53,665 bases of DNA, from contig BAAIJX010000091.1 of NCBI GenBank assembly GCA_054600435.1, positions 1 to 53,665 of the forward strand, given 5' to 3'. Of this stretch, positions 1 through 53,665 are shown piece after piece (positions within the stretch are counted from its first letter, which is position 1; each line of letters begins with the position of its first letter). A model generated the notes under the pieces. It worked only from the letters and a program-made list of their open reading frames with translations. It had not been told where the DNA came from and ran no database searches. The position numbers and the translations under genes are program-made. This DNA comes from Neophaeotheca triangularis (taxonomy: Eukaryota).

Positions 1-73
1 ATCAAAAAATCAACCCCCCCCCCCCCCCCCCCTCACCCAACCAGACCAACCCCAACTAACCTCCACCTACCAG

Positions 74-502
74 ATCCTCCGCAAAATCCGAACCACCCTC
101 TCCTCAGACCCATCAGCCTGCTTCCTGCTCGAAGGCTACTCCCAAGGCGCCTCAGCCACGACCAACGCCCTCAATCAAATCAGCAGCACGGACGCAGCTT
201 TCGAGGCCGTCAAAGGCGTGTGGCTAATCGGTAACCCGCAGCACCGTCGCGGCCTCGACTGCAACATCGACACCAACGGCGGCACCACAACCCGCAACGT
301 CAACGGGCTTTCGGCCTTCCAAGGGCGTATTCCGGCAGAGTGGGTCGCCAAGACAAAGGACGTTTGTGCTTTTGGCGATGGGGTTTGTGATACTACCAAT
401 GGGTATGGGATTAATGCGGCTCATTTGAGTTATCCGAACAGTGCTAGCACGCAGAGGTTGGGTACGCAATTTGGGGTTGCTGCTTTGACTGGGGGGAATT
501 AG
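74..502 (+). CDS. Cutinase / acetylxylan esterase (CE5) family, last exon; 5' part lies outside the window
   Basis: After ctaac...cag (acceptor at 71-73) the frame reads ILRKIRTTLSSDPSACFLLEGYSQGA...GNP...DVCAFGDGVCD...AAHLSY. This gives the GYSQG nucleophile motif and the C-x3-D-x2-C and His motifs of CE5. Stop TAG at 500-502. Confidence 0.85.
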   Translation: MLRKIRTTLSSDPSACFLLEGYSQGASATTNALNQISSTDAAFEAVKGVWLIGNPQHRRGLDCNIDTNGGTTTRNVNGLSAFQGRIPAEWVAKTKDVCAFGDGVCDTTNGYGINAAHLSYPNSASTQRLGTQFGVAALTGGN

Positions 503-988
503 GACTAGAGCTTGAAGGGGGATGGGGTGAGGCTGGCGGTCCAACGGATCGATGGTGTTTACAGTATCAATATTCTTTCTTTTTAGCTCTGAGATCTTCT
601 TGTTTGATCGAGAGGATTGTGATTTGATGTTAGTAGGTGTAACTCTTCTTTTGTAAGCGAGAAGAAAATGAAACTGTTTCCGGTCGTTTAGGATGTTTGT
701 CGAGATTATCAAACGACCTTCTGGCCGGAGTTTCGAGTGAACGTTCTGGATCTATTCCCTGTCTGTAATCTTATACGGTCCCGGAGAGAAAAATAACTGT
801 CTTCGTCGACGAGCATCCAGGCACTTAAGATCGACAACAACGCTTAAAGACACAGAACTGTCCCAATTTGCCCACTAAACGGCACGAAACGATTCTTAGG
901 TATTCGACTGGATATCACTGCGCAGGTAAAGAGCCATCACATCGTCCCCAAAGCATCCCCCCATCCCATCACCAACATCTCCCCCTCT

Positions 989-1860
989 CTACTTCTTCCC
1001 CAACTCGGCCTCAATAGCCCCCTTCAACGCCTCGGGCTTGGTAGAGCTCGCCCACCTCTGCTTGACATGCCCATCCCTCCCAACCAAGAACTTTTCGAAA
1101 TTCCACTTGACCCTCTGCAAACCCAACATGCCTGGCTTCTCTCCCTTCATGAATTCCCACACGGGCTCGGCGTCGGCGCCGTTGACCTTGGTCTGCGCGA
1201 GGATCGGGAAGCTGACGCCGTAGTTTTTCATGCAAAAGGCTTGCGAGGCTTCGTTGGTGGCTTCCTCTTGATTCATGAATTGCGCGCAGGGGAAACCGAG
1301 GAATTCTACGTCGGAGGGATAGGAGGCTTTGAGGTCTGTTGGGTGGGGGGGAAAGGGAAGGTTAATCAGAGGCTGTCTGTGGGGTTTTCGGGGTGTCGGT
1401 GGAGTGTGGATGGGTGGGTTGGGGCCTTACCTTTGTACAGCTTTTCCAGCCCCTCAAATTGGGGCGTGAAGCCGCATTTGCTGGCCGTGTTGACTACGAG
1501 GACGACTTTGCCCTTGAGCTGCGAGAGCGGGAAGGGCTCGCCTTTGCTGTCGCGCTTTTCCCAGTCGGCGGCCGATTCGCCTTGTTTCTTGGTCGCGGTC
1601 TTTTTGACTTCAAAGTCGAAGAAGGAGGCTGCTGAGGACATGGTTGCGAAGTGGTGGGTGCTGCTACTGGTGGTAGTACTGGTGGTGATGCTAGGGGTGC
1701 TACGGTGTAGATGTGGGAGGAAAGATGGAGCAGCGATGAGGTATCGTCGTGGTTGTGACGACGGTGGGAAGCAGCTTCTTCTTATTGGAGCAGTAGTGGT
1801 GGTACTCGTAACCCTCGGGATTACAAATGACTGAACAGGCCGACCGAGTCGCAGTGACAT
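989..1860 (-). CDS. Glutathione peroxidase (thioredoxin-dependent Gpx3/Hyr1 type); exons 1860 (or 1641)-1431 and 1335-989
   Basis: Motifs [29 protein letters not shown] and [14 protein letters not shown]. Intron 1430-1336 (GTAAGG...AACAG) joins the two ORFs in frame. ATG 1641 gives the canonical [10 protein letters not shown] start; ATG 1860 adds an Arg/Ser/Thr-rich leader. Confidence 0.93.
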
Positions 1861-3536
1861 GGGGCGATAAGTGATCCTTCACCTCGTGATAGCTTCGGGT
1901 GCTGTGACTGAAAGAGGAATCCTGGCCGTGGACGGTGTACGCGAACCATGTAGTCTGTGAGGCGAGGCGAAGCATGTGATGAATAATACAAAGCTACCTC
2001 TTCCAAGGTTCTTCTACCCTTGCACAACTGCCCCTCTTTGCCCGGAACTTGCACAATCCGCGTCACAAAACATCCGATGGTGGGGCCAACCATGAGGCGA
2101 CAGAAGTGTCACAGAACTCGCTTTCGGGGGAAGCTCCGACTACATCCATGTTTGCCATGGATACCTCCAACCTCACCTCCTCACTACTCCATTCACTCTC
2201 CCTTGCCGAAACATCACGTGATGATTGCCCCCAAAGCACACACACTGAAGCACACAGCAGCAATCCTACTCGCTTCCCCAAAACGCCATCCATACTGCTG
2301 TGCTTCATCCCCCAACAGATGCCGCGTGGGAGAAAGCCCAGCAAAAAGCCAACCGCGTATACAAATCAACCAGGCAGAGGTATCGTGTCTCGCATGTTCA
2401 CGACAGGCGACTACCGTCAGCCCAGCTGGGATGCTACGACCAGCTCGGTCAGATAGCATCAGCATGAAAATCAGCCAAGAACCGATCAATCCAGCACGAG
2501 ACAAACTTGAAGAGCGACGAGCAGCCCTCACAAGACCTTCAAGACTGGCGAAAACTTTTGGATTTGGAATCGCGGTGACAAAGCGGCGATCCAATGAGCG
2601 AAATGAAGCAACGGCAGCATTGTGGGGGAAAAAAAGAAAAAAGGGCTCAATCAACTATACTGTTACTAACCCAAATCTATATACCATCAACGCTGCTCAT
2701 CCGCACACACACACACACATAAGTTTCATCATTTCGCTATTCTCGTCCTCAATCGTGAAGCATCATCATCATCTATTTCCATCAGTAACATGGAATCGAA
2801 CAGACAAGGTCAAACCTGGTCACGCACACTTCCTTCGTATCTTGCACAATACTGCCGGAAGCCGGCAGAATATTCCGGGCAATGCAAGGCCAAGGGCCAA
2901 ACGTTTCCAATGGTCTTCTTGGCTATAGCGATGGCTATGACCATCCTCATCAGGGAATTGGGGAGCTCGGGCAATTCCAGACTTTCGGCCGGGGTGGCGC
3001 AGGAGAACCAATTGACGACAGTGGAAAGTTGGAGAGGGCTCATCTCCTGGATGCTTCCATGACAAGAAATGACATGTCCGGGAAACGCAAAGCCGTTCCC
3101 GCTCGGTTTTCTTGTAGACACCTGGCAATGCGCATGCAACTACAGCAACCTCTCCCAGCTGACATGTCCCTAGATGTTGGATTTGGCTCCTGCATCCAAT
3201 GGGCTTCCAAACTCCACGGCTGGTCCATCATGCGTGCTCCCTCAACAGCATCTTGGGCAAATCATTTCCTGGCAGTCCATAACGGAAGATCGAAGTATGG
3301 CAGTATCCAGGGCAACGGCAATGGCACTATCCAAAGTATGAGCTCCCGCACTTTCTTCGTCGGGGGTTGTTTCGCAGATCTCCTACCTTGTGCACCAAGC
3401 GATCAGCATTTCAGCCTTTCTTGACCCAATGCGAAGATTTTTGCAGCCCCGCGATATTCCTGCGGCTTGAGTTCTGCGGGCTGACATCGTTGTCCGGGCC
3501 CTGGAGACCCTCCATCTTCCCGGGCACGAGATTGCT

Positions 3537-5521
3537 CTAGCTGTTCCACTGAGAAATGGCAGTCCCCCGGCGATGCTGGTCCTGGCGTCCCGACACCTGT
3601 TGGAAATGCACAGGAGACTGCTGATATTGGGATTGTACCTGGGCCTGGGAGCAGTTCCCCTGGTCCGGAAAGGGCATCATCGCCTGTGCCGCCTGCACCA
3701 CGGTCCTCTGGCGGTGCGCTGCTGGCTCGACGGACGCCGAGACGGTTGCCTTCCTTTTGCGCCCGCCTGCCTTCTTCTCCATCGATGTCGCATCCGGGCT
3801 GCCTGTGGACGGAGTGGGCTCCTCCTTGTGGTCATGGACACGCTTCATGTGGTCAAACAAATTGTACCTCCTTGGGAATCCATTCCGGGGCACGGCACGT
3901 TCGCAACCGGGGTAGTAGCACAAATGCGGGCGGTCTCCATGGCCATGCATTCCGTGAGCTTCTCGCTCGTGTCTGAGGAGGCACGCGGTGGAGGAGAATT
4001 CCTGCTTGGAGCAGGACTCGATCTTGCACCGGAATGGCTTCAGATGGGAGTCAATGAACTTGCTGTTAGTGTAGTGGTGGTTAGTACGTGGTGACTCGAA
4101 TGGCAGCTGAAGGTGGGTAGGCGCGTACTCGTAGTTGCACTTCAGTTTGGTTGGCTTGTGCTGGCACTTCTCCGGTTCATCCTTCCATGGGCAGTAGAAC
4201 AATCCATCCGAGGACGGCCCCTTGCTGTACAGTGGATGGTTCCTGTAACGACCTTCGTCGATGTCACTGGAGACGCTGGCCGTGACAATAGGACCGGAGG
4301 CCTTGGGTACACGCTCTGCCCGATACCCGAACCCAGTGGGCTCAACATCAACGAGCGAATCCAGGGCATCATGTGAGGTGTTTCCAGCTCCTTTTGCGTC
4401 CGGGTGACTGGACTTTGGGTTAGTGATGTTGAGGTGATCATGGGCATGCTGATGATCTGACCTCGAAGCCGTGGGAGATAGGGGTTGTTCTTCCGGGTCA
4501 AACTGGATAAAAGCGCTGAAGTCCTCTGCAGTGGAATCATACACGGTCTCGGCGGAAGAGTCTGATCTTGCAAAGGCCTGTGCGGGCGTCCGGGCAGAGA
4601 GCTGGTATCCTTGTGACACGGACAAACGGTTTTCCGTGATCTGGGGTTGGATTGGCCTGTAATGGGTGATGTCCCTTGGCTGGGCAGCCGTGCTACTTAC
4701 GCTTGGGGCATAGCTCGAATAGCCTGACGTATGAGGCAAGAGCATCCGCTGTGGCGCAGTACCAGCCGGGTGGCTAGAACCAGCAGGGCCTTCAGTCCTT
4801 GGTAAAAGAGGCCTTTGGTAAACTACAGGTTGCCGGGCAAAAGTTATCCTCTGGAAGGGCATCCCTTGAGGGCATGGAGCTTGAAGCACGGGCGCTCCGT
4901 ATGGGACATCCTGGGTTGTATTCCATGATGGTTGATACGTGTGAGATTGATCCGCCTGGCTATGCGGGGCTTGGGAAGAAACGCTGGACGTCCCGGATAG
5001 CGGCTGCTGGAATCCTTGTGGGGCGTATGATCCGGCGGCCTGTGTTTGTGGCCAAACTGAACCTGCAGTGGAGAAAGAAAAGTCTGGTCCGGCAGAATTC
5101 AATGGAAGATCCGACTCGGATGAGTTGAGGGTGTGCGGGCTACGGCTCTCATAGCTTAGGACTGGCGAGAGCCCTAGGTCTACAGAGGATCCATGGGTGG
5201 GCATGTTCAGCCAATTCATGGAACCCATGGCACATGGGTCCAAGGCAGACTCATGAGCCCACCAACTTCCTTCGTACGGCTGCGTCATAGCGCTGTGGTC
5301 CGGCAGGCTTGTTGGCCAATCCTCGGCCATTGAGGACTGGCTCCATTGTTGGGTCATCATGTCCGGGCAGTCCGACGGGGCAAACTCCGAAACGGTATCA
5401 GGGGGCGACAGCGGAAGATCCACTCCAAAAGGGACGGACTGGTTCCAAAGGGCCACTTCGGAATGCTTGGATGAGAAAGAAGATGCTAGGTGGCAGTGGG
5501 AATATTCCTCACTGTCGACAT
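3537..5521 (-). CDS. C2H2 zinc-finger transcription factor; exons 5521-5513, 5465-4462, 4407-4129, 4062-3537
   Basis: Fingers CPWKDEPEKC...H, CKIESC...LLRHEREAH and CYYPGC...LFDHMKRVH, plus a basic NLS (GGRKRK). Introns: 5512-5466 (GTGAGG..AAG, after ATG TCG ACA), 4461-4408 (GTCAGA..ACTAAC..CAG) and 4128-4063 (GTACGC..ACTAACAG). Removing the last restores CNYDKFIDSHLKPF. Confidence 0.88.
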
Positions 5522-7899
5522 AAGTCAGTTTCCACCACCTTGACGTGATATTGGAAGCATTCCAAAAAGCAAAGCACGAAACAAAGAAAACAAAACGATG
5601 TAACGGAGCTTTGACCTTGAGCGTCCGAACCAGGTACGGGGCAGCAGTGGCATTCCTGTGGCACAGGGTCTTGCGAGGGCCAGCGAGTCCTTGGCTTCAG
5701 GGTCATCTAGGGAGCCATCCGTGGACGGTATGTTGTATTGCTGGCCTGTCAACGGCGAAGAGTCCGGACGACGGAAGAGAATCCGGTGAAAGGTAGGTCT
5801 GCCATAAAGGCATGTCCTTGGTAGTTTCAAGTGAGAAAAGATACATCAGCCCGTCCTGGTTTTAATGGATTGCCCGAGTGATATTGTCCAGTCAGTCTTC
5901 GGCATGCCCGGTTGGGATTGAAAAAACCACGAAAGGCAAGGAAAATCCAATGGCAATAATCCGACGGCATTCGTCCTAGGGTGGAGATCCGACAGGGAAT
6001 CGAAGCGAGGAGCTCAGGTAGCTTCCGAAGAGCAGCATGCACATATCTCATGCGTCTTGCAAGAAGCACCAACCATCGAATGACTCGCTACAAAATCCAT
6101 CCTGGGAAAATTGGGAGACCGGCATTGATCCATGGCGTCTGTTCTCCGTGCGGCATGCACCGATCCTTGGGGCGTAGCAGTAATGGTCATGAAAGAGCAA
6201 GAAAAGTCAAAAACAACGCAAACTCCGTGGCAGGCAAGCCAAAGCAATAAACAAGACAACATGGTGAAAGTAATACCTGACGGCCGAAATCTCGTCGGGG
6301 CTGCGATCTGTCATCCTGGTCTGTGTCCGGAGCAAGTGAATCCTCTCCAAGTGGCAGATGGGGCGAAAATGGTCAACCCGGGGTCGGGCAGCGCAGAGGA
6401 CAAAAAGCAAAACGCAAGAACAGTAACAAAAGCCAAATGGTTCTGTAGTCCTCGGAACTGTCGAGATGATGCTTGATCCTAGGTAGCAAGCGGGTAGTGA
6501 ATGGTGGTAGCAGTAGCAGAAAGTGAAGTTGGGCAGAAACAGTAACTTGGTAGCAGGTCGAGTGGAGGAAAAAGGACGGAGGGAGTTGTGGTGGCAGCAG
6601 CTCGTTCATATGTTGGGCAGCTGCTCAGAAAAGGTGCGGTGAGCAATCTACGCACAGCAGCTACGGGAAGCGCTTCCTTGAATCCTGCACTGGGCGGCCT
6701 GCAGGCTGTGGTGATTGACAGGGGGTGCGGAGCGTTGCCTGATTCGCTAGCCTCGTGACCGCCTTGCATAGCGACTCATCATTTGGCCGACGAGACGTCT
6801 TTTTGTGCTGCACTGCCGCAGTAGCGCAGTGACACGTCACAACCGTGACAGGTCTGCCAACCTGCTGCCGTGCATGCATCGTGCGATGGTGCTGACGGAA
6901 GCTCGACGAGTGTGTTGGTGGGGTGATGAAGGTGGTGGAAAAGAGGGCGAAGAGCGCGAAAGAGCGGGCGTAGGAGGAGGTGAGGCATGATGGGAGACGG
7001 TGGCATAGCTTCGGGTCTTGACTCTCGCAGACGTCGGGTCTTTAGCGACGGAGCTAGCCGGCGTGTTACAGGATTGCGCTGAATGGATATAGGCATCATC
7101 CCTGCTTGTTACGTCGGAAGCAGCCAGGTCGATCACGTGTCGATCTCAGCCTATCCCAGAGGAATAAGTGCAACTTGAAGAAGTCGACCCGGTCAACGGA
7201 GCGACCTCAGCAAGTAGACGACTATATCTTGGAGTAGAACTTCTCGTGTGGCTTTCGACCTGGCGTCCGGAAGGGTCTTTCCCGGCGCTGCATTGGGCGA
7301 CTGTCCTCCTACATGTGGAGGCGTGTGGAATGCGAGGTAGTAGAAGGTAGCAGGTAGGCGAGCGGTAGACTGATCAATAGTCGCGAATGAGCGAGACCAG
7401 GAGCCTGCGATTGCCCGTTTCTAGGTGTTGGGCGGCTTCATGTTCCACCTTGTTCCACCATGTTAAGGTTGCCTTTGTTTTAGTAGGCGTGATAAGACCT
7501 CTGTTTGCCCAATCACTGACCCTGTCCTTGAACTATTATTGTCGAGATACTGGTTAGACTGGTACTGCCAAGGTTGACTGTTATCTTATCTTGAGACGTC
7601 GCACTTCATACCGTAATCATGGCCGAGTCAACCTACCTAAGGTACCTTAGGGTGCGTTCGGTAGGTGTCCGTTTCGTGCTCCGTTTCGTCTCGGTTATTG
7701 CTCTATACGTACTATACATCTCGGTTATGCGGTTAAAAAGGCGGTATGCTACTCTTAGATGTGCTAAGCTCTTACTTCAACTTCATATAGTAGTGCTATT
7801 AGTAGTATAGGTACTAAGGTTAGTTATTATATTACTTTTTTAAGGTAGTTATAGAGCCTTAGATCGATCCGTAGTTGCTCGGCTTACCGTAGAGCAATA

Positions 7900-8274
7900 G
7901 CCTGTCTTCGACACTAATTAGTAGCTAGTCGTTACTAGCAAATAATAACTAAAGTCCTTCCCCTTTAAGAGCGCCTTAGTCACTATTACCGTTACTAGTA
8001 ACTTAAGTAAAGCATATAACATAGTCTCGGATTATAGAGGGTATTACAATTAAGGAGCTTATTAAGTAGCTCTATACTAGTAATAGAGCTTAAAGTAGAT
8101 AGAAGAAGGAGGCCTAGTAGGCCGTTACTAATACTATTTATCTAGTAACTCCGGAGTAGTAACGGCACCTTATTAGTGTCTTAACTATATAGAACAAGTT
8201 TAATACTATAAAGAAGGAGTATAAGGTATAGGCATAGATAGTAGACTAGTCCGGTTAGTTAATTAATAGTAAAG
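7900..8274 (+). pseudogene. Harbinger Myb/SANT-like DNA-binding ORF, 5' half (start approximate)
   Basis: Reads T*SRIIEG...SNRA*SR*KKEA**AV...I*NKFNTIKKEYKV*A*IVD*SG*. Reverting RIP gives W...G.R..GWKKEAW...QNKF...KKEYKVW...SGW, the Myb_DNA-bind_3 pattern. Ends at the TAAAG TSD. Confidence 0.72.
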
Positions 8275-8497
8275 TGTAAGACTAAGACTATGACTCGGTC
8301 GGGATCACGGTATAGCGAGGGCGGAGCGTAATAATAGTAATAATAGTAACAGTCCTTTAATATAGAAACTATTCGATAGTAGATAGGAGACTTCACTGTT
8401 AGCTATCTCATATACTTTCGTAGTGTGTATACTTAGTACTCCCGAGCTACTCCGTAGCTTAGGCTACTAATGTCCCGCTAGCGCCGCGGTCGTGACA
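8275..8497 (-). repeat. 3' LTR (223 bp)
   Basis: TGTAAG...CGTGACA. Aligns without gaps to 15815-16037, with 15 transition differences by my count. Confidence 0.96.
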
Positions 8498-9212
8498 ATT
8501 GCCTCCCTCTCTAGTAGCTCGTCCTCGAGCAAGCATTCATAAGCGTAGCTATACGAGACCCCGTTATAGCGTATACATTAGTATCCTCGTTAAAAACCTC
8601 GGTAGTGTCCCTACTAAGGAAAAGAGCGATACCGCGTACCGCTATCGTACCGTTAGGTCCCTAGAGTAAATTCACCCTAAACCTAAGTTCGCTACGGCGA
8701 GGTGCGTTATCGTCGCGATAAGCGGTATTAATGGCCATGTAGTAGTGATCTAGTAGAGCGGTAATTGCCGGTAGAGCCTTAGCGTAATTACGCTATAATT
8801 ATGTAGAGGTAACCTGCCGGTCGCTTCTCTTTCGAAGACTTCCTCCTTTTAACTATAATAACAACAATAGCCTCTACTCCGTCATAGTCCCTTCGGCGTA
8901 CTAGTCTACCTTTTAATAAGGTGACCTTCTTTGTCGGTAAGTGAACTTTAGTTCTTTATGTACGCGCTACCGTCGGTCCGTATATAGTTCCTATTGTTCT
9001 TCGACAATGAAACTAACCTCACCTAGTTTCCTATTATTACCTACTTCCGGTAACCTTTCGAAAACCTTACCTAGCGCGGTTTAACAAAAAGGCGCTCCTC
9101 GTACCTCCGATACCTTCTTTCCTTCTTTATCGACCACTTTTTCCGCGATCTCGCTATCGCCCTTTTTCGCCAGCTTTATTCACTACCTTCATTACTCCGC
9201 CGCCGTTCTATC

Positions 9213-10555
9213 ATGCCTCCGCGTGTTAGCAAGCGTCCGAAGGCGCTAGTCGACTATAGCGTTAGCGCTATAGCCGTTAATAGTAAGGGTGCCTTTATTA
9301 TAGATAGGGCGATTGTTACTAAGGGAGTCTTTATGACTAAGGGCTGCCGTCGGATCGCTACTAGCAGCTTTATAGAGGAGGAGTTAAAGGATCTAGTTAA
9401 CGAGTCGAAGTCTACTAAGAAGGGTTTAAAGTCGGAGGGTGTTAGTACGAAGCGCGCTGCGGCCGTTAAGGGTATAGGCTCGAAACGTAAGCGTGCTAAG
9501 GGTAATGATAGTAAGGAGAGTAGGTCTAATAAGGGTACGCCGGCGTTCCGTCGCTTTGCTAACATCGATAAGGGTAAGGAGCTTACTCCTATCGATGTTA
9601 ATCGCCCTCGTTATTCGCGCTACATTAAGGAGCTCTTAAGTAACGTTCTCGCTAGCTCCGTCGACTTCGTCCCGCTATGTAAGATAGTGCCTTCCGCGAC
9701 CGGATCGGTATATAATACCTACTTTAACGCGAAGCAATCATGTATCGAGGTAAGCCTACCGTAGCTCTATCGTCGTTACGAGTTTTACTAACGTCTCTTT
9801 AGATCATTCCTAACCTCGCTAGCTAGCGCCTCTACTATGTCTAGATGAACTATACGGCTATACTCTATCGCGCTAACTATGCCGGTAGTTCTAACGCCGA
9901 TTCGCCGATATACCTTAAGGTCTTAGAAGTTAACGCTAAGGTCTCCTAGTACTTCTATAAGAATAACTACGCCGTTATCCTAATAGGGGGCCTTCGTCGT
10001 TCCGGTCCTAACAACGATAAGATCTTGACTCCGCACGACATAGCACGCCTAATCACGGATCAAACTCGCGACTTCGCTACGATTGTTACTAATACTGTCG
10101 AGAGACTTGTCGCCGTCTACCGCACGGAAATGTCTATGCTTATTAATAAGATGTCTAGCCGCCGTTACGCCGCGCCTTCTTCTTCGCTAGTACGCGATAC
10201 GCCTAGTGTTAATACGTCGCCGCCTTACGACGAGACCGTTAGTACGCCGGCGCTAGTAGTGGCTCCTAAGGTACTAGTAGTAGAGACTAAGGGTCTAGTT
10301 CGGAAGAGTAGTAGGGGCGACGCCGGTACGCCGCTAGAGGTGTCTTCTAGGGAAAGCTCTTCTTTATCGTCGGAGTTAGATAAGGAGGATAAGGCTCCGA
10401 AGAAGCCTTCTAGTATCTTAGGTTTCCTTAAGATACGCCGTAGGGACGACGCCGCTCCGTTAGCGGGAGAGAATACGGAGAAGTCTATTAGTGCCGAAGA
10501 TTAGCTATAGGCTAATATTGCTAATGTTACGAAGGAGTTAGACACTAGGGCTTAA
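9213..10555 (+). pseudogene. Additional antisense gene inside the retrotransposon; exons 9213-9749 and 9803-~10555; putative six-Cys Zn-binding nuclear protein
   Basis: ATG at 9213. Intron 9750-9802 (GTAAGC..TACTAAC..TAG) puts ORF 9213 in frame with ORF 10025-10504; the intervening stops are all TAG. A second intron-like unit lies upstream at 8937-9026 (GTAAGT..ACTAAC..TAG). Confidence 0.75.
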
Positions 10556-10649
10556 GCGTTTATCTAATCATTTACGTACTCTCTATAAGCGCTATTATCC
10601 CGTCGCTAGCCCGTCCGTAGTAGCTGTTAATTAAGAAGCTTATGTACTA

Positions 10650-13600
10650 CGTCCTTTTCCTATAGTTTTCTTCTTTTTCCCTAGCTATGTATTCTCGACA
10701 TTCCTTTTCTTTAGGCTTTATGTTTTCTTTCTACGCTTCTTCTTTACGCTACCGTAGGTCCGCTAGTGTTACTCGAAGTCTGCGATCGCTTCTTTTGCGT
10801 TGTTTAGATGCTTCTCTTTCTCCTAGGTTCCCTCTTCTATCGGCTAATCTCTCTAAAGAACATAGTACGTCTTGTTACCGTCGTCGAGACTAGATGCCGT
10901 TATTTCATCGACAACCTATTTATCGCCTCTGTCGACTTCTCGCTCCGCTAGTAGTACGAAGTTAGCGCGTCGGTAGTACGGTTCGAGAAGAGAGACGTAG
11001 AAGACGTTATAGATCTTTCTAAGGTATAGAGGTAGGGCTAATCGGTATGCTTGTTTTCCGACCCTTACTACGATTCGGAAGGGCCCTACATAACGCGAGG
11101 AGTACTTTTTAGTTAGTCTTAACGTTTTCAGGTTTTTCGTAGAAATAAGAACCTCGTTATCGACACTAAATACTATAGGATCGTGTTTTCGGTCGTAGTA
11201 TTCTGCCTACTTGCCGACGGCATACCGAATGTTCTCCTCGATAACTTCGCGAATTGCTTTCTAGTTTTCGGTTCTTTCTTAGAGGTCGGGGATTGTCGGT
11301 TCGCTACCTCCCTCTCTAACGGCGTTGTCCGTAACGCCGCCGGGCCGTTAGGGCTCTACCCTATAGACGGTAAAGAACGGCGACACTCTAGTCGATACGC
11401 TTACGCTATTATTATGGGCGAATTCAGCCTATACAAGGTAATAAGGCTAATCTGTTTATGTAAAGTTAACAAAACATCGTAGATACTATTCTATTGTTTA
11501 GTTTTGCCTCTCTATCTACCCGTTAGACTAAGGGTAGTATGCCGTCGATAACTTGCGCTCGGTTTTCTAATACCGAAGGAGCTCTATCTAAAACGCGGAG
11601 GTGAACATACTGCCTCTATTAGTTACAATCGATTTTGGCTTACTAAACTTTATAAGAATTTCGTGCTCGAAAATATCGGCTAGCTAGCGGGCCCCTATCG
11701 CTTCGCTAATAGGGATGTACCTCGCAAACTTTAAGAAGTAGTTAATAATAACTAACATAGAATCGACTGTTTTACCCTTATATGTCTCTACGACAGGCAA
11801 CTTAACTACTATGTCTATAGACTAATGCTAGAAGATCTCATTAGTACCTAGAACCCTTAGCGATTATAATGCGCCGTAGGGCTAGTAGTAGCGCGACTTA
11901 TGTCTTTAGTAGGTATTACACCTAAGGACATACTCTTCGACATCCTTAGTCTACTTAGACCACCAAAACTCCTTATGGAAAACGGCTTTAGTCTTCCCTA
12001 CTCCCGGGTATCCTACTAATAGGTCCTCGTAGTAGTAGCTTAGCATGGCGGCCCGTAGGCTTTCTACCGGCGGCATATACACCTTTCCATTAATCTTAAG
12101 AAGTCCCGTAAAACTAACCGACTATATAGGCGCGGCGCTGTCGGCGTCTCTATAGTACTATCCCTCGTCGATCTCTTTACGAATACGTTTAGTAAAGGGG
12201 TCTCCCTACTATACGCGTAACATATCCGCTCTAAGGTCGATTCGGTCTACCGCTACATTAGGCTCTCTAATGTCTAGCTCGGTAATAGCGAGTATACCTA
12301 GCTACTTACCTATAGGGTTATAATAGGTTAGCGCTACTATAGCGATAGAGCTAGTCAGGTTTAGTTTACCTCCCCCTTAGAGCGTTCGCTTAGTATACAT
12401 AGTATCATTACTCTAAAGCTTATTGTTTAGAGGACCGGTGTCTCTAGTAGCTATTATGTGGCCCGCTAGCGAGGCGGCTAACGCCCGGTAGTTTACTAGC
12501 ACTATATACCCCGGCGATATAGATAGGATCTCTACTCTATCTTCGGCGGCCGTCGTGTAGCTACTCGCCGGAACTTCGGCAGCCTTATAGGGGCCTACCG
12601 GGGGAGCGAAAAGCCTAGTTAGTGTAGGTAGCATTTCCGCCCTACTTAATTCTCTATTAGCCTCTATGTTAGGACGGCGCGAGAGCCCGTCTACTCTAGG
12701 GTTTAATTTACCTTCACGGTATATAATCTCGATGTCGTATTGCGATAGCTCTTCCGCGGCGCGCGCTTAGCGGCCTAACAATTTCTTTGTCGATAGGAAG
12801 TACTTTAGATTGTTATAATCTATAAGCACCTAAACTTTACTCTTAGCCGACAATATATAGTGCTACTATTAGCGCGTCGCCTCGACGATAGCGAGTAGTT
12901 CCTAATCATACACTAGATATCGTAACTCCGGCCCTTTAAGCTTCTTAGAGTAATATGCGACTAGATACTATAGCATGTCCGAGTGCTTCTACGCGAGTAT
13001 GCCTCCTAATACATATCCTGATATATCGGTCTTAAGGCGGGTCTCTAGTATAGCGTCAAAGTGCCGTAGCACTAGTACTAAAATGAAGCTGTGCTTTAAC
13101 CTTTTAAAGGATTTTTAGACATCTTTACCTAGTGGCTACCATTTACCGCCGCTATACCGTAGGCGGTCCGTAAGGGGAGCGGTAATCTTTATATACCCCT
13201 CGATAAAGCGACGATAGAAATTCGCGAATCCTAGGAACACTTAGAGTTCTTTTAGGGACTTTAGTATTAGCTAATCTTATACTATGGCTACCTATAGGGG
13301 CTCTATCGCTACTCCGGTAGAGTTAATAACGAAACTAAGGAATCTAATCTCTCGGACTATGAACTCGCATTTCTCGAGACTAGTATACAGCTTAGCGTCG
13401 GCGAGCCGACAGCAGACTGCTCGAACGTGTTCGTAGTGTTCTAATTTAGTACGGGAGTAGATAAGAACATTATCTATGTATACTACGTAGCAATAGTCAA
13501 CTAGCTCTATGAGAACCTTATTAATAAAGGCCTAGAACGACGCCAGTACATTAGTGAGTCCGAAAGGCATAACCTTATATTAAAAATGGCCGTACTAATA

Positions 13601-14580
13601 GCGGAACGCCGTCTTCTACTCGTCGCCCCGGGCGATGCATAAACAGTAGTATGCCTCGACTAAATCGATTTTCGAAAACCACGTTAATCTGCGGACTCTA
13701 TCTAAGAGTTCACTAATAAGCGGTAAAGGGTACTTATTCTTAATAGTAATATCGTTTAAGCCGCGGTAATCGACGTACATACGAAGTTTGCCGTTTTTCT
13801 TCTTAACGAATAGTAACGGTACGCTGGCGGGGCTAGTACTAGGCTTAATGCGGTCCGTTACGAGTAGGTTGTTAATCTACGACTACATTTCTTCGAGCTC
13901 TAGCTCGGAACATGGATAGATTAGTCTACTAGGAGGGTTTTTTCCCTCGACTAGTTCGACATAGTAGTCGTGAAGTGTATATAGAGGTAACTCTTTCGCC
14001 TTCTCCGATTTAAACACCCCGGCGTATTCCGCTAACTACTCGGGTACCTACGGCTCCGCTAGGGTCCCGCGTAGGTCTTCTACGCTAACGGCGAGGATAG
14101 ATACTCTACCGTTAATATCTCGGGCTAGTTCTTCGGCCTCGATGATTTCGACTTCTTCTTTGTTATACACACTGCTATAGCGCCACTACACTAGTAGCGA
14201 CGCGAAGTTAAGCTATACTTTCGCGGATCGGATCTAAGGCATTCTAAGAATCATTTCGTAATCCTTCTAGTTCACTACTTCGAACATCTATAGGATGGTT
14301 TGAACTATACTGTCTAAATTAGCGACTTTAGTATAGAGTCGACATTAGCCTACTATTAGGGCTTCGACGTCGCTAAAGGCTCGTAGCCTACGAATCCGGT
14401 CACCCTTTATCGGTAGGTCATACTAGACCGCAATGTCTTCCGAGATAACATTGTAATACGCTCCTATATCGATAAGCCCGCGGGCCTTAAAGCGTAGCCC
14501 GTCGCGGGTACGATCGCATATCTTTACGACAGCCTATAGGCGCTCCGTTAACGTACTACCTACTTACCGCCCTAAGCCCT
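10650..14580 (-). pseudogene. pol (protease, RT, RNase H, integrase, chromodomain), RIP-degenerate (ends approximate)
   Basis: GLIDIGA (protease DTGA, ~14470); LRMYVDYRGLN, VMPFGLTN and YVVYIDNVLIYS (RT YxDD, ~13470); LKTDISGYVLGGIL (RNase H); RYVGPFRI...AYRLALP...YNVFYVSLLEP (integrase GPF/Y); *VVDEI...YYVL*RD*PIEEGT*EKEKHL (chromodomain, ~10770-10925). Confidence 0.93.
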
Positions 14581-14589
14581 TAAGGCTAA

Positions 14590-15765
14590 CAATTAAATGA
14601 CCTAGGGCTAAGCTTTTCCCTTTCAGCAATTTTCTTACTAGTGGCCTTTATTACCGCACTTAAAACAAAGGTTTTCTTCGAGGGCTTTGTTGTTTCGTTC
14701 GCTACTATAGGTCGTACCTATGCGGTTTATACTAGTTGCCGGTGTTCTATCGGTACGCTAGTAGCGCGGTTTAGAGTTGTTGTCGCTTATACTCTAGCTT
14801 TATTCTCGTTTCTTATAGCCGAACCCTCTTAAGTCAGTCTTACGTAGCCTGTCCGCCGTCTCGCCTCTAGCGTCCCGGGCGCTATAGCTAGTATCGTCGA
14901 GGCGCGTGTAAAGCGCGACGAGGTTATACTAGTTGTCCGGTACCGTCAGCTAAGCATTTAGCTTAGCCTTAAGATTTTCCTATAGACCCGTCTTAACGAG
15001 GGTAAGGAGCGTATACTCCGGTAGTAGGGCGACGTTAGCCTCGCGGAGGGAGTCTTCGACATGCGAGAGGTAGTCGTGAATAGATTAGGTCGCTCCCTAA
15101 ACATGTCTAAAACCTCGGAACGCTATATTTATAGCGCGGTTTTCGGGGTCGAGGATCTAATCTAGTAGCTATTCTTTAAACATAGGCTATTTCATCTCTT
15201 TACGTTCGAGTCGTGATTCTTTACTCTCCTAGTTCTAGCCGACGCGGCCGTATAGGCGGCCCGCGGCATACTAGACACGCTCGTACTAATAAAAGTAAAC
15301 ATAAGGGTACGTCTTAAACACACGCTCGCATTACTAGATAAATGTCTATGTTTTCGGGAGGTTAGGATAACTCCTATAAACTATTAGTTCGGCTAAGCGA
15401 AAAGCTTTCTCGATATCGATGTAAGACTTTCGCTCCTTTATCGTTACGCTAGCGGGTAGATCTTCGTCTACCGTCTACTTACGTGCTACTAGGGTAGGGG
15501 TAATGTCCGCCGGGTCCTCCGGTTCGATATATCCTCTTTCGGACTCGTCGCGGGGGACTGTCGCTCTATCGGCGGCTCGCTAAACAGGCGCTATATACTC
15601 TACTAATTGCTATCGGAGTTCCGTAATAGCAGTAGTAAGGACCGTGTATTAGTCCGTCGCCGCCTCTTCTTGTTCTTATAGGGTGTTAACTCCGGTTATA
15701 GTGTTAGGGGAGTCTACTAGGTTAGCGTCGTTAACCCGAGGGCGTAGCGAGCGCGATAGTGCTAT
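14590..15765 (-). pseudogene. gag of the chromovirus (RIP-degenerate, ends approximate)
   Basis: Lies between the PBS and the protease. Likely start ATA(<ATG) GCA CTA TCG CGC at ~15765. Many TAG/TAA stops in RIP context. Confidence 0.65.
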
Positions 15766-15802
15766 GATGTCCGAGCGAATCTTAACCTAAAAAGGTTCTA
15801 AG

Positions 15803-15811
15803 ATCGAATAG
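15803..15811 (-). promoter_or_regulatory. Self-priming (Tf1/sushi-type) primer binding site
   Basis: Minus-strand CTATTCGAT, 3 nt inside the 5' LTR boundary, is the reverse complement of minus-strand ATCGAATAG inside the LTR (15909-15917). No TGG-type tRNA PBS is seen. Confidence 0.7.
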
Positions 15812-15814
15812 AAT

Positions 15815-16037
15815 TGTAAGACCGAGACTATGACTCGGTTAGGATCACGGCATAGCGAGGGCGGAGCGTAATAATGGTAATAATAGTAATAGTCCTTTAA
15901 TATAGAAACTATTCGATAGTAGACAGGAGACTTCACTATTAGCTATCTCATATACTTTCGTAGTATGTATGCTTAGTACTCCCGAGCTACTCCGTAGCTT
16001 AGGCCGCCGATGTCCCGCTAGCGCCGCGGTCGTGACA
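15815..16037 (-). repeat. 5' LTR (223 bp)
   Basis: Direct repeat of 8275-8497; lies upstream of gag on the minus strand. Confidence 0.96.
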
Positions 16038-16042
16038 TAAAG

Positions 16043-16720
16043 GCCTTCCTTATATAGATCTAGACTCTATAGACGCCTATTTTAAAGCATATACCGAGGC
16101 CGAGAAGTACCGCTATAAGCCGCTCTTTATATAGTAGGAGTTAGGCCTCCTATATAAGGACGTTATAGCTACTAGTAAGTATGTTTTAAGTACTCCTAGG
16201 GGTAGGGGTAACTAGAGTCGGTTAGTCTCTTTAGAGAGTCTTTCGTAAGTAGATTTACTAGTAGAGGGTAGTATACTAGTAGCCGATAAAGTAGAGGACG
16301 TCTAACGGTCTTTACTAGCCGTAAACCTACGAAAATTAGCTATTAATAATAATAAGAAGAGTCGTAAACAGGCGGTTAAAGAGGGTACTATAAGGCTTAC
16401 TAAGGCCGTCGATAGACAGACCGCTATACTATTAGAGTTACTAGTAATTTAGAAGGTTAGCGTACTCCTATAGAGTAATAGGTTTACGTAGATTCCGCTC
16501 ATTCTACATAGTAAGGCGGCCTATTACTTCTCGACTAATAATCTAGCGTATATGTTTATCGCTACTCTATACGAGGCTTAATTGTAGTTTATAAAGGAGG
16601 TTATTAGTAGTTAGGAGGTTAAAGAAGGTCGTGCAGTAGGGGAAGAGGATAAGGTTATCGAAATTAAGGGTACCTTAGGTAATAATGAGCTCGAGTTCTA
16701 GATAGCGCTCCCTAATAGTT
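16043..16720 (+). pseudogene. Harbinger Myb/SANT-like ORF, 3' half (end approximate)
   Basis: Continues in frame after removing the retrotransposon and one TSD: ...GLP...AYF.A..EAEKYR.KPL...ELGLLY.DV.AT(S/G)KY, the typical C-terminal part of the domain. Multiple RIP-type stops. Confidence 0.65.
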
Positions 16721-16899
16721 ACTTTTCTAAGTTATATAGTAAATTATATAATAAGATAGAACCTTAGCATCTTTTGCTACTCTCTATTACTCCTACTATC
16801 TATACTAATAAGGTTATATAGTTATATAACCTTTAACTTCCCCTAGCTATCTTATACTCTAACCTCTCTTTCTTAACACCTTAATATAATCTAACTATA

Positions 16900-18100
16900 T
16901 CTCGTTCGTTATATCCTTCCTTAGGCCTACTACCTCTACGTTTATTAAAATAGGCGCAATATTATTACTACTACCTATACCGCTCCCTACCTCTCTCGCT
17001 AGAGCCTCCTCTAGCTCCTCCTTATCGCTACCGAGATTAGTTAAAAAATTATAGAGAGCCGCTAGAGCGTAGATTAGCTTTACCTATGTCGATATTAGGA
17101 ACTACGGAGTAGTCTAAAGGATATAGAAGCGTTATTTAAAGACTCTAAAGGTACGCTTAACTACATTACGTATAATAGAGTGTCGTAGGTTAAATAGCTC
17201 CTTAGGGGTCGAAGGCTATAGACTAACCTCTTCTACCTTATAGAGGTAGTACCGTATACCGCGATATAGTACTAGAGTTATATTAGTATTAGTATAACTA
17301 GCGTCTATAAGGTAGTATTTACTAGGGGGATAGGTAAGGCTATAGTCTCTTACTATAGAGGCTAAAACACAACCGTTATAAGCTAACCCTTCCTATCGAG
17401 GTAAGACGAAGGTAAATCGCCTATTAAAGTCGATAACAGCTAATACATTTTACGATAGGAACCCCTTCTTATTACGCTATAGAGCTTACTCTTAACTAGT
17501 AACATAAGTAAAGATATAAGAGCTATTAAGAGCACTAACTATATCCTTAAACTATAGCTAATATATACCTCCGCGATCGAATACCTCCTAGCTAGATTGC
17601 TCGTGATTTGCCGCGTTAAGAACGAGCTCCTAGTATAGATCTACTACTACATGTAGTACCTTATAGAACACCTTAGATATCGTAGAACTAGAGTATTAGA
17701 AGGTCTCTTAGTAGTCCCTAATATAGCTACCTTATACATACTAATGTAAGAAGAGGAGGAGCTCCTTATCTATACTAATAAGACGTCCGTTAGTAAGAGG
17801 TAATAACAAGAGTAGCTTATCGAACTAAGTAATAGTGAAGCGCGTAAATCGCTTTATGCGGACGTCCGATCCTCGTAACTTAACTACCTTTTGCTAGCTA
17901 GTAGTAGCTTAGAGATATACACTCCTTAGGCTAGTAGGCACAATATTAGTATAAGCTCTAAGATCTATATAGGCAATTACTACACTAATACGCGTGTTCT
18001 GCTACGCGAGCTGTTTATATAGTAATAGTCCTTAGTATGAAGCTATATTAAAAAGCTATATTACGTACTAAGACGAAACGTCCTCCTACGAAAAGTACCT
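16900..18100 (-). pseudogene. Harbinger (HARBI1-like, DDE_Tnp_4) transposase, RIP-degenerate (ends approximate)
   Basis: Minus-strand relics: ETF*YSSSTISKVF; FKDIVSALNSSYI (=FKDCVGALDGSHI); *NVLAVIDFN.RFTFVLP.*EG.AYNG (=WEGSAHD); PPSKYYLIDASY (=PPGKYYLVDAGY); YRGIRYYL; KELFNLRHS..RNVVKRTFRVFK*RF. Confidence 0.88.
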
Positions 18101-19120
18101 CTTCTCGTAGAGGTAGTAGAAGGCAGCTCCGTCTACAGATTTTGACTATGTAACTACCTAACTAAACTATAACAGGAAGGAGGTACCTTTTAACCGAGAC
18201 GGACGCGCTAAGCTCCGTTTCGTAACCTTAAAACGCTATTTCAACCGAACACCCCTCCGTCTTAACCTCCGTTTCACTGCCAAGGCTCCGTTTCGACGAA
18301 ACGGAACGGACAATTCAGTGCGAACCGAACGCACCCTTAGGTACCAACGTGGCCGAGTTCACGTCTCCAGGTCCACTACAGTCGTAATCATGCCCCTCGA
18401 CGTGCCGAGACTGCCGACTGACTGCCGACTGATGACTCCCGTCTCTCCTCTACGTGTCTTCCAATTAACATTTGTCCTCCAGCGTCGTCGTCCCTTGGCA
18501 TAATTGAACCCCCTTTCCGTGCACCTCCCTCTTCTTCTTGTTATTATCTACCGCTTAACGTTCAAATCATCCGCTCTCGTCGACAACCTACAGTACCTAA
18601 GCTCACGATTGACTCGTGCTGCGTCGTGCACTTGGCTACTACTAACCTGCGTCTCCCCTTGGAATGGCAAATACTTGACTTCCCTTAACTTAGCCTTGGT
18701 GACAGCAGAACATTCCAACTTCCCACCCTCCTCCCGCTCTCAAAACTGCCCGGGCAGACCACCGTCTCAATAATATTAATAACAATGTCCCTGCTCCTCC
18801 GCCCAACACGTGCATCGTTTGACTTTGGCACTTCTCGCGCGCGACGTGGCAGGAGAATTCTTGGCCTCTCAGTAGTGTCGATTAGCGCATGTTGGAGATG
18901 CGCGTCGCTGCTTGACGGCGAATTGAGCCCCATCTCCTTTGTCTTGTCGCTTCAATGCTTCTCACCATCATCTTCAATCATAACTACTTGATACAAGTGG
19001 CCTCTCGCCGATTGTAAACCACCGGCGGGTTTGCATCCCCTTTCCCATACCCAATGCTTCTTTCAACGCACTAATCTTTTACCCCCTTACCCTCTCCCGA
19101 TATTCTTCGAGCACCCCCCC

Positions 19121-21133
19121 ATGTATGCCTTCTCGTTTGCTCTTTGCCTCTCCTGCCTTTCTTTCCTTTCTGCGCTAGCCGTAGCGGACCAGGGCAACTT
19201 CTATCGCGACGAGGGTTACGACGAGGGCGAATATGGGGATTACCCGCATCAAGAATTCCGAACCACCAAAGCCGTAGCGCCGAGGGTCAATTTCATAAAC
19301 TATTTCAATTCCACCGATTGCGATGATGGGTCCAAAATCTTCATCGCCCCCCGGGGTAATCGTCCCGACGCCAGTCCCATCATGTTGGACTCGAGCGGCA
19401 CCTTGATCTGGACTCCGACACATCATTATGGAGAGATTTACAACTTTCAAGTCCAGCAGTACAAGGGCAAACCCTACTTGACCTTCTGGGCCGGCAACGA
19501 TGCAGTGGGAGGGCATGGAGAAGGCGATATCTACATGGTGAGGTTTGCTGCGGTACCATCCAAGTCCCACTCGCAGCGCTCTGGCTAACCGTCCCATAAA
19601 CAGCTCGACCAACACTATGAAGAATATCGCAAACTCAGCGCTGGAAACGACATGGGAGCCGATCTGCACTCGTTTGAAATCACCGTCGACGACACCGCAG
19701 TCTTCTCCGTTTACCAACCAATCGAACACGACATCTCCATCGCCGACGAAAGCCGCGATAGGGGTTGGATTTGGGACTGCTTGTTTCAAGAGGTGGACAT
19801 TGATTCCGGGGACGTCATCTTCCAATGGCGGGCAACGGAGCACTTGGCGTTGAGTGAGAGCTACGAGAAGGTCAACAGAGCCGTCGAGAATGATCGTTGG
19901 GACTGGCTGCACCTCAACAGTGTGGAAAAGGATGCAGCAGGTAATTTCTTGATCAGCTCGCGGTACTTGCGCGCCATCATCTACATTTCCGGCGAAACGG
20001 GCGAGGTCCTCTGGCGGTTGGGCGGCAAACTAAACTCCTTCCAAGACCTATCCGGCGGCGAGGCTATCAAGTTCATGGGCCAGCACGACGCCCACTGGGC
20101 CAACGACGAACACACGGCCATCACCTTCTTCGACAATCGCGGCGACTGGGCCCACCGAATCGAAGACCAATCCAAAGGCACCCGCGTCGAAGTCGATCTC
20201 GAAAAAATGACTGTCAAGCTCGCCCAGCACTACGAGAACCCTGTCAAAATCTGGTCAACCTCGCAAGGTTCCTACCAAACCCTACCGAGCGGCAACGTCC
20301 TCATCGGCTATGGTTTCAACGGCGCTTTGACCGAGTTCTCACCCGATGGCCAAGTCCTTTGCGACGCGCGCTTCATGGCGGCGAATAAATTCGGTTCCGG
20401 CGATGTTCAGAGTTATAGGAATTTGAAATTCAACTGGACTGGAATTCCCAAGACTTCTCCAAAGGTCAAGCTCCACGACGAATCTCTGTATATGTCGTGG
20501 ATGGGTTCGACGGAAGTCAGAGGCTGGCTGCTGCAGGATTCGCACTGGGAGAGCGGGCCAATTGAACCGGTGATGCGGATTAACAAGACGGAGTTTGAGT
20601 CGCAATTCGTGATCAGTCCAGAGCGTCGGCTTAGGCGGTACGTGAGAGTGGTTGCGCTAGATGGGAATGGCAAGGCGCTCGCATCGGCCGAGCCGGTGGA
20701 TATTGGCGACAAAGCGACATGGAAACCCGGTGATGAAGCTCCGACCGAAGAGAGCGACGCAAAGGCCCAAGCGAACAAGGAGCAGGAGGAACACGACAAG
20801 GAGCACGACACAGACATGGCAGCGCTCCGGCACGGGCTCAACGACACGCGCATTCTGCTCGCTTTGGGCTTGCTCGCGGTGCTAAGCATGGTCCTCGTGC
20901 TCTGGATTACCATTGGGAGGAAGATCGCGGCCCTCGGGCAGCCGCAGCAGGGCAAAGAGGGTTTCGCCCAACCGCCTGGTGTACTCCAGCGACTGCGATC
21001 GAAGTTGCCGGGAAGCAGGGAGTCGAGTGACGCCGACTTGCACTTGCTAGAAGAATCAGGGTATGAAGACCGGGAAACCGCTGTACCTGGTATAGAGCTG
21101 AGCGACGAACCTGGCGACAAGCCGGAGCGCTGA
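19121..21133 (+). CDS. Arylsulfotransferase (ASST / Arylsulfotran_2)-like secreted, C-terminally membrane-anchored protein; exons 19121-19537 and 19604-21133
   Basis: Signal peptide MYAFSFALCLSCLSFLSALAVA. Motifs QQYKGKPYLTFW, ADLHSFEIT, DWLHLNSVEKD, GQHDAHW and SQGSYQTLPSGNVLIGYG. TM segment ILLALGLLAVLSMVLVLWITIG. Intron 19538-19603 (GTGAGG..GCTAAC..CAG). Confidence 0.9.
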
Positions 21134-21305
21134 GGCAATCGCCATAGTCCAAATATGTCAATATACTCATTCCATCATATCAATTCGTGACAGTGTGACC
21201 TCGTAACCTCGTCCCAACCAAGTGCGCAAACCACCCCCCACCGCACGCACCCCAGACACCAACCCTCACCCATCCACCGGACGATAAAAAGCCTTCCTCC
21301 CAACT

Positions 21306-22002
21306 CTACCCCTGAACCCCCAAAACCCGCCTCAACTCCCCAACCTCAGCATGATCACTCGTAACAGCCATACGATGACACCAGCCCAACGCCCCGTCCC
21401 TCTCAAAAACCCACTCCCCCCCATTCTGACTATAATCCCCCCCACCCACAGCTTTCCCAGGCCTCTTCACCATCTCCCACACACTCCCCAACGTAGTCTC
21501 CCAAAACCCCTTGCTCACGTATCCCGGTCTGCGCTCCCCGACCCGCAGATTGCAAACCATGCCGAGCTCTCCGTACAGGCTCCGCGTCGGGTCGGCGTAG
21601 ATATCGAACGGGCAGGCCGTGCGGGCTTTGTAGCTGGCGATGACGTGGCTCTGGCCGCAGCCGATTATCGAGAGCGTGACGGGCGGGTTCTGGGCGGCTA
21701 GGAGGCTGGGCGGCAGCGCCGTGCTGACGGCGTGGACGTATTGTTCGCAGCTTTTTTTTCGGGAGAAAGGGGGGTCGCGGTTTTAGTTTGGAGCTCTGGG
21801 CTGCGCTTGCGGGGTTGCGGTTCTCTTACCTCCCGCAGAAGAAGTGCCGGATGAAGATTATCAGGTTGCGCGTCGTGGGGTCGCGGGTGTAGAGGGCTTT
21901 GAAGGGCTGCGCGGTGCCGTCTTCGGCGTATATGGGGAGCTCGCCGGCCGCTGCGAGGGTTTTTTCGTCGGGGAGTTGGTATTGGGGGTTTGTCTCGGCC
22001 AT
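21306..22002 (-). CDS. Peroxiredoxin-like 2 / AhpC-TSA_2 thioredoxin-fold protein; exons 22002-21830 and 21750-21306
   Basis: IIFIRHFFCG|SCEQY (CxxC) after removing intron 21829-21751 (GTAAGA..AAG). Also IIGCG, IYADPTRSLY.ELG, QNGGEWVF and HRM...DHAE. Confidence 0.88.
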
Positions 22003-22700
22003 GTTGGGGAGTTCGAAGTAGAGCTGCGATACGGTGGCTGTGAGGGATGGGAGACTTGTTGCACTACCGTTGCAGCGGGTTGAGCCGCTGGCTACGGCAA
22101 GTTCGATATCTTTATTGCGTCTAGGACTTCTTCCCCAAAGACGAGGTGGGTTCTGAAACGCTCGATCTGTTGATTGGGAGGCCGAGGGTAGCCGTAGTAT
22201 GTCGCTGTCATTGTTATAGCTGCTGTCAAGGTAGAAGGTGTAGTCCGCTTCCAAAGCACGGGCCACATCACTAGTGGTGAGCCCCTTGCTCGAAAGGCTC
22301 ACCACGACTCACATCTTCTTTCGGACACGGCAATAATGAACTCACAGCAGTCACAGAGTGAGAGAAGTCTGATTGTCAAGACACAGCGATTCTGAAGGCA
22401 ATGATTCCGCAAACTATCTACCTATCTAAATCACACCAAACAAAAATGGCAGCCAGCCGGACTGGTACGCCAACAAAATGAGCCATCCCAAGCGCATCCA
22501 AAAAGGCACCAAACGCAAGGTAAAATTACAATAGCAGCTAGCCGAACTGGTACGCCAGTGCCAACGAGGCACGTTGCGAGTCGAAGGAAGTGGTAGAGAC
22601 AGTGGTGGCCGAGAGCCGGATTTGTCGCAGAGCAGATGAAGACGGAAGAACAGTTTACCCATAGAGATTGCCGAGAGATGTTAGAAAGTGGTCGGACGGA

Positions 22701-25700
22701 TCAAAGGTAGAACATGACACCGTCCATGTTCTCGTGCCAGGGGTTCCTGCGCATGACGCCGTACTTCGTGGGGGGTTGAGGCGGAACGGGGTGCGGCCCC
22801 GGGCGATAGTCTTGCGAGTCGCGCAGGAAGGCGAGAACGCGCGCGCGGACATCTTCGATAGTTTCCCTTTGCTTCATTCTCGTGACATCGACGCCAGCAG
22901 ACTGCTTCCGGGCTGGGAGCACGCTCCCGGTGAGCCAAGAGCGAAGGTACACGCGGCCGCGTTCGCAGAGACGGTCGGCGTAGTAGGCGGGGGCGCAGTA
23001 GGAGACGCCCTTGGTCGCGCGGGCAAAGGCGTAGCAAAAGTTGTGGGTCACCGTTTGGAGGTCTTGCGTGGACAAGCGCATGCCGTTGGTAAGGCAGAAG
23101 TAGTGGGCTGCACGCCCTGTGCCGATGATCGGGTTGTGTGATTGCAAGTAAAAGTCGAAACTCGTAGGATGTGTGACGACTTGATCCACCACAAGGCCCG
23201 GCTTAACGTTATTGTTGACGTTATTGTTGACGTTGGATACCTGGTCTGCCGTCCTCAGAGGGTAAAACCTGTGTAGAAGAATGATCAGTGTCAGCAGGGT
23301 GTGTATAAATAACGCAAGGGGGTTGGCGGAGGGCGAGGAGGGGAACAGGGGGAATGGGGCTCATAGGGCCTGAAAACATACCGCGTATTGTGACGCTTTG
23401 CCACCACCACGTAGGTGAGCTCGAAGCTGGTGTTGCAAGGAGGACCTTGTGGGAACTTCACGTTTTGGAACTCCTTTGCATGTAACTCGCTCCTCGCTTG
23501 ATCCTTTGTGGACACAGTCTCTTCACTTGTGACATCCTGCGATGTTGCTGCGGTCTGAATTTCTGCCTGAAGCGCTTCAGGAGATAAAGGTACTGGCCAA
23601 GGAGTCCGCAGCGTGTCGCCGGGCGGGTTCGAAGAGCCGCCGGGAGCGTTCGCAGAGCTGCCGGGCTGATTGAGCCAGTCTTGTGCCCAATTGAAAGCTT
23701 GCTGAATTTGCGGAATCTCGTAGGAGCGGAGTGTCTCGTACTGCGACTCGCTGACTCCGTCACGATAGAAGAGAATACGAGTCGGCAAGCGCTGGTGTGC
23801 CGTATGCCAATCCACAAGACGCTCCTTGACCATGTCGAACAGCTCCGCAATCTCTTCCTGGCGCCCTCGTTGAAGTCGCATGGATCCAGGGAACTGCATG
23901 AAATTGTCGTCCACAGAGCCAACGACTGCAGCAATAGAAGGGCAACCAGTTTCGGCGCTAGGTCCAGGGTGAGTGACATCAGCCCCCAGAACCATGGTTG
24001 TGGCTGGCGAACCAACTTGCCGTGGACGAAGACAAGCGAAAGCTGCGTCTCCCAGCCGGTGGTTGTCGCATCCGGTCTTGATGTTCCACTTCGTTGCAAT
24101 GTTAGATGCTTTGGCGGGCGTAGTGTTACCTAGGGTCGAGCAAACGGTGTGGCGGCCGAGCTGGAGCTCTGCAACTCTCTTGATGGCAGAGTAGATGTCG
24201 AACCCCTTTTCAATCCCGAAGAAAATCGTTGGAAGATTTGTTGATATCGGCAGACGTTGGATTCCGCGCAAAATTGAGGCCTCCAACTGTGGGCCTCTTT
24301 GCATGTGCACATCCAGTGCTTGAAGTGTGATCGGAATGCTGTGATGGCAAAGACCATGGGCATTGAGCCTCCGACGCAGTTCACCGACCTCGGCGTTCAT
24401 ATTTCTACCGGTGCAATTCAGAGCAGCCAACTCGGCAACAGGCCCAGTGGCGACAAAGCGAACACCGGCCAGATTCCAAGAAGCTTGCCTAACCACCGCG
24501 ACTCCTGTCGGAAGTTGAGCAGTACGACCATATTGAACTGTTGGTGGAACGAGCCAGCGTGAAGGAACCGAGATGGGAATATGACCAATCGAAACAGAAA
24601 AGTTCACGAGCGGATTTGGATTCCCGGTGAGCCTGAGCATTCGAAGAGCATTTGTGTCGATGTGCTGCATGTTGAGATCAGAATCGCGACGAGCCGCATT
24701 CACCATGGCCGTTGTTTCTTCCGCACCGAGAATGCCGCGAAACGGTTGATACTCTACAATCTGAAGCTGATGCGCTGGGATCCAAACAGCCCCATTGCCC
24801 TCATTGTGGCGGCTGTGTTTGCCGACGTTGATGCAAATGTCGTTCCGCTGAATGGGGAGTCGGGCAGACGGCCAAAGCTCGTGGCTCTGATGCATTGTAC
24901 CTGTATGAGTGTACCAATTGAAGACCGTGAGATTTCTGACAGATGGGTCGCCACAATTCTGCTGGTTCGCTGGTCTGCCGATTTCAGCAACGAAGCGGTG
25001 CGAGGCGGTCGGGTTGGGCCAGGGCCCGGCATGAGGTTGGTACATGATGCGTACCTTGACCCCCAACAACGACTTTCCGAGAACGCTTGGTTGAGAGTTT
25101 GGATTTGCGTAGATTCTGAAGTAATCCCCAAGTGTGATCACCCTGAAAAACGGAGAAGTTGCGGTGTTGATGTTGACCAGAAGCTCATTACTCCCGGGAC
25201 GGACAGACAGAACATAGCCTCGCAGAGCACGCAGAGCGCTTTTACGATGGTTGACGAGATCGATAGGAGCATCGTTGTCGTCTTGCCGGTGTAGAGGGAT
25301 GACTCTAGAGCTCTGATCATAAGTGATGGCGTTCAAGTGCTGCGTGCTGAATAATTTTTTGTCCCCGCGAGCGCCGATGGTGACGATGTTAGCAGGGCGG
25401 CTGCGCGCGTCGCTTGTCAGAAAAGCATTAAGACCATTCTTGAGTCGGTCTTGCATGCTGCTGTCACGCTTGGTGCCATTCGGAGCGTAGAACAAGTCCA
25501 CCGTGTTCTGAGGCATCGCAATCGTCTCCGCAAGGCTCATGCGGACGTCGAGAATTGGCAATTGGTCGAACTTCTCGTTGTGGTATTGGAATGGGCCAGA
25601 GTTGAGCACGTTTGGCAATTGTGATGGATCGTACAGCGGCGTGGTGGAATAGAGAAGAGTACCATCGCTGGCCCAATTCAGGTTGGCCCCGAGGATAGGG

Positions 25701-26116
25701 AGATGAGCGGGAAGCTGAGCTAAGACGAGCAATTTGTCGGCCTTCTTCGCGACACGAATCTCGTCGCCCGCGGTGTTGAGCCCACGGATCATTTCGAGAT
25801 TGTAGACGTAGAGATGGGTTGGCAGTTGAGTGAATCGGAAGAAGTTTGTTGCCACGCTACCGCCATAAGAGGCAGAGGGACCGGGTGTAGTGACATTGCA
25901 AAAGTCCATACGCAGGCCTTTTTCATACTTCTGGTCGTCGACCTCAGCTTGCGTCGGAGCATTCGAGCCGGGCGCATTGTTCCTGCTGAGGCATTGCGCC
26001 ACGATGGAGTCGATGTCTGTCAAGGCCTGCTGTGTGTTGATGTTGACGGGCTGGTGAACAATGGCGTGGAAAGGTTGAGTGCGCCGCGCTCGGCCGCCAC
26101 TCCCTCCATTTTGCAT
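22701..26116 (-). CDS. Argonaute (N-PAZ-MID-PIWI), divergent paralog; exons 26116-23382 and 23268-22701
   Basis: Motifs RGYVLSVRPG..LLVNINTATSPF, YSAIKR...TVC..NIATKWNIK, VLGADVTHP, PSIAAVVGS, QEEI, FYRDGVSESQ, VVAKRHNTR|FYP, DFYLQSH, YAFARATKGVSYCAPAYYADRLCERGR and C-terminal MFYL. Intron 23381-23269 (GTATGT..CTGAC..CAG). Catalytic tetrad D-E-D-D is intact. Confidence 0.95.
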
Positions 26117-26969
26117 GATGTTGGTAGTATCTGTGAGCGAAAGCAGAACTGGTAGGGAGATAAAAGCTAAAGGAGCTACCAACAGGTCCAGGTATTATAC
26201 ATCGTGCCGGAGATAATGACGGTCGTTCCACGCATGGCGCAAATGTGCTGAACAGAAGCGCAATTGTGCAGCAAACATCTGAATACAAGGAACCAACCTT
26301 CAGACCAAGGACGCAAGCATGGACATCTTGCTCGATGCCTTTGTCATGGAGGATAAGTAAGGACCGGCGGGACATGTCCGGCAGGCAAAAGTGTTGGTCT
26401 AAATCAGTATGGTGTTTGAGAAGCAAACTCTTTGTGCAGTAGACACCTAGGCCGGGGGCTGGCTTTGTTCTTTGATGCGCTGGCCAGCATCTCGGCTCTG
26501 TGTCGGATTGTGACGGACAGGGCCGGCTATTGTGGAAATGTTTGCGCGTGGAGCCAGGGGATTTTTGCTGCAGTCCTTTATGTGATTGGGTTCTGATGTA
26601 CCCTAGCCTCGAGATAGCAGCGGAGTCCGTTCTCGAAAGCCCATGGCAGCGAACCATGGTGCTACACATCAGTAGTGCGGCGCCACCGAATGCTTGCAAT
26701 CAACGATACCCGAAGAAACATCGCTCTGGAGCATAGGAAAGTGGAAAAGACATAACGATATGCTGATACTTACTGCGGCAGCTTGCTGCAAGGTACAAGC
26801 TATCCTCGAATGAATGCCTCCCATCCAATCCAATTGTTCGTAACGATCGTAGCCCATAGCTCTCCTCAAGGGTATCTTACCATCTGACCCTGTTTGTCCA
26901 GTGACAATTTTTCCGCCATACCCTCTTAACGACCAACACGACTAGTCAGGTTGATCAAGTGGCTCATGC

Positions 26970-28591
26970 TCAGTTTGAGCGGCTACGTCTAGTAGGCGAA
27001 CGACCGCGGGCTGAACCGCCAATAGCCAGACCAGAGAAGCCGAGACTACCCTCGTCCTCGACAGAATCGAGACCCTCGGGCGAGGAAGCGTGCGTCGGAG
27101 GCGTAGGTCCACGGAAAGCCGACGCCGGGATCTCATGAATGCGATCGATATGATACACCGACTGGGGAGAGCTGCTGCGCTCGGGAGAAGGCGAGACGCG
27201 GCTCTCAGCTGGCTCGATCTTCTCACCCCTGTTCATGCGTTCCTGATTCTCAGGCGTGGCTCTGAGGAAGGTCTCAAAGTGTGCTCTGCGCTCAAGCTCA
27301 TCGGTGTTTGGGGAAACGTTGCGGTTAGGGTCGACAGGAGGCGAGCGATAGCGCTTGGTCGCTTCTACGTAGTCGCCCCTCATGCAGGCTTCCCGTTCTT
27401 CTGCGGTAGAGGTCCTGAGGAAGTTTTGGAAGTCTGCCTGGCGCCGACGCGCTTCTGTGGTGGGGGAGACATCGCCGTTGAAAGCGTAGACGGACGTGAC
27501 GTGCTCGCCGGATGCGAGCCTCTCGCGCTCTTCCGGAGTACACTCGTTCTCAAAAGCCTCACGGTCGGCTTGGAGCTGGCGTTCTGTGAAAGCAATGTCA
27601 GCGTGATGTCCTGGAGGGAGTAGAAGCAGAGGGGTGTTTGCCAAGCTTCTCACTAGCGCGGGACTAGCGCCAAGCAGAGCCTCCCGCTGAACTTCACCTG
27701 CTTTCAGGCAGGGTGGGCAGGGTACAAGTAGGTAAGAAGAAGAGAGATTCACTTACCACGCGCCGCCTGTTCTTCTTCTTCACGCTGCTGCATGATCCCA
27801 CCGAGACGTTGACCCTCCTCAGTGAATCTGCTGACTCCACCCCTCGGTCCGTACTCAAGGTACCCCCCATACTTTTCCATGTCCTTTTCCAGCTGCGCCT
27901 TGCTATTCTTACTATCCTTGAGCATTTCCTCAATCTCATCCTGCATAGCGTGACGCCTAGCCTTGCGATCCGGCTGGCAGTCACCCTTCCTCTCATACTT
28001 GCCATCGTCAAAGTCTTTGATATGCTGAGCGATGAGGGCGGGGTCGCGAGTTGGCGGTGGGAACGCAGGCACCGTAGGCTCGCTGAGGACATCGCGCCTG
28101 AAGGCATCGCCATAGTTGAGACTCCAGTTTTCGATTTCCGGGTCCTTAGCCATCTTCTCGTCGTCGACCAAGGCTGCCTTACTGGTTTGCCTCTCGGCCG
28201 ACTTCGCCGCTTTGGCTGCCATCTTGCTCGCACGCTTCGCCTGTTGCTTTTGCTGTTGGTCGAGGAATGTCTCGAGCTGCGCTCTCTTCTTAGTAATGCG
28301 TTCCATGATCAGGCCCTGGCCCTTTGGGGGTTCTCTGCGGTGACTTACTCCCGCAGGCGGGTCGCTCGAGGCGGAGGCCTTGTCGCCGGAGGGGTCACGG
28401 TTGGTTTCCCACGGGCTCTGGAGCTCAGGACGATTGCTTTTCTGGATTTCTTGCTCGAACGTCGCCTTGTTTGCTGCAGTGCGGTCCTTTTGGGCCTGGC
28501 TGTCGCCGCCGGAGCCGGAGGGGGTGTTGGCATCGGCGGATCGCTCTTCGCTCATCGACCCACTGGAAGTCTTCTTGCGTAGCCTCGGCAT
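26970..28591 (-). CDS. Hypothetical charged/coiled-coil protein with three ~40-50 aa C-terminal repeats; exons 28591-27757 and 27583 (or 27697)-26970
   Basis: ATG 28591 (MPRLRKK) follows an A/C-rich leader. Donor GTAAGT at 27756. In-frame acceptors at 27698 and 27584; the latter has a GCTGAC branch and gives EEEEQAARERQLQADREAF. No family recognised. Confidence 0.7.
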
Positions 28592-28791
28592 GTTGCTGGT
28601 GTCTTTGGTGGTATTGTTTAGGTTGGCTGCGGTGTCAGAGCTGTTGGTGTCGCTCAGCTGCGTGTTTGGAGATACTGGAAGGAAGGAAGTAAGGTAAGCA
28701 AACATTTCACTTTCTTTATGTGGCGACGCTGAGGTGAGGTTTTTGGCGAAGTGTAGATTCGCTTTCACGGGAGGGAGTAAGAGAGGTGAGG

Positions 28792-31700
28792 TCAGAGGTG
28801 AAGATCTAGGTGAGATTCACCTGTCAAATGCCCATTGAGATCCACCGCTTCACTTCGCTTGCGTCCCTTGTGAGTGAAGATTGCGCTAAGACTGGCTCCT
28901 ATTGTCCGCGAAGACGATGGAGAAGGGCGAGGTGATGCATTTTCGGACGATTCGGCTGTGCGCTCTGTCGTTCTGGAACCACTACTGCGCAGACTGCCGG
29001 CTGCTTTGAGCCGCAGCTTTTGCAGCGGCGACGGAGCGGACGCTTGCGGCGCCGCTTCCGCCTGCGAAGCTTCGTTGTACTCTCGTAGCAAGTCACTGAT
29101 CGCTCCGACTCTTGGTTGCGGCGCGAAGTCTCGCTCGACCACGCCGGTGAGCATGGACCTCTTACCGAAACTACCCCTTTGCTTGCACAAATCCTCTGAA
29201 CTTCCAATACTATTTGCCCTGTCACTCATCCTCCGAATCGATTCCGGGGACTGCGTGTTGGACGAACAGGGACTTGCGGCTCTCTGAGCGATGCCTTCGA
29301 GGCTGCGGCGACTCGCCTTGCAAGCTTCTCCCTTTCTGTTAGGCGAAACAGCCTGCCTTAGACTAATGCTTCCTAGCTTGCTTGTGCCCACGCCAAAGCC
29401 TACACTGGCAGTAGCCTTTGAGGCATGTGGCGACTAACCTTGGACAGCTCCATCGAGACCAAAAGCCAAAGATCGGCGCTTACGTTCCGAAGCGCTTGTC
29501 GAAATGGAAGAAGTAGGGGAGCCCAAGAGAAATCGAGTAGTGCAGCTGAGTTTAGGTGACTTGGTAGAAGTAGTATTGCCGCTTGTGGCGGTCTCTGATG
29601 CATCGTCAATCGCCATTTGAGGTTCGTCGAGTTCGTACGGCGACCCCGAGGCTTCAATCTTGCTCTTGAGAACGTCGGTAGACCGAGAGAAGTCTTCCTC
29701 ATCTCCTGGCTGGAGAATGTTGCGCGGCCTCCGCTCAACTTGTTCCGAGGATGCCTTTCTACTGCCTCGTACATCTGACCGAATTGGCTCAGACCCTACA
29801 GTCTCCGGCTGCGAGGACCGATCTCCAGGTGACTGCGGATCCTCCTCGTCCTCTTGCTGCGAGCTGAAGCAAGTCTGAAGCCGCTGGGTGGGGGCACCAA
29901 ACCTGTTCCGTTCCAGATCCGCTCGAAAAGGATCTTTGAACGGAGGTGCAAGGCTTTGAGCCTCTATTTGAGAATTGATAGGGTTCCTGTTTTCACGCGA
30001 ACCTGGGGAGTTGCCAACCGGTATAACTTTCTTTGAAGACTTAGCCATCCTCGGGATTTTCGAAATAGGAGCAGACGTGGTACCGCTGGCGGATTCTTTG
30101 GCGGACGCGTAGGCAACAGGAGCCTTTTCACCTCGAACACTTGACGTCAAAGGTACTGCAATATTCTCCGCAGGCTCGTCGCTGGCGGCAACAGGTTCGC
30201 TCAGGCTTAGATGATTCCCGGGAACGACGGTACCTGAGCGTTTGCGAGTGACTGCAACGGGAGAATGCACCGTGGCCGGAGGCGCGGGGGCTTCTTCAAC
30301 AGAGGAAGGATGCGTCTGGAGTTCCTCCAAACTTGGCAGATCCTCGTCCTCCAAGTCATCGTCCTCGTCAGCGGAGTCTTCTCCGGTGCTCATCGGAGGC
30401 GGTGGACTCCAAGTTGTCGGCTTTATTTTGGTCACTTGCAGGGAAGGCTTCGAAACGGCTTTGAGATTGCCTTCTGCCTCCCAACACGGCGCAACCGGAG
30501 CTTCAGGGGGCGGCCCAACCCAGGACAACTCCAACGTCACTGCATTATCTTCATCCACTTCGGTCTCGCCGATCTGCCAGCCGAGTTTGAGCAAGGAAAC
30601 TGCACCTTCGCAGATCGCTTGCTTCCTCGGTAAAGGCGCTTGATCGTTGAGTCGAAGGGTGAAGTAGGCTTTGTACAGGTTGCTTTTGGAAGCTGAAATC
30701 TTCAACACGTCCCAGCCGAGTGCTCCAAGGGTTCGATTAGCTCGGTATTGTTCCAGTGTCATTGCCGTGAGAGGGTCATCGCAGGCAAAGCGGACTTTGA
30801 GGGGCGAAGGCGGAGCACGGGGGTCCCGCTGAGGGGCCTTCTCCTGCTGGCGTACAGAGAGCGAGGTTTGATCGTTCGGTTGCTGTCCCAACGTTCCAGG
30901 GGTGTTTCCAGAAATCACAAACCGCGAGGTGGAAAACGCCGTGTTGCTGGTCTCCCGACTACTGCTGCCACCGGAAGTGCCTCTACCGCTCACAGATCTC
31001 AGAGGATGATGCTGATCAAAGATAGACGGGCCCACGCGGAAATCCCTCCTTACATTTCTTTCAGCGGAGATCCTTCGCTCCCGAGCAGAGAATGCTAGGT
31101 GCTCAAACTCTGCTAGCACATGCTTCTGAGATTCCAGCAGACCCGTCACAATTGGCTTCCGTCCCGCGGCTGCTCTTTCTTGGTCTGGTAGTAGTCCCTT
31201 GAGTATCGAGCAGACATCCGGGTTCTTGAGAAGCTTTTCTCGGAGCCGCTGCATCTTGGTGACCTTCTTCATGACATACTCGAACAATTCCTCTGGCCAT
31301 TCGGAAAACATGAGGCCGTCAGTTTTCGAAAGGAGGTCCGCGATACGTCGATCAAACTCCTGGATACAATCCAGGACGTTGTAGTAAAGTTGACCCTCAG
31401 ACTTTGGCTGAGTTGCATGTACCGGTTGAGATCGCTCTGGGAGTTCTTCAAGTATCGGGCTTAGAGAGCTTCCATCTGAAGAGTATCCGGAAGTCGACGT
31501 CAAAGACTCATTTGCGTCCAGTCGGTGCAGATCCCGCAACAGGTCAATCTCAGCGCTGGCCGAGGCAGTCTTGCTGGAGGAAACGCCCACACTGTCTTGA
31601 CGCTCTTGGTTCTTGAAACCACTGGCAGTTCCTTCGTCGCTTGACCCGACTTCGGGATGGAGGAACGCGTGCTGTCCCACTTCATTACGTAGAAGCATAG

Positions 31701-34700
31701 CAACCGGGTCTGGGTCTTCGGGAATACGAGCAGAGTAGGCGCGGAAAGAAGCCACCATTGCAGCATAAGCATCTCCGACTCGATCACCCTCGGCCAAGGC
31801 ATCTCGCCTCTGGTTGGGTTGAAGATCTAGTTCTTTCGGTTGGTCGTCGCCGGCATCTTGAGCACCATGCGGCTCCGATGATTCCTCATTTGGCGAGTCC
31901 TCATCCTTGTATGTATCGCTCCCAGCAAAATCGCTCGCACTATCTTGTCGAACAATCTCTCTCCTCGCCGGACCCACGGCCTGGTCACCAATCATCTCAT
32001 CAAGCCAAGCCATGACGAATTCGTCAATCTTGATCCTCTGCATCTCGTCAAAAATTGTCTTCCGTGAGCCCGACGGCAGTCTCTCCCTGATAATTTCAGG
32101 AAAGTACCCTACCGGTACCTCATCTACACTTTTCTTGAAATGGTCGCCAGGCCCGAGAAGCGCGACCAGCTTTGTGAAAAGCTCGATGTGCGAAGGCAAA
32201 AGCTTCTCGATCGCCTTGAGGAAGAGTGCCGCATCCTTCTCCCGTTGCAGATACAATCTTCGCACGTGGTAGAGACTGACAGCGGTCAACGGCGATAAAT
32301 GCGTTTGCGAGGGCTCATCGAATATGGGGGGAGCCGTGTTCTTGAGATTCGGATGCTGCGAGAAATCGATACTCCAGGTCTCTGTCGTTAGTCCCGATGA
32401 AGGCGGGGGGACTTTGCTCAGACCGGAATTGGAACTTGGGCCTAGGGAGAGTGGTACAGGCTCCCGGTATTCGCCTCTGGTGGGCTCTGCTCTTGGCTGC
32501 TCATCGTCGGCATCGAGACCAGTCATCAATACGTCTCCGAAGGCATCGAGACTTGCTTTTCCGGCGCTCGCCAATCTGCTCAGGATTGGAAGCTTCCCTG
32601 AAGGTGGTTTTTTCATGTTCCCGGGCACGACTGAAGACACCGACTGATCTGCAGGTCTGGCTTGATGAGCACCATGAATTGCGCCGGTCGATAGAGGAGG
32701 CGTGGGCTGCTTAGCTACTGCCCCTGACTGTCCCTCACGAGCCTCACCCCCTAGCGCAGGAGGACTCTGCCAGTTGGACGGACCTGCTTGAGAAGGTACA
32801 GCCGCTCCATCACTAGACTCAGTTGTTCGATCAAGCATTGGCTTCAGCTTCATCTCTGCCTCAGTATCCCCAAGGTGCTGCTGGAGCCCTGCAAGAAAAC
32901 TGGCAAAGGATGGAAGCTCAAATTGCGCTGGGTCTCGCGCCTTTGGCATTTCAGCCATGAAGACGGTAAAGTTACCACTGTCGCTTTCCTCGCCAGATGT
33001 TGACTCATGACGGGAGTTGCCGTCCGTAGGCGCGGGAATCCGACAAGGTGGTGTAGTTTGTATGCCATCATTAGGAGCCCTGGCAGCCGTTTCCTGACCA
33101 GTACTCGGCCTCATAGTCCCACGGCCGGCGCCTCGCGAAACCGAACGAGCGCGAGAACTTGAAGACCGTCTCCTCACGACAGAACTCGACCTCGTAGCCT
33201 CGGTCGCCGTCGTAATAGCCCTAGCAGTCGTATTGGCCGTACGCATCCCCACACTCCCTCTCCTCCGACTCGAAGACCTACGCCTCATGACTGAGATCGG
33301 GCGACCTCTTGAGTCACCCCGAGCAGCAGCAGCTGCCCGCGGGTGCTCCAAACGTCCCCCAAAAGGCGCCACATCCTCCGAAGGCGCGTCCTCCGCGGCA
33401 TCACCGCCTAACCTCGCGATTCCCAGATTCACAAGGTCCCTCGCGAAAGCGGCAGTGGACCCAACGCCCGTTTGGGCGAGCGGAGGCGTCAAGCTCTCGA
33501 ATCCGTCCTCGCCATCACCAGGTCTAGCATTCTCGCCTTCTCCCATACGTTCAATCTCAGCAATACACCGTCTCGCAAAATCAGGCGACGAGCAAAGGAG
33601 CTGCCCCGCTCCAGCCTCACGAGCAGCACGCTCAGTATAAGCAACGGGGAAAGCCGCACGATTCGCCAGGTCAATGATATACCTCGGCGTGTCAGGCGGC
33701 AGCGAGGGGCCCGAAAGCGTGCGCTGCTGAGCCGGTGGGGGAATTATGTTTATCGGCAACGAAGGCCTTAGATGCAGACTCCCGGACCTCTGCGAGCGGG
33801 CGGAAGCCGGACGTGCGATGATCTCGCGCGCGCCTTGGTCGTCGCCGCTGAAACTCTCAGGGATGGTGAGTTCTTGCAAGTTGCCGGGGAGTTCGGGGTC
33901 GGTGTAGGTGGGGGAGGCTAGGACGGCTTCGCGGGCGCGGTGGCCTTGCTCGCCGGGTTGGCGGTGCGTGCCGTGGGCGGTTTCACTGGGATAGCTGGTG
34001 GAGGAGCGTCGGGAGTTTTCTTGGGAGAGGCGTTCGGTGCGGGAGCCCCGGCGGTCGCTGGGGGAGGGCGGACTGCTGACCGGTCCGAGGATGACGGGCG
34101 GGTATGTGGGACGGAGGGCCCAAGGGGTCGCACCGGTGTGTTCAGGCGTGGTTGGGTTGTTTGAGCGCCTCAAAGGCGCGGTTGCAGGCCTAGGCGGTGA
34201 GATCTCGAAGGAGAATTTCTCCCGCAGGCAGTCTTGCGTTGTACCTCGTCTTGTAGGCGGGTCAGTGAGGATGATGCCCTGAGCATCCTCGAGTGTTGGC
34301 GCAGTCATCGCTCTTTTCTTCAAAACGCCCTTTGAAGGAGTCGTCTTGCGATGTTTCGGCGAGGCCGGCCCTGCTCCATCTGGAGGTGACCTTTCGTCCT
34401 CTTGCGGTAAGTCGAAAGAAGTGCTCTTCTTGCGTTTTATTTGCCTCGTCTCTTCTTCCAATCTCTTCCTTTGGTCCTCCCTCGCTTGCTCGAGAGCCTC
34501 CGCAAATTGCCGGTTCGTTTCTTCGAACCAAGTAGGCGTGCTAGTGCCATCATCCAGCAACCCGATACTACTTGGATTCGACGAAGACACGCTTTCCCAG
34601 CTCTTGATAGCATCGGAGAGGAAGCTTCTGCGGTTGGGAGTTCGGATCGGCTCACGAGGCGAAAGGAGCCTAGCCGCAAGTGGCGGCGACCTGCCACGTC

Positions 34701-36450
34701 GGTGTCCCTGCTCCTCTATCGTCGGCTCCGGTTCATTGAACCATCTTTCCTGCGGTGCGAAGAGGCTGGCACGAGGCTGCGGGGCTCCCGCTGGCCCATG
34801 GCTGCGCATGTCGATGACCTCAGCTACAGGACGAGGACGGCGGCGATCGACCGAGCTTCTTCGTCTCGAAGGTCCGGCAACAGGTGAAGGATCAGTACGA
34901 TAGGGCGGAATCTCAGCAACGTGAAAATTCTCAGGGTGCGCGACAGGCCTGATCGTCTCTTCCTCAAAAGTCGTGCTCCTGGCACGTTCTCCCACAGCTT
35001 CGCTGGTCCCGCGCAATTGCCAATCGAACTCCTCAGAAAACCGCGACGCTCTCCTCGTTGAGCTGGACTGTGCCCGCTCTGTACCTTTCCCGAAGGTCAT
35101 GCCGTCCACATCCTCTTCTACAGCAATATCGCTGCCAACAGGCCGCATGTAGCGTTCCTCCGCGAAGCTTAAGGCTCTCGAACTCAGCCTGGAACTCCTC
35201 CTCGAACGAGTCAACCCGGGGGAAGATCTCGATTCTCGTCGCTCTTGCTCAGTCTGCAAGACCTCAGTGGGTGGGTTTCCCGCTTGCTCATGCTGAGCGC
35301 AGTGCTGCGGACTCGAGGGAAAGGGCGAGACATCGGCATCCTCGACGAGCGTCTTTTCACTGTCGCTGCTTGAGTGGCCTTGGCGTCTCTCCATGCTACG
35401 CAATAAAACTCTGCCCCTAGGAGATCCAAAAGGCGAGATAGCGCTGCTGTTGCGGTGTCGATCCATAGTATCTCTCGCTATATCTTCGACTGCAGCCGCC
35501 TAAGCCGCATCTCTTGCCGCTCTGGCATCGTTGCGAAGAGTTTCCGCGCCTTCTCTAACAGCAGAGGTAGCCTCATCGTCAGAGTCGACATTCATCCAGG
35601 GATGCTCCTCAACAGCAGCCCTAAGCTCGTCTCCCGTGGTAGCTGACTCAATCAGACTACCCAACCGAAACTGCGGCATAGTAGGATCCCTCCCCCCTTC
35701 CTCGCTCCGATACTCCAACCCAGCGACCGATCCGAAAGGCGAGATAGCACTGCTCCTCTGCCTCTGCGCCAGAACAACCGATCCCGCTCGCCTCAAGTCA
35801 CTCAGTGCCTGATCCCTGGCAGCCACAGCCCAAAGGTCGGCCTCTGTAAGCACCGCATCACCTCCCTCCTCATCCCCTTCCCTCCCCAGACCCGCAAAAC
35901 CTCTTGCGAGAGCATCCACCCCGGCGACGTCAACTTCCCCATACCAGCTGGTAGTCACGCGATCCAGCTCATCCAAGCCATCAAAACCGGCACTCCGCCG
36001 TGTAGCCTCCACTTCAACCCCCTCCTGAGAAGCCGTTCCCTCAACCCGATCCCCAAACCTTCCATCCCAAACTCCCAGACCCCGGTCAATGACTCCCAAC
36101 CCCGTTACAACGTCCAACCCCAACCCCTCAACAACCACCGACCCGACACGATTGAGAGCCATATCCCGCTCGACGACGAACCCCTCATCGCCATCCCCTT
36201 CACCGAGTCTGAAAGCTGGAACTTTAGCCTCTTCGGCCTCTGCTCCAGTACCCGGGGCTTCGAACCCCGAAGCCTCTAGCCCGGAAGCGAGTCCTGAGGG
36301 TCCAGCGGCCGTGTCCGACCTCTCTTCTTGGGGGGTAGCGGGAGCGCTACTGCCGGTGTGGTACGCGAGCGAGTCCTTTTTCTTCTGCGCTTCGCGGTTT
36401 GCTTCTTCGTCCGGGGCGGGTGGGAGCTGGTTTGCCTCGTTGCGGTTCAT
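28792..36450 (-). CDS. Very large, mostly disordered Ser/Arg/Pro-rich hypothetical protein; one 2553-codon frame interrupted by in-frame TAG at 35502-35500 and 29436-29434
   Basis: ORFs 36450-35500, 35466-29434 and 29391-28792 are in the same frame with stop-free 11- and 14-codon gaps. The SSAISPFGS motif is repeated on both sides of the first TAG. A few helical or alpha/beta islands are present, but no family was recognised. The gene model is uncertain. Confidence 0.7.
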
Positions 36451-37017
36451 GATTGTTCGCTGGGCGATTCAGCGGCCTGGGTGTGTGTGTCGAGTGAGGG
36501 TTCGTGCGCGGGTTGCTTGTGAGTGGGCTCGAGACGTTCGAATGATTGGTTGTTTGGTAAGCTATGTTTGTAGCGGTAGTATGTGTGCGATGTTTTGCTC
36601 TGTTCTGTTGTAGTTCTGTTGGGTGTTTGAGTAAGCTGTATTATCTGCTAGCTGTATGGGTTGCTTGCTGGAAAGCCGATGCGCTAAGTGTTGCTTTCTG
36701 ATGAGTCTGTTTTCTGGTCTATTGGTTGATCTGCGGAGTGTAGAGTTATGGCTGAGGTAGTGATAGTAATGTACATCTTGTTGCGTCTTTCAAAGCCGCC
36801 CTGTACCTACCGTCCTTTCCAGTCAGAAGCTGAGACGAGGCAGCTCCGATCGCTTCATCGAAGAGACGACTGAGGCAAGGACTCTCCGCGGTACTGCGCG
36901 ATATACCGTCCTCGAAGAGACTCAGACTCCATGCAAAGATGTTATACATTCGCAAGCTCGTTTCACTCATCACCTCATACCAATCTCATCAAGCTATCCT
37001 TCCGTTCATTCACTCCC

Positions 37018-38546
37018 TTACATCTTCCCATTTACCTGCACCCCCTCCTTCGAATCCTGCCCCAGCTCACAAAAAGCCTTGAAAGTCACGAAACCTTCAC
37101 TCTGACTCTCAAGCACACACTCAGCCGTCGAACCGACAAAATACACAAACCCTTCCTTTATATCTTCAGTCTTGGGTCCAACGCTAATTTTCCCTTCCCC
37201 AGCAGTACAAATGAAGATACTCGGTCCCTCGATCGGCTCAAAAGTCGCCTTGGCCCCGGACTTCTTCAACTCCGTCCTCACGACACTAAACTCCTCAATT
37301 GGGGGATCGTAAAGCATGGCGTCGCTCCCACTGCTGTAAGCCGCAGCGTCAAGCTTGACGTAAGGATACGCGACCGGCTGCATCTTCTGCTCCTCAATGG
37401 GTGCATACGAGTAGGTGAGCATGTCCACAAGAACATCCACGTCTTTGAACTTGGGTGTGAAGCCCGCGCGCACGACATTGTCCGAGGCCGCCATGCATTC
37501 GATGATGTCGCCGGAGAGGTAGGCGTGGATGTCGTCGGCTTTGAGAAACATGGCTTCGCCGATGGAGAGCTGGACGTAGTTAAGGAAGAAGGAGACGAAG
37601 AGGCCGATGTCGGAGGGGAATTGCGAGTCGAGGCGTTGCATTAGGTCCGAGAGTTCTTTGCCAGAGTTGGAGGGTCCGCCTGAGCCAGCGAAGGAGTCGC
37701 CTTCGGTTTTGGCTTGCTGGAGGAGTTGTTTAGCGGCGGCTTGTATGTCGGAGGCCTCGCTCTTCATGAGGCTGGCGAAGGCGGACTGGAGGGCTTTTTT
37801 GTTCGAGGCCGTCTTGTTGCTGTCTGAGGTTGTTTCTTGACCTTTGACTGTCTTTTCGAATTCGCTTGCTGCTTCTTCTCCTACTAAATGGCGTAGACTG
37901 GGAACGTGTTGGAGGAAATGGGCGACTTCGGCTAGGGGGCGGAAACCACAGAGGCCGTCAAAGGGGGTGATTGCGATGGTCATCTCAGGCTTGTGATTGT
38001 CGTCCGGGTAGTGCTCTGGGTCTTTCTGACGCAGCTTCTCCGCCAGCTGCTTGTTGGGATGTGCTTGTATACTAAGGGCCTTGCTGATTGACAGGACTTT
38101 GAAGAGGAAGGGAAGCTTCTGTTGGTACTTCTTCGCAATGGCTGGAGACATGAGCTGTTGGTTGTCCTGGACCAAATCGAGGAGGGTTCGGCCGGTCGTA
38201 AGGTCTTTCGAGGGGTTGGAGGGGTGTGTGCCCATCCAGAGCTAGCGCCATTGCCATCAGTGGTGTCCCTAGCAACATTTTTGTTTCGTCCATACCTCAG
38301 CATATGGCTTGTCGGACTGAACCTCGAAGTTGGTGGCAGAAGCATAGCGAGCGGCGGCCGAGTCCTTGCCCGTCTTGCCTTGGTCGCGTTAGCTCTGACG
38401 ATGCGCACATAGATAATCTCTTTCTAAGCAGACTCACCCCATTCGTAGCTGTTGCAACCTACATTGGATTGTTACTACATAACGTCTGATGCGCATGGCA
38501 AGCGTCTCGACTCACCGCACTGCAAGCGGAGTAGCGGGACCTGCAT
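37018..38546 (-). CDS. pmi40: Mannose-6-phosphate isomerase (type I PMI); exons 38546-38516, 38458-38438, 38378-38296, 38241-37018
   Basis: [19 protein letters not shown]...[44 protein letters not shown] and [22 protein letters not shown]. Three canonical GT-AG introns. Confidence 0.96.
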
Positions 38547-39066
38547 GTTGGCAGTGCTTTTTACGTTTTTTTCGAGGGTAACTCGGTTCTTTAGAAAAGG
38601 TCACAGAGTGAACTGTACGAGGAGCTTGGAACAGGAGGACGTTGTTGTCGTGGGAAAGAAATCGATGTTGGTCGCGTTACTCATTATTACGCTCGTCCGT
38701 ACTAGGTAAGTTAGGTACATATTCAGATGAGGTAAGGCACACGGCATACCAGCTCCGACGTCACTTTTGGATTAGGTCGACGGGTACGACCGACACTAGC
38801 TCTGTATATGTCAGTGCTTGAATAGAGATAGGTACACTAGTACCTACACTAGAGAACCGTCTATAATCTTGGAAGTGGATGACATTTCGATACATGTACC
38901 GATCAATATCCACCTCCAAGAGTCTAGCCCTAGAGCAATAAGACGCTCACTACAACATGTAATTTTCTCCCCCCAAACGATTTTAAAGTCGCATAGTCAC
39001 ATCGCCAGGTAGGAAGATAGATTAGTACACGTAGAACAGCAGCACCCGGGCCCCATCGTCACAACC

Positions 39067-40020
39067 ATGGCCACCCCCACCACTACCACTACCACCACCG
39101 CACTGCCGAAAAAAGTCTGGACAACCCTCATAACCAATACCACCTACCTCTCCGGCCTCCTCACGCTAGACTACAGCCTCAAACTCCAGAACAGCGCCTA
39201 CCCGCTCATAGCCCTGTACACCGACACCTTCCCGGCCGAGGGTCACGCGGCTCTCGATGCGCGCCGCATCCCCAAAAAACGGATCCCCTACCTCCTGCCC
39301 TCGGTACCCAAAGACTTCACCAACGACCCCCGCTTCTACGACTGCTGGAGCAAACTCACGCCATTTGGGTTGACGGAATACGACCGTGTCGTGCAGCTCG
39401 ATAGCGACATGTTGGTGTTGCGCAACATGGACGAGTTGATGGAAGTGCCGCTCGACGGGGCCGAGTTGGCGGGCAAGGGGAACAGAGTCTTCGCCGCGAG
39501 CCACGCCTGTGTCTGCAATCCGCTCGGAAAGAAGCACTACCCTGCCGATTGGGTGCCGGAGAATTGCGCTTTTACGAGCCAGCATGGGGATGCGGAGAAC
39601 GCGCAGGAGGTCGGCGCAAAGTGTACGGCGGGTCTGGCGATGCCAAACGGGGGTTTGCAAGTCGTGGTGCCGAGTGCGGAAGCTTATGGGTTGATTTCCG
39701 CAGCGTTGGGGAGCGAGGGCACGATGGATTATGAGTTTGCGGATCAGAGCATGTTGGGGGATTTGTTTAGGGAGAGGTGGGTGCCGTTGCCGTATGTGTA
39801 CAATGCGCTGAAGACGCTGAGGTGGAAGGGGGTGCATGATGCGATTTGGAGGGATGCGAGGGTTAAGAATGTGCATTATATTTTGAGTCCGAAGCCTTGG
39901 GATGAGAATGAGGAGGATAAGGGGAGGGAGGCGAGGGATGGGACGAATGAGTGGTGGTGGGAGATTAATGGGAAGAGGTTGGCGGATGAGAGGGGAAGGG
40001 GGATTGGTGATGGGTTTTGA
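39067..40020 (+). CDS. Glycosyltransferase family 8 protein (glycogenin/galactinol synthase-like)
   Basis: Single ORF with KVWTTLITN..YLSG, CWSKL..F.LTEYDRVVQLDSDML (DxD), FADQ, LPYVYNALK and VHYILSPKPW. Confidence 0.93.
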   Translation: MATPTTTTTTTALPKKVWTTLITNTTYLSGLLTLDYSLKLQNSAYPLIALYTDTFPAEGHAALDARRIPKKRIPYLLPSVPKDFTNDPRFYDCWSKLTPFGLTEYDRVVQLDSDMLVLRNMDELMEVPLDGAELAGKGNRVFAASHACVCNPLGKKHYPADWVPENCAFTSQHGDAENAQEVGAKCTAGLAMPNGGLQVVVPSAEAYGLISAALGSEGTMDYEFADQSMLGDLFRERWVPLPYVYNALKTLRWKGVHDAIWRDARVKNVHYILSPKPWDENEEDKGREARDGTNEWWWEINGKRLADERGRGIGDGF

Positions 40021-41031
40021 GGGGGGATGTGTTGGTTGTTGGTTTATTTCAGAGGAGGTCATGTCAGGATAATCTATTCGATTTGGTCGACATAGCACGA
40101 GGAGTATGTGGATGATTCAGGGGACCCGCCGGCAAGATGACGGCGAGATGGTTGAATAGAACGGCAGCAAGTGAGTGTCATGGATGAAGAACAAGGTCGG
40201 GACGGTAGACAATTCTTCGAGTACAACCTCATATGACCTTTTCTTACATGAAACATTGCATTTCGCAAAGTGGAAAGGATCCGGAGGTGATTGAATACCC
40301 GGGTACCTAGATGCAAACGACAATATATAATCAGACGAGTTCTATAGCTGACTGACCTCGTACATATGCACACGTTTCAATGTAGGTACCTAGGTAGTAC
40401 CTTGAAGAAGGGTTCACGGTGCAAGAGTTCTGTTGATCATCATCATCACCACGCGAACCAACGGCACCGGCCCCGGCACCCTGCAGCGGGCGAAGAAATG
40501 AACTTGTAGGTTATTGCCGAGATTGTTATTATTGCCCAGTGAAGGTGCTGTTCAGAACTACTAGTATGGTACAGTACCTAGGTTAGTACTAAGTCTGTAC
40601 TACTTTATTGAGTATTCGAGCAGGCGGTCTGTGCTCTGCGTTCGACTTGAATCGTACCGTACCTGAATTAACCGCTCGACTTGTAATAACGACAACCTTG
40701 GTTAATTGTTTGGCATTACAGATAAGGTAGGTAGGTAGGCAGAAAGGGGAACTGCAGACATACTAGTACTTAATCACTACTTCTACTTGTACCTCTTACT
40801 ACTTTCTCCCCCTCCCCCCCTTGCTACTCGAAACTCGACATTTTCATCTTCATCTCTCCCTTCACGCAAAACCATCACACTTGACGACCGACCACGAACG
40901 CGACGATACCGTACCGTACCGTAACTTAATCTACACCCAATCGCAAATTCACCCCTGACAACCAGAAGGAGCCATCACCAAACCACTGTCAAGTAGTGGC
41001 CTAGCTCTTGCTACTAGTACCTACCTACTAG

Positions 41032-41894
<863 letters not shown>

Positions 41895-41984
41895 TGCACT
41901 TGCAAGACCTTCACAACGTCCTACCTTGATCATCATCTGCACTTATTCGGAAGGAAAAATGACTGCACTGTATTCTCTTAGCCA

Positions 41985-42881
41985 TTGTTCTGCACTGCCC
42001 CAGAAGAAGGAAATACTCCGCCCCTCGCCCCAGCCGACTCCTTTCCTCGCTCAGATTCCCGCCCTCTTCCTCGGCCCCAGCACTCGTTCAACACTTCCTT
42101 TCCGTCGCCATCCCGCAGGCATGAACGAGAAAGGCTCAAAAGCTCTAACCACCGGCTCGCAACCTCAGACAACAACCCCGAAAATCACTTTCACAACTCG
42201 CACGAACATTACCACGATTTCGACGCCGATGAGAACACCGACCCTCTTCTAACCCCGGCCGTACCACCACCACTCCACCTCACAACACTTACCACCAAAC
42301 CAACGCAGACCCAATGCTACACCCATCTCAACAAACACAACGACCTGAACCACCACAACAATCACCACCACCACCACCATACCCACAACCACACCCACAA
42401 CCACACCCACACTCACCCCCAAACCCAACCAAAACCCTTAATAACCCACCTGCGAATCCACCTCCCCCACTCCCACGCGCCCACTCACTCCCACCTCAGC
42501 CGCTGCGCCTCTCTAACCCGCAATTCAAATCCCCTAGGCTGCTGCCCCACCCCCCTCCACCACCACGAACACGCCCTCCACCTCCCCGTCTTCAACCCAA
42601 CGGGAATGGCCGCCCGCGCCCGCGAAGACACACGCCTCGACAGCGGCGCTTTCCCGGACGAACAGGACGGAGGGGGTTTTCCGTTTGGGGCACCGGGGTG
42701 GGGCGCCAGTGGGGGCAGGGGAGGGGGTTTTGGGAGTGGTGGTGCCGGCGGTTGGGGAAGGAGTGGGGGTGTTGGGATTGGGGGTGGTGGTGGGGGTTTG
42801 GACGTGCAGGTGCTTATGTTGGTTGGGTTGGTGGGGTTTATGGGCGCGGTTGTGGTTTTTGAGGGATTTGGAGGGGTTTAA
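41985..42881 (+). other. Open frame without an early ATG: His-rich, then Gly-rich, then a C-terminal hydrophobic helix (possible CDS; internal ATG near 42606)
   Basis: 299 codons open, with the C-rich to G-rich polarity of neighbouring genes. Ends ...LDVQVLMLVGLVGFMGAVVVFEGFGGV*. Low complexity could keep it open by chance. Confidence 0.4.
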
Positions 42882-43492
42882 GGAGGGGTTTTTGTTCGAG
42901 TTGAGAGGTCAGATGGCTAGAAGGCTTGAGGAGGTTGGTCGATGGCGACGGCGATGGGTTGGAGAAGGGGAGTGGACGGATGGTGGGATTCGAATGCTTG
43001 TGGTCCTTAGCGAGCTGGCTTTTTTTTCTTTCTTGTTGTATCCTCTGTCTGAGCTGAGGGCTTTGGGATGTGGCATTGAATGGGTCGGCGGTTGCACTTG
43101 GGCACAAAAGGCTCCTCTGCGTCCCGTTCTTCGGGCAATCGGAATTTTGCTCTCGAGCCTAGCGTTTTGTGGAGTTGGTCGAGGTGGAAAGTGATTAATA
43201 CCCAGCACTGGTTTCTTTTTGGTTTTTCTATACCTTTTGCCTCTTTTCCTCGACGTGGCAGCGGTTTTGATGGGAGAGCAAGGCCTTCGGGTGGAAGGGA
43301 TGGTAAAGAGGTGCAGAGGGGATAAAGAAAGGTATTAGTGAGCTAGTAGTATAGCGGTAGAAATTAGTGATGCTAGCTTCCTTGGCCAAAATCTTCTCTG
43401 GGATGTGCAGAATGCTTGGGTCTTTTAGGGTTGGTTGGTAGAGCGTTGGAAATCCAGGTCGTCGTCGCCTCGGTCGCCGTGGTGAAGACGCC

Positions 43493-44887
43493 TCACTTCT
43501 CTGTCAGCACAAATCTCCTCTCAACCTCGCTCAAAATATCCTCCGTCTCGCCCTCAAACCGCAACCTCACCAACCCCTTCCTCCCCTCCTCGCCCTCGCC
43601 CTCCCCGCCAGCAGCAGCTTCCAGAACCCCCGAACTCCAGCCCACACTAACCTCGGCGCGGTAAAAAGTCGTCGTATCCGGATACTGCGCCAGGACCTGC
43701 CGGCCCTTGGCCAAATCGCCCAGACCGCGGTTCGTTTGCGGTATCTGCATCAGATTGGCCACGGAAGCGCGCATCGGGGGCGGCTGGTTGGGCGAGCTGG
43801 CGTCGACGTCTTGGATCTCGTAGCGCCGTTGTTTCCCTTCGCCTATGACGGAGGTGACGCGGCAGAGGATGCCTTCGCCTTCGGCCGAGGGGTCTTTGTG
43901 GCGGTGGAAGACGATTTCGTTGAGTTTGAGCGAGAGCCGGGGTGGGCGGGTGGAGGTTGTGGTTGCGGTTGTGGTTGTTGCCGCTTGTGGGGCTGTGGTG
44001 GGTGGAGGGTCGGCGGGGGCGGGGTTCTTGGTCGAGGCCGTGGGGGTTGTGGATGTCGTGGTTGAGTGCGGGGTTTCGGCGCCTTCTTCGAGTTTTACCG
44101 AGGTTTCGCGCGTGGGGATTAGGGAGGAGGCGCGGGAGGGTTTGGAGGCGGGTTGCTGCTGGGTTTGCTCCGAGGTCTTGTTGTGGCGGGAGTTGGCTGA
44201 GAGGTGGATGCGGGGGGAAGGGGCGGCGGTTGTTGGGGTCTCGTCGTCGTCGATTGCTGGGGTGGAGGCGGAGGCTTTGAGGGAGCCGGCGGATTTTTTG
44301 TTCGGGCGCGCGTTCTTGGACGAGGCGGAGCGGTGGGTGCTTTGGCTGACTGCCAGGGCTGCTAGGGCGGATTCTTCAGAGGCTTCACGCAGGCCCGCGA
44401 GGATCTTGATGCTGTCGAGGAGCGGCATGTCGTGGCTGGAGCCTTCGAGGATGTGTTGCACTTCTTCGCACAGTTTGAGGTTCTCGCGGTAGAGCTTCTC
44501 CAGTTTGTCGTCGAGGGTGGCGTCGGTTGGTTTGTTGTCTTCGATTAGAGCGGCTTGGGTGGATTCGGCTTCGAGTATTTGGGTGCCGAGGGTATTAGAT
44601 TTGTTCTGGTCCTGCATTAGCCCTGGGAAGCTGGGTTTGTTCACGTGGTGTAGCAGAGCAAAAGGGGCCATGGGTTTCTTCTTGAGACTTGAAAAAAAAA
44701 AGGGAGGAATTGGGCTTTGGAGTAATTGGCACAAGAAAGGGACATGAATGGACGGCGAGAGTGAGAATGGACAACATACCACCATGTCATCGACATCTCG
44801 CGCCTTGTCTTTGATCTCTTTCCATAGCCGTCTCTCCTCGTCAGTGTCTTGATTATGGTTGGTTCGAGGTCTGCTACGCGCCGACAT
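43493..44887 (-). CDS. sgf29: SAGA-associated factor 29 (tandem Tudor); exons 44887-44780 and 44605-43493
   Basis: C-terminal EGEGILCRVTSVIGEGKQRRYEIQD...VLAQYPDTTTFYRAEV...RLRFEGE...VERRFVL and an N-terminal coiled coil. In-frame intron 44779-44606 (GTATGT..GCTAAT..CAG). Confidence 0.9.
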   Translation of the reverse strand: MSARSRPRTNHNQDTDEERRLWKEIKDKARDVDDMVVCCPFSLSPSIHVPFLCQLLQSPIPPFFFSSLKKKPMAPFALLHHVNKPSFPGLMQDQNKSNTLGTQILEAESTQAALIEDNKPTDATLDDKLEKLYRENLKLCEEVQHILEGSSHDMPLLDSIKILAGLREASEESALAALAVSQSTHRSASSKNARPNKKSAGSLKASASTPAIDDDETPTTAAPSPRIHLSANSRHNKTSEQTQQQPASKPSRASSLIPTRETSVKLEEGAETPHSTTTSTTPTASTKNPAPADPPPTTAPQAATTTTATTTSTRPPRLSLKLNEIVFHRHKDPSAEGEGILCRVTSVIGEGKQRRYEIQDVDASSPNQPPPMRASVANLMQIPQTNRGLGDLAKGRQVLAQYPDTTTFYRAEVSVGWSSGVLEAAAGGEGEGEEGRKGLVRLRFEGETEDILSEVERRFVLTEK

Positions 44888-45447
44888 TGTGAAGGTCTGC
44901 AGTGGCGGGGGATGATAGAGGGACACGAATCGAAAAAGCAGTGAGAAACGACTGCGATGTATATCGAGGACAGGAGCAAATGAAAAGCCAAAGGGGGAAG
45001 AATCAACTATGCCTGGCCAATTGATATGATATGTGATATGGATGGCGAGGAAATGGCCAGCGAGACACGGACGAGGTTAATAACAAGCCTCGACCCCTAC
45101 TTAACTTACATAAGGTACCCGTACTAACTAGTTAACTTAGTGGCTATAACTAGGTAGATATGGGGATTAGGGGGAAAACCTAACAGGGGTGACACGGCAG
45201 TGTCCGTGGTGTGCATTAGGTCGGCTAGTGCCGAGCCGAGCACATGGAGAGAGAGAGAGCGACGTCACGACCACAGAAACTCTCCCAAAACATTTGGAAG
45301 CCCAGAGTTAGGTCGAGTCTCGAGAGCAGATTGAAGACTGCCTCTTGTGAATAATACAAATCACCAACCTCCACTCTTTGGTATGGAGAATTGGAGTCGG
45401 TCTTGCTTCACTCTCCTCTCCTCCTCGTCCTCGTCCTCCTCCCCCCA

Positions 45448-46536
45448 ATGTCTGCTCCGGTGAAGGACAACACGCAGCCGATCCCGGTCACTGAGCTGCC
45501 CGTTAAGCGTAAAGATGGGACGGCGCAGACAAAAGATGGTGTTCCCAAGGGCGCCCAAAACTACAAGGGCTTCGTCGCCGGTGTCTTCTCTGGCATCGCC
45601 AAATTGAGTGTAGGGTGAGGAGGGACCATTCGCCAGCATCTCCACCACTAAATCGTTGCTGACAGTACTTGTAACAGCCACCCCTTTGATACAATCAAAG
45701 TCCGCCTCCAAACCGCCCCCAAATCCCAATTCACCGGCCCCGTCGACTGTCTCATGCAAACCCTCCGCAAAGAAAGCGCCCGCGGTCTCTACAAAGGCGC
45801 CACACCTCCTCTCCTAGGCTGGATGGCCATGGACAGCATAATGCTCGGCAGCCTAACCTTTTACCGGCGCTTTCTAAACGACAACCTCTTCCTGCCCCTG
45901 CGCTCGCGCCCCAACAACCCCGCCATCTACCTCCCCGATGCCGAGCGCAAAAAACTCCCCTCGGTCGGCCACGCCCTAGCCGGCACTCTCGCGGGCTGGA
46001 CCGTCTCCTTCATCGCCGCGCCCATCGAACACATAAAAGCGCGCCTACAAATCCAGTACCAAGCGCAAAAGTCCCAACGCCTCTACTCAGGCCCCATCGA
46101 CTGCACACGCAAAATCTTCGCTTCCCACGGCATCTCCGGCCTCTACCACGGCCTCTCCGCGACCCTCCTCTTCCGCACTTTCTTCTTCTTCTGGTGGGGC
46201 TCGTACGACCTGCTCACCAGGTACTTCCAGAAAAACACCAATTTGAGTACACCGGCGGTAAATTTCTGGGCAGGGGGCTTGTCCGCGCAGATCTTTTGGA
46301 TCACCTCGTACCCTTCGGACGTGGTGAAGCAGCGCGTGATGACGGATCCACTCGCGGCGGGCGAGAGGCGCTTTCCCCGTTGGCGGGATGCGGCGAAGCA
46401 GATTTGGCGTGATGGCGGGGCAAAGGGGTATTGGAGGGGTTTTGTGCCGTGTTTTTTGAGAGCTTTCCCCGCGAATGCTGTTGCGCTAGTGGCTTTTGAA
46501 GGAGTCATGAGGAGTTTGGGGGAGAAACAGTGGTAG
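45448..46536 (+). CDS. Mitochondrial carrier (SLC25; carnitine/amino-acid carrier-like); exons 45448-45614 and 45678-46536
   Basis: Three Px[DE]xx[KR] signatures: HPFDTIKVRLQ, APIEHIKARLQ and YPSDVVKQRVM. Intron 45615-45677 (GTGAGG..GCTGAC..CAG). Confidence 0.94.
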
Positions 46537-47067
46537 AAGGTGGGACCTGTACAGCAGAATTGTTGAGATGTTCTTAGCAACGGAATATTTGTGGGCATAG
46601 CGTTGGCGTCTCGGTTAGGAATGGATTGGTTTCGCTTTTTGGGAGGGACAACTCTGCTCTTGGGCTTGCTGCTGGAGAGTGAGCGATACCCATCTGTCTC
46701 GGCGTGTATATATATAAACCTAAGACACTTGTAGCATTATTATCACATCACCCCCCTCGCGCCGACACTTTCACGTGCCACTGGCTACTGGTGCCTTTGG
46801 TAGTTATCGCCAGTGTCTACGCATGTGCGGCTACAAAGCGGTTATAAAAGAAGAAGAAACGTTTCCTTTCACCACTTTCTCTGGAGTACGCTCGATGCGA
46901 TACGACCTTATGAAGGCACTGGCGCGAGTGCCTCTCTTAGGGCGATTTTTGGCCCCAGGGCCCAACTGAAGAAGGGTCAGCAAATCGATGCTGCTGTTGT
47001 CTTGACTCCAGACTTGGGATCGGAACCTCGAACGCCGGGAGGAAACCACGCAGGCCTCAAAAACCAG

Positions 47068-47565
47068 GGTGTTGTGGGTTTCCCAGCCACTAAGGCAGAA
47101 TTACTCGTCAGCTAGAGACTGTGGACATTGCAGACTACGTCCCGCGAAGGACCGCCTCTTGTACAACAGTCGACCACTCTCCGTCGCAAAAAGGCACCGA
47201 GAGCGACTAAAGCCCGTCCCCTGAAAGTGACTTGAGCTGAGGCGTTGTGATCCCGGGCTGATGAGGCAGACCACCTTGTTAGCGAAGTGGTCGATTTCCT
47301 CACCGGCCACGGCCAGTGGATGACCACCTGCTAGACAATCTTTAACCTCTCCCCATCCCAAGTAGGCGCCGAGAAACATTAAAACCCGCCCTCTGCAAGA
47401 ACTTCAGCTAGGGCGTTGTGGGTTTCCCGGCTGAAGAGGCAGATTTACTGGTTAGCGAGGGGATCTAGATATCTGTAGCCAACGGCCAGGGAACGACCTC
47501 CCACTATACCACCGTGGACCATCCCCCGTCGCGAGCGGGCGCCGGGAGCCATTTCAGCCCACCTT
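47068..47565. repeat. Three degenerate tandem repeats of ~171-173 bp
   Basis: Units start GG(T/C)GTTGTG at 47068, 47241 and 47412. They share (A/G)AGGCAGA, GT(T/C)AGC, GGC(A/G)CCG(A/G)GA and A(G/A)CCC at equivalent offsets. Confidence 0.75.
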
Positions 47566-48142
47566 TGTTAAAAGAAACTACAGTTCCCTCCCTTCACTTT
47601 CCTCCAATGCGTCTATAAATAAAATCGGCCGCCAGTTCTCCCAGAATCCCCGCCAACAATGCCGCAACGGTAAGTTTCTAACACGCGCTCTGCCCTCCCG
47701 ATTAGGACCCCCGCTGACCCAGAACAGACAACGATGACCTACCCACCCCAAAAGTGCGTGTGTTCGAGTCACGCACCACTCAGTAAGAGCTAGGAAATGG
47801 ATAACCAAAAAGACAAACCAGCCTTTACCAAGTCAAGGTGTCAGATGTATCTGATTAAGCGGTTTCTTCTCTGGGAGTTTCTTTTTGTCTTTGCTTGGTA
47901 GGTTCGGCCTTGGGATCTTTGACCAAGAGTGGAAGTCTCGGGATGAGAGATCTCTTTCGATTCTTGCAAGTCTAGACGTAGCAGTGGAGGCTTTCGGGCC
48001 CACGCTCAGGGAAATACGGATACTGTGCGAGCGTCCCGGTGCATGGGACTCGCGTTGACATTCGCGGCGATTCAAGTCTCCATAGCTATCATGAGACTGG
48101 CGATTGAAGAACTCGCTTTGCGACACTTGCATTCAAGATATC

Positions 48143-49677
48143 CTACAGCTTCGCAGACCTACGCGTCTTCGGCAACGGCGCCCACCGATCCTTGGGCTGT
48201 GGCAGCAACATCTCCAACTCGCTCGTGTTGAGATAGCTCATATCACCACGCACATTCTCCAAATTCCTAATACCACACAACCTCATTGCAGTCTCCAGCT
48301 CATCCAACACGATGCCCGCACAGTGCTCCACCCCTTCACGACCATACGCGACACTGCATTGAAACGGCCGGCCGATACCCACGCCCTTTGCACCAAGCAA
48401 CACGGCCTTGAGCACATCCGAACCGCGCCTGACACCGCCGTCGACAAAAACTTCCAATTGCTCAAAAACCTCCGGGCAATCCCTGCGCATCTCCAACAAC
48501 ACCAGACACGTCGCCGGAGCGTTGTCGAGAGCGCGCCCGCCGTGGTTCGAGACGACGATGCCCGCGCACCCGGCCTGCGCAGCCCGTTTGGCATCCGCGG
48601 CCGACTGGATGCCCTTGACGAAGAGCGGCAGATGCGTGTGCTTGCGCGCCCAAGCGAGGTCGGCCCAGTTGAGGGCGGGGTCGATAAAGTTTCCCGTGGT
48701 GCGAGCGACGCCACCGCCCTTGTTGTCCACGCCGCTGGTTGTGGAGCCCTGGTATGTGGAAAGCTGCATGGGAGTTTTGAGGCGCTCGTCGGCTTCGCGC
48801 TTGCTCACGACGGGCAGGTCGGCGGTGAAGACGAAAGCCTTGATTTGTGGGTTTTGGGACAGGCGGTGCAGGATGGCTTCGGTTTTGTGGCGTTCTTTGT
48901 CCACGTAGACTTGGTAGAAGAAGGGCTGGGATTGGGGGACGCTGGCGAGGATGTCGTCGATGGGATATGAAGTCGGGGTTGCGACCATGTGCATGATTCC
49001 AGAAGCGGCGGCGCCGACGGCTAGGGCGGTTTCGCCTTCTTCCCCGGCGGTTTTGGCGATGCCCATGGGGTTGATGTAGACGGGCATGCTGACGGGGTTG
49101 TCGAGGAGGGTGGATCTGGTGTTGATTTTAGAGACGTCGGCCATGACTCGAGGTTGGAACCAGAGCTTTTGCCACCAGGATCGGTTGGCTGTCAAGGTGA
49201 TGTGATCGTTAGAGCCGCCGGCAATGTAGGCGTTTGCTTTCGCAGAGCCGGATTTGGCGAAGGCCTCTTCAAAGTCGTTGAGGTTGATGATGGCGGATAA
49301 GGGCGGTCGTTCGTTGGGGGCTTGTTCCGAGACCGTCTCTTCCTGCTGTGATTTGAGCCATGTTTCGGTGATGGTCGATTCGTCTAGACGACCTTTATGG
49401 TCCGCCTCGTCGAGAGTGTTCGATATCAACTTAGCGACGTGGACCTCGTTGTATTCCTTACTGGCATCTTTACCAGCGTATTTGTAGATTACTGGACGCG
49501 GTCAGTTTCCTGCTCAGCCGACGAACGGGAGACGCTTGGCAGCTCACTATCCCCACCGCCTGGGTGGTTAGGAGCAAAGGTGCTCAAGTCGTAAACATAG
49601 CCATTGACTACGATCCAGCAATCGTCAGCCGTGGCGTGTTTGGTGAGCTCTTCCACTGAGATCTTGGATTCTCTCAT
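48143..49677 (-). CDS. Flavocytochrome b2-like FMN-dependent alpha-hydroxy acid dehydrogenase with N-terminal cytochrome b5 domain; exons 49677-49548 and 49491-48143
   Basis: DCWIVVNGYVYDLS.F..NHPGG (b5 heme motif), LPLFVKGIQ, VVSNHGGRALD and VFVDGGVRRGSDVLKA. Intron 49547-49492 (GTGAGC..CTGAC..CAG). C-terminal AKL. Confidence 0.93.
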
Positions 49678-50295
49678 CTCGACGATTAATGGCTGATTCT
49701 TTGGAGTACAAGGTCTTGACGAAACGAAAGTGATGCGAGTCAACGAGATGACCCAACAATGCTTACTTGTATATCTACTTACTCTTCGTTGTTCCCGTAG
49801 ATTGAACCCGTGGAGCGGCCAAGTCCCCGCGCATCACAGATCACCAGTACCGAGGAAGAGTGGCGGCGGAAACTGTTCCGCCGTGTCCGCGATATGCGAA
49901 GCCATCATGCACAATGATGGCCGATAGGAGGTAGCATCTGCTGGGACGCTGCAGGCACAGCATCTAGCACTCATTGGGTGGTGTCCATGGCGTCTCGCAA
50001 GGTGAAGTTGATATTGGGCTGACTGAGGGCAAAAATGCAAGCGCTGATTGGTGCTTCCCCCTCGACGCTAGGAAATGGCTGTCCACTTTGTGTGGAAGGC
50101 GAGTCTTAACGTCGTGGTTCGTTTATTTACCTTCTACATTGGCATTGTGAGTAGAATGATCATGATACGTACAATAACAGCAGGCCTAGCTGCCAGGCAA
50201 GTGAGTATAACCAAGAAAGCATGGAAGCGATCCCAGCAGAGCGCCCGCAAATCGCCCCAAACCCAAGCCCTGTTCTTTCCAAGAAGCATTCGACA

Positions 50296-52035
50296 TCACC
50301 AAGAGACCCTCCTGCCATGAGGCAACCTATCTTCAGCCCTGTCATCGTCCCACGCCGCCGAATAATCCTCCGAGTCCACTGAGACGTACCCCATCCCCTT
50401 CTCAAGCTCCATCTCCCTTACACATCTGCCACACCCACAGCCCCCAGCCAACCACTTCCCCAACCTCTTCATTCGGCCCCTCCACCCCTCATTCAGACAA
50501 AATCCATCATACGCCACAAACAGCTGCTCTCCCTTAACAATATCTCTATTCGCCACCATCCTCACTACCAACTCCCCTTTCGCATCATCCCGGCGCGGCT
50601 GCTCCCAGCTAATATTCGGCTCGCAGCTGTGGTTGAAGATGCAGAAAAGTGGCGAGAGGCAAGACGTAAGAACGTCGCTCCATATGTTGTTTTCCAGACG
50701 TGCTGCGAGGGTGAAGAGGATGTGGGGGGAAGTGTAGGCGCTGTTGGCCGGGGAGAAGATGTCCATACCTAGGTTTCGAGAGAGGAAGGCTAAGGGGATG
50801 GCGATGTCGTTGGTGAGGTTCAGGGTGTGAGGTTTCCGTAGTGGCGGGCTGTTGGTGTCGATGGTGTTGGTAGTGCTCGGCGAGGGGTGGTAGGTGGGTG
50901 TCAGACGCGCTACCAGGGTGTAGTCGAGAGGGTGCTCGCAGCCTGTCTGGTAGCTTGCTTCGAGCATCTTGCACCGAAGTATGACATCCGCCGCGTCGAT
51001 ATCTGAAGTCTCTAGGATCCATTCGTAGGCATCCTTCTCGGCGGCATTTTGCAACCCGGCCCTCTCCCACTGCTCTATGTCCGGGTGGCCAGAAGCACTA
51101 TGTTGCTTCGGCGACTCACCCCGGTGCTCACAAGTCCACCCAGAGTCGAAACCGAGACCCCTCTTCATGGCCCTACCCCTACCTCGGATCCAACCCCACA
51201 GCACCGCAAGCCCTCTCTTCCAAACACCCCAAAACTTCCTAAACCACGCCAATCCCTCTCCCACGCCCTCCCAACTCCAATCACTCCCGTCATCCTCCCT
51301 ATCATCCCCCCAAGCCGTACCACCATTCTTGTCAACCCCCTCCCTCCCCCTCCCCCAAATACTCGACCCATCAACCAAAACCACCTCCCTAGCCAAAACA
51401 TCCCTCCTAGCAAAAACCCCCCAAACCTCCCTATCCCCAGTGCCAAAAGCATCCCTCCTAACCTCACAATACCCTCCGCGATCCGAACTCGTAGGCGTCA
51501 CGACACGATCAAACTCCCCCTGCAAACCCGCCACCAGCCCGCAACCCCGTCTCGAACGCTCGACAGAAACCCAAGGATAAGCGCGCGGGCGGTAGTAAAC
51601 CGCCTGGCCGACCTCGGCGCCCGGAAGCAGCGTCGAAGCGCGCCGCATCAGCTCCAGAATCCCCGCCGTCTCGTCTTGCTCGCTCGCGCGCTCGGACATC
51701 ATCGTCATCATCATCCAGCCCCCTTGGAACCCCGTTCGCCAGCTCCTCCCCTCGCTTTCGTCTGAGCTGCTGCTCGTCACGCGGTCGCATTTTGCCAGTC
51801 GCGTCTGCAGCAGCAGTTTGGCTTTCCAGGCGTCCCCGGCCGCGAGCTCGGGGTACTGCAGCTCCCGCAGGGTTTCTGCGCGAGCGAGCCAGGCTTGTGG
51901 GCTGTAGGGATGGGTTTCCAAGGTTTTGGTTTGGGAAGCGAGGAGGTTGTAGAGGTCTTTGAGAGTTTTGGCGGGGACGAGACGCGGGCAGGGGTGGCTG
52001 GGGTTGTGGAGGGTTATGGGTGGCGGGGGATTCAT
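50296..52035 (-). CDS. SET-domain protein lysine methyltransferase-like, with N-terminal TPR-like helices
   Basis: PYSPQAWLARAETLRELQYPELAAGDAWKA, VWGVFARRDV, SPLFCIFNHSCEPN, DIVKGEQLFVAY and post-SET CGCGRC. First ATG at 52035. Confidence 0.85.
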   Translation of the reverse strand: MNPPPPITLHNPSHPCPRLVPAKTLKDLYNLLASQTKTLETHPYSPQAWLARAETLRELQYPELAAGDAWKAKLLLQTRLAKCDRVTSSSSDESEGRSWRTGFQGGWMMMTMMSERASEQDETAGILELMRRASTLLPGAEVGQAVYYRPRAYPWVSVERSRRGCGLVAGLQGEFDRVVTPTSSDRGGYCEVRRDAFGTGDREVWGVFARRDVLAREVVLVDGSSIWGRGREGVDKNGGTAWGDDREDDGSDWSWEGVGEGLAWFRKFWGVWKRGLAVLWGWIRGRGRAMKRGLGFDSGWTCEHRGESPKQHSASGHPDIEQWERAGLQNAAEKDAYEWILETSDIDAADVILRCKMLEASYQTGCEHPLDYTLVARLTPTYHPSPSTTNTIDTNSPPLRKPHTLNLTNDIAIPLAFLSRNLGMDIFSPANSAYTSPHILFTLAARLENNIWSDVLTSCLSPLFCIFNHSCEPNISWEQPRRDDAKGELVVRMVANRDIVKGEQLFVAYDGFCLNEGWRGRMKRLGKWLAGGCGCGRCVREMELEKGMGYVSVDSEDYSAAWDDDRAEDRLPHGRRVSW

Positions 52036-53539
52036 TGCCGTGCTGGGGCTTTGGATACTGTTGAGTGGTAGGTGGTTGGGTGGTGAAGTCGGTCGTGATG
52101 GGCGTGCTGAGGAGGATGCTTCCAAATGGGGAATTGTTTTGGTCCTTATTAATGGCGGAGAAGTTGGGTCTAGAGTGAGCTCTATTGAAGCGACGGGAAA
52201 GGTCTTTGTTGCTTGGGGTTTGAAGTTCTATGTTGCTAGAAGTGGAAAGAGGCGGAGAAGGCCAGAGAGGTCTAGGATCGGTCACTTCTACCTCAAACGA
52301 AGCCTTAAGATCTCGTTCAGATATCCTTGGTAGGGATCGGCCTAGAAATGTTGTTCGCTTTATAGAGGAGATTCGGCTCGTTTGACCTCACCATCGTCTT
52401 GCAGGCTATAAGAATGGTCTTTTTGGCGTCGAGATCTTTGCTTTTAGTTAGCAAGAGTTAGCATGTAAGAACTCGCTCTTAGATAACAAAGTTAGAAGAT
52501 GACAAAAGGTCAATAGGGCACGACTTACTGTTCAATCAAGCTGTAAGCGAACATCTAACGATTCCGCCTTGTAGTAATAAAGACTTGTAGGGGATGACTG
52601 CTGATCGATGGTCGTTTCTTTGTGGCCATCAGGCCCACGCAAACCGATAAGGATACACTCCTCGAGTCTCTCCTCGAAACGAGATCTTAGAAAAAGGTAA
52701 CGCTAAGAAAACCTGGTCAAGCCCTTGGCCAAGATGAACCAAAGAGCCTATCGCAGCATATTCGAAAGAAGAACCGCTACCATTCAGCCACAGGGTTGAC
52801 GCCTTCCACAAAGCACTCATGAAATCACTGAAGGCATCCCCGCGCTATCAGCGGCAGAGAAGGATATACAGAAGAACATTTGAAAGCACAAACCGAAAAT
52901 ACTTGCATAAGTCTCTAAATCAACAGTATGAAGTAGTAAAAGCAACCAAAGAGCTCGACAGCCGAAAGCGCATCAATCGCATGGTGAACGAATTCAAACC
53001 GAAGATACAACTTCAACCTTCCAAGCAGGGATGTTGAAGATGCCAAAGACGTCGACCGCGAGCCGATCACCGTCGCAAATGCTCCTGGAGGTCAGAAAGG
53101 CGTGCGCAGCTTCCTCGGGAATGGCAGCAAGGTAGTTGAGCGTAGAAGTGTAGCACGAGACTCTCCACGAGTGACTGATGGCGACTGGCTCGCAGGAAGC
53201 AATGCGAAATCCGCTCGTCCCGGTCCGTATTATGGCCGTTCGGGGAAAACTTCTGTAATCACGACGGTTCAATGTCCAGAAAGCCTCGAATGAATGTATG
53301 CGTCAGAAACCAGAGTGTGAAACTCCGGCTTATGCAACTCGAGATCGAGAGCATGTTCCATAACTCACCGCTTCCCGTTTTCAAAGACCTTGTCGCCCAA
53401 CTCAACCAACTCCCTGCCACGCCTTTTGCAATGCATGCTAGCAGAATAGCAAGCTCCTGCCTACAAACCTCATCCTCTGGAAAGTCCAAGTGAATTCAAA
53501 ACAAGTGGAAACCCCCAGTCCAAACCCACAAGCTCGCAA

Positions 53540-53665
53540 GCGGGGGGGGGGGGGGGGGGGGGGGGGGGAAAAAAAAAATTTAAAAAAAAAAAAAATTAAA
53601 CGGTAGGAAAAAAAAAAAATTAAACAAAAAAAAAACCCCAACACCCCCAACAAAAATAAAAATAA
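53540..53665. other. Homopolymer-rich low-quality sequence, probable contig end
   Basis: Long G run followed by A/C/T runs. A similar poly-C run occurs at 15-32. Confidence 0.7.

Follow-up and report, generated by a model that had tools for sequence, protein, structure and literature searches.

To our knowledge, antisense accessory genes occur in several LTR retrotransposons, none of them with an established function, and the fungal record we know of consists essentially of the Boty gene brtn alone. The antisense gene HBZ of HTLV-1 is spliced and encodes a bZIP protein. Its promoter lies inside the 3' LTR and its product localises to the nucleus, as stated in excerpts of two articles (PMC7264820, PMC11963269). 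An additional antisense gene of Boty-like chromoviruses, brtn, is the subject of Zhao et al. 2011 according to that paper's title (Virology 417:248; PMC8365987, PMC7264820), and excerpts of four articles place it in Boty-like Ty3/gypsy chromoviruses of Botrytis cinerea and Sclerotinia (PMC8365987, PMC4227169, PMC5987419, PMC7264820). It was overlooked in an initial annotation of the locus studied here, which credited canonical fungal chromoviruses with no genes besides gag and pol; in the survey 'LTR Retrotransposons in Fungi' (PMC3248453) the word 'antisense' occurs 0 times. Plant examples, known as aORF-3R, include gene23 of maize Grande, rice RIRE2 and Silene Retand with TRP28 (excerpts of PMC7264820, PMC11963269).

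The window analysed here, a stretch of 53,665 nt, carries a complete Ty3/gypsy chromovirus at positions 8275-16037, with gag-pol on the minus strand and heavy RIP mutation throughout (Table 1). As in other elements of this type, paired LTRs are flanked by a target-site duplication, and among contigs filed under one of two organism labels (X1, the other being X2) four different flanks end at 8277, near the edge of the 3' LTR. A single pol frame matches the Pfam families RVT_1 (670-829, E 2.8e-25), RT_RNaseH (924-1026, 2.7e-20), Integrase_H2C2 (1251-1308, 2e-10) and SH3_Tf2-1 (1555-1613, 2.3e-15), giving the chromovirus order of RT, RNase H and integrase, with the rve integrase core below significance (Pfam, threshold E 0.001). 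The chromodomain C-terminal to the integrase, the hallmark of chromoviruses, was matched over profile positions 2-52 of 53, with three RIP stops entered as X, at 21.7 bits, below the curated cut-off of 25.1; these three stops presumably stand where the chromodomain consensus has Trp. A CCHC knuckle (CFKCGNKGH..ENC) was read by eye in frame 2, a different frame from pol, and no tRNA genes were found in the window.

Table 1. Features of the chromovirus and its antisense gene, in positions of the whole 53,665-nt window
Feature	Position	Strand	Basis or remark
TSD TAAAG, left copy	8270..8274	.	identical 5 bases at 16038-16042
3' LTR, TG..CA ends	8275..8497	- (element sense = minus)	93% identical to 15815-16037
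Polypurine tract AGAGAGGGAGG (minus strand), abutting 3' LTR	8498..8512	-	sequence reading; role inferred from position
Candidate leader (5'UTR) intron, GTAAGT..ACTAAC..TAG, 90 nt	8937..9026	+	motifs; holds two ATGs
Exon 1 coding part (P0001), 179 codons	9213..9749	+	translation; inside 229-codon open stretch
Basic NLS-like stretch SKRKRAK, residues 90-96	9480..9500	+	SKHKRAK and SKRKRAM in two other copies
Most conserved core, residues 129-156 (VNRPRYSRYIKELLSNVLA.SVDFVPLC), with Tyr134, Tyr137, Cys156	9597..9680	+	copies nearly invariant
Tyr167, Tyr170, Cys177 (Y-x2-Y-x6-C)	9711..9743	+	P0003 has Tyr at all three; P0004 ends earlier
Coding intron, GTAAGC..TACTAAC..TAG, 53 nt, phase 0	9750..9802	+	excision restores frame between long ORFs
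Exon 2 coding part, 233 codons + stop	9803..10504	+	TAG stops at 9824, 9842, 9947
gag-pol region	10718..15814	-	pol a single 1699-codon frame, interrupted only by RIP stops
Chromodomain, pol C-terminus	10721..10915	-	Pfam Chromo E 2e-4
5' LTR	15815..16037	-	223 bp, pairs with 8275-8497
TSD TAAAG, right copy	16038..16042	.	

Between the pol stop (10718-10720, minus strand) and the 3' LTR lie 2.2 kb of extra sequence (8498-10717), slightly more than the roughly 2.1 kb initially annotated, and they hold, as that annotation had recognised, a plus-strand gene antisense to gag-pol (CDS 9213-10504). With pol ending on one side and the LTR, at 8497, on the other, the gene occupies the position of an aORF-3R. 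By its RIP indices (TA/AT = 2.12, (CA+TG)/(AC+GT) = 0.31) the extra sequence 8498-10717 resembles the remainder of the element, against 0.56-0.74 and 1.15-1.34 in the flanking genes, and 527 of 572 variable places in the X1 contigs are transitions. A nested insertion of this segment, which the initial annotation had named as a possible objection, was rejected: there are no terminal repeats and no second target duplication around it, and the region is shared by other copies. We consider it probable that the element is a complete chromovirus killed by RIP, whose family carries a fourth gene, antisense between pol and the 3' LTR and interrupted by a 53-nt intron, that likely encodes a nuclear accessory factor and holds no six-Cys cluster.

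The gene opens with the ATG at 9213, and removal of 9750-9802 brings the ORF at 9213-9749 into frame with that at 9950-10504, as had been proposed. Measured from stop to stop these two ORFs span 229 and 184 codons and are far longer than chance (simulated 99th percentile 139, maximum 203), the exon 1 stretch exceeding all 1000 simulations. Three TAG codons remain in the joined frame; because a second copy, P0003, has Gln at all three, they are RIP-made (CAG to TAG), and the window copy is dead, broken by RIP point mutations only. A further coding exon upstream was considered and discarded: joined to 9027 over the leader intron, the ATGs at 8731, 8737 and 8801 all fall out of phase.

None of the 5 sequencing runs listed for this stretch is recorded as RNA, and one of them, X4, yielded no alignment. 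We compared contigs of X1, X2 and an air metagenome (X3) with the window over 30 bins of 8200-11300. Coverage reached 30/30 bins in X1, 29/30 in X2 and 24/30 in X3, where record 18 (10383-10972) runs from the 3' end of the gene through the spacer into the chromodomain. Absence of the region from other copies would have counted against the initial annotation; it is present in all three sets, and the extra antisense gene is integral to the element family, shared by many copies from more than one organism. Judged by contig coverage, it has the presence in most copies of a family that marks an aORF-3R. Indels in the coding part are +3 (9884) and -3 (10365), plus a pair, -1 at 9675 and +1 at 9677, that cancels out; the sole uncompensated indel that is not a multiple of three within the gene span (9213-10504) is a +1 at 9782, inside the intron, and the leader has -1 at 9061 and at 9138. 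This pattern indicates that the reading frame was maintained while the family diversified. At the protein level three copies were available, all incomplete: the window copy with its three stops, P0003 ending at residue 283 and P0004 at residue 156. Exon 1 of the window copy shares 85% identity with P0003 and 81% with P0004, with the N-terminal 128 residues far more variable than core residues 129-156, where the window and P0004 differ at 1/28 positions (Ser148 vs Arg) and P0003 and P0004 only at residue 156 (Tyr in P0003). The basic stretch SKRKRAK, present in exon 1 as annotated, suggests nuclear import. A protein-pattern scan of JGI metagenomes returned 595 pattern matches, none confirmed, and a 20-nt exact anchor hit 6 loci there, all GC-rich chance matches without further similarity.

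Conservation of this kind bears on whether the gene serves the element or is a passenger, a fragment of a host gene captured once, in antisense, with no role for the element. Gene transduction by LTR elements is documented (excerpts of PMC7264820), and the gene, with introns of the host type, resembles no transposon proteins. When exon 1 was compared by phmmer with 1.84 billion representatives, however, neither a host parent nor any other relative was found, the 1 match being a copy of the same family; word-index searches with both exons likewise returned copies of the same family only. Pfam at E up to 10 found 0 families for P0001, P0002, P0003, P0004 and two short pieces, the best match of a PDB sequence search was ribosomal eS21 (E 0.13), which we take as chance, and exon 2 matched only bacterial and viral ESM Atlas clusters at the 0.85 level. 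Exon 1 matched at 0.90 an ESM Atlas cluster of 156-aa Ascomycota proteins (50 members) that is probably the gene's own family. The AlphaFold2 models called for by the initial annotation were made and are unusable (mean pLDDT 36.9 for P0003 with a 4-row alignment, 36.6 for exon 2). Presence under two organism labels and in an air metagenome, together with frame-preserving indels and a conserved core, are features that mark conserved extra ORFs rather than one-off captures (excerpts of the review PMC7264820), and we regard a passenger as unlikely.

The 53-nt coding intron, of spliceosomal type, is well supported by the sequence pattern, and P0003 aligns on both sides of it. Intron-like motifs occur in the RIP block at chance level (5 observed vs 5.3 +/- 2.5 simulated); because the chance rate is about 0.23 per kb, such a motif falling precisely where the two ORFs meet, and of a length that fits modulo 3, would be a coincidence of ~0.005-0.01. 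An ancestral continuous ORF without a coding intron, with 54 nt at 9750-9802 and a 1-nt deletion that later frameshifted the dead gene in most copies, would account for the +1 at 9782, a form found in X3 and in 3 X1 contigs (391/1786 depth), and in P0003 the 54-nt form reads through in frame without a stop. We find it rather improbable, as most of the X1 depth (~1395/1786) is of the 53-nt form, which is also the sole form in X2, textbook GTAAGC, TACTAAC and YAG signals sit exactly at the frame-restoring points, and a stretch that carries the only uncompensated frame-changing indel of the gene span fits non-coding sequence. Of the two canonical introns initially annotated, the motifs are present at both sites and the coding intron joins the ORFs; support for the leader intron is weak, its motif frequency being that of chance. 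Between 8802 and 9212 the leader has two ATGs only (8958, 9007), both inside the candidate intron, and the ATG-free leader that its removal would leave has P = 0.08.

For an intron-bearing accessory gene of the element we adopt the model of maize Grande, whose product is nuclear and which is transcribed from its own promoter (excerpts of PMC7264820, PMC11963269). Transcription would run inward from a promoter of the gene's own, in the ~440 bases that separate the leader intron from the polypurine tract, or else from the 3' LTR acting in antisense; the RNA would be spliced, and the leader intron, if used, may excise the two upstream ATGs. The product, of ~412 residues, is predicted to have a basic, disordered, NLS-bearing N-terminal third and, beyond it, the conserved core rich in Tyr, a long helix and a tail rich in Ser and Pro. 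The initial argument that only antisense introns survive retrotransposition is sound: as the gene is antisense, its introns would not be spliced from the element's genomic RNA and would be re-copied in each round. The likeliest role would be that of a nuclear accessory factor modulating the element's own expression or its silencing, as proposed for brtn and the plant antisense extra ORFs. In addition, the antisense transcript would be fully complementary to the last 2 kb of the genomic RNA and would pair with it there, and the RNA rather than the protein might be what matters, feeding or tuning RNA silencing, an idea raised for antisense extra ORFs (excerpts of PMC7264820). We judge this quite improbable as the whole explanation, since ORF length, indels in multiples of three and the conserved core are signs that selection acted on a protein; RNA and protein roles are compatible with each other.

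A protein of a different kind had been proposed initially as a possible transcription or anti-silencing factor of the element, namely a Zn2Cys6-like zinc-binding protein with six Cys, in which RIP had turned Cys134, Cys137, Cys167 and Cys170 into Tyr. Zn2Cys6 clusters have the spacing C-x2-C-x6-C-x5-12-C-x2-C-x6-8-C, and DUF3716 proteins are Cys-rich. The spacing recorded for the window, Y134-x2-Y137-x18-C156-x10-Y167-x2-Y170-x6-C177, is indeed present, and with Cys in place of Tyr its second half would resemble one half-site. RIP has been severe in the window CDS (147 TA vs 43 CA+TG, ~70% of CpA/TpG sites lost), and TGY-to-TAY change does occur in this gene, because window Cys156 and Cys177 are Tyr in P0003; at rank 14 (score 0.76), far below a meaningful level, exon 1 matched an ESM Atlas cluster with DUF3716 in 28% of its members. 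A Zymoseptoria DNA transposon has DUF3716 proteins as accessory genes (PMC8232023), and one such protein is reported to be orthologous to a telomere-binding protein (PMC10776026).

The ancestral six-Cys motif is contradicted by the other copies, in the way that the initial annotation had itself named as decisive: residues 134 and 137 are Tyr in 3/3 copies (window, P0003 and P0004) and residues 167 and 170 in 2/2 (window, P0003). The 40 of 687 X1 variable places listed, none of them at the four Tyr codons, are neutral on this point. P0004 is nearly free of CpA/TpG RIP (1/21 informative sites): it has a RIP-type change at 1/13 CpA/TpG sites retained by the window and, in a hand reading, shares the window's derived state at 0/8 sites where both other copies have the ancestral residue, 6 of these 8 being of CpA/TpG type. 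Two independent RIP changes at its Tyr134 and Tyr137 would have a probability of ~0.002, at most ~0.06 at the upper bound. That all four Tyr codons are TAT or TAC is true and says nothing about RIP, because Tyr has no other codons; nor is Cys the only source of Tyr, given that window Tyr faces Arg in P0003 at exon 2 codons 26 and 56. Y-x2-Y pairs (Y/C at i,i+3) in the Tyr-rich core are at chance (shuffle P = 0.41), the region has two Cys only, a first-half spacing of 18 is incompatible with Zn2Cys6, and Pfam at E up to 10 gave no match to Zn_clus, DUF3716 (PF12511) or any other family. A disguised six-Cys zinc cluster is, on this evidence from the copies, very improbable, and we reject it. More generally, Tyr in RIP-mutated DNA cannot safely be 'de-RIPped' to Cys by eye: a Tyr codon is always TAY, and it can derive from a His, a Cys or an Arg codon.

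An accessory gene integral to the element, with a well-supported intron and in a second, sequence-unrelated fungal family, would show that the layout is recurrent in ascomycete chromoviruses, and would offer a further handle on what antisense genes do in element regulation, nuclear import and the interplay with silencing. We suggest, tentatively, that it may belong to an undescribed family of intron-bearing antisense genes in ascomycete chromoviruses, with no sequence relationship to brtn. Its conserved core and NLS would then make up a nuclear factor that regulates silencing by the host or the transcription of the element itself, as the fungal equivalent of retroviral antisense genes such as HBZ. 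If so, antisense accessory genes arose repeatedly in fungal LTR elements.

Set beside the known systems, the likeness to HBZ is one of possible mode and not of family: both genes are antisense and adjoin the 3' LTR, and the HBZ product is nuclear, whereas HBZ comes from an exogenous vertebrate retrovirus and the window gene has no detected bZIP or other domain. With the plant aORF-3R the gene shares position, orientation and, as excerpts describe those elements, an ORF in most copies of the family (PMC7264820, PMC11963269); the plant elements, in contrast, belong to lineages other than chromoviruses, their pol-LTR regions are much longer (2.9-6.6 kb in Retand), and the TRP28 domain of Retand is absent from the window gene (no Pfam match). 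Another close system is brtn, which, in the excerpted descriptions, is likewise an extra gene of an ascomycete chromovirus, placed after pol and before the 3' LTR on the strand opposite gag-pol, and encodes a protein with no known domain. Similarity in sequence could not be shown, brtn being known here by description and exon 1 matching its own family only. The layout thus has precedents in a few elements of fungi and plants (excerpts of PMC7264820, PMC11963269, PMC8365987), and the window gene, compared with brtn by description, appears to be a new, sequence-unrelated example of it.

The AT-enriched block bearing the RIP signature (window 7401-18500; TA/AT 1.6-2.2 and (CA+TG)/(AC+GT) 0.26-0.48, compared with 0.56-0.74 and 1.15-1.34 in the gene-bearing DNA flanking it) houses a single complete LTR retrotransposon. 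A gag-pol frame broken by nothing but stop codons, together with the LTRs, the TAAAG flanks and the domains tabulated below, identifies it as a chromovirus that was intact at insertion and was later killed by point mutation alone. Three RIP stops in its chromodomain occur at Trp positions of the chromodomain consensus, and the LTR edge was confirmed in contigs of X1 (a public sequencing run of organism A, possibly the source sample), in which four different flanks stop at 8277. The usual primer-binding site is tRNA-complementary and starts with TGG; the sequence at the expected place (15797-15814, minus strand, adjoining the 5' LTR) is unlike this, and may reflect RIP alteration or a self-priming element. 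No tRNA genes were found in the window.

When stops were read through, 16038-18499 on the minus strand matched DDE_Tnp_4 (2.3e-09; PIF/Harbinger-type transposase), and 16038-18500 has a TA/AT of 2.18 and a (CA+TG)/(AC+GT) of 0.26. The chromovirus landed inside this older, equally RIP-mutated DNA transposon, of which 7401-8274 is probably also a part. Ordinary fungal genes occupy window 1-5456, beside the block; the 638-residue ORF among them had no Pfam match at E 0.001.

Features of the chromovirus, its extra antisense gene and the neighboring DNA (window coordinates)
Feature	Position	Strand	Details
Complete LTR retrotransposon	8275-16037	gag-pol minus	7763 bp; one, inside RIP block
LTRs	8275-8497 and 15815-16037		223 bp each; 93% identical; TG start, CA end
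Target-site bases	both flanks of 8275-16037		TAAAG, identical five bases
gag-pol reading	15814 to 10718	minus	single 1699-codon frame, interrupted by stop codons only
RVT_1	in 1699-codon frame	minus	Pfam 2.8e-25
RT_RNaseH	in 1699-codon frame	minus	Pfam 2.7e-20
Integrase_H2C2	in 1699-codon frame	minus	Pfam 2e-10
SH3_Tf2-1	in 1699-codon frame	minus	Pfam 2.3e-15
Chromodomain	10721-10915		E 2e-4; 21.7 bits vs cut-off 25.1
CCHC knuckle	upstream, second frame		
Purine tract	adjoins 3' LTR	minus	AGAGAGGGAGG
Extra region	8498-10717		2220 bases, between pol stop (10718-10720) and 3' LTR
First open stretch	9075-9761	plus	229 codons; first ATG 9213
Second open stretch	9950-10501	plus	184 codons
Coding intron, probable	9750-9802	plus	53 nt; GTAAGC ... 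TACTAAC ... TAG
Leader intron, candidate	8937-9026	plus	motifs; contains every ATG found in 8802-9212
Cutinase fragment	2-499		1.7e-14
Glutathione peroxidase	989-1857	minus	intron-split
638-residue ORF	within 1-5456		C2H2-like motifs by eye

The two open stretches of the extra region are the longest open frames of the entire RIP block, and both exceed the 99th percentile (139 codons; simulated maximum, 203) of 1000 first-order Markov simulations of the region. They lie in different frames and, as the initial annotation had proposed, deletion of the 53-nt coding intron joins them, yielding a predicted product of ~412 residues. Between 9803 and 9949 the joined frame of the window copy contains three TAG codons; these are Gln in another copy (P0003) and therefore represent CAG-to-TAG products of RIP, which has left the gene dead in the window copy. 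Residues 1-128 of the predicted product are rich in Lys, Ser, Gly and Ala and include the basic stretch SKRKRAK, a Tyr-rich core comes next, and the tail is rich in Ser and Pro; models of low confidence place a possible long helix at exon-2 residues 77-118. An imperfect palindrome (9560-9600; 41 nt, 83% self-complementary) occurs within exon 1 (9213-9749).

Comparing contigs of four public runs (X1-X4) over 30 bins of 8200-11300, we found 30/30 bins covered in X1, 29/30 in X2 (a different organism label) and 24/30 in X3 (an air metagenome), while no X4 contig matched this interval. One X3 contig (10383-10972) takes in the extra gene's 3' end and the spacer and reaches into the chromodomain; it bridges the gene and pol, and therefore represents a second copy with the same arrangement. 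Neither terminal repeats nor a second target duplication were found at the bounds of the extra region. The proposal that the chromovirus carries an antisense gene between pol and the 3' LTR is thus borne out, the region being present in other copies and lacking the marks of an independent insertion. Variable places in X1 were mostly transitions (527/572), an excess expected of RIP among copies. Some X1 contigs connect the LTR start with places inside the extra region: in one, 10592 meets 8275 across 11 intervening letters, and in another 8277 meets 10430, the two parts lying on opposite strands. These junctions look like element copies nested in one another.

The indels listed among the copies respect the plus-strand gene model. 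Those in the coding part were +3 (9884), -3 (10365) and, side by side, a -1 and a +1 that cancel out (9675/9677); three +3 variants occurred in the pol chromodomain (10875-10880) and two -1 deletions in the leader (9061 and 9138). Among the indels listed, the sole uncompensated change in the gene span that is not a multiple of three, +1 at 9782, fell inside the proposed coding intron. Splice motifs alone prove nothing in this block, where GTRAGY..RCTRAY..YAG occurs 5 times on both strands, as compared with 5.3 +/- 2.5 in simulations. Such motifs arise by chance at ~0.23 per kb, and the chance of one exactly at the ORF junction, with a frame-restoring length, is roughly 0.005-0.01. P0003 (283 residues, from a 1483-bp contig; 85% identical to exon 1) aligns on both sides of the coding intron. 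A weak point is that P0003 has a 54-nt version of the segment that reads through in frame, a form that accounts for a minority of X1 (391/1786 depth, 3 contigs) and does not occur in X2. We consider the coding intron very probable; the leader intron, for which the ATG-free state of the leader has P = 0.08, is only slightly favored. Residues 129-156 are nearly invariant among copies that differ by ~19% elsewhere, and the basic stretch is conserved as well. The gene is real, and the initial observation was largely right: antisense to gag-pol, it belongs to the element family as an integral part whose frame and core have been conserved.

The initial annotation had further read exon 1 as a cryptic six-Cys zinc cluster, with Tyr134, Tyr137, Tyr167 and Tyr170 as RIP-mutated Cys alongside Cys156 and Cys177. 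The spacing it gave is correct in the translated exon. The use of TAT and TAC, offered as a sign of RIP, is uninformative, since these are the only Tyr codons. Tyr can arise by RIP-type change not only from Cys but also from His and, through two steps, from Arg; the Arg route is directly visible at exon-2 codons 26 and 56, which are TAT and TAC in the window copy and Arg in P0003. Chance alone would give two i,i+3 pairs among the 16 Tyr/Cys residues of the core (P = 0.41 by shuffling). Tyr134 and Tyr137 were present in 3/3 copies and Tyr167 and Tyr170 in 2/2. The two real Cys behave as expected of RIP targets (Cys156: C, C, Y; Cys177: C, Y).

The key evidence on the first pair comes from P0004 (156 residues, from a 4151-bp contig; 81% identical to exon 1), which is separated from the window copy by 9 changes requiring transversions and is therefore a divergent lineage. 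P0004 nevertheless shows hardly any CpA/TpG-type RIP: it was mutated at 1/13 non-synonymous sites of this type that the window copy retains, and shared the derived state of the window copy at 0/8 sites, both other copies being ancestral (6 CpA/TpG-type; hand-read). P0003, by contrast, was mutated at 10/21 and 6/14 comparable sites. Cys ancestry at 134/137 would require two independent hits in P0004 (probability ~0.002, or ~0.06 at the upper confidence bound of its RIP rate), and the sole escape is a shared, already mutated ancestor. We thus regard the kept Tyr residues as decisive against the six-Cys reading for this pair. At 167/170 the data are thinner and weigh less heavily against Cys ancestry (roughly 0.1), so that a smaller Cys motif may have existed. 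Many copy differences were CpG rather than CpA transitions (exon 1 codons 4, 17, 45, 82, 128 and others; 12/86 CpG sites changed in P0003 and 4/53 in P0004), reflecting either RIP with a CpG component in this fungus or added methyl-cytosine deamination. In Pfam searches with all versions and pieces of the product, at E up to 10, no family and no zinc domain was recovered. The zinc-protein reading is, accordingly, not supported.

Queried with exon 1, phmmer matched one protein, P0004, among 1.84 billion representatives; word-index searches (for exon 2, covering lengths of 128-408 residues) retrieved P0003 and P0004 only, and nothing among longer proteins. The best ESM Atlas match to exon 1, a 156-residue Ascomycota cluster of 50 members (0.90), is probably the same family. 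A DUF3716 link (score 0.76, rank 14, domain in 28% of cluster members) is a lead only, far below the level that counts; in a Zymoseptoria DNA transposon, DUF3716 proteins are encoded by accessory genes (PMC8232023), and one is reported as an orthologue of a telomere-binding protein (PMC10776026). PDB sequence searches gave only chance-level eS21 matches, and two scans of JGI metagenome contigs detected no copy. Both AlphaFold models were unusable (mean pLDDT 36.9 and 36.6).

We infer that either the 3' LTR or a promoter in the ~440 bases beside it would drive transcription inward, and that the transcript would be spliced and its product directed to the nucleus, acting as an accessory factor in how the element is expressed or how it deals with silencing. 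Antisense introns survive reverse transcription because they are unrecognised in the genomic RNA, the principle on which antisense-intron retrotransposition reporter cassettes rest. Complementarity between the antisense RNA and the genomic RNA would extend over the latter's last 2 kb, and an RNA-level silencing effect could therefore coexist with a protein role, an idea raised for plant elements (PMC7264820).

Extra ORFs that lie antisense between pol and the 3' LTR form a described class, exemplified in plants by maize Grande gene23 (with a nuclear product and its own promoter), rice RIRE2, Silene Retand (carrying a TRP28 domain) and PvRetro13 (PMC7264820, PMC11963269). In fungi, the case described is Boty of Botrytis and Sclerotinia, which carries brtn (PMC7264820, PMC11963269, PMC8365987, PMC4227169, PMC5987419); the premise that fungal chromoviruses encode gag and pol only is therefore too strong. 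Our literature searches returned no fungal case besides Boty, and a survey devoted to fungal LTR elements (PMC3248453) contains the word "antisense" 0 times. Database searches gave no hint of homology between brtn, compared by description only, and the extra gene. The kind of gene is thus known, and the one carried here is a new, apparently sequence-unrelated case.

Follow-up and report, generated by a model that had tools for sequence, protein, structure and literature searches.

Three open reading frames on the minus strand of the window (the whole 53,665-nt stretch of DNA that was analyzed) appear to be parts of one ascomycete gene, which would run from ATG 36450 to a stop at 26972-26970. 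Judged from the DNA, one of the two in-frame TAG codons of this gene is in an ordinary-looking splice site, and the other is in protein-coding-looking sequence without a credible intron. The latter, TAG 35502-35500, is by its sequence setting a true stop codon within coding-type sequence. We give a probability of roughly 0.4 to the reading that it also acts as a stop, in a split or nonsense-carrying gene with a restart at ATG 35466.

Reading frame and extent of the gene

Translation of 28792-36450 (minus strand) gives a single frame that is broken only by TAG 35502-35500, preceded by ...ARDAA, and TAG 29436-29434, preceded by ...GAVQG, and that closes at TGA 28794-28792. This agrees with an earlier note on this DNA, which had placed three ORFs in one frame with only two TAGs between them and a T ahead of each TAG (GCT TAG GCG and GGT TAG TCG). 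The pieces comprise 316, 2021, and 213 codons; the 2010 and 199 residues given previously for the second and third are counts from ATG 35466 and from a GTG. An analytic estimate under a first-order model puts the probability of an open frame at 2e-5 for 316 codons, 7e-29 for 2021 codons, and 0.004 for 204 codons; the open frame across the three pieces exceeds chance.

The end of the 7.66-kb frame at 28792 had been taken as its limit, but it is not the end of the gene: the TGA lies inside a canonical intron, and coding continues to 26970. Two canonical introns (28820-28675 and 27756-27698) extend the frame to the stop at 26972-26970, and the only stops of the 9162-nt spliced CDS are codon 317 and the terminal one. 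The predicted gene has about 3,050 codons (3,053 if the first TAG is counted as a residue) in five coding blocks. Its features are as follows:

35503..36450, minus strand: coding block 1, 316 codons from ATG 36450; open, the other two frames containing 8 and 21 stops
35500..35502, minus strand: first in-frame TAG (GCT TAG GCG), from the translation; flanks coding-like in frame
35464..35466, minus strand: first in-frame ATG past the first TAG (MDRH...), 33 nt downstream, from the translation
35423..35448, minus strand: second copy of a 26-nt repeat (SSAISPFGS); first copy at 35729-35754
35389-35391, minus strand: second in-frame ATG past the first TAG (MERRQG...), start of the stored gene call P0004
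29439..35499, minus strand: coding block 2, 2020 codons and base 1 of a split codon; open, with 59 and 96 stops in the other frames; relatives align
29325..29438, minus strand: proposed 114-nt in-frame intron with the second TAG (29436-29434), from splice signals (donor AAG/GTTAGT; branch CCTAAC 29343-29338; acceptor AAG 29327-29325)
28821..29324, minus strand: coding block 3; open, with 6 and 10 stops in the other frames (third piece)
28675..28820, minus strand: intron 3, 146 nt, ACAG/GTGAAT...CTTAC...pyrimidine tract...CAG; holds TGA 28794-28792
27757..28674, minus strand: coding block 4; spliced ...DLNGHLT-V-SPNTQLSD... is the frame of ORF 27752-28816; codon score +0.38
27698..27756, minus strand: intron 4, 59 nt, CGTG/GTAAGT...CTTAC...CAG, from splice signals
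26970..27697, minus strand: coding block 5, with stop 26972-26970; codon score +0.20

That the pieces form one gene, as the earlier note held, is borne out by the small gaps at the TAGs (33-108 nt at the first and about 205 nt at the second), by flanking spacers of normal size, and by introns that join the frames exactly. The mannose-6-phosphate isomerase gene is 567 nt away, and 775 nt lie between block 5 and the upper end of the Argonaute ORF. The ATG of block 1 (context caatcATGa) lies downstream of the 567-nt spacer, which is CA-rich. With a codon model built from other genes, block 1 scores +0.23 in frame vs -0.17 and -0.67 in the other frames, and the part of block 3 at 29229-28822 scores +0.13, a value that no intergenic window reaches. 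Intron 3 is C/T-rich with a G content of 0.12. For intron 4, an alternative in-frame acceptor at 27611 would give a length of 146 nt.

Splice signals at the second TAG

The second TAG overlaps a splice donor (GTTAGT at 29438-29433), as had been noticed before. This TAG is probably ordinary because a CCTAAC branch site and an in-frame acceptor, AAG, 14 nt past it, give a 114-nt intron. On these signals, it is very probable that the TAG belongs to the 5' splice site AAG/GTTAGT and leaves with the intron, no recoding being needed. The 39- and 66-nt introns suggested earlier are without a branch-like motif, and the 114-nt intron fits better. AAG acceptors are also found in the neighboring isomerase gene, with introns of 55-59 nt.

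The arrangement resembles short in-frame spliceosomal introns of filamentous ascomycetes with a stop in a splice signal, in that the TAG lies within GTTAGT after AAG and is followed by a CTAAC branch and a closely spaced acceptor. Two other in-frame stops in the window are analogous cases inside splice signals (TAA in CTAAC at 19586 and TAA in GTAAGA at 21828). The candidate intron differs from such introns in being exon-like: its codon score is +0.156 over 36 codons only (the 44th percentile of coding windows, with 3.2% of intergenic windows as high), and its G content is 0.31 vs 0.12-0.15 in introns 3 and 4. In addition, T is an unusual base at donor position +3. A broad automatic intron scan was too permissive to yield a donor profile.

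The signal and the stop are shared with other sequences. All 13 differences of the isolate X3 contig over 29043-29616 fall outside 29433-29438, and the donor and the second TAG are unchanged in X3 and X2. A relative's ORF stops at the same residue (...LDGVAQG vs ...LDGAVQG here). Isolate X3 and this relative exclude a private nonsense allele, one of the options raised previously, for the second TAG. For the first TAG, that option is only made less likely by a relative's ORF end 0 to 7 codons away.

Readings of the first TAG

The first TAG, which is without any such splice signals, is embedded in coding-like sequence. The 30 codons before it have a codon score of 0.443, and the 74 non-stop codons of 35517-35293 score 0.179, a value found in no intergenic window; the mean of held-out coding sequence is 0.175, and that of intergenic sequence is -0.228 (sd 0.125). 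In base composition, this segment is exon-like and differs from introns 3 and 4. The 11 codons that separate the TAG from ATG 35466 score 0.455 (0.55% of intergenic windows are as high). All 11 are purine-initial, 8 with G, and none of 1392 noncoding 11-codon windows reaches 10, a statistic that was picked after looking at the data.

A 26-nt repeat flanks the TAG, as the earlier note had pointed out: 35423-35448 and 35729-35754 are identical at 24 of 26 positions and form the top direct repeat within 26900-36500. The copies are in the same frame because they are 306 nt apart, and both differences are synonymous third positions (AGT/AGC and TTC/TTT). A longer duplication was considered and rejected, the flanks of the copies not being significantly alike (p 0.27 and 0.92).

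Among all frame-keeping candidates, no GT...AG or GC...AG intron around the first TAG combines a usable donor with a branch site. The previous statement that no branch point would splice out this TAG holds, in that no CTRAY serves any candidate. The candidates have poor donors (GTTGGA, GTCTGA, GTCAGC, GTTAGA, and GCAAGA) and coding-like interiors, and only two GT dinucleotides, GTCGAC and GTTAGA, lie between a conserved PW and the TAG. An intron at 35660-35490 with the first TAG as branch site would take out conserved residues and was rejected. An intron at 35647-35396 (252 nt) was also rejected, as it conflicts with significant tail homology (p 0.015) and high codon scores.

If the first TAG is read as a stop, an N-terminal product of 316 residues would end there, and the large remainder would be made, if at all, from the in-frame AUG 35466, 33 nt downstream. 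The transcript for this remainder would start inside or just after block 1, and the gene would thus be split or carry a nonsense codon. ATG 35466 (like ATG 35391) is in a context with A at -3 and G at +4, and the sequence downstream of this ATG all scores as coding. The TAG shows no predicted hairpin-loop placement, +3 purine, leaky context, or downstream structure. Stored gene calls of the contig likewise make two distinct proteins of the pieces, with 316 and 1986 residues. Against this reading stand the shared frame of blocks 1 and 2, the identity of the stop as TAG, the coding-like 11 codons before ATG 35466, and the lack of a promoter-sized gap for a separate transcript. Leaky scanning from a long mRNA cannot reach ATG 35466 because 16 further ATGs lie between 36450 and 35467.

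Split genes and nonsense alleles with a downstream AUG restart share with this locus an in-frame AUG in strong context just past the stop and two open halves. They differ in that the break here is apparently common to a distant relative, the spacer is coding-like, and there is no promoter space. A young nonsense allele is excluded provided that the stop of the relative is a true homolog. As a stop, the first TAG would make this locus a case of a large fungal gene, evolving rapidly, with a split or disabling change close to its 5' end. The result would then be mainly an annotation warning because the gene is broken up by the stored calls into unrelated "proteins", without its last three blocks.

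A somewhat doubtful alternative is that the first UAG is a retained premature stop that is edited to UGG (ADAT-type A-to-I) or read through, giving a single product of about 3,050 residues; the second UAG, unless it is spliced out, could be handled alike. ADAT-type A-to-I mRNA editing is known from the fruiting bodies of Sordariomycetes. It is conceivable, though rather unlikely, that stage-specific editing of the first UAG, and perhaps of the second, switches on a disordered protein of this size. Several observations are consistent with recoding. The sequence is coding-like in one frame on both sides of the TAG, the downstream SSAISPFGS copy has changed at synonymous sites only, and no intron is available. 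An in-frame UAG breaks an otherwise open, constrained frame. Both stops are TAG, and TAG is the sole stop codon that editing can make sense, according to passages of two published accounts (PMC11156358, PMC10776026). The ORFs of the relative end at or near both TAGs, and edited genes are known to have conserved premature TAGs, according to part of PMC10776026. Like the majority of the edited pseudogenes covered there, the gene is restricted to its lineage. Finally, the strongly RIP-marked 8-18 kb region implies that the genome has passed through sexual cycles.

Other features argue against recoding. Section 5 of PMC11156358 gives U at -1 and A or G at +1 and +3 as a preference of edited sites, not a rule; both TAGs depart from it with C at +3 (UAGGC and UAGUC), and the -1 U and +1 G come with any UAG. 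In 61-nt minimum free energy folds, which are weak evidence given the short windows, the first A bulges singly from a stem instead of lying in a loop, the second falls within a stem region, and the sequences fold no better than shuffles (z -1.0 and +0.4). The second TAG has a good splice-site explanation. In the sections of PMC10776026 and PMC11087585 that deal with its origin, the editing machinery is reported to have originated among the Sordariomycetes, and a Pezizomycete is given as an independent case. The present fungus was assigned at the level of the phylum, to the Ascomycota; the Dothideomycete origin suggested in the earlier note goes beyond this assignment.

Compared with edited premature-stop genes, the locus is similar in having an in-frame TAG in an otherwise intact, selectively maintained, lineage-restricted ORF, a stop position common to a relative, and two TAGs in one gene, like the pair of PUK1. 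It differs in the +3 base, in the position of the A outside a predicted hairpin loop, in being known from DNA alone, in a host that may lie outside the classes with known editing, and in that one TAG is better explained by a splice donor. Programmed read-through in fungi, e.g., for peroxisomal isoforms of glycolytic enzymes, involves short extensions and leaky contexts such as UGA-CUA. The frame here likewise continues in phase past the stop, but the extension would be thousands of codons long. The contexts UAG-GCG and UAG-UCG (UAG-G and UAG-U) are not known to be leaky, and folds of the 103 nt downstream indicate no stimulatory structure (z -0.52 for the first TAG and -0.66 for the second). 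A search for a suppressor tRNA found no tRNA gene in the window. Were the TAG repaired in RNA, the locus would offer a clean, inexpensive test of restorative editing. If, in addition, the fungus is not a Sordariomycete, it would place restorative stop-codon editing in a class where this is not known; parts of the published reviews describe the taxonomic range of such editing as undetermined.

It is improbable that the first TAG is taken out by unconventional or alternative splicing. One candidate is a GC-AG intron from GCG/GCAAGA (35517) to CAG 35305 or 35293 (213 or 225 nt, in frame). Its donor matches the GC-donor consensus at 5 of 6 positions, and CAG 35305 follows a pyrimidine-rich stretch. 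In a semi-global alignment, the start of the relative P0002 (MERAG) falls opposite HEQAG at 35292, just past the 35293 acceptor, and P0007 ends opposite RNDA, two codons ahead of the donor. Against this candidate, its 74 non-stop codons score as coding to a degree that no intergenic window of the same size reaches, it would contain the conserved-looking SSAISPFGS copy, it offers CCGAT only instead of a CTRAY branch site, and the first 15 residues of P0002 are not significantly aligned here (p 0.34). The other candidate, a 60-nt in-frame "exitron" from GTTAGA 35559 to TTAG 35500, has the usual intron size for this DNA; however, it is purine-rich at its 3' end, and its translation resembles the relative's tail (p 0.015 for the tails).

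Even less credible are three separate genes with TAG 35502 and TAG 29436 as normal stops, starts at ATG 35466 or 35391 and at ATG 29229, and a shared frame by coincidence. The relative's ORFs do terminate at these positions or close to them, there is an A at -3 of ATG 29229, and the stretch ahead of the second TAG, SPTSSIS.S.SERKRRSLAF.LDG..QG, is the best conserved of the C-terminal half, as a true C-terminus might be. Nevertheless, spacers of 33-108 nt and 205 nt are too small to hold both a 3' end and a promoter, the 68 codons from the second TAG to ATG 29229 score 0.119 in frame (0.64% of intergenic windows are as high), the match to AAG/GTTAGT and CCTAAC would be due to chance, and the joint probability that both frames coincide is about 1/9.

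Two further explanations offered in the earlier note found no support. The gene is without a RIP signature (TpA/ApT 0.64 and (CpA+TpG)/(ApC+GpT) 1.20, vs 2.02 and 0.31 in the 8-18 kb region, by RIP thresholds), which leaves RIP leakage unsupported, and no difference is seen in an independent contig from the run that is the probable source (word depth 127); this excludes an assembly error but not a systematic read error because the reads are the same.

Product, relatives, and isolate X3

The predicted product is mostly disordered, fast-evolving, lineage-restricted, and rich in Ser, Ala, Arg, Glu, and Pro, and it belongs to no known family. Pfam families were found neither in the three pieces nor in blocks 4 and 5. 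A word-based search with the 2021-residue ORF gave no match, nor did a search with the 213-residue ORF, which also missed its own sequence. Two metagenome scans (alignments A1 and A2) returned 590 and 488 pattern matches, with 0 confirmed, and an ESM Atlas search with block 4 gave no usable match. The AlphaFold2 model of 1033 residues has a mean pLDDT of 34.5, with only about 85 residues folding confidently; a fold search with it pointed to generic ferredoxin-like (Z 9.4) and three-helix-bundle (Z 8.5) folds, from which no function can be read.

A full HMMER search gave three proteins, one of them the window's own. The relative's ORF P0007 shares the start of block 1 and the motifs M[ND]RN..QLPPAP..REAQKKKDSLA and LAQRQRSS[AT]ISPFGS..DPTMPQ; it is this N-terminal ORF that ends close to the first TAG. 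Along block 2, P0002 is 51% identical and P0003/P0005 are 34-38% identical. The rejected intron at 35647-35396 matched a drop in conservation after RLGSLI and the "MER" coincidence.

Codon positions were counted in isolate X3 among the 40 of 205 differences listed, to position 30822. Block 3 holds 12 (6 synonymous) and 29437-30822 holds 26 (7 synonymous), with about 0.29-0.30 expected, numbers too few to separate coding from neutral sequence. The X3 contig has five differences over 35193-35598. It carries a single indel (3 nt) in the whole of 28792-36450 vs four indels (1, 2, 27, and +11 nt) in the approximately 50 nt upstream of the ATG.

The interrupted frame and its extent

Translation of the minus strand from 36450 to 28792 gives a single frame of 2553 positions, in which stops occur only at two TAG codons and at the frame end. 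The first TAG (35502–35500; GCT TAG GCG) comes after ...ARDAA and the second (29436–29434; CAA GGT TAG TCG) after ...GAVQG. The ORF list divides the frame into pieces of 322/316, 2021, and 213 codons and, together with the translation, bears out the claim of an earlier note that a 7.66-kb frame is broken only by two in-frame TAGs. Stops fill the other two frames of the three pieces (8/21, 59/96, and 6/10, in order), and the chance of finding the frame open is about 2e-5, 7e-29, and 0.004, respectively, which indicates that each of the three pieces is coding now or was so until very recently. The interrupted frame is real, beyond a mere annotation artefact.

The frame end at 28792 is not the true end of the gene, and coding goes on to 26970.

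Features of the gene and its surroundings
37018–38241 and beyond, minus strand: mannose-6-phosphate isomerase gene (Pfam)
Upstream of ATG 36450 (ATG context caatcATGa): CA-rich spacer, 567 nt
At the second TAG, minus strand: candidate intron, 114 nt, in frame, from splice signals (donor AAG/GTTAGT, CCTAAC at 29343–29338, AAG at 29327–29325)
28820–28675, minus strand: intron, 146 nt (donor ACAG/GTGAAT, CTTAC branch site, long pyrimidine tract, CAG acceptor)
27756–27698, minus strand: intron, 59 nt (donor CGTG/GTAAGT, CAG acceptor)
23291–26194, minus strand: Argonaute ORF (Piwi, ArgoL1, ArgoL2; Pfam)

The 146-nt intron links ...DLNGHLT to V-SPNTQLSD... in the frame of ORF 27752–28816; the 59-nt intron then links this ORF to ORF 26973–27752, whose stop (26972–26970) lies 775 nt short of the Argonaute ORF’s upper end. 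The last two coding blocks, 28674–27757 and 27697–26970, have codon scores of +0.38 and +0.20 and are clearly coding according to a model built from the other genes of the window. If the 114-nt candidate around the second TAG is spliced out, the CDS measures 9162 nt, broken by a stop at codon 317 and otherwise open up to its terminal stop. The next in-frame ATG lies 33–108 nt past the first TAG and about 205 nt past the second, and the only normal-sized spacers are the two outer ones, which suggests that 36450–26970 is one transcription unit. The region 26970–28820 contributes about 550 further codons, rich in charged residues and carrying the repeated motif A.F..FLR..T.EERE....G; its product had no match in Pfam or in the Atlas.

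Sequencing or assembly error had been listed as an alternative source of the stops. Six sequencing runs were listed, none of them RNA. One contig of X1, the run that is the probable source of the window, is identical to the window at 8301/8301 bases (word depth 127), which argues against an assembly slip, although the contig derives from the same reads as the assembly. An air metagenome (X2) is identical to the window over 28847–33764, and a second isolate (X3) is about 2% different, with 5 differences in 35193–35598. Inside 28792–36450, X3 has one indel, a 3-nt insertion behind 34439, compared with four (1, 2, 27, and +11 nt) in the ~50 nt at 36552–36601, in the CA-rich leader/promoter just upstream of the ATG; the reading frame itself is under selection. 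The 26 differences listed for 29437–30822 comprise 7 synonymous and 19 nonsynonymous ones, a ratio that is about neutral (0.29 synonymous expected). Hence, residues of the C-terminal disordered tail evolve nearly neutrally, with the frame still open.

The second TAG

The second TAG had been said to overlap a GTTAGT donor, and this donor, AAG/GTTAGT, is indeed present and fair. The introns of 39 or 66 nt proposed at the same place both lack a branch-like motif. In the 114-nt candidate, CCTAAC is a consensus branch site, and the AAG acceptor follows 14 nt further. The neighboring isomerase gene has introns of 55–59 nt whose branch sites are of the CTAAC or CTGAT type, and in one case the acceptor is AAG. 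At +0.156, the score of the candidate’s 36 in-frame codons falls in the middle of the coding range and is reached by only 3.2% of intergenic windows, and the candidate’s G content is 0.31, compared with 0.12–0.15 in the 146- and 59-nt introns. Codon score and G content count against an intron; judged by the splice signals, the second TAG nevertheless likely lies inside it and is probably ordinary.

Elsewhere in the window, single in-frame stops between long ORFs are found at TAA 19586–19588 (plus strand), in a CTAAC branch site (ggcTAAc) of an arylsulfotransferase gene, and at TAA 21828–21826 (minus strand), in a GTAAGA donor (gGTAAGa). Both are ordinary in-frame introns mimicking “interrupted frames,” so that the coincidence of a stop with a splice signal is ordinary in this window.

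The second TAG was also checked in the second isolate. A contig of X3 covering 29043–29616 has 13 differences, 0/13 of them within 29433–29438, which means that X3 keeps the second TAG along with its GTTAGT. In a more distant relative, represented by ORF calls only (contigs of 19187 and 13816 nt), the protein P0003 ends in ...SERKRRSLAFNLDGVAQG, at the same residue as the window protein before the second TAG (...SERKRRSLAFGLDGAVQG). A conserved G/GTTAG donor would give the relative’s stop immediately after ...QG.

Coding context and readings of the first TAG

From the conserved PW (35595) to the first TAG, GT occurs just twice, in GTCGAC and in GTTAGA. Among the intron candidates that would preserve the frame around this TAG, none combines a usable donor with a CTRAY branch site, in agreement with the earlier remark that no branch point would splice it out. 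The codon model used to score the flanks had been trained on the gene’s confident parts, noncoding sequence being kept out of the training.

Codon scores around the first TAG
30 codons before the TAG: 0.443
11 codons after the TAG: 0.455, reached by 0.55% of intergenic windows
36 codons after the TAG: 0.195, reached by 2.5% of intergenic windows
74 non-stop codons of 35517–35293: 0.179, reached by 0 intergenic windows (coding mean 0.175 ± 0.092; intergenic −0.228 ± 0.125)

All 11 codons between the first TAG and ATG 35466 are purine-first, and 0/1392 noncoding windows reach 10/11, a statistic picked post hoc. The 26-nt SSAISPFGS repeat reported around this TAG was found as described (35423–35448 versus 35729–35754, 24/26 identical); its second copy is past the TAG in the same frame and differs from the first at two synonymous sites only. 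By these measures, the sequence broken by the first TAG has the look of translated sequence both before and after it. At 35520–35503 and 35826–35809, 17–18 residues upstream of each SSAISPFGS copy, there is an AARD[QA]A motif. A second repeat unit may straddle the TAG (AARDAA-stop-...-SSAISPFGS), the flank similarity being nonsignificant (p 0.27).

The relative’s P0007 (250 residues) shares its start with block 1 (36450–35503), the coding block before the first TAG, with 46–49% identity and common blocks such as REAQKKKDSLA and LAQRQRSS[AT]ISPFGS..DPTMPQ. P0007 ends in ...ENTEAARNVA and block 1 in ...LRNDARAARDAA; depending on the alignment, the stop of P0007 matches the first TAG exactly (AAR[DN][AV]A) or is 7 codons off (RN[DV]A). 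Past RLxSL[IV], the tails are weakly conserved but still score 38, compared with 24.4 ± 4.8 for shuffles (p 0.015), so block 1 looks coding up to its end. The first TAG is possibly a conserved in-frame stop. In the relative, the counterpart of the continuous 2021-codon block 2 (35499–29439) consists of two ORFs, P0002 (955 residues, 51% identity) and P0003 (1132 residues; 34–38% identity for P0003/P0005), with the break near ...DAFGDVLMTGLD....

We favor, with a probability of roughly 0.4, reading the first TAG as a stop, reflecting either a gene split long ago or a recent nonsense allele. No novel machinery is required, and the near-neutral 7.6-kb frame offers ample room for nonsense mutations, as about 2.8% of random substitutions would create stops. 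ATG 35466 has a strong context for a restart, but it is preceded by sixteen ATGs on the long mRNA and would, therefore, need its own transcript, for which no spacer is available. This reading must, however, put four features down to coincidence or remnants: the break in the relative, the common frame, the fact that the stop is a TAG, and the coding-like spacer. RIP leakage, suggested as an origin of the TAG, is not apparent, since the gene region has no RIP signature (TpA/ApT 0.64; (CpA+TpG)/(ApC+GpT) 1.20), whereas the AT-richer region 8001–18000 (GC 0.38–0.47) is strongly marked (2.02 and 0.31, respectively). The latter signature implies that RIP acted in this genome and, hence, past sexual cycles.

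Recoding of the first TAG would account for all four features that the stop reading puts down to coincidence or remnants, and we consider it possible, if rather unlikely. Regarding read-through, the 103 nt following each TAG gave no better folds than shuffled sequences did, and the stop contexts UAG-G and UAG-U are not known to be leaky. Regarding editing, the +3 position is C at both TAGs, and in the MFE fold the first A bulges out of a stem, with folds no better than those of shuffles. Recoding also hinges on the taxonomic position of the fungus, whose isomerase has its nearest clusters in Ascomycota. In three publications (PMC11156358, PMC10776026, PMC11087585), ADAT-dependent sexual-stage editing is described as preferring U at −1, A/G at +1 and +3, and hairpin loops; 77 TAG sites in 71 pseudogenes, all of within-Sordariomycetes origin, are reported for F. 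graminearum. These publications trace the editing machinery to the ancestor of the Sordariomycetes, Pyronema being an independent case, and state that no editing was found in Aspergillus nidulans or Botrytis cinerea. Residues of TAD2, TAD3, and AME1 that make mRNA editing possible are reported in PMC11087585.

Removal of the first TAG by unconventional splicing is improbable, because the candidate interior is coding-like, contradicting such removal. The coding-like flanks and the repeat copy argue against each candidate considered: a GC-AG intron (35517–35305/35293), a 60-nt intron (35559–35500), and a 252-nt intron (35647–35396). Three independent genes are the least credible arrangement.

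The encoded protein

None of the pieces matched a Pfam family, and a word-based homolog search with the 2021-residue ORF gave no match. A full HMMER scan of 1171 residues against 1.84 billion representatives returned 3 proteins, including the window’s own. AlphaFold2, run with a 3-row alignment, gave a mean pLDDT of 34.5; values of 70–79 were reached only in an alpha-beta-beta-alpha-beta-beta unit of ~85 residues, alongside some long helices, and fold-search matches were generic (ferredoxin-like, Z 9.4; helical bundles, Z 8.5). Together with these search and model results, the composition (S 11%, A 10%, R 9%, E 9%, and P 8%) and the counts of [RK][RK]xS (22) and SP (44) motifs suggest a lineage-restricted, largely disordered protein that is probably heavily phosphorylated.
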